Assembly: GCA_002269645.1 (NCBI GenBank)
Contig: NIVC01003366.1
Location: forward strand, 248 to 64,247
DNA: 64,000 bases
From: Macrostomum lignano
Taxonomy: Eukaryota
Direction of reading: 5' to 3'
The notes below the pieces were generated by a model. It ran no database searches and was not told the DNA's origin. It saw only the letters and a program-made list of their open reading frames with translations. The position numbers and the translations under genes were made by a program. Shown piece by piece: positions 1 through 64,000 of this stretch. Position 1 is the stretch's first letter. Every line of letters starts with the position of its first letter.

Positions 1-330
1 CTCCCCAAATCTCCCCGAATCTCCTCGCATCTCCCATGCAGAATCTCCCGAATCTCCCAAAATCTCCGAATCCCCCGAATCTCCCCGAATCCCCTCAAAA
101 CTCCCCAAATCTCCCTGAATCTCCCCGAATCCCTCAAAACTCCCCAAATCTCCCCGAATCTCCCCGAATCCCCTCAAAACTCCCCAAAACTCCCGAATCT
201 CCCCGAATCCCTTAAAACTCCCCAAATCTCCCCGAATCGCTCCGAATCCCCTTAAATCTCCCCGAATCTTTCAGAATTTTCCTAAACCTCCTCAAATCCT
301 CCTGGATGTCACAAATCTCCTAAATCTCTC
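1..330 (+). repeat. Minisatellite, ~10-bp unit ctccccgaat
   Basis: Direct tandem repetition; runs off the left edge of the window. Confidence 0.9.
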
Positions 331-954
331 CCAAAGTTCGTATGGAACGAACCAATGTTTTCCTGAATTAAAAAAAAATCCACAAGTGAAGCTCTTGGGC
401 CACTTCTGCTTTAGTATTATAGCACCGTAGATAAACTAATAAATCTGACACTAGTAAATTTGTCTAAAGAACCAGTTAAAATGCAAATTGTTAATTCATT
501 ATTCGTATAAATTTAACATACTTTTGTTATTGTTGTGATCGAGCACCGCTATACTCTCGTTGTAAATATAACGAAAACTCCTACGATCCTATAATCAGAT
601 TTTAAATCTGAACCTACAAGGAACTTTTGGTTCCTCCGATTCAGCGCCAAAGTCCCCCCCCCCCAACTGCAGAGGCCAAAGCTTCTGACCCAAATCTAAA
701 AAGCAAATTTGCCGCTACTAAACAAAAATGATACATGTGGCGAGAATCGCGGATCAATGCAGTGCATGCATCCAAATTCCAGGATTAAATATAGAATCTT
801 AAGAAAGGGCAAACTCTCCCTCTCACTCCCCAAATCCTCATGAGGGATTTCCGAAAAAATCCTCACAATTTTCCTCCTTAGAATGCAAATTTCTCTTCAT
901 AATGCCCCCCCCCAATCGCCTGGGGGGTGGGGTTGGGCGCGGCGGGTACCAAAA

Positions 955-1685
955 ACTGAGTGCCTGCGGCGCTAACATGAGTGCCTGCGGCGCCAAAATG
1001 AGTGCCTGCGGCGCCAAAATGAGTGTGCCTGCGGCGCCAAAATGAGTGCCTGCAGCGCCATAATGAGTGTGCCTGCGGCGCCAAAATGAGTGCCTGCGGC
1101 GCTAAAATGAGTGCCTGCAGCGCCAAAATGTGTGCCTGCGGCGCCATAATGAGTGTGCCTGCGGCGCCAAAATGAGTGCCTGCAGCGCCATAATGAGTGT
1201 GCCTGCGGCGCCAAAATGAGTGCCTGCGGTGCTAAAATGAGTGCCTGCAGCGCCAAAATGTGTGCCTGCGGCGCCATAATGAGTGTGCCTGCGGCGCCAA
1301 AATGAGTGCCTGCGGCGCCAAAATGAGTGCCTGCAGCGCCAAAATGTGTGCCTGCGGCGCCATAATGAGTGTGCCTGCGGCGCCAAAATGAGTGCCTGCG
1401 GCGCCAAAATGAGTGCCTGCAGCGCCAAAATGAGTGTCTGCGGTGCCAAAATGAGTGCCTGCGGCGCCAAAATGAGTGCCTGCAGCGCCATAATGAGTGT
1501 GCCTTCGGCGCCAAAATGAGTGCCTGCGGCGCTAAAATGAGTGCCTGCAGCGCCAAAATGTGTGCCTGCGGCGCCAAAATGAGTGCCTGCGGCGCCAAAA
1601 TGAGTGCCTGCGGCGCCAAAATGAGTGCCTGCGGCGCCAAAATGAGTGCCTGCGGCGCCAAAATGAGTGCCTGCGGCGCCAAAAG
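955..1685 (+). repeat. Minisatellite, 21-bp unit gagtgcctgcggcgccaaaat (some 23-bp variants)
   Basis: Tandem copies; source of ORFs 878-1769. Confidence 0.95.
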
Positions 1686-2330
1686 TGGCAATGGCATAAG
1701 GCATGGTCAGCCAGGCCAACCCGGCCCCTCCAATTGAAATTCCTGGCTACGCCACTGAAGGACCACTAGAAGTTACTTCTAGTGGTCCTTGCGCCACTGA
1801 TGCCCGCGGATGCCAGTCGAAAATATTCAGATTTACCATTTTTTCAACTTCGATACGAGAACTGAGCATAAAACTTTCCTAGCCGAGAATTTTAATTTCT
1901 ATCACGAAGATTTGCTACTACAGTTCTGGCAAAGGATACAAATACAAACTCATCCTTGATTTTCATAGCCTCTGAACGGTTTTAAATTTATTGCAGTCTA
2001 TCAATATTTTATCTGTCTGGGGCCCTCCTTCGATAAAATTTATGAATTCGCCGAGATTCAACTAAAAAAATAAAGCAGATATTTTGAAGAACTGTGAAAT
2101 TTTAAACTTTTACTTTTCTCTAATTTCAGAGGCTTGGAAATTTCCATTTTGGGTAGACACTTTTTAAAAAGATTTCTAAGAAATTTCAACATTTCTTTCG
2201 ATACATATCGTTGTTTCATTATAGCTCGTATGAGGCCCACCACATCAGTTGAATTTATAGCTCGTATAACAAAATCAAATTAGTGCATAATAACAAAGTG
2301 CCGCAAAAAAGGCGACAGTTGACCCGCACC

Positions 2331-2820
<490 letters not shown>

Positions 2821-3266
2821 CGGACACATTCAATAAATGTAAGAATTTTCGTTTAAATTTTTGCCCGCAGATCAAAGGCCAACTGCAAGGTAAAAACCTT
2901 TATTATAAACTTCATAAAATGCAAGTTTGTTAGCAAATACTGTATACATGACAGGCTCCGTTTTAAATGAAAAAAGAGTTTAACGATTTTCAATTAATTG
3001 CATGACAACAAACTTTTTTTCTTCAGAAAATCACGTTAAAACAAATGCAATTTCATTTGAAAACAGACGAAAAATGCTTTAAATGAAAAAAGGAATTTTG
3101 ATTTTACGTATTGCAGCTCTATAAATGAAAAAAGGAATTTTGATTTTACGTATTGCAGCTCGCCACATGCAGCTGGCATGGGAGTTTGAATGAGTTTTGG
3201 CACCTCAGAATATGGGATTTTTTGCGTTTATATTTGACTCGCTACCGGTAGACACTATTTTAAGTA

Positions 3267-24231
<20,965 letters not shown>

Positions 24232-26299
24232 TTTTATCTATTTGGCTCTATTTATTTTTTATTTCCTTTTTAGCGGCAATAACTGTAATTTTGGCTGGAA
24301 TATAGTTAATGATAAATACAATTTTTTTTATCAATGTCTTTTAACTATTGTAAATGGTTTAACTATTTTGAACAATTAAAACGTTTAATCAGTAAAAACA
24401 AAATGTACAATTTTAAACCTCAACGGTCATTGTTGCAAAAATCGTATTCAAATCAACAGCTATATTATGTTTGATTGAAGATTTCTCTCATGGTTTATAA
24501 TCTTTAGAGTTAAGGTAGCACTTTGTTTTTAGAGTTTGTTTTTATAGATAAATATATCAAATTAATGTATAGATTTTTGTACTGTACTGTTGTTAGTTAA
24601 ATTATTTATAAATTTATATTAGAACAAAACCTTATAAAATTCAAGCATATTGCGAAATAAAAAGATCGATAAATAATAAAATATATTGCAAATGCAACTG
24701 ATTTCTCAACCACATTAGGTGCTTGTAAAACTAACAAAGATATGACCTAGACTACTGAAAAAGTATCAACAAAAACCTTACGTAACACTTCGAAGATATC
24801 TTATAGCGACTAACTGAGCATTATTATCGCTCAGAATTTTGGTTTTTGGTCTGTTAAAATATGCTAGAAAAATGCAGACGCCCAGACGGTGAGACGGCCA
24901 GTAGTGCTCTTTGTAAATTTTCAGTAGAAATTTGCTGATACCTATGATACATGGATACCTACGCAAATAGATAAGAACAATCAATTTTTAATATATGGTA
25001 TGGACTTTAACAGCGTTTGTACTGTATTGTATATAAAACTAAAAGCTTATAAATAAATCTAGGCTAGTTTGACTAAAACTGCCGATAATCAGTCAAATCA
25101 AATAAAGAATTTGCCTAGAGGCAATGAGAACAACGGGTTAAAACAAAATTGTAATTTTATTAAAACATAATTGCATAAATGTGTATGGACATTATTAATT
25201 TAGAATTAAGATAAATACTTGTTGCAGTTAATAAGAAATTAAACATTATCTTACATATTTTATTATACGCTTCACTTTCAAATTAAAGCGACCTTAGAGC
25301 TTTCAAGGGCAGTAAGATGAATTTTTAAACTGAGAATCTTATAAAATCTGATAACCTAATCTATAATTATGTGAAAGCCGTCATTAATATCAGAATATTA
25401 GACACGTTAGATTTACAATACATGTATGCACAGGTAGAGTGCAAATTTTTAATTTAGTGCAGAAAAACGGTACGTGTACGGTAAAGTCATAGACTGTGCT
25501 TTTTGTGTTTCAACCAGTTATGTGTATTGTTTCAGCAGGCTATAAATCTCTATTGTTCAAATTATGGCATGTGCAGAGCCCTTTAATTCTTGATACATTC
25601 ACATATTACGTTGAAGGCAGTAAAAATCAGCTTTTTGTTTTGTTGCATTCACTATCTAGAATAAGTACATGTCAGTAGAATCCAGGGCTTCTCTAAGATC
25701 GACAGATTTGTATTCGGTATGTATGGGTAAGCGAGGAAGTTTTTTTAACTGTCACGCTGCCGGCACCGCGAGAAGTTGCAATTACAATTAATAACTAAAA
25801 TGAACATTTGGAGCAGGGCCTCTTAAAGTATAATTTTTCATATTTACTTGCACTATATCCATTTAAAATACGCTTGTACATGTATTCAGTAGCTACATCT
25901 GAAAAACTGCATAATTTTTTTCGTTTTTGGGATTTCCGTTGGCGTTGACCAATCATTTTTTGCAACAGCAAAAAGACCAATGACAAGTGTGTATTTTGAA
26001 CGGACTGTTTTGTGCCATGCATTTGTATGTGAAGAATAACTTCTCTAGCAAAACTGCTGGGTTCAACCGTTGTGCAACAAAATTCGAAACAATTGTGTTA
26101 GAGAACTAAATATAAAGCTGGAAACGCTGGTACCATTTGGCATCTTAAAAATTCTACAAAAAACCTACAAAATTCATTAAAACAATAATTGCACGAGAAG
26201 AATATGGTAAGTTTTGTTCTTTCGTACTCGCCTAATACATCTACTAATTTCGTTTAATCTTGTAAAATTCATTGTCTATGAACACAGGTAGATAAAGAC

Positions 26300-26905
26300 A
26301 CTTTAAACTCATGTGGAGACTCTTAAGACTCATACAGAGACACTTGAGACCCATATGGAGACACTGTGACTCATAAGGAGACACTGAGACTCACATGGAT
26401 CGAGACACTTGAGACTCATATGGAGACACTTGAGAACCATGGAGACACTGAGAGACTCATATGGAGACACTGAGAGACTCATATGGAGACACTTGAGACT
26501 CATATGAAGACACTGAGAGACTCATATGGAGACACTTGAGACTCATATGGAGACGCTGAGATTCATATGGCAGACACTGAGAGACTCATATGGAGATACT
26601 GAGAGACTCCTATGGAGACCCTGAGAGATTCATATGGAGACACTTGAGACTCATATGGAGACGCTGAGAGACTCACATGGAGACACTTAAGACTCATATG
26701 AAGACACTGAGATTCATATGGCAGACACTGAGAGACTCATATGGAGATACTGAGAGACTCCTATGGAGACCCTGAGAGATTCATATGGAGACACTTGAGA
26801 CTCATATAGAGACACTGAGGCTCATATCGAGACACTGAGATTCATATGGAGGCACTGAGAGACTCGTATGGAGACACTGAGATTCATATGGAGACATTGA
26901 GACAC
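26300..26905 (+). repeat. ~20-23-bp minisatellite gagactcatatggagacact
   Basis: Degenerate tandem copies. Confidence 0.88.
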
Positions 26906-27154
26906 TGGAGAACTTCTTGAGTCCAATTCAATCCTACATATGTTAAATTACATGGTACTAAAGCAAATCTATTATCTCTTTATTAACTTGGCCTGCATGC
27001 ATGTACAACTGTCGATCAGACTTCCAAAGCATCTACGACAGCAAGCGCTGGCAAGGACGGCAGCAAGCGGCCGGTAGCCAGTCTGCTCCAAGCCCACCAA
27101 GTGGCCAGTCTTGTTGCGGACCCTCTCGGCCCGTTGAAAGCCGAAGCCGCCGCC

Positions 27155-27658
27155 ATGGCCGCCTCAGTGTCCGCTCCCATTGGCGACCCGTCGCAGGAGG
27201 ACAGCAAAGGCGACAGTCTCTGCTCTCGCTGCCTATTCGTTTTCAGCCTGCTTCTAATAGCCATGGCCTTTCCATTCTCCTTGATTTTCTGTCTCCGCGT
27301 GGTGACAGACTACGAGAGGGCGGTAGTGTTTCGCTTAGGCCGCGTGCTCGGTCAAGACGGCAAGGGTCCCGGGCTGTTCTTCGTGGTGCCCTGCTGCGAT
27401 CTGGTGCGAAAAGTCGACCTGCGCACCGTGACGTTCGACGTGCCACCACAGGAGGTGCTCACGAAGGACTCCGTGACGGTGGCAGTCGATGCCGTGGTGT
27501 TCTATCGGATCTTCAGTCCGGTAGTGAGCGTCACCAATGTTGAGGACGCCGACCGATCAACCCGGCTGCTGGCTCAGACAACGCTGAGAAACGTTCTGGG
27601 AACAAAGAATCTGTCGGAGATCCTGTCCGAGCGAGAGGGCATCAGCGGCATGATGCAG
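27155..27658 (+). CDS. STOM: Stomatin / band-7 (SPFH) protein, exon 1
   Basis: Motifs YERAVVFRLGR, GPGLFFVVPCCD, DLRTVTFDVPPQEVLTKDSVTVAVDAVV, LLAQTTLRNVLG; gccgccgccATGG Kozak at 27155; donor CAG|gtcggc. The frame is open upstream, so an N-terminal extension is possible. Confidence 0.92.
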
Positions 27659-27704
27659 GTCGGCTGGTGACTTCTGGGCTAGTGGCTTTCTTAGAAATTT
27701 GATG

Positions 27705-29365
27705 ACGCACCAAATCTGTTAATGTGGCACCAACCTGTGAATGTGGCACCAAATCTGTTAATGTGGCACCAACCTGTGAATGTGGCACCAAATCTGTTAA
27801 TGTGGCACCAAATCTGTTAATGTGGCACCAACCTGTGAATGTAGCTCCAAACCTGTAAATCTTAACACAAAATCTGTGAATGTGGCATCAAATCTGTGAA
27901 TGCTGCGCCATATCTGTGAATGTTGCACAAAATCTGTGAATGTAGCATCAAATCTGTGAATGTGGCACCAAATCTGTTAATGTGGCACCAAATCTATGAA
28001 TGTGGCATCAAATCTGTGAATGTGGCACTAAATCTGTGAGTTTGGCATCAAATCTGTGAGTGTGGCACCAAATCTGTTAATGTGGCACCAACCTGTGAAT
28101 GTAGCTCCAAACCTGTAAATCTTAACACAAAATCTGTGAATGTGGCATCAAATCTGTGAATGCTGGCCATATCTGTGAATGTTGCACAAAATCTGTGAAT
28201 GTAGCATCAAATCTGTGAATGTGGCACCAAATCTGTTAATGTGGCACTAAATCTATGAATGTGGCATCAAATCTGTAAATTTGGCACTAAATCTGTGAGT
28301 TTGGCATCAAATCTGTGAGTGTGGCACCAAATCTGTTAATGTGGCACCAACCTGTTAATGTGGCACCAACCTGTGAATGTGGCACCAAATCTGTTAATGT
28401 GGCACCAAATCTGTTAATGTGGCACCAACCTGTGAATGTAGCTCCAAACCTGTAAATCTTAACACAAAATCTGTGAATGTGGCATCAAATCTGTGAATGC
28501 TGCGCCATATCTGTGAATGTTGCACAAAATCTGTGAATGTAGCATCAAATCTGTGAATGTGGCACCAAATCTGTTAATGTGGCACCAAATCTATGAATGT
28601 GGCATCAAATCTGTGAATGCTGCGCCATATCTGTGAATGTTGCACAAAATCTGTGAATGTAGCATCAAATCTGTGAATGTGGCACCAAATCTGTTAATGT
28701 GGCACCAAATCTATGAATGTGGCATCAAATCTGTGAATGTGGCACTAAATCTGTGAGTTTGGCATCAAATATGTGAGTGTGGCACCAAATCTGTTAATGT
28801 GGCACCAACCTGTGAATGTAGCTCCAAACCTGTAAATCTTAACACAAAATCTGTGAATGTGGCATCAAATCTGTGAATGCTGGCCATATCTGTGAATGTT
28901 GCACAAAATCTGTGAATGTAGCATCAAATCTGTGAATGTGGCACCAAATCTGTTAATGTGGCACTAAATCTATGAATGTGGCATCAAATCTGTAAATTTG
29001 GCACTAAATCTGTGAGTTTGGCATCAAATCTGTGAGTGTGGCACCAAATCTGTTAATGTGGCACCAACCTGTGAATGTGGCACCAAATCTGTTAATGTGG
29101 CACCAAATCTGTTAATGTGGCACCAACCTGTGAATGTGGCACTAAATCTGTGAATGTGGCACCAAATCTGTGAATGTAGATCAAATCTGTGAATGTAGCG
29201 CCGAATCTGTGAATGTAGCGCCAAATCTGTGAATGTAGCGCTAAATCTGTGAATGTGGCATCAAATCTGTGAATGTGGCATCCTAAATCTGTGAATGTGG
29301 CACCAAATCTGTGAATGTAGCGCCAAATCTGTGAACTTGGCATTCAATCTGTAAATTTGGCACCA
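27705..29365 (+). repeat. 20-bp minisatellite aaatctgtgaatgtggcacc filling the stomatin intron
   Basis: Tandem copies with recurring variant blocks. Confidence 0.95.
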
Positions 29366-29397
29366 GATTTATTACAAAATTCATCCCTGCAATCCAG

Positions 29398-29766
29398 GAG
29401 TGCCTCGACCTGGCCACGGACCCGTGGGGCGTCAAGGTGGAGCGGGTGGAGATCAAGGATGTCCGCCTGCCAGTCGTGCTGCAGCGCGCGATGGCGGCCG
29501 AAGCGGAAGCGGCCAGGGAGGCGCGGGCGAAGGTGATCATGGCCGAGGGTGAGCAGCGAGCGTCCAAGGCTCTGCGCGATGCGGCAGCCGTGATTGAGCA
29601 GTCGCCGTTTGCTCTGCAGCTGCGGTATCTGCAGACTCTGAGCGCCATCTCTGCCGAGAAGAACTCAACCATCATTTTCCCGCTGCCAATGGAGGTTCTG
29701 GCTCACTTTGGCAGCGGTGGAGGCGTCTGCGGCGGTGCCCAAAAAACCGTCGAGAAGAAAGAGTGA
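29398..29766 (+). CDS. STOM: Stomatin / band-7 (SPFH) protein, exon 2
   Basis: aatccag|GAG phase-0 acceptor; LDLATDPWGVKVERVEIKDVRLP, QRAMAAEAEAAREARAKV, ALQLRYLQTL, EKNSTIIFPLP; TGA at 29764-29766. Confidence 0.92.
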   Translation, partial: ECLDLATDPWGVKVERVEIKDVRLPVVLQRAMAAEAEAAREARAKVIMAEGEQRASKALRDAAAVIEQSPFALQLRYLQTLSAISAEKNSTIIFPLPMEVLAHFGSGGGVCGGAQKTVEKKE

Positions 29767-29944
29767 GCTCAGCGAAACTGTACGGGTCTTGTGGTGACAG
29801 AAGCGGGACTGGAGCTGCAAACTTTGATTTTATTTTGTGAACCAATTGCGAATAAAGTCCGAAAATGGGCGCTCGATTATTGCGATCCAGAATATTTTTA
29901 TTGTCGATGTCAATTTGGTTTTAATATTGAAACATGTGTTGATG

Positions 29945-30180
29945 GTGAAGTGTGGGGAATGTGAAGTGTGGGGAATGTGAAGTGTGGGGAATGTGAAGTG
30001 TGGGGAATGTGAAGTGTGGGGAATGTGAAGTGTGGGGAATGTGAAGTGTGGGGAATGTGAAGTGTGGGGAATGTGAAGTGTGGGGAATGTGAAGTGTGAG
30101 GAATGTGAAGTCCGGGGAATATGAATTGTGGGGAATGTGAAGTGTGGTAAATGTGAAGTGGGGGGAATGTGAAGTCCGGG
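29945..30180 (+). repeat. 16-bp minisatellite gtggggaatgtgaagt
   Basis: Tandem copies. Confidence 0.93.
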
Positions 30181-32317
30181 GAAATTTAAAAAATATCCAC
30201 AGACAAAGCTAAATTTCACTATTAGTCGAACACAGAAACCTTTTATTTATTTCTAACAGCACTCTGCACTGGAATCTAATGACTTTTGATTGTGTACAGC
30301 AGAGGTTTGCAAGTACTGATAAATGTACTATAAGCTGTATGTCTGGTATTCGTAAATTTTTAAACCAAATAAACACCCACTTACGAGCTAAATTAGAATT
30401 CTGTACTGTAATGCTTTTGATGCTTTATTGAAGAATACTATTTTAGTGATAGCTCTACTAAAGAATCACCTGTCTTTTGCAGACGGCGGTGCGAAACGAA
30501 ATATTTTTTGTTTTCGCATTAATTAAATATATAAATCCAGCTCACACACAGGCATCTACATGTATCTGCATGTAGGAGAGTACATGTATCTCTATTGCGT
30601 AAAGAGTAATGCCTATTTTTCATAGTATATTGACCATTGCTGAGATGCCAATGGTCAATTGGGAGTTGTTGGTTGGCCAAGAAACAAAGGGAGAGTGAGG
30701 GGTAAATAAAGGCTTTGGTTATCTTAGCTTAAGAAACAAACAATGTTTCTTGAATGTGTAGAAGGTCAACAGTCACGTGTAGTTCATTCGTTCTTTTATT
30801 CCTTTCTTTATTGTCTCCCCAATGGGGGCGCAGATTGCTAGTCCACTATACTAAAAAAGATTTTTGGATATCTTCTTATCGAATCTTACTAATTACTTAG
30901 TAATTTTTGTTGTAACTTGCTCCTATGATATTCCGTCTACCTTTTTGTCACGTAACTTCACTTTCAATTATAGTGATATAATTCTAAGTAAGTTAATTGG
31001 CTGCACTGAACCCAAGGTTAATTAGCACCTGGTCCGTAATTACTCGTAAATGTATTGTAATTAATCAACTTAACGCAAGATACACGTAGCTTTGGAATTT
31101 TACGACTTAACGAATCAGTTGAGTTTGTACAATTATTTTGTTTGAGAAATTTGCAACACAGTGAAGGGAGTGCTTTCATTGTGCACTTCTCTTCTCTAGA
31201 AAAATCGATTAAAAGGCTAGGCAGCTATGCTTTCTCCACCAAAACCATTTGATCGGCGAAAAATTTTAAAATGAGCTTTTTTGCTTTAATTAGGGCTCTC
31301 AGTTTAAAAAGCCAAACGTTGAAATGCTGTGTAACTTAGTCAGACAAATATTGAACGCGGAGCGCTCAAGTAGACTTGAGCACACTAAAGTTTTGAGTAG
31401 CAAAGATACATGCAGCGATGGCATTTTGGCAAAACAAAATTTCAGTAATTCAGCCAGGAAGTTGGACCAGTGTGCAACGAAGCGGGTGTTAGGGTTCCCG
31501 CAGTCTGCTGGTGCACGCTAGGGCGCCGAGTCCTGGCGGTTTATGGTGCACTTCCGGATGAGCAGAGACCGGAGCAGTTGCTAATTGGAGCAATTATTCT
31601 CCAAGCTACAAAAGAGACAGTCAATATTCACTCAGGATGATGGGGTAGAAACCCATAACACTTTGTGGGCATTGTGGTGAGTTAGCGTGCAATATAGTTC
31701 CTCCAATATGCTCGTAAATGTATTGGCAGCCAAGGCACATCCGCATACATGTATGCGAATTATGGTTTTTTTTAATTTGACAGCATATGCCAGGCTGGGA
31801 AAAAGCAAGCATATAGGTAAAGCATAAACATGCATGTATTTCCTACCGATAAGCAGGGCCGGCGTATGACATAGTGTATGAATCTACATTCGAATTGCCC
31901 ACGGAAAAACAGACTGCTATTATGACAAATGAAGTAACAAAAATTTCAGCTTAAAAACAGAGATTTCCCATTAGTTATGATGACTCGCATTGGTTAATTT
32001 TGCTTTTATTAATTTAAAGCTTTCAAATGAGAGAGTGTTTAATGTTTCGCCACTTGGTATTGGAATCATGCCAGCCGCCTGCTGGGCTGGCGACTGCGGG
32101 GTCACGTGATGTGACAGCGGAATTTCCGCAGGCCGCTCCAGCGGCTGCCAGGGCTTTGTGGCAGGACCTAGTGCGATTTTAGCTCATCATCGGGGTACAC
32201 TACTGTGCCATTTAAATAAGTAGTGCACGAAAATTTTAAGCATCCAGAAAGTTTTATTTGACAAATATCTAATAACAAATGGATAAACATCTGATACATG
32301 TAGTTAAAAGAAATTTC

Positions 32318-32319
32318 TT

Positions 32320-32388
<69 letters not shown>

Positions 32389-32390
32389 GT
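32318..32390 (+). repeat. (TCTG)n microsatellite
   Basis: Direct repetition. Confidence 0.92.
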
Positions 32391-32480
32391 GTCTCAAAGA
32401 TGCAAAAGTGTGTCTCAGGAATGCTACAGTGTATCTCTATAAGTTCTGCGTCGTATAAAGCTGATGGGGTCTGGTGTCAC

Positions 32481-32815
32481 CTCTGCCGATTCGTCCAACG
32501 AATCGCAGGTCAGCGTATCGAGCCACCTAAGACTCCATCCAGGTCGCGTGATTCCTCAGCTTAGCGGAGCTGTCAATCTCATTCCCGGTGCTCAGAGTCA
32601 CCCTGGTACCGTCTGGCACGGACCCGAGGGCGAAAACTTTAAAATTCGTTCGGTAATTTTATGTTCAAACGCCAATGTCAGGGCAGAGCGGTGCAGATGA
32701 AGCTGGGATTGCCAGTTCTAACAAATCCGCATGAAGTTTTGAATTCGCAGCTCAACTGGTCATTTCTACTCTCGTAAAAATCAGCCAATTCAGCTGATTC
32801 AGCAGAATGGAAAAC
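32481..32815 (-). pseudogene. RUNX: Runt-domain (RUNX) pseudo-exon with two in-frame stops and a +1 frameshift
   Basis: Conceptual translation [80 protein letters not shown] aligns by eye with the Runt domain. TGA at 32680-32678, TAG at 32529-32527, extra T at 32641-32644; donor G|gtgaca at the conserved GRSGRG|KSF intron position. Confidence 0.85.
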
Positions 32816-32894
32816 TTGGATTGAAACAACTTTGAATAATTTTAAAAATGGGATCTTTGAAACAAATCACAAGGATTATCAAGAATAAAAAACG

Positions 32895-35800
32895 GCCAGG
32901 ATTTCCAAGAATTAAAGGAGATGATCGGAATTTCCAAGAATTAAAGGAGACGATTAGGATTTCCAAGAATTAAAGGAGATGATTAGGATTTCCAAGAATT
33001 AAAGGAGACGATTAGGATTTCCAAGAATTAAAGGAGACGATTAGGATTTCCAAGAATTAAAGGAGACGATTAGGATTTCCAAGAATTAAAGGAGACGATT
33101 AGGATTTCCAAGAATTAAAGGAGACGATTAGGATTTCCAAGAATTAAAGGAGACGATTAGGATTTCCAAGAATTAAAGGAGACGATTAGGATTTCCAAGA
33201 ATTAAAGGAGACGATTAGGATTTCCAAGAATTAAAGGAGACGATTAGGATTTCCAAGAATTAAAGGAGACGATTAGGATTTCCAAGAATTAAAGGAGACG
33301 ATTAGGATTTCCAAGAATTAAAGGAGATGATTAGGATTTCCAAGAATTAAAGGAGACGATTAGGATTTCCAAGAATTAAAGGAGACGATTAGGATTTCCA
33401 AGAATTAAAGGAGACGATTAGGATTTCCAAGAATTAAAGGAGACGATTAGGATTTCCAAGAATTAAAGGAGACGATTAGGATTTCCAAGAATTAAAGGAG
33501 ACGCTTAGGATTTCCAAGAATTAAAGGAGACGATTAGGATTTCCAAGAATTAAAGGAGACGATTAGGATTTCCAAGAATTAAAGGAGACGATTAGGATTT
33601 CCAAGAATTAAAGGAGACGATTAGGATTTCCAAGAATTAAAGGAGACGATTAGGATTTCCAAGAATTAAAGGAGACGATTAGGATTTCCAAGAATTAAAG
33701 GAGACGATTAGGATTTCCAAGAATTAAAGGAGACGCTTAGGATTTCCAAGAATTAAAGGAGACGATTAGGATTTCCAAGAATTAAAGGAGATGATTAGGA
33801 TTTCCAAGAATTAAAGGAGACGATTAGGATTTCCAAGAATTAAAGGAGACGATTAGGATTTCCAAGAATTAAAGGAGACGATTAGGATTTCCAAGAATTA
33901 AAGGAGACGATTAGGATTTCCAAGAATTAAAGGAGACGATTAGGATTTCCAAGAATTAAAGGAGACGATTAGGATTTCCAAGAATTAAAGGAGACGATTA
34001 GGATTTCCAAGAATTAAAGGACACGATTAGGATTTCCAAGAATTAAAGGAGATGATCAGGATTTCCAAGAATTAAAGGAGACGATTAGGATTTCCAAGAA
34101 TTAAAGGAGATGATTAGGATTTCCAAGAATTAAAGGAGACGATTAGGATTTCCAAGAATTAAAGGAGATGATTAGGATTTCCAAGAATTAAAGGAGATGA
34201 TTAGGATTTCCAAGAATTAAAGGAGATTATCGGAATTTCCAAGAATTAAAGGAGACGATTAGGATTTCCAAGAATTAAAGGAGACGATTAGGATTTCCAA
34301 GAATTAAAGGAGACGATTAGGATTTCCAAGAATTAAAGGAGATGATTAGGATTTCCAAGAATTAAAGGAGATTATCGGAATTTCCAAGAATTAAAGGAGA
34401 TGATTAGGATTTCCAAGAATTAAAGGAGATTATCGGAATTTCCAAGAATTAAAGGAGACGATTAGGATTTCCAAGAATTAAAGGAGACGATCAGGATTTC
34501 CAAGAATTAAAGGAGATGATTAGGATTTCCAAGAATTAAAGGAGACGATTAGGATTTCCAAGAATTAAAGGAGACGATCAGGATTTCCAAGAATTAAAGG
34601 AGACGATTAGGATTTCCAAGAATTAAAGGAGACGATTAGGATTTCCAAGAATTAAAGGAGACGATTAGGATTTCCAAGAATTAAAGGAGATGATTAGGAT
34701 TTCCAAGAATTAAAGGAGACGATCAGGATTTCCAAGAATTAAAGGAGACGATTAGGATTTCCAAGAATTAAAGGAGATTATCGGAATTTCCAAGAATTAA
34801 AGGAGACGATTAGGATTTCCAAGAATTAAAGGAGACGATTAGGATTTCCAAGAATTAAAGGAGACGATTAGGATTTCCAAGAATTAAAGGAGATGATTAG
34901 GATTTCCAAGAATTAAAGGAGACGATTAGGATTTCCAAGAATTAAAGGAGACGATTAGGATTTCCAAGAATTAAAGGAGACGATTAGGATTTCCAAGAAT
35001 TAAAGGAGACGATTAGGATTTCCAAGAATTAAAGGAGACGATTAGGATTTCCAAGAATTAAAGGAGATGATTAGGATTTCCAAGAATTAAAGGAGACGAT
35101 TAGGATTTCCAAGAATTAAAGGAGATGATTAGGATTTCCAAGAATTAAAGGAGACGATTAGGATTTCCAAGAATTAAAGGAGACGATTAGGATTTCCAAG
35201 AATTAAAGGAGACGATTAGGATTTCCAAGAATTAAAGGAGACGATTAGGATTTCCAAGAATTAAAGGAGACGATTAGGATTTCCAAGAATTAAAGGAGAC
35301 GATTAGGATTTCCAAGAATTAAAGGAGATGATTAGGATTTCCAAGAATTAAATGAGATTATCGGAATTTCCAAGAATTAAAGGAGATGATTAGGATTTCC
35401 AAGAATTAAAGGAGATTATCGGAATTTCCAAGAATTAAAGGAGACGATTAGGATTTCCAAGAATTAAAGGAGACGATCAGGATTTCCAAGAATTAAAGGA
35501 GATGATTAGGATTTCCAAGAATTAAAGGAGACGATTAGGATTTCCAAGAATTAAAGGAGACGATCAGGATTTCCAAGAATTAAAGGAGATGATTAGGATT
35601 TCCAAGAATTAAAGGAGACGATCAGGATTTCCAAGAATTAAAGGAGACGATTAGGATTTCCAAGAATTAAAGGAGATTATCGGAATTTCCAAGAATTAAA
35701 GGAGACGATTAGGATTTCCAAGAATTAAAGGAGACGATTAGGATTTCCAAGAATTAAAGGAGACGATTAGGATTTCCAAGAATTAAAGGAGATGATTAGG

Positions 35801-36260
35801 ATTTCCAAGAATTAAAGGAGACGATTAGGATTTCCAAGAATTAAAGGAGACGATTAGGATTTCCAAGAATTAAAGGAGACGATTAGGATTTCCAAGAATT
35901 AAAGGAGATGATTAGGATTTCCAAGAATTAAAGGAGACGATTAGGATTTCCAAGAATTAAAGGAGACGATTAGGATTTCCAAGAATTAAAGGAGACGATT
36001 AGGATTTCCAAGAATTAAAGGAGATGATTAGGATTTCCAAGAATTAAAGGAGACGATTAGGATTTCCAAGAATTAAAGGAGACGATTAGGATTTCCAAGA
36101 ATTAAAGGAGATGATTAGGATTTCCAAGAATTAAAGGAGACGATTAGGATTTCCAAGAATTAAAGGAGACGATTAGGATTTCCAAGAATTAAAGGAGACG
36201 ATTAGGATTTCCAAGAATTAAAGGAGACGATTAGGATTTCCAAGAATTAAAGGCGATTAG
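32895..36260 (+). repeat. 29-bp satellite ttaggatttccaagaattaaaggagacga (~115 copies)
   Basis: Highly homogeneous tandem array with no ORF in any frame; flanks are degenerate copies. Confidence 0.98.
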
Positions 36261-36888
36261 GATTTTCAGTTAGATAACTAAGATACGATCAGGATTTCTT
36301 AGAAGCAAGGATGATGAGGATATTGAAGAATCAAAAACGGCCAGGATTTCCGAGAAAAAAAGACGTTCAAATTTTCCAAGAATAGAATACAATCAGGATT
36401 TTCAGGAACCAGAGACGAACCGAATTCCCTATAGAAACACCAAAAAGATCAAGGTTTCATATTTTAATAGAAACAATTAAGACAATCAGAATTTCTAAAA
36501 GAAACAAAAACGCGAGGATAAAAGTTGAGATTACTGGGATATTCAACTATAACGATTTCAGGAATCCGGGGATTGGAGTTTGCAACGAAAATTTATGCAT
36601 GTACATCAGAATAAAACCAGTCAACTTCCGAATAAAGTATGTCTCACCATTTCCGCAAGTCATGCTCCAAATGAATTTTACTGAAGCCAGTAAGTCGGCC
36701 ACCATTTTGATTAAGATTCCGACTCAAGCAATGGGGATAATCCTGGGGAACTCGAAATTGTCGGGATGAGTTGGGAATCTAATAATTTGGGATCTGAAGC
36801 AGATTATATCTGAGCTTGGATTGAGAGATAATTCATGCAGCAAAAGCAAATGTGTAAAAGTTGTTAGAAAAAATCACTTTATTTTTAT

Positions 36889-37356
36889 CAGGGCCAGCAA
36901 TCATTGAGATTAAAATCTCATGGCGAGTTGAATTAAAAATCTGGTTAGTGACTTCGGCTAGTGAAGTCTCAGCAATCCAAATTTGAGTGTGACAGTTCTC
37001 CTAAACTAATTGAATTCCATTAACTTAAACTACTAAAAAACACGCTCCCCGACATGATCCCCGACTCCCCTGGTGCCTGACAACTGTAAAATTTGTCACC
37101 TCGTTTGAGCATCCAAAGCGTGCGGGTTTGGTTATGTCTATGGCAAAATCTCATTTAATCCAAATCTGAAGATCCTTTGAAACTCCACAATAGCAATCCG
37201 ACCCGATCAGCGCTTCATTCATTTCTCATCTTATCTCAACTCTCCTCTTCATCTTCTCTCCCATCCAACCTTATTCCTCACATCTATCATGATCGAGCTA
37301 CACGTACTAGATTCTTTATCTGGCTCTTTAGAATAAAAATGATTGCCGACCCCCTG
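36889..37356. mobile_element. Degenerate copy related to the hAT MITE at 52063
   Basis: Shares cacaatagcaatccg.cccg followed by a CT-rich tract; right end ttgccgaccccctg; left end uncertain. Confidence 0.35.
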
Positions 37357-37933
37357 TGATAGATTAGCGATCCAGTTTTTTAGGGGGTCGAAATTCACAC
37401 GAACGAAGCATCACGATACCGACACATCGCAGATTGTAAAACTGCTGACACATTGTTATGTTAAATTTTTTTTTCAATTTTTTTGAGCATATGTCATACT
37501 ACTGTATAAATTGTAAATCTTCATCAAATAATTTCGATCTTGTGGTATGTCTTCCAAACTTGGTCTATAAGTAAAAGTCTCCCGACAAATCCTGAATGAA
37601 GAGGAGAGGGAGTCGGGAGAGGGTGGTGTGGACAGACTTAAAAAAATTTGAATGAGGCAGGAGTGCAACTTGCCTGATCTGTGACCTGAGGAGTGCAAAG
37701 ACGTGATCTGTTTCGCGTCAAATATTATTGTATATTGTGCATCGCATGCATCAAATATACACAGTGTTTACCCTTTGTTCGTGTTGCTCTGTTGCTGCAC
37801 CGTAAGTTCTTTTTATGTTCTCTGTATTTTTGGCCATACTATGCGTTTCTGTGGCCTATAAGCCAATCGTTTCTTTGGCCCGGCCAAAGAACTGAAAAAG
37901 CATTGAACCATAGACAGACACGGCTGGGGCCCG

Positions 37934-38451
37934 GGGTCGCTTTCACAAGCCCTAAATTTTTCACAACGTCGCAAGACACAAACTTTCATAAGCTCTAAAT
38001 TTCATAAACTCTAATTTTCACATCGTCGAAAAGTTGTGCACAGTATTTCATAAGCTCTAAATTTCACAAGACCTAAATTTCACAACGCCTAAAAACACTA
38101 TGGAGATACAATCTTTCAGACGTGCTTTTAGGCGTTGTGAAATTTAGGTCTTGTGAAAGATTCTATCTCCATAGTGTTTTTAGGCGTTGTGAAATTTAGG
38201 TCTTGTGAAAGATTCTATCTCCATAGTGTTTTTAGGCGTTGTGATATTTAGGGTTTGTGAAATTTAGGGTTTGTGAAATTTAGGGCTTTTGAAATTCTGT
38301 GCATGCCTTTTAGGTGTTATGAAATTTAGGTCTTGTGAAATCTGCTGCATTGCTTATTTTCGACGTTGTGAAAATTAGGGTTTATGTAATATAGGTCTTA
38401 TGAAAGGTTCTGGTTTCGACGTTGTGAAAATTAGGGTTTGTGAAACGACCC
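37934..38451. mobile_element. MITE-like foldback element with internal ttagggtttgtgaaa-type repeats
   Basis: ~38-bp imperfect inverted termini (gggtcgctttcacaagccctaa... / ...ttagggtttgtgaaacgaccc); internal inverted and tandem subrepeats. Confidence 0.6.
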
Positions 38452-38456
38452 TCCCT

Positions 38457-40238
38457 CCAAGGACAACTTGATAACTCAGGACCGGAAACGAGCCAATTCA
38501 TGGCGAAAAAAGTGAGGCTCGTTTAAAAGCATTGTTCTATGGCCCATCCAAAGCTACGAAAGCGAAGAAATCTGAGCTGAAAATTGAGTTCTTCGCATGC
38601 ACTTGCAATTGAGAGAGAAAACTTTTATTCTTACTGAAACTAAATATCATGCCGATAAAATGCAGCGTCATTTTCTGTTGTGCAAACTACAATAGTAACC
38701 GTGATCGGAATGTTGCAGTATTTTCGTTTCCTAAAGATGCAACTGAACGAGAGGCTTGGCGACTGTCTCTACAGAAAAATACTGAAGCTGAGTGGACAGT
38801 GAGCGAGCCTGGAGCAAACACTTCACTATTTATCATAGTCAGCTCTTGTCCCGTTCTGACTGTTATTTTCCTCTCTGTTTGTAGTTCAGATGAAAAAAGA
38901 ATCGTAAATTTTTCTCGAGTTCCTTATACATGTGCTGCATGTACAGCTTTCCCATTGTGTATTTTCACGACGTTTACTTTTTGTGATAAAACTATTCAAC
39001 ATTTAAGAAAACCGACCCTGCACCCGCCTTCTGACTGCCTATCAAAAAGTCAAATATGATAAGAGTTTACATAGGCAACTGAAAGCATGCGCATACGGAT
39101 GGGCCATAGAACAATGGTAGATTGTATAGTATGCAACTGAGTTGAATAATGGCCAAAACTCGAGTGCGCGTAGCGCAAACTGCGGCTTTGTGGTCTATGG
39201 CCATTATTCAACTCAGTTGCATACTATACAAGTGCATTGTATTTATACTTTCACTCAGCGCTCAGTCATTATTCCACACTTTCTATCATGCTTCAATTGG
39301 CTGTTTTAAGAGTTGTTTTACCCATAGACGACTGAGTTGTGTGGCTTAGTTTGACCATAGACAACACTGTGATGAGTGCTGATTTTGCTTGCGTCTTGCA
39401 AGAAATCAGGAAAGCGAGTAGTGGGAGAAAAAGCTATTTGTCTTGTCAAACAACTATGGCTAGTGCATCTCGTCAAACAGCCGCGCTTATTAATTGAAAA
39501 AATCTTCCTGTCGACGACTGAACGAACCGTGCGGCGCTACCTAGGAAGAAAACGCGACCATGCAGTCTTCAACGCCTCGACGGCTATAAACGATGCCTGA
39601 AAGCGGCCAATCGATTCAGTCGAGCAGCCGACAGTCCCAAAGAATCCCAGCTTGGATACTGCGGTACCAAAGAAGCTCATCAGACGCATGCCAACTTAAC
39701 CAAGTCGTGCATCTTTCAAATGGTAAGTTCGGCAACTATACTTGAGCACCTGTATTTCTCTTTCATAGAAAACATTCAACATAGACCAACTCCTTTTGCA
39801 GTGCCAAATCATCAGGCTAAAGTGTCGAGCATCTTTGGAAACTGCGGCTTTGAGAACTGTGTATGCTTCACTTTGGGTGACAAATTGATTTTTACATTGT
39901 CAAATTTCGACTACAAACTGATGAACTGCACTAGCTGTGACATTTATTATTAACTCTTTTCGTGTAGCTGGTACTTTAGTTTTAATGATTTATCCTTTTT
40001 GTTCATTTACTTCTTGTTTTTCTGTATTTATTAACAAAAATACTGAGCGATGGATTTTTTCAATCCAAATGTCTATGGATTGAAAGAGTTTCACACATCA
40101 AAACTGTGGAATAATGGCCAAAATATTTTTTCATTGCGTCTGGGTAAAAGTATAATTACAATGCTTTTAAACGAGCCTCATACTTTTTTCGCCATGAATT
40201 GGCTCGTTTCCGGTCCTGAGTTATCAAGTTGTCCTTGG
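38457..40238 (+). mobile_element. Non-autonomous DNA transposon with ~80-bp TIRs and a decayed THAP-domain ORF (P-element-like; superfamily uncertain)
   Basis: 38457-38535 and 40158-40238 are inverted copies differing by one 2-bp indel. ORF 38649 reads MPIKCSVIFCCANY...VFSFPKD...EAW; SKHF follows in a shifted frame. No clean TSD. Confidence 0.75.
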
Positions 40239-40679
40239 CCCAGCCGAGTGGGGAAGAAGTATATTCTTTCCGTTTCTTTCTATGGCCCAAAGTCCCTGGC
40301 TTCGAGCTCGCCTATAGGCCAAGGAGTTCTATAATTAGCAATAGCCCGGCCAAGTAACAATTAAGCTCTCGCCTCTGAGCCGGGAAATTCGGCCCAGAAG
40401 AGAGAAAAAGCGGAAAGAACTTATACTTCTGCCACAGTTAACCAGGGAACACATGGAGGCTGAAATGGAGACGGAACAGAAAAAGACGGAACTTGATTCT
40501 CGATTGGCCTTCATTGATTCCCATCAGTTTCTTCTAAATCTGTTGGAAAATAGGAGCTTTCTGCATCAAAACATTTCGAAGTTTTCGGGAACCTTTCCGC
40601 CTAAGTTATTCAGCATTAAAACGAGACCAACATTGTCGAAATCGGTTCTGCTATTCCTATTTTTTTTGCATAGCATCTA

Positions 40680-41165
40680 TGGGTCTATCGGTATCTGTCT
40701 ACCTGTCCCTACCTCTCCATGTCTCTACTTCTGTCTGTATCTACCTCTCTGTCCATCTCTACCTCTCTGTCTATCCGTCCCTACTTCTCTGTCTATCTGT
40801 ATCTACCTCTCTGTCTATGTCTCTACCTCTCTGTCTATGTCTCTACATCTCTGTCTGTCTCTATCTCTCTGTCTATGTCTCTACCTCTCTGTCTATGTCT
40901 CCACCTCTCTGTCTATGTCTCTACCTCTCTGTCTATGTCTCTACCTCTCTGTCTATGTCTCTACCTCTCTGTCTGTCTCCACCTCTCTGTCTGTCTCTAC
41001 CTCTCTGTCTATGTCTCTACCTCTCTGTCTGTCTCTACCTCTCTGTCTATGTCTCCACCTCTCTGTCTATGTCTCTACCTCTCTGTCTATCTCTCTGTCT
41101 ATGTCTCTACCTCTCTGTCTATGTCTCTACATCTCTGTCTGTCTCTACCTCTCTGTATCTACTTA
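40680..41165 (+). repeat. 20-bp CT-rich minisatellite ctacctctctgtctatgtct
   Basis: Tandem copies. Confidence 0.92.
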
Positions 41166-41849
41166 TCTATGTGACAGGTATTTCTCTACCTGTCTGTCGC
41201 CTATTTGTCCTCATGTCTGTTATTGTCTGTTTGTCTTTCAATTCCATATCTGCAAGGTACTTCGTAGAACATGAAGCATTAAAACAACCAGACAGTCCAA
41301 AATTGTTTATAATTTGATTCTAGCACTGCCACCACAAAACGGAAGCAAATAAAGGTTCAATGCACTTTTATATTTATTGGCCAGGCGTTTGTAATTTCTG
41401 TATTTAAACAAAATACAACAAAAGCATGTAGATTAATGGCACAGACATAGGGAATAACAGACCATATATGCGTACTAATTATAGTTACTGAATATTTTAC
41501 ACTTAAGCTGTTAAGTCTTGGGACGCAAGAAATGCTTTGATGACTTAACTGACTTAGACTATAGTAATTAGCATCAAATCATTATACTAAATTGCAAGTT
41601 CAATAAGATAGCTGTATTAAAGAAATGCAAAAAAATAAATATTTTATGTAAACTTGAGCAAGAATAATCTATTGGAGCACATATTTGCAGTTAGCCTGTT
41701 TAGACATAGGAAATGCACCAGACATGCCACTGCACAAGGCATTGAATTTTTACACACTGAAGACTACCAGCATATACCAGACTATTGCGGACCAAAATCT
41801 CTAGCAATAGACAGAGTGAGTCTTATTCAGCTACAAAATACTACAATCT

Positions 41850-42460
41850 CACCCATTAGACAGTGGAGTCTCAACCATTAGAACCTTGAATCTCACCCTT
41901 TAAAACCTTAAATCTCACCCATTAGACAAATGGAATCTCACCTATTAGACATAGACACTAGAATCTCATCCAGTAGACAAATGGAATCTCACCCATTAGA
42001 CACTAGAATCTCACCCATTAGAACCTTGAATCTCACCCATTAGACAAATGGAATCTCACCTATTAGGCATAGACACTAGAATCTCACCCAGTAGACAAAT
42101 GGAATCTCACCTATTAGGCATAGACACTAGAATCTCACCCAGTAGACAAATGGAATCTCACTCATTAGACTCTAGAATCTCACCCATTAGACACCGGAAT
42201 CTCACCCATTAGACACTAAGAATCTCATTAATTAGACACTAAGAATCTCATTAATTAGACACTAGAATCTCACCTACTAGTCACTAGAATCTCACCTATC
42301 AGACACTAGAATCTCACCCATTAGACACTAAGAATCTCACCCATTAGACACTAAGAATCTCATTAATTAGACACTAAGAATCTCACCTATCAGACACTAG
42401 AATCTCACCCATTAGACACCAGAATCTCACCCATAAAAACTACAAACATAAGAATCTCAC
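41850..42460 (+). repeat. ~22-bp minisatellite gaatctcacccattagacacta
   Basis: Degenerate tandem copies just 3' of the Wee1 stop. Confidence 0.88.
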
Positions 42461-42513
42461 GCAACAGTCTGCAAAAGCATGAGTAACCGCTAATTTAAAA
42501 GGTACAGCTGGTG

Positions 42514-43260
42514 TCAAAGAGAGGACAAACTTCTGAGCAGGCAGTCCAGACTCAAGCGCTGCTCAGGATCAGGCCTAATCAACCGCAGCACCAAATTGTA
42601 CATGGAATCCAGCATCGCCTGCGGCTTATCGATGAGTCCACTCTCCAGCAGTCTCAGCTTCTCAGCCTCATCCTCGGCGCTATCCATGGAAGCTGGAATC
42701 CGTCTCCCAGCCGCCTCGATCAGGCACAGGCCAAGCGAGTAATTGTCAACCAGACGAGCATCCGGATGGCGCTGAAGGTCCAGCGCGTCCATCGGCATGA
42801 ACCGGCCAGCGCCATCCTCCAGATTGTCAATATCGCGCCAGTCTCGGGCGTGTCCGAAATCGCCCAGCTTGAAAATCAGTCGGTCAACTCGCGATGCGGC
42901 CAGCCTGGCTAGGGAGGCGCGCCTCGCTAACGGCGCCAGACTCGGCGGCAGGCTGGCGCGCGGCGCCTTCAACAAGATATTGCCAGTGCTGCAGTCCAGA
43001 TGCGCCAAGCCCTCGGAGTGCATAAACTCTAGGGCGCTGCCAATTTCCAAGCCTAATTGACGCTGGCGATGAGGCGGCAGGTGGCGACGCTGCTGAGGCG
43101 CTGACAGGCTGGTGAGCTGCTCGTCTGCCAGGTAGGAGGCCAGACAGAGGCCGTTGCAGAACTCCAGCTGGATGTACAGCCGGTCGAACTGGACCCAGCA
43201 GCCGTAGTAGGACACAATATTGGGATGGTGCTCGCTGAGACTGGCCATGGCCCACAGCTC
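42514..43260 (-). CDS. WEE1: Wee1-family kinase, exon 2 (catalytic C-lobe)
   Basis: ccgcag|GAG acceptor; ELWAMA, HPNIVSYY, LYIQLEFCNG, HLDCSTGNIL, FKLGDFGH, EDGAGRFM, DNYSLGLCLIEAAG; stop at 42516-42514. Confidence 0.85.
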   Translation of the reverse strand, partial: ELWAMASLSEHHPNIVSYYGCWVQFDRLYIQLEFCNGLCLASYLADEQLTSLSAPQQRRHLPPHRQRQLGLEIGSALEFMHSEGLAHLDCSTGNILLKAPRASLPPSLAPLARRASLARLAASRVDRLIFKLGDFGHARDWRDIDNLEDGAGRFMPMDALDLQRHPDARLVDNYSLGLCLIEAAGRRIPASMDSAEDEAEKLRLLESGLIDKPQAMLDSMYNLVLRLIRPDPEQRLSLDCLLRSLSSL

Positions 43261-43600
43261 CTGCGGATATGCGTATGTGAATTATATACCGATATGTATC
43301 GAAAATACAAATTAAATCAACAGTAGCCCAGTGGTCAAGCATGGAGCTTTGATGTCACATTAATTAACGGCCTTGATGGGCAACTCCCAATTCACACTGA
43401 AGTGTACATGCCTATAACGATAAATAAAGTTAGGGCCGCTGTACACTCCTATGTGAGTGTGTGCCTGCTCAGGGGAGTCGGCGGAATGGTCGCCTAAAGT
43501 GTGCCAGTGTGCACACAGCTCCGTTTCTCTAAATAACCACAAAACAAAATCCCCTGGCACTAATAACAATAAGAATTGACAAACAATGACAAATCCTCAC

Positions 43601-44866
43601 CTGAATTCCTTCTCGAGTCTGCGCAGACGCGGTCGGGCCATCTCTATGCTTCCTAGTTTGAGCAGTTTTGATGCAGTAGATGCAGCCATCCAGCCGGTTG
43701 ATAGCGGAGAACACGTAGCCAAAGGAGCCGCTGGCCAGCTGCCTCGTGTTGGCCAGGTCAGTCAAGTCGAATTCCTTCGACAGACGGTCCGAATTCAACA
43801 GTCGCTCGTCCACCACTCGACCCCAGCCGGAGCCGCTGTTGCTGGCGCCGACGGAGTTCGAACTGCTACTAACGGAGGCCGACGGATTGCCGCAGCTCAG
43901 CCGGCGTCGGCCGTCCGGAGTGCAGCGGTTGATGTTGGAACCGGACAGGCGGCTCAGCACGCCTGACTGTCTGTACATTCGGAGCTGAGCAGCTCGCAAT
44001 GTCTGCAACAACTGATCGGAAGCAGACTGGTGCATTGTAGCTGGGGAGGGATGATGCTGCTGCGATGGCGCCACTTGCTGGTGATGCTGGGCCTGCTGAG
44101 CATGACTACGCGTCATCAGATACTTCGGCGGCGGCATCAGCAGAGCGTCGGGGTCGACCGGATTAGCGGGGGCGGCAGCGGCAACAGCTTTGCTATTGTT
44201 ATTTTCGCTTTGTTGCTCGTCATCTTCGTCGAATGTTAAAACTCGATTAACGGCCAGATTGTTGCTTCCAGTTTGCTGCTGCTGCTGTTGCTGCTTTGAG
44301 TAGCCAAGCATGAGCATCTTAGCTGGCGCCGTCTGCAGCTGGTTATTACTAAATCGACGCAACCGTCTGGACAGCATATTTCGCTCCTCGGCGACAATTC
44401 TAAAGAACTGGTTGGCCTGTTCGCGAACCACCGGCAGGTCGCTGCTGCCGCTGCTGCCTCCCACGCTGCAGTCTCCGGCTCCGCCAGCCGCTCCGATGCC
44501 AAGCAAGGAGCCACTGCTAACAGACGATGGAGGCGTTGTTGGAGACGGAGTCGACAAACCGACAGGATTGTTGGCAGCAGCCACTGCCTGCTGATGCTGG
44601 GGCTTGACGCCAGCAGCCTCGCTAACAAGCGATGGTATTCGAGCTTGTCGAACTTGGCGATACCGAAGTCCCAGTGGGGTCGACAGGGCCGGATGATGCA
44701 ACAGGTATTGAGAGTCCAGCTGCTGAGGCGGTGTTGCCGCATCGTCTGCAACACCTACAGCTGCCGCTGATGCCTCTGTTGGTGCAACCGCTTGATCAGC
44801 GTCTGAGAGACAGCAGACCTCCATTTCCATGGAGCAGTGCTGAGATGTGTCATCAGATATGTCCAT
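43601..44866 (-). CDS. WEE1: Wee1-family kinase, exon 1 (disordered regulatory region + N-lobe)
   Basis: LASGSFGYVF Gly loop; NRLDGCIYCIK (Wee1-specific RLDGCIYAIK); several S/T-P sites; first ATG at 44866; donor CAG|gtgagg. Confidence 0.85.
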
Positions 44867-47800
44867 GTTTGAGTTGCTAGCATACAAAATCGTCCTCACT
44901 TTGCAATGAAAATGGCTGGAAAAGGTCAATTATATACTTTAACATTCCACTGTAATTTTACCTCAAAATCAATAAAAATACCAACATCTCTACCCTACCA
45001 ATTACACTGCTAAGCATCTGGCTTAGCAGCCAGATGAATAATAATAAACTATTATTACTATAATAAACTATATAAACAACTTATAAACAACATTTAATTA
45101 CTTATACTAATAATTTCTTGCTAAATAATAAAAAATATTTTAACATTGCTTTGTCATTTATGCTCTTATCCATTTAAATATAATGAATGGAATGCTTGAG
45201 CAATAAAAAATATTTAATGCAATTTAACACTTAAACAAGTAGATTTATTAATACAATCTTGACCATGTGCATGTTAACTTTAGTTGTATTTTTTATCTTG
45301 TCACAACTAGAAAATAAAAAGGTTTTTCTTTGTTTTGTTTATGTTTTGAATAATTTAAACATTGAAAAAATGCATTCAGCTTGTTTTTTAAACAAGAAAA
45401 GCTACTTTTTATTGATGGCAACCACTTCCTAGTTTTTTGGGATTACAGTTATTTTGGTAAAAAGACATTTTGTTAACAATTGTTTTGGCAACAAGCAATA
45501 AAGTCATTTTAGAATTCCAATTATAAGATCTTTGGTAATAATCATTTTAGAAAAAAATATCAAAAGTGAAAACTTACTTTATTATCTTTTTAATTTAAAT
45601 GGAATTTTAGAAATAAATGAAATATAAAAATCAACAAAAATAACTATAAACTAATATTATAAAATGCCTATCACTAAAATGACTATTAACTAAATAATTC
45701 ATTTTTAGTATGTTTGTCATAAAAGCAACTTTATTACCTAAATGACTATTTGTTATTTATATTCATTTATTATACTAAGTGTACAGGTGCCAGTTGATTT
45801 GGTGACAAGTTGCTTCTATGATAGACACATTTCACCTTTGGTGAAAAATGGAAGATTTGGTGAGTTGGTCATTTTAGTGATAGGACTTCACTTCACATAA
45901 TATTAGTTTGTAATTATTTCTATATTGTATATATCTTAAAATTTCTATTGAAAAATGAGTTGCCCTATTTTGAAAAAAAAATTGAATTAACATATTGTTT
46001 CATTTTTTGCAGATTGTTTCCCATTTTTTCCCAGAATATTCAGACATTTAAACCTAGACTAAAGGCTCTATGTTTATGAGGATCCTTATGAAATGAGAAA
46101 AGCAATAAGTCTATGGAGGTTTGGAAGTTACAATAAATATAAAAGACTGCAACTGTATGAAGTCAATAAACAAAATCAAATAAATCAATACTTTACTATT
46201 TTATAACAATCTAAGCTTTTAGGCTTTATTTAACTTAAGATTGGCAGGATAATTTTATGCTAAAAACTATAACAGCTATCATCAAAAGGTCTTCTTCAAA
46301 AGTCAGGAAAATGACTTTTGCTTATTACTAGAACAATTGTCATTAAGACATTCTGTTACAAAAAATTTTTAATTTAAATGTACAATGTTAGTTTAGAAAG
46401 TCTAGCATATAGGCCAATATAAAAAATAAAAAAAATTTTAATATAGGCCTTAGCCCTATAGTCTAGAATACTTAGTGCATATGTAAACAAAAATTGAATA
46501 GTTACAAATGCATATAAAAAAAAATTAGTGCATGCCTACTCTAAAATCTATGCTAGGCCTAGTGTTGCAACAATAAATGACATTTTTGTATTGTGACAAT
46601 AAATACCTTTGTGTATTACATAAAGAATATTTTTTGGCAGATAATATGGTTGCTTTTTATCCTTACCTATACTAGGGGCCTATCTATAGTGGAAAATTTA
46701 TATGTATAAACTGAACAAACATTTGTTTAAATGCTATGTTACAAGCTTAAAAATTGGAATGATTAAAATTTATAACTTAGGGCCTATATAGAATAGGCCC
46801 TAGCCTATACTATACTTGACTAGACTAGGGCCTAAAGGTAAAGTAAAAAAAACTAACAAAATCATTGCGACTTTTTTAAGTTAAAGTTTTAAGCTTCTAG
46901 TTTTAGACTAGAATTGACATTTTTTATTATTTTAAACATTAAGCTTAATCAATGTTTTAATTACTCTGCTCTAGGCCTTATTACCTATTTATTACTTGGT
47001 CATTTTGTAGACTAGAAATGTTAATGGATAGACAAATAAATAGGCCCAATTCTTAAATAAAGTCAACATAACCATAAGGATAATGTAGGGCCTATATAAA
47101 AGCATATATTAATATTTGTCAGACTTAAAGAAGTGCCAGGCCAATAAAAGCACACCAAGACCATTAAAATATTGCCTTTTCTTACTATTCTGTTTGTTGT
47201 CTAAAGCAAAAAAGCATAGGGCCCAGGCCTACTGTGACTCGCCTTTGACTGGCTGTGACCTGTGAGTAGGCCCTACTATACTAGGCCTACTTATGCGATA
47301 CTCCTTCGTCCTTAATAGGTTTTAGTCACAAGCAAACTAGGGCTGGGTTCGTCCAGAGCTAGGTCTACTAAAAGCTCTAGGGCAATAACTAGGCCTACTA
47401 ACATGACAAAAGTTGAGAATAGGCTATCTAGGCCTAGGAGGAAGGTTACAGGTTACTCTCGACGCATTAAATAAATAAATATACAACAAAATCTACGAAC
47501 ACAACGAAGCCTTTACTATATATATTTTCCACTATGTAGACTAAACTACTTGTCTGCATCGTACGTAATGACATGCATTTGACTGTAAAGATGTAGGCCC
47601 TATAGTATTATTATAAGAGGAACAATTCGGCTTGTCGCTGTACAGTCACGTGCATATATTTAACTAATTTTAAAAAAGTCTTAAACTAAAACAAAATAGA
47701 CGTCAAAGTCAGCTTTTTTATTAAATATAAAATATGATAATCAAATTTTTTTAGTTATAAAACAAGTATTCATATGCATTTCTTGTACATCATGCTATCC

Positions 47801-49529
47801 ATGGTAACAGCTAGCTTCCCCCCTTATTTACTTTAGGATTTGGATAAATGTAAGAAGCAAGAAGCAATAACGAATGTAGGCAATTAATGCAGCTATTAAT
47901 AAATAGTATAATATCAATAACAATATGTTATTACATAATACATGCAGTTTCATCGTCTAAATTTTGAAATGTTTACATATATGGCGTATTTTAAGGCTCG
48001 TATAGACAATTATTGTTACGTGAAGGTGCAGGTGATCAGGTGATGGTTCTGCACTGGCCCACAAACACGTGAAAGTTTGAAATCCCTAGACTAATATAGA
48101 CTCAAAAGAATGTGAATTAATTTATTGTAATTGTAAAGTGAGTCTATTTCACATACTAGAAAATTTGGATTTTTATTAGGTTTCTTCATTTCTACGAGCG
48201 TACATGTAGATCTCTGTCATGCTTCCGGAAGTTCTCTGTTTACTGTACCGCTCGACGCTCGAAGCTAGTTTAGCTAAGCACAAGCACAGTAGGTACTACG
48301 TGCTGTAGATCATTATATGAGCGTCTATATCGTATTTGTGCTGCATGCAAATACATATATGCATGTAAGTATTCAATTCCTTCTCTCTAGTCCCATAATT
48401 TTTACATGTATCTTCAATCGCTAGTAGGCGACAAAAATAAATTTATACACGTACACGTGATGGCCGTTCCAGCAGGATGATTGATAGAAAAATTATTTGA
48501 TACTGTTACGTAGAGAGAGGGACTGCACACTGTTTTTTTCAGATCAGAGTATAAGGCGTAATTGGCTATAGCAAAAGTACATATGTTACACATGTATTTT
48601 GCGCCTTCCAGTGTTGGCGCCCTCGCGGAGCCCCCTGTTGTTGGCGCCCCAGTGCTGACGCCCCCGGTGCTGGCGCCCCTGAGTGAGAAACAAATCAAAC
48701 TGATCAAATTTTATCTCTATAACCGATAGGCCAAGCCTAAGGTATATTCATGACGTAAAAAAAGTCTAACAGGCAATTCAAACGACCAGCGCTGTCTTGT
48801 GAATACATATGTACGAATAATGCATGCACACTATTATATACTAGCTTTACTCATATATGTAGGCAAACAAAATAGACGCGACAGACCGCTTGTCGAAGAC
48901 AGCTGCATCTTGAGTAGTTCACGGGGTGAAGAGGGAGTGAGAGTGAGATGGGGATCTGTTTGAGAGGCAAACGCGCAAATTAAGGCTCCAGCAGGCGCTA
49001 CCGCTGGAGGGAATTGCAGTGGATTTAAATTTTCTTGGTCTCGGCCTACAAAACTTGTTCGTGAATTCTTTCTCCCAATTTTCCCATCGGATGCTTGCAG
49101 CCTGTGGGGATCCGGAATTCCCTGCCGTGTTTGCACACTTTTTCATTCCACGCCTCAGAGCTGCCGTCTGCGCGCGCTGACTTCCAGTCCTGATGGGTGG
49201 CACTTTGCTTAATCCAATCAGAGTCTTCGAAGGCGCGTTCTCGTTACACGGGACATCCGGGCCTTTCGAGTTCATCGATGCATGCAAATCGATTATTGGA
49301 GAGTAATTACTCGAGGGTGGCGAAGGGCAATTGCTCCGTAGGGAAATTTCTGCGAAGAAAATTGACTTCTTTTGAGCTTTTGGCAATTTCAACCAATGTT
49401 ACTGGAACAATGTTCCTTAATGCGTGTAAATTTGTTGCATTTTCTACTAAAATTTACGTGTAGTGCGTTCTTTTTCAAAGTATTTTTTGTTATTTTGCTT
49501 GATTTTGGCTGCTGCAGGCTCTTAGTACA

Positions 49530-51725
49530 AAACCCCAATCTTCACACAATCTCCACTCTTCACACAATCCCCAATCTTCACACAATCCCCAATCTTCACA
49601 CAATCTCCATTCTTCACACAATCCCCAATCTTCACACAATCTCCATTCTTCACACAATCCCCAATATTCACACAATCCCTAATCTTAACACAATCCCTAA
49701 TCCTCACACAATCCCTAATCCTCACACAATTCCTATTCCACACTCAATCCCTAATCTTCACACAATCCCTATTCTTCACACAATCCCTAATCCTCATACA
49801 ATCCCCACTCTTCCCACAATCCCTAATCTTCCCACAATCCCTAATCTTCACACAATCCCTAATCCTCATACAATCCCCACTCTTCACACAATCCCTAATC
49901 TTCACACAATCCCTAATCCTCATACAATCCCCACTCTTCACAAAATCCCTAATCTTCACACAATCCCTAATCCTCATACAATCCCCACTCTTCACACAAT
50001 CCCTAATCTTCACACAATCCCTAATCTTCACACAATCCCTAATCCTCATACAATCCCCACTCTTCACACAATCCCTAATCTTCACACAATCCCTAATCCT
50101 CATACAATCCCTAATCCTCATACAATCCCCACTCTTCACACAATCCCTAATCTTCACACAATCCCTAATCTTCACACAATCCCTAATCCTCATACAATCC
50201 CCACTCTTCACACAATCCCTAATCTTCACACAATCCCTAATCCTCATACAATCCCTAATCCTCATATAATCCCCACTCTTCACACAATCCCTAATCTTCA
50301 CACAATCCCTAATCCTCATACAATCCCCACTCTTCACACAATCCCTAATCTTCACACAATCCCTAATCCTCATACAATCCCTAATCCTCATACAATCCCC
50401 ACTCTTCACACAATCCCTAATCTTCACACAATCCCTAATCTTCACACAATCCCTAATCTTCACGCAATCCCTAATCCTCATACAATCCCCACTCTTCACA
50501 CAATCCCTAATCTTCACACAATCCCTAATCCTCATACAATCCCTAATCCTCATACAATCCCCACTCTTCACACAATCCCTAATCTTCACACAATCCCTAA
50601 TCCTCATACAATCCCTAATCCTCATACAATCCCCACTCTTCACACAATCCCTAATCTTCACACAATCCCTAATCTTCACACAATCCCTAATCCTCATACA
50701 ATCCCCACTCTTCACACAATCCCTAATCTTCACTCAATCCCTAATCCTCATACAATCCCTAATCCTCATACAATCCCCACTCTTCACACAATCCCTAATC
50801 TTCACACAATCCCTAATCCTCATACAATCCCCACTCTTCACACAATCCCTAATCTTCACACAATCCCTAATCCTCATACAATCCCTAATCCTCATACAAT
50901 CCCCACTCTTCACACAATCCCTAATCTTCACACAATCCCTAATCTTCACACAATCCCTAATCCTCATACAATCCCCACTCTTCACACAATCCCTAATCTT
51001 CACACAATCCCTAATCCTCATACAATCCCCACTCTTCACACAATCCCTAATCTTCACACAATCCCTAATCCTCATACAATCCCTAATCCTCATACAATCC
51101 CCACTCTTCACACAATCCCTAATCTTCACACAATCCCTAATCTTCACACAATCCCTAATCCTCATACAATCCCCACTCTTCACACAATCCCTAATCTTCA
51201 CACAATCCCTAATCCTCATACAATCCCCACTCTTCACACAATCCCTAATCTTCACACAATCCCTAATCCTCATACAATCCCCACTCTTCACACAATCCCT
51301 AATCTTCACACAATCCCTAATCCTCATACAATCCCTAATCCTCATACAATCCCCACTCTTCACACAATCCCTAATCTTCACACAATCCCTAATCTTCACA
51401 CAATCCCTAATCCTCATACAATCCCCACTCTTCACACAATCCCTAATCTTCACACAATCCCTAATCCTCATACAATCCCCACTCTTCACACAATCCCTAA
51501 TCTTCACACAATCCCGAATCCTCATACAATCCCTAATCCTCATACAATCCCCACTCTTCACACAATCCCTAATCTTCACACAATCCCTAATCTTCACACA
51601 ATCCCTAATCCTCATACAATCCCCACTCTTCACACAATCCCTAATCTTCACACAATCCCTAATCCTCATACAATCCCCACTCTTCACACAATCCCTAATC
51701 TTCACACAATCCCTAATCCTTATAC
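49530..51725 (+). repeat. 18-bp minisatellite aatcttcacacaatccct / actctt / aatcctcat variants
   Basis: Tandem copies; source of the 806-aa TIPNLH ORF. Confidence 0.96.
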
Positions 51726-52062
51726 AATTTCTCATACAGTGTTGGAAGTGGCCAAAAGTCAGAAAAATGTTCGAATTTTCAACAAATTCTAACATTGCGC
51801 AACTGCACTGCACTATCAATTTACATGTATTTAGTAAATATCTCTGAAATGAAATGAATGAAAATTGCCTGGGCAAGACCAGTAATTTTCTGGATCTCTT
51901 GGCTGCCTCCTTCAGTTCCTCTTGGCGCTGACTCTTTATTCTTTTATCTGACGCCATTTTAGTGCTTTTGGTTGCAGCGCCAGAAGCGGTTTAAGTCTTG
52001 GGATTGCGGCGGACTCGGAATTTCGATCAGAGATGCCAAAGTAAAAGGGCTGAATACTAAAA

Positions 52063-53144
52063 CAGGGGTTGGCAAACTCCGGCCTGAGGGCCAAATGTGC
52101 CCCGCAAAGCCTCTCTATCCGGCCCTTGGGTCCTTTAAATCTTCACAATAGCAATCCGGCCCGCTCGATGTTTGTGTCTCTTCTCAGCTCTCTCTTCTCA
52201 TAGTCTCCTCTAATCTCCTCTCCGCTCCTCTCCTCACCTCTCATCTTCTCACCTCTGTCCTCTCCTCTCATCTCCACACCTATCTCCTCTCCTCATCTCT
52301 CTCCTCTCCTCTTATCTCCTCACCTCTCTCCTCTCCTCTCATCTCCTCAACTCTCTCCTCTAATTTCTTATCCTCTCCTCTCATCTCCTCACCTCTGTCC
52401 TCTCCTCTCATCTCCACACCTATCTCCTCTCCTCACCTCTCTCCTCACCTCTCATCTCCTCACCTATCTCCTCTCCTCATCTCTCTCCTCTCCTCTTATC
52501 TCCTCACCTCTCTCCTCTCCTCTCATCTCCTCAACTCTCTCCTCTAATTTCTTATCCTCTCCTCTCATCTCCTCAACTCTGTCCTCTCCTCTCATCTCTT
52601 TACCTATCTCCTCTCCTCTCTTCTTTCCTCTCATTTCCTCACCTCTCTCCTCTCCTCTCCTCTCCTCTCTCCTCGCCTCTCATCTCCTCAACTCTATCCT
52701 CACCTCTCATCTCCTCACCTCTATCCTCTCCCCTCATCTCTTTACCTATCTCCTCTCCTCTCATCTCCTCTCCTTTCCTATCCTATCCTCTCATCTCCGT
52801 TTTCTCTCCATTCTCTTCTCCCTTCCCTCCTCTCTCCTCTTCTTATCTCCTGTCTCATTAATTTCGACTCTCCACTCCTCATTCATCTCCCCTCTCCTCT
52901 CTCTTCTCCTATGTTATCTCTCTTCTTGTCTACTCTCTTCTCCTTTATTCCTTCGCCTCTCCATTCTCCTGCGCTCGTATTTCTGTTCTCCATTCCCCAT
53001 CCTCTCTCCCTATAGCCCGCAGTCATCAGGGATTCCTGGGCGCGCATTTCGCTTAGGGGGCCCAGCGAAGCGGACCGATGCAGAAGGGCAGTCAGGCTGT
53101 TCTCAATCTTCTGGCCCTTGAGGTAAAAAGTTTGCTGACCCCTG
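52063..53144. mobile_element. hAT-type MITE filled with CT-rich low-complexity sequence
   Basis: TIRs caggggttggcaaact / agtttgctgacccctg; 8-bp flanks tactaaaa / cactaaaa (7/8 match); subterminal ggcc(c/t) motifs. Confidence 0.8.
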
Positions 53145-53384
53145 CACTAAAAGCACTAGGCTTCGGCACATTAGATAAAAACTGTAGTGGAATGGGATCG
53201 AGAACAACATGAACTTTTACATCAGCTGGTACCCAAAGCTTCCAAGACTCAGAAAAGCCAAAGCCGAAAATCGGCGGACACTTGCTTGAAATTCAAAAAG
53301 GGCACTTGCAGGATCATGCTAAAAAGTGGTGGGGGGGCTCTAGCCCCCCCCGTGCACCCCCCGCCCAGGTTCCGACACCCCTGC

Positions 53385-53800
53385 TTCACACAATCCCTAA
53401 TCCTCATACAATCCCCACTCTTCACACAATCCCTAATCCTCATACAATCCCCACTCTTCACACAATCCCTAATCCTCATACAATCCCCACTCTTCACACA
53501 ATCCCTAATCCTCATACAATCCCCACTCTTCACGCAATCCCTAATCCTCATACAATCCCCACTCTTCACACAATTCCCAAATATTCACACAATTCACAAT
53601 CTTCACACAATCCTAGTCTTCACACAATCCTAGTCTTCACACAATTCCCAATCTTCACATAATTCCCAATCTTCACACAATCCCCAATCTTCACATAATT
53701 CCCAATCTTCACACAATCCCCAATCTTCACATAATTCCCAATCTTCACACAATCCCCAATCTTCACATAATTCCCAATCTTCACACAATCCCCACTCTTC
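53385..53800 (+). repeat. Second block of the same 18-bp minisatellite
   Basis: Same unit family as 49530-51725. Confidence 0.92.
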
Positions 53801-54234
53801 ACCTCGTGACGTCATGAGTAAAGCGGTTTTGAATCGCAATGTCCAAATTCTTTTGAAGTCCGTACAGTCTGAGAATGCAATGCAATGAAGAAGTGCGGAT
53901 GCAGTGTATATTGTTAGTATGAGCGTAAATATCAAATATTAATAATTTAAAATGAAGGAACTCAATGCTTCTCCGATCCGACAGTTAGTAACGCACCAAG
54001 ATTAATTACAGTACTCTTGAAATAACCGCTTTCCTGATTACTTGCTTCTTGTTTATAAACGAATAATATATTGTAACAATAGCATCTGATCGCTTAACTT
54101 TATAAATACAATAAGCCCGCAGTTTCCTAATGACCTGATTGCTTCTTACGGTTGCTATGAGCGCAGTGAGCACATGTAGATTTGAATGGGCAATTTTTTT
54201 GTGCAAAATACAACATTTTTCACCACTTTAGCTT

Positions 54235-55330
54235 TAGCGCCATCACCTCAGATTCTTTAGTTTTAGCGCCATCACCTCAGATCCTTCCGCTTTGGCGCCA
54301 TCACCTCAGATCCTTCCGCTTTGGCGCCATCACCTCAGATCCTTCCGTTTTGGCAATTTTGGTGCCATCAGCTCAGATCCTTCAGCTTTGGCGCCATCAG
54401 CTCAGATTCTTCAGCTTGGGTGCCATCGCCTCAGATGCTTCAGTTTTGGCGCCATCAGCTCAGATCCTTCAGTTTTGGTTCCATCAGCCCAGATCCTTCA
54501 GTTTTGGCGCCATTGCCTCAGATCCTTCAGTTTTGGCGCCATCACCTCAGTTCTTCAGTTTTGGTGCCATCACCTCAGATCCTTCAGTTTTGGCGCCATC
54601 GCCTCAGATCCTTCAGTTTTGGCGCCATTGCCTCAGTTCTTCAGTTTTGGTGCCATCGCCTCAGATCCTTCAGTTTTGGTGCCATCGCCTCAGATCCTTC
54701 AGTTTTGGCGCCATTGCCTCAGTTCTTCAGTTTTGGTGCCATAGCCTCAGATCCTTCAGTTTTGGCGCCATTGCCTCAGATCCTTCAGTTTTGGTGCCAT
54801 CGCCTCAGATCCTTAAGTTTAGGCGCCATTGCCTCAGATCCTTCAGTTTTGGCGCCATTGCCTCAGATCCTTCAGTTTTGGCGCCATTGCCTCAGATCCT
54901 TCAGTTTTGGCGCCATTGCCTCAGATCCTTCAGTTTTGGCGCCATTGCCTCAGATCCTTCAGTTTTGGCGCCATTGCCTCAGATCCTTCAGTTTTGGCGC
55001 CATTGCCTCAGATCCTTCAGTTTTGGTGCCATTGCCTCAGATCCTTCAGTTTAGGCGCCATTGCCTCAGATCCTTCAGTTTTGGTGCCATCACCTCAGTT
55101 CTTCAGTTTTGGTTCCATCAGCCCAGATCTTTCAGTTTTGGCGCCATCACCTCAGTTCTTCAGTTTTGGTGCCATCACCTCAGATCCTTCAGTTTTGGCG
55201 CCATTGCCTCAGATCCTTCAGTTTTGGTGCCATCACCTCAGATCCTTCAGTTTTGGCGCCATCACCTCAGATCCTTCAGTTTTGGCGCCATCACCTCAGA
55301 TCCTTTAGTTTAGGCGCTATCACCTCAGAT
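54235..55330 (+). repeat. 29-bp minisatellite gccatcacctcagatccttcagttttggc
   Basis: Tandem copies just 3' of the DEG/ENaC stop. Confidence 0.94.
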
Positions 55331-55409
55331 GTCCGGAGCTGGAGCCAACACCTCTCGGTTGCTTCAGCTACAATGGACACCCAGTGCCAGCCACCGTCAC
55401 AAGAAGCAG

Positions 55410-56210
55410 TCAATTCTCGGGCAGTCGTCTTGAGGTGCACATTACAACAATATTGTACAGCAGTTCGATCACTTCTACAATGCAGACAAAAGTCAAGCCA
55501 ACCCAGATTGACAGCAGGCCGCCGATCTGACTCAGCAGCGAGGTGAGCGAGATCACCGCTTTCTCTTCGATTCTTTCAATATCGAAATTCGATTTGCCTC
55601 GATTGATTAAAATCTCGATGAAGTTGTTCTGCACATAGTCAATCTCCCGCAGCATCCTGTTGGCTTCAGTCTGGTTGGTCTGAGCCATTCGGTAGACTGG
55701 CTCATACAACCGCTTCAGATCCTGATAGATTGGCTCCAGGTACGACGCTGAGCTCCTACGCACCTGTCGACTTTCGATTCGAGATTTAATTGCTGCGAAA
55801 TCGTTGACAAATTCGTACAGGTAGGCCTTGGTCGGCCAGTTTGTAGTGCTGATTGTCGTGTCGTAGCTGTAGAATGTGCACGGCGTGAAGCACTTGTCGA
55901 TGGTGACCTCGTCGGCTTTGATGAATACCTCCATGTTGCAGGTGACTCGACTTAGGAAGGCTTTGAACTCCGCGTCGCTGATGAAGCTGGGCAGCTGGAT
56001 GCTGTCGGTCTGGACGCCGTAGAACTTGGCGAGCCTGTGCCGAGTTTCACTGGTGAGCGAGTTGGACAGCACGGTGGCGTTCTTCACCAAGGAGAACTGC
56101 GGGTCCGGGATGCGACCGCAGTAGTCGGCTTTGCTGTGCTGCAGCGAGTCGGGCAAGGGGATCGTGCTGTCCAGGCAGCCGCACTGCCTGTGGATTTGCT
56201 CGTGAAGAAG
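55410..56210 (-). CDS. DEG/ENaC subunit, last exon (Cys-rich thumb, TM2)
   Basis: ttgcag|CTT phase-0 acceptor; QCGC, CFTPC, YDTTIS, SLTSLLSQIGGLLSIWVGLTFVCIVEVIEL; TGA at 55412-55410. Confidence 0.9.
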   Translation of the reverse strand, partial: LLHEQIHRQCGCLDSTIPLPDSLQHSKADYCGRIPDPQFSLVKNATVLSNSLTSETRHRLAKFYGVQTDSIQLPSFISDAEFKAFLSRVTCNMEVFIKADEVTIDKCFTPCTFYSYDTTISTTNWPTKAYLYEFVNDFAAIKSRIESRQVRRSSASYLEPIYQDLKRLYEPVYRMAQTNQTEANRMLREIDYVQNNFIEILINRGKSNFDIERIEEKAVISLTSLLSQIGGLLSIWVGLTFVCIVEVIELLYNIVVMCTSRRLPEN

Positions 56211-56615
56211 CTGCAAGGCCAGTCAAAGTGGTAAAAATCGACATGATGGCTGCACCCGTACATTAACGTTGTGAATTGAATTGTGTAGCAAACCTTAAAA
56301 ATGTAGTTTGTCACAGGGACCTTTGAGCATTAATCAAGTCGGCCCTGAGAATGCACACGCACACGGAATTTCACATGGATATGTCGTAAGGCGTGTCCTT
56401 TGGGACCTCTTGAGAGAACCTCTTTGCGTGCAGAGACGGCTCTCACAAATGATATTTTTTGAGCAATTTGCATTTTCACTCCTGAGATTCAATCCTTAAG
56501 GAGCGTAAAGTTAGGATTGTGATATAGCACACAATTCTCTATCATCCTAAAACGATTGCGCAACACTACTTGAACACACCCCACTCCTAGGCTGCACTCC
56601 TTGCAAGAACTCCTG

Positions 56616-57564
56616 GGGCCCGTGCTATAGATTTAAGAGCAAAGAGTAAGGAGTTAGGAGTCAGGAGTGCTCCTAGCAAGGAGCGAATCGATTTTGTGTG
56701 CTATAGAGTTCAAGAATCAGAGTTAGGAGCTAGGAGTTGTTTTAAGGAGTGCAGCATAGGAGTGAGGAGGAGTCTAAGGAGCGTAAGGCAATTGGCTAAG
56801 GAGTCTGCCAATCTGCGTGCTATATTAAACTCCTAAATGTACGCACCTTAAGGAGTAATTATAGGAGCAATTCGTGAATTCAAACAATGCAAGCAAACCA
56901 AAAAGTTTGTTTAAGCGATTGCGGCTCGAAAAGACGTACTTTTCGGTGCTTTTTCGCCAACAATAACAAAAGCACTCAAGATTGAAATGTGGAGAGAGGT
57001 CATCCTTGAATGTCGCCAAGAGTTTGGTTTCGACCCGACTCCTCCAAACAAAGATTGGAAATATGTCCGAGATAAAGTTTGGGACAACATGATATTATAT
57101 TCTTCTATTATATTCTTCAAAAAAGTTAATCCTCTGCTTAAATTGTCTGGGTCGTCGATCATTAGCTCCCTCATCGTCCGAGCCTAGCTCACTGTCCGAA
57201 AACATGAAAAAAGAAACGAATCACACGATCCTACTATAACCTAAGAGTGAAGTTTGGCCCTTGAAGTCTTAACTAGGAGTTAGGAGCTAGAAATGAGTTT
57301 CGCTCCTTCTATAGGACACGCACTCCTAAAACTCACTCCTAAACGGCAATTCCTAGCTCCTACGCTCCGCTCCTTATTCTATAGCACGCTACAAACCTTA
57401 ATGAGGTCTCCTAAATTCACCAAGGAGTATCCTAACGTCCTTAAGGAGCCTCCTAGCTCTTAAAATTTACTCTTGATTCTATAGCACAGAAAAGCCAGCT
57501 AGGAGCTAGGAGTTAGGACACTCTTAAGGATTTAGGAGTTAAGAGTATTCTATAGCACGGGCCC
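56616..57564 (+). mobile_element. PIF/Harbinger-like non-autonomous element with a Myb/SANT-like fragment, in the DEG/ENaC intron
   Basis: Perfect 16-bp TIRs gggcccgtgctataga / tctatagcacgggccc with CTG on both sides; internal frame *AIAARKDVLFGAFSPTITKALKIEMWREV...WKYVRDKVWDNM. Confidence 0.75.
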
Positions 57565-58462
57565 CTGGCTCCTAACTCTTAACTCCTGAAATCTATAGCA
57601 CACAAAAGTCAATCACTCCTTGTCAAGAGTACTCTTGAGTCCTAGCTCCTAACTCCTGATTCTATAGCACGGGCCCCAGAATTTCCGTCAGCGTTGGTTG
57701 TTAGACAGCTACTAGCAAAACAGCAATTGAGTGACGAACCGCACATCGACTCGACCCAGAGCTCAAGCAGTCATCTAGCCCCCAGAAAAAGATAGGATAA
57801 CCTACATTTAGTGAAAATACTATTGCAATTAAAGTGCTCGCCAAGCCCGCCAAGAGACTTTGGGTAGTGCCGGAAAAAAGAAAGACTTTTTTATTAGCTG
57901 CTTGGCATGACTTGACTTAGATTGGATTTTCACTATATTACTAACTCATATTATTTTTATACGGCTACTGCCTGCTGCCTTCGCCCACTATATGATTCCC
58001 TCTCGAATGAAAAGTTTCACTTGCCCGGGCAACATACGGAATTCTGCAAAGAGATCGTCTCGAGAGTCTTGCCGCATGTTTTCAAGAGAAGAGAAGAGAG
58101 TGGATTCGGAGAGTTGGAGAGTACGAGCTAAGAGTTGAAATGCTGCGCGCTACTCAACGGCCGGGGGTCACGGCGATAACCGACTTGCTAATTCAATTTT
58201 TTTATTTTACAGAAAATCTGAGCATTCCAGATATTGAGCAGCACAACCGTTGGCCTTGGTTGCGCGTGCTGCTAAGGAGAGATATGGAAATTTGAGGTAT
58301 GACCATATTGGCCTGTATTGACTTAGCTCTAGTGAAGTACGAATAATACCCCATTTTCAAAGCACGAATTCTTTTATAGCCACAAATGTCCAGTCTAGAA
58401 AGAGAGCATGTGATGCTGAACCTTGTTGAGTATCTGCTTGTGAGTTCGTTAATCGGGGCGTT

Positions 58463-60525
58463 TCACAAGCTCAAATCTTCACAAGATTGGATCTTCACAA
58501 GCTCGAATCCTCATAAGCTCGAATCTTCACAAGATTGGATCTTCACAAGCTTGAATCCTCACAAGATCGAATCTTTACAAGCTCGAATCCTCACAAGCTC
58601 GAATCTTCACAAGCTCGAATCTTCACAAGCTTGAATCTTCACAAGCTCGAATCTTCACAAGCTCGAAACTTCACAAGCTCGAATCTTCACAAGCTCGAAT
58701 CCTCACAAGCTCGAATCTTCACAAGCTCTAATCCTCACAAGCTCGAATCTTCACAAGATTGGATCTTCACAAGCTCGAATCTTCACAAGCTCGAATCTTC
58801 ACAAGCTCGAATCTTCACAAGCTCGAATCCTCACAAGCTCGAATCTTCACAAGATTGGATCTTCACAAGCTCGAATCCTCACAAGCTCGAATCTTCACAA
58901 GCTCGAATCTTCACAAGCTCGAATCCTCACAAGCTCGAATCTTCACAAGCTCGAATCCTCACAAGCTCGAATCTTCACAAGCTCGAATCTTCACAAGCTC
59001 GAATCTTCACAAGCTCGAATCTTCACAAGCTCGAATCTTCACAAGCTCGAATCCTCACAAGCTCGAATCTTCACAAGATTGGATCTTCACAAGCTCGAAT
59101 CCTCACAAGCTCGAATCTTCACAAGCTCGAATCTTCACAAGCTCGAATCCTCACAAGCTCGAATCTTCACAAGATTGGATCTTCACAAGCTCAAATCTTC
59201 ACAAGCTCAAACTTTACAAGCTCGAATCTTCACAAGCTCGAATCTTCACAAGCTCGAATCTTCACAAGCTCGAATCTTCACAAGCTCGAATCTTCACAAG
59301 CTCGAATCCTCACAAGCTCGAATCTTCACAAGCTCGAATCTTCACAAGCTCGAATCCTCACAAGCTCGAATCTTCACAAGATTGGATCTTCACAAGCTCG
59401 AATCATCACAAGCTTGAATCTTCACAAGCTCGAATCTTCACAAGCTCGAAACTTCACAAACTCGAAACTTCACAAGCTCGAATCTTCACAAGCTCGAATC
59501 CTCACAAGCTCGAATCTTCACAAGCTCGAATCTTTACAAGCTCGAATCTTCACAAGCTCGAATCTTCACAAGCTCGAATCTTCACAAGCTCGAATCCTCA
59601 CAAGCTCGAATCTTCACAAGATTGGATCTTCACAAGCTCGAATCCTCACAAGCTCGAATCTTCACAAGCTCGAATCTTCACAAGCTCGAATCCTCACAAG
59701 CTCGAATCTTCACAAGATTGGATCTTCACAAGCTCAAATCTTCACAAGCTCAAACTTTACAAGCTCGAATCTTCACAAGCTCGAATCTTCACAAGCTCGA
59801 ATCTTCACAAGCTCGAATCTTCACAAGCTCGAATCTTCACAAGCTCGAATCCTCACAAGCTCGAATCTTCACAATATTGGATCTTCACAAGCTCGAATCT
59901 TCACAAGCTCGAATCTTCACAAGATTGGATCTTCACAAGCTCGAATCATCACAAGCTTGAATCTTCACAAGCTCGAATCTTCACAAGCTCGAAACTTCAC
60001 AAACTCGAAACTTCACAAGCTCGAATCTTCACAAGCTCGAATCCTCACAAGCTCGAATCTTCACAAGCTCGAATCTTCACAAGCTCGAATCTTCACAAGC
60101 TCGAATCCTCACAAGCTCGAATCTTCACAAGATTGGATCTCCACAAGCTCGAATCTTCACAAGATTGGATCTCCACAAGCTCAAATCTTCACAAGCTCAA
60201 ACTTTACAAGCTCGAATCTTCACAAGCTCGAATCTTCACAAGCTCGAATCCTCACAAGCTCGAATCCTCACAAGCTCGAATCCTCACAAGCTCGAATCCT
60301 CACAAGCTCGAATCCTCACAAGCTCGAATCCTCACAAGCTCGAATCCTCACAAGCTCGAATCCTCACAAGCTCGAATCCTCACAAGCTCGAATCCTCACA
60401 AGCTCGAATCCTCACAAGCTCGAATCTTCACAAGCTCAAACTTCACTAGGTCGAATCCTCACAAGCTCGAATCTTCACAAGATTAGATCTTCACAAGCTT
60501 TAATCTTCACAAGCTCGAAACTTCA
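58463..60525 (+). repeat. 16-bp minisatellite cacaagctcgaatctt in the DEG/ENaC intron
   Basis: Tandem copies; a block duplication of 543-bp period (59079 vs 59622). Confidence 0.96.
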
Positions 60526-60651
60526 TATTCACAATCTTTATTTCCCACTGTAGAAAAACCCTTGCTGCCTTTGATGCTCAAAGCGTTTACCTAACATCCC
60601 TGAATACTGAAAGTTTGCCATGGGCAGCTCGCAGTCAGGTCGATACCTTAC

Positions 60652-61850
60652 CTTATTTTTGCACGCCTGGTAGCTGTACGTGAAATTGGTGCCGTTAAAC
60701 TGCAATGTGGGCGGCACAGTCTCTGAGCAGCGTCCATGCGGTGGCTCCTTCATCATCCACTGCTTCGTGTCAAACCGGATCTCGGTCAGGCTGCCCGGCT
60801 TGATGTTGAGTCCCTCCTCCTGCACCTCGGGATAATTTCCCGCATTGTGCAGCTGAACGCGAAGTCCCGACACTTGCGTAGCTGGGAAGTTGCTGCAGTC
60901 CGGGCAGTAGGTCAGGTTTCTCTCGTTAGTGAAAGCCATAATGCGAACTGTTAGAATTGACTTCGTGTGGTTGGCGTCCGCCGTGAAGGTGTAACAGTTC
61001 AGGAATTTATTATCGTAAGTCTGAGTCCAATGGCCGATGCTGTCGCAGATTTTCGATCGTTTGAAACTGTTCATGAGAATGGTGCTCTCGCAGAGTAGTA
61101 TGGTCTGCTCCAGTGCGTGCCCGAACTGGTTCATGTCGATACCCGCAGGCATGTTCTCATAGTAGCCTTTAGTGTCGAATATTGTGCTCAATGCGTCTTT
61201 AACTGTCAAGTTGAATAGTTCAGTCTTCAATCCGTTCATGTTGCGAGCCGTGTTTCTGATGGCTCGAATGTAGTGCTGGCTGTACTCCTTGGGCAGCATG
61301 AGGCCGTGGCTGCGGATGTAGGCGATCCCAGCCTGCGACAGCGGCCGCGTGTTGCACACGGTGAAGGATGGAAATTCAACAGAATAATTCCGCATCGTTT
61401 TCGGCTGGTGGATGACGTCATGCGCCAAGTACTGATTGATGATGAGGGCCAAACAGGTGAGACAGCCGAGAAAGAAGGCGAGAACGAAGCTCGCCCAGAC
61501 CACCTTCAAGAACTTCTCCTTGGTCTTCACTATTTTTGGCACGCCTCTAAGCGACGTTGTCTGACAGTAGCGGACAAAGTTCATGCTGATGATCTGCATC
61601 ACGCTCAGGTGCTTGGCGCCAACACTCGGAGCCGATGCTACTTCACCAATTAGCAACGGATCCTGCTGTTCGGCGCGCGTCATCGAAGTCCGCTGACTCG
61701 CTGGCCCCGCGCTGAGCTCCATGCGAACCCAGGGACTGCCCGCCGGAACTGCACTCCCAGCTATCGAGTTGTTGACGCTCTGCAACTCTCCGTTGTCAGA
61801 CCGATGTCTGCTGTGGGCACCGCCGCCGCCTCCACTGCCGCTTCTGTGCT
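60652..61850 (-). CDS. DEG/ENaC (amiloride-sensitive channel family) subunit, main N-terminal exon
   Basis: YCQTTSLRG, TM1 VVWASFVLAFFLGCLTCLALII, FPSFTVCN, NCYTF, GLRVQLH, IKPG, YSYQAC; donor AAG|gtaagg. An in-frame ATG lies at 61722, but the frame is open up to an acceptor at 61851. Confidence 0.88.
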
Positions 61851-62469
61851 CTGGAAGAATGATTGCGACACCAAATACGATAAACTACAGTGGGAAAAGT
61901 CGCCTATTTAATCCAGTATTTTTAGAAAGAGACCGGAACGGATATGAGAGTTACGGACAAGCCGGCAGCGGATTAAAGCTTAAGAAGATGAGCATCATAA
62001 CCACTTTGTGGACTCTCTGAGTGAATTTCATCTCGCAGGATAGAGATGTGCGCGGCTGATGCAGGCACTCAGCCTCATTCTGAATGCCTGCCAGCGTCTC
62101 TCCTTGGCTGCTCAGCCAGCCAATCCCCTCCTGCATAAGCTGAGAAGATAGATAGCTGCTAGTTGCCACCCAGCTGCTTCCGTGAAGACACTTCCAGCCT
62201 CCTGGGAACAGAGGGCTGAGCAGCTTACAGCTGTGAGACCAGCTATGAGTAGCACTGGCTGAGGCTTAATAAGAAAAATCGTTAAGTCAAGCCTTTCAAT
62301 CTTTTATAGGCAGCTTCAGTCGGGAAATTCACGTGTCTGTTGGTGAGGACGGTTTTCTAACAAAACGAATCTTATTTTCCCACTGCGAGGTAAATGCAAA
62401 TTCGCTCCCGTCGAGGGACACTGAATTGAAAGCGAGCAGATGAGGCTTCGAAGCTGGGATGCTGAATTA

Positions 62470-62928
<459 letters not shown>

Positions 62929-62939
62929 GAGCTACTCAC

Positions 62940-63069
62940 TGAGAGCGGCAGATAGGTCCGCATGCCCTGGCGGCCGCAGCATGCAGTACCGAACTTGCCG
63001 GCCAGCTATGGAAGCTGATGACGTCATCGCAGCATCCACTGCTGCAGAGTCAGTTGCTTGGTCTGTCAT
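62940..63069 (-). CDS. Tentative first coding exon of the DEG/ENaC gene ([10 protein letters not shown]...)
   Basis: GC-rich open frame from ATG 63069 to donor A|gtgagt; phase 1 matches the acceptor at 61850. Confidence 0.45.
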
Positions 63070-63974
63070 TGCTAGCTGCTCATCACTAAAGTTATGCATT
63101 TCTGAGATCTGGGTAATTTTATACTTTATTCAAGTCACAATCTTATTTTTTAACGGGGATCAATACCGTACTATATAACAAACGTGGTCAAGAAGTGCAA
63201 TCGTTTCTTTCCAGCTATTGCCTATTGGACTGACTGCATTCCAGCCTATTAAATGATCTTTCGAGGCAGCTTGAAGTGGCTGACCGTGACCCGCACCTCC
63301 TCAACTGTGCCCTCGGCCGGTTATAAAGTTATAAAGGAATGGGCTGGAGACTGGAGAGAGATTTCTCTCAATCAAATTTGTCTATGGCACAACCCACTCG
63401 TTTCTAGTAAAATCGAGTGTATACAGCGCCCCTCTGCAGATTTCGATTCTGTCAAAATATAGGTCAATTGAAAAGTTCATTAAGTACTTCAATTGCTTGA
63501 AAAAAATAACTCTTGACTTTGCCGCCACTTGAGAATGAGATAAAATAATTGGATTTCAACAGGCTCAGTTCACCAATTAGTGTTGAAGTGTTGTTTGAGA
63601 TTCTAAACTGTCAACGAAAACAAGTTTAGCCACTGATATTATAAGATTACTTTTATATGTATAGTGTATTAAAAGTTTACGAACCTTATCTCTAATTAAA
63701 GATTGTAAATTAAATAGCGCGATTACATATTTGCTCCTGCACACGCCGCTTTAAAAACTGGCAAATCAAGTGTACTGATTTGGTTGAGACTGCACTGAGC
63801 AGAGAGGGAACTAATTAGAGATAGAGGTGACGAATTTACATGTAAATAATTAATGATCACTTTGCTACCGATTCGCTCGTGCCGTTTAGTGGAATGGGGC
63901 TTAACTAAGAACTGTACTGACTGAGAATACTGTAAATATAAGATTAGTAAACTGAGTTCTTAGCCCTCCTCATA

Positions 63975-64000
63975 GATTAGATAGATAGATAGATAGATAG
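63975..64000 (+). repeat. (TAGA)n microsatellite start
   Basis: Runs off the right edge of the window. Confidence 0.8.

Follow-up and report, generated by a model that had tools for sequence, protein, structure and literature searches.

Introduction

RUNX genes have been duplicated and lost many times, and both outcomes are well known across animals (PMC2527000). Expansions of the family include runt, lozenge, RunxA and RunxB of insects, RUNX1-3 of vertebrates and the runt paralogs of flatworms; in planarians and Stenostomum, several of these paralogs are wound-response genes (bioRxiv 10.64898/2026.07.29.741434). The Runt domain itself is interrupted by an intron that was kept from cnidarians to vertebrates and is followed by a second Runt exon of 105 bp (PMC2527000). 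In the flatworm Macrostomum lignano, the homeologs left by a recent genome duplication differ by about 1.1% of their coding sequence, with a unimodal distribution (PMC10733133).

Here we describe a decayed Runt-domain exon (the relic) in a 64-kb stretch of M. lignano DNA, referred to as the window. As in the expansions above, RUNX appears to have been duplicated in the Macrostomum lineage, but in contrast to the runt paralogs that planarians and Stenostomum have kept, the Macrostomum duplicate in the window appears to have been lost. A decayed RUNX duplicate in M. lignano is a fresh instance of a familiar phenomenon. The relic resembles the M. lignano RUNX gene (A0A1I8IS99 and the near-identical A0A1I8FEE9 and A0A1I8IJ69), with which it shares the species, the content of the N-terminal Runt exon, a convergent stomatin neighbour and a number of rare residues (F4, LPN, DGTRVTL, GNE and S68, in the numbering of the exon alignment). 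The intact gene differs from the relic in having the whole Runt domain as well as a C-terminal tail, and it ends in a VWKPY-type motif.

The relic also shares the hallmarks of non-processed pseudogenes and exon relics, namely duplication at the DNA level, a parental intron boundary and neighbourhood, nonsense and frameshift lesions, and deletions. Compared with a typical annotated pseudogene it is more eroded, with a single exon left, and otherwise there is nothing unusual about it. Processed pseudogenes are likewise dead copies of coding genes, but the relic differs from them at its downstream boundary, as described below.

Results

A disabled Runt-domain exon

A tblastn search of the window with the Runt domain of RUNX1 returned two adjoining segments in different frames, 32725-32642 (which includes LP*HWR) and 32643-32473 (which includes ES*VARY), with a joint E=9e-21; no other match in the 64 kb rose above noise. 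From these segments a conceptual peptide of 111 residues was built, with X at both stops and one T of the T4 run removed. This peptide matches the Pfam Runt profile PF00853 with E=6.6e-31 (107 bits, against a cutoff of 27 bits) and the solved Runt domains of RUNX1 and RUNX2 with E~3e-26 in a search of PDB sequences. A preliminary description, made from the DNA letters alone, had proposed a Runt-domain exon at this place and had named the PF00853 search in advance as one that might refute it; the Runt match obtained, together with the other two comparisons, upholds the proposal. The domain is incomplete, with the relic covering profile positions 9-93 of 129 (a full domain has about 128 aa), and the 36 unmatched positions past it correspond to the room needed for a 105-bp exon.

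The same description had listed a TGA in LP(S/T)HWR, a TAG at the conserved Gln, and an extra T that shifts the frame. All three were recovered by the codon walk at the positions given in Table 1, amounting to three disabling lesions per 111 codons and one indel in 333 bp. It had also held that the intron position of the family is retained, and this agrees with our finding that homology stops at GRIGRG, directly before a GT. An alternative genetic code with TAG read as Gln, as in ciliates, was rejected, since this is the nuclear genome of a flatworm and the neighbouring genes use standard stops.

Table 1. Coordinates of the relic, its lesions and the surrounding features of the window
Feature	Position	Strand	Basis
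Relic RUNX exon, first two-thirds of the Runt domain plus about 26 upstream codons	32482..32814	minus	tblastn, Pfam, PDB sequence search, codon walk
In-frame TGA at the S/T of LP(S/T)HWR	32678..32680	minus	tblastn, codon walk
In-frame TAG at the conserved Gln of NQVA(K/R)F	32527..32529	minus	tblastn, codon walk
T4 run (AAAA on the plus strand) with one extra base; +1 frameshift between LPNEF and KVFALG	32641..32644	minus	tblastn, codon walk
GT right after GRIGRG, former splice donor at the conserved intra-Runt-domain intron position	32480..32481	minus	sequence; intron conservation PMC2527000
AG after a pyrimidine-rich stretch, plausible former splice acceptor	32815..32816	minus	sequence
Gap of about 2.6 kb from relic donor to stomatin 3' end, expected place of the remaining RUNX exons	29870..32481	minus	tblastn, motif and coding scans
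(TCTG)n microsatellite, 88 bp downstream of the relic exon	32316..32394		tandem-repeat scan
29-bp minisatellite, 116 copies, 96% matches, directly upstream of the relic	32898..36265		tandem-repeat scan
Intact two-exon stomatin/band-7 gene, 290 aa, convergent with the relic, synteny anchor	27155..29766 (exons 27155-27658, 29398-29766)	plus	sequence comparison
DEG/ENaC (amiloride-sensitive sodium channel, PF00858) gene, two large exons	55410-56216, 60538-61785	minus	Pfam
Protein kinase gene	42514-43248, 43529-44929	minus	Pkinase E=1.9e-21 (C-terminal lobe)
ORF starting with a THAP-type zinc-finger motif (PF05485)	38649-39059	plus	23.5 bits, just below the 23.9 cutoff
ORF with a phospholipid scramblase domain (PF03803), C-terminal half of the profile	6792-7574	minus	E=2.1e-9

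Missing exons and repeat surroundings

We searched for the rest of the gene with human and M. lignano RUNX sequences, including the M. lignano RUNX tail. Neither the second Runt exon, nor the C-terminal tail, nor a WRPY/VWKPY-type motif was found in positions 1-32481 by motif scans or by tblastn up to E=1000. The gap between the relic and the stomatin gene contains no RUNX exon traces and no coding signal, and the sequence that follows the GT of the relic (DTRPHQLYTTQNL*) shows no relation to RUNX. Formally, the remainder of the gene could still lie more than 32 kb downstream, outside the window and past several other genes.

Because the similarity stops at the intron, the relic is not a retrocopy. 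A processed pseudogene was rejected on the same grounds, with similarity ending at the intron position with a GT, no next exon and no poly(A); the signs that a retrocopy would carry, continuity over the former exon junction and a poly(A) remnant, are absent at the relic.

On its upstream side the relic borders directly on 3.4 kb of a 29-bp minisatellite with the unit AGGATTTCCAAGAATTAAAGGAGACGATT, which might fill the former site of a 5' exon or promoter. Neither the gap towards stomatin nor the region upstream of the minisatellite shows transposon features or coding potential beyond the borderline THAP ORF about 6 kb away. We found no transposase or terminal repeats adjoining the relic, and within the window there is neither a second copy of the exon nor any copy of its flanks, dispersed repeats included.

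An intact RUNX gene with the same stomatin neighbour

The relic peptide gave no match in a word-indexed protein search. An exhaustive HMMER search with it returned 859 RUNX proteins, none of them more than 59% identical. The intact RUNX of M. lignano is A0A1I8IS99, to which the relic is about 58-60% identical. This 927-aa protein is a chimeric model, in which an intact Runt domain and a short tail run on into a spliced stomatin mRNA translated in antisense. Its residues 262-343 match the relic with 60% identity, and residues 465-699 align antisense to the two stomatin exons of the window with 81% and 66% identity; residues 344-464, which hold the second Runt exon and the C-terminal tail, have no counterpart in the window. 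Since its pieces map to the relic and to antisense stomatin, the model reveals a second M. lignano locus with the same convergent layout of RUNX and stomatin, where the transcripts of the two genes seem to meet or overlap.

Two further M. lignano models, A0A1I8FEE9 and A0A1I8IJ69, have a Runt core identical to that of A0A1I8IS99, and the former ends in a VWKPY-type motif. The three are probably near-identical homeologs of the intact RUNX gene. The public models of this gene look flawed in general: besides the fusion of RUNX to antisense stomatin in A0A1I8IS99, the N-terminal stretches of A0A1I8FEE9 and A0A1I8IJ69 resemble frameshifted translations of the Runt exon.

The stomatin gene of the window is intact and has an AATAAA past its stop. 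Its coding sequence has no stop or frameshift, and the product agrees with M. lignano A0A1I8GV02 in 289 of 290 residues, whereas its identity to other M. lignano stomatins is only about 76%; this match identifies the window as DNA of M. lignano, a hidden polyploid flatworm. The one difference (GGGVC versus GGGGC near the C-terminus) suggests that A0A1I8GV02 comes from a homeolog or from another assembly. The single intron of the window gene consists almost wholly of a 20-bp minisatellite (83 copies, 27707-29365). For the intact-RUNX locus, the stomatin was reconstructed from chimeric A0A1I8IS99 by minimum nucleotide change and translated in its true frame; the protein obtained is 79-92% identical to that of the window and stands closer to it than to any other M. 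lignano paralog. No RUNX was found beside a more distant M. lignano stomatin paralog on contig NIVC01002425.1 of the Mlig_3_7 assembly. That paralog spans 12.5 kb, compared with 2.6 kb for the window gene, and its region (77590-108259 of the contig) has dispersed repeat families in common with the window (for example at window positions 6078-6224 and 52101-52294).

The simplest reading is that one duplication of a RUNX-stomatin block explains both loci. Because the locus of the intact RUNX is paralogous and shares this convergent layout, the relic is classed as a non-processed duplicate pseudogene. The preliminary description had called it a duplicate, and the presence of intact A0A1I8IS99 in the same species is in line with that.

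Loss of constraint in the relic

The relic was set against 212 unique RUNX sequences, all trimmed to the 85 residues in question; 39 columns of this comparison are conserved to 95% or more. Seven of the 39 are broken in the relic, while the 212 real RUNX sequences break 0.34 on average and five at most. Four of the seven broken columns are 100% conserved, and the residues that the relic carries there never occur in the 212 sequences: K->I in HWR-x-NK, N->D in GND-x-N, F->Y in A-x-F-x-DLRF and S->I in GRSGRG. The M. lignano RUNX, which is intact though divergent, breaks four columns, all by conservative changes that are seen elsewhere. It had been proposed that the DNA-contact arginines survive in the relic; those of HWR, VAR, DLRF and GR.GRG do, but the first of these four changes replaces the invariant lysine of HWR-x-NK.

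Overall, the relic is 58% identical to A0A1I8IS99 and has a median identity of 53% to the other RUNX sequences. With 83 decayed residues at near-equal identity to all RUNX, and long-branch effects to be expected, a count of shared rare residues was preferred to a tree. In this count A0A1I8IS99 ranks first of 213, with six rare residues compared with five for the runners-up, unrelated taxa that evolve fast, Artemia and Steinernema for example; the link is therefore only slightly stronger than that to some unrelated divergent RUNX.

Age of the duplication and of the inactivation

Stomatin in the window and at the intact-RUNX locus differs in at least 9-12% of coding nucleotides and in 8-21% of amino acids, values that are a parsimony lower bound derived from chimeric A0A1I8IS99, an imperfect annotation. 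Set against the coding divergence of about 1.1% between recent homeologs, this indicates that the duplication of RUNX and stomatin is far older than the neopolyploidy.

Neutral decay was simulated by placing random substitutions on the back-translated exon of A0A1I8IS99. About 55-60 hits were needed to reach the roughly 33 amino-acid differences observed, and these produced about 1.5 stop codons on average. The two stops of the relic are therefore uninformative on how recently it was inactivated, since this is close to the number expected at the observed divergence. The preliminary description had taken the gene to be recently inactivated, and this part of it did not hold up: a single exon survives, its identity to the intact gene is 58-60%, four positions that are otherwise 100% invariant carry unique replacements, the linked stomatin genes are diverged well past the homeolog level, and the stops match the neutral expectation. 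Some period of constraint after the duplication is nevertheless allowed by the data, since fully neutral decay might have left more than one indel in 333 bp, and since the AG and GT at the two ends of the exon survive.

Other features of the window

The window is unusually rich in repeats, with tandem repeats scoring 400 or more making up about 34% of positions 1-64000. They include (TCTG/CAGA)n tracts of 440-570 bp (2331-2818, 11504-12075 and 62488-62927), a (CTAA)n tract (22707-23225), and minisatellites of 1-2.4 kb with units of 12 to 54 bp (14989-17352, 18872-19928, 49533-51718 and 58462-60525). The last of these, a 2-kb array of a 16-bp unit, lies in the intron between the two DEG/ENaC exons, which jointly cover PF00858 positions 1-303 and 305-455. 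In the kinase gene the C-terminal lobe is encoded in one exon, and the domain begins in the last part of an upstream exon that is long, rich in Gln and of low complexity. The THAP ORF could be a domesticated or decaying gene derived from a transposase.

Discussion

We propose that the relic is an old, non-processed and non-functional pseudogene relic, the one surviving exon of a M. lignano RUNX gene, and we consider this reading highly probable. Several other readings have to be weighed against it. A gene that was functional until lately, and that has taken only its first disabling mutations, would fit the low number of lesions (three in 111 codons), the AG and GT that are still present and the survival of most DNA-contact arginines; M. 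lignano is, moreover, a neopolyploid, whose redundant copies should be dying off at present (PMC10733133). Against this, all the other exons are missing from the window, identity to the intact paralog is 58-60%, and the relic violates more invariant columns than any real RUNX sampled. With stomatin paralogs about tenfold more diverged than recent homeologs, and with two stops being what neutral decay to this extent would produce, we regard recent inactivation as quite unlikely. Closely related to it is the idea that the recent duplication gave rise to both loci, that of the window and that of A0A1I8IS99 being its S and L subgenome copies, one of them degenerating unusually fast. Gene order and orientation are indeed the same at both loci, and large indel differences between homeologs have been reported for this genome (PMC10733133), but the stomatin divergence, in nucleotides and in amino acids alike, stands far apart from the unimodal value of about 1.1%, and A0A1I8IS99, A0A1I8FEE9 and A0A1I8IJ69 already look like the homeolog set of the intact gene. 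We judge this idea very unlikely.

That the stops and the frameshift are errors of assembly or sequencing in a functional gene is extremely improbable. The extra T does sit in a homopolymer, a typical site of long-read error, and the frameshift-like artefacts of A0A1I8FEE9 and A0A1I8IJ69 indicate that M. lignano assemblies hold indel errors; however, the TGA and TAG are base substitutions rather than indels, and, as had been argued in the preliminary description, they count against a homopolymer error alone. Invariant residues are also replaced by ones never seen in RUNX. A mis-assembled live gene is unlikely because, in addition to these two substitutions, the other exons are gone and the neighbouring genes are clean, as the stomatin match to A0A1I8GV02 illustrates; and since the nearby coding sequences (stomatin and the long open DEG/ENaC and kinase exons) carry no such damage, a general assembly error is also an unlikely cause of three lesions within 111 codons. 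Equally hard to credit is that a transposon or exon shuffling captured and moved the exon, with no connection to decay in place. A lone exon between a (TCTG)n tract and a 3.4-kb minisatellite, with a THAP-domain ORF some 6 kb away, might suggest such an event, but the relic lies in the same synteny and orientation with stomatin as the intact gene does, its flanks have no dispersed-repeat copies in the window, and neither a transposase nor terminal repeats adjoin it.

For the preferred reading of an old pseudogene relic, we infer the following course of events. An ancestral block carrying RUNX and a convergent stomatin gene would have been duplicated well before the recent genome duplication of M. 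lignano, after which stomatin was presumably kept functional at both loci and RUNX was kept intact at one (A0A1I8IS99 and its near-identical copies). At the window locus RUNX would have lost its function and then drifted. Its downstream exons, with the second Runt exon, the C-terminal tail and the VWKPY-type motif, may have been deleted or eroded past recognition, and the upstream side probably turned into the 3.4-kb minisatellite, while the remaining exon would have gained two nonsense substitutions, a 1-bp insertion and replacements at invariant positions of the DNA-binding domain.

The relic most likely has no present function. It is unlikely, though conceivable, that the lost copy was a second, functionally distinct runt paralog, much like the several wound-induced ones of planarians and Stenostomum, or that the exon is still transcribed within a non-coding RNA overlapping the 3' end of stomatin.

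On the interpretation of an old relic, M. lignano formerly had at least one RUNX locus more than today, and the loss would predate the recent polyploidisation. The value of the finding lies mainly in annotation: the relic should not be counted as a RUNX gene, nor as a new casualty of the genome duplication, and the UniProt model A0A1I8IS99 is exposed as chimeric. For the study of flatworm regeneration it provides a single data point on how runt paralogs, canonical genes of the wound response, are gained and lost. If the lost copy was functionally distinct, M. lignano, a flatworm that is unable to regenerate its head, would have one documented difference in its set of wound-response genes.
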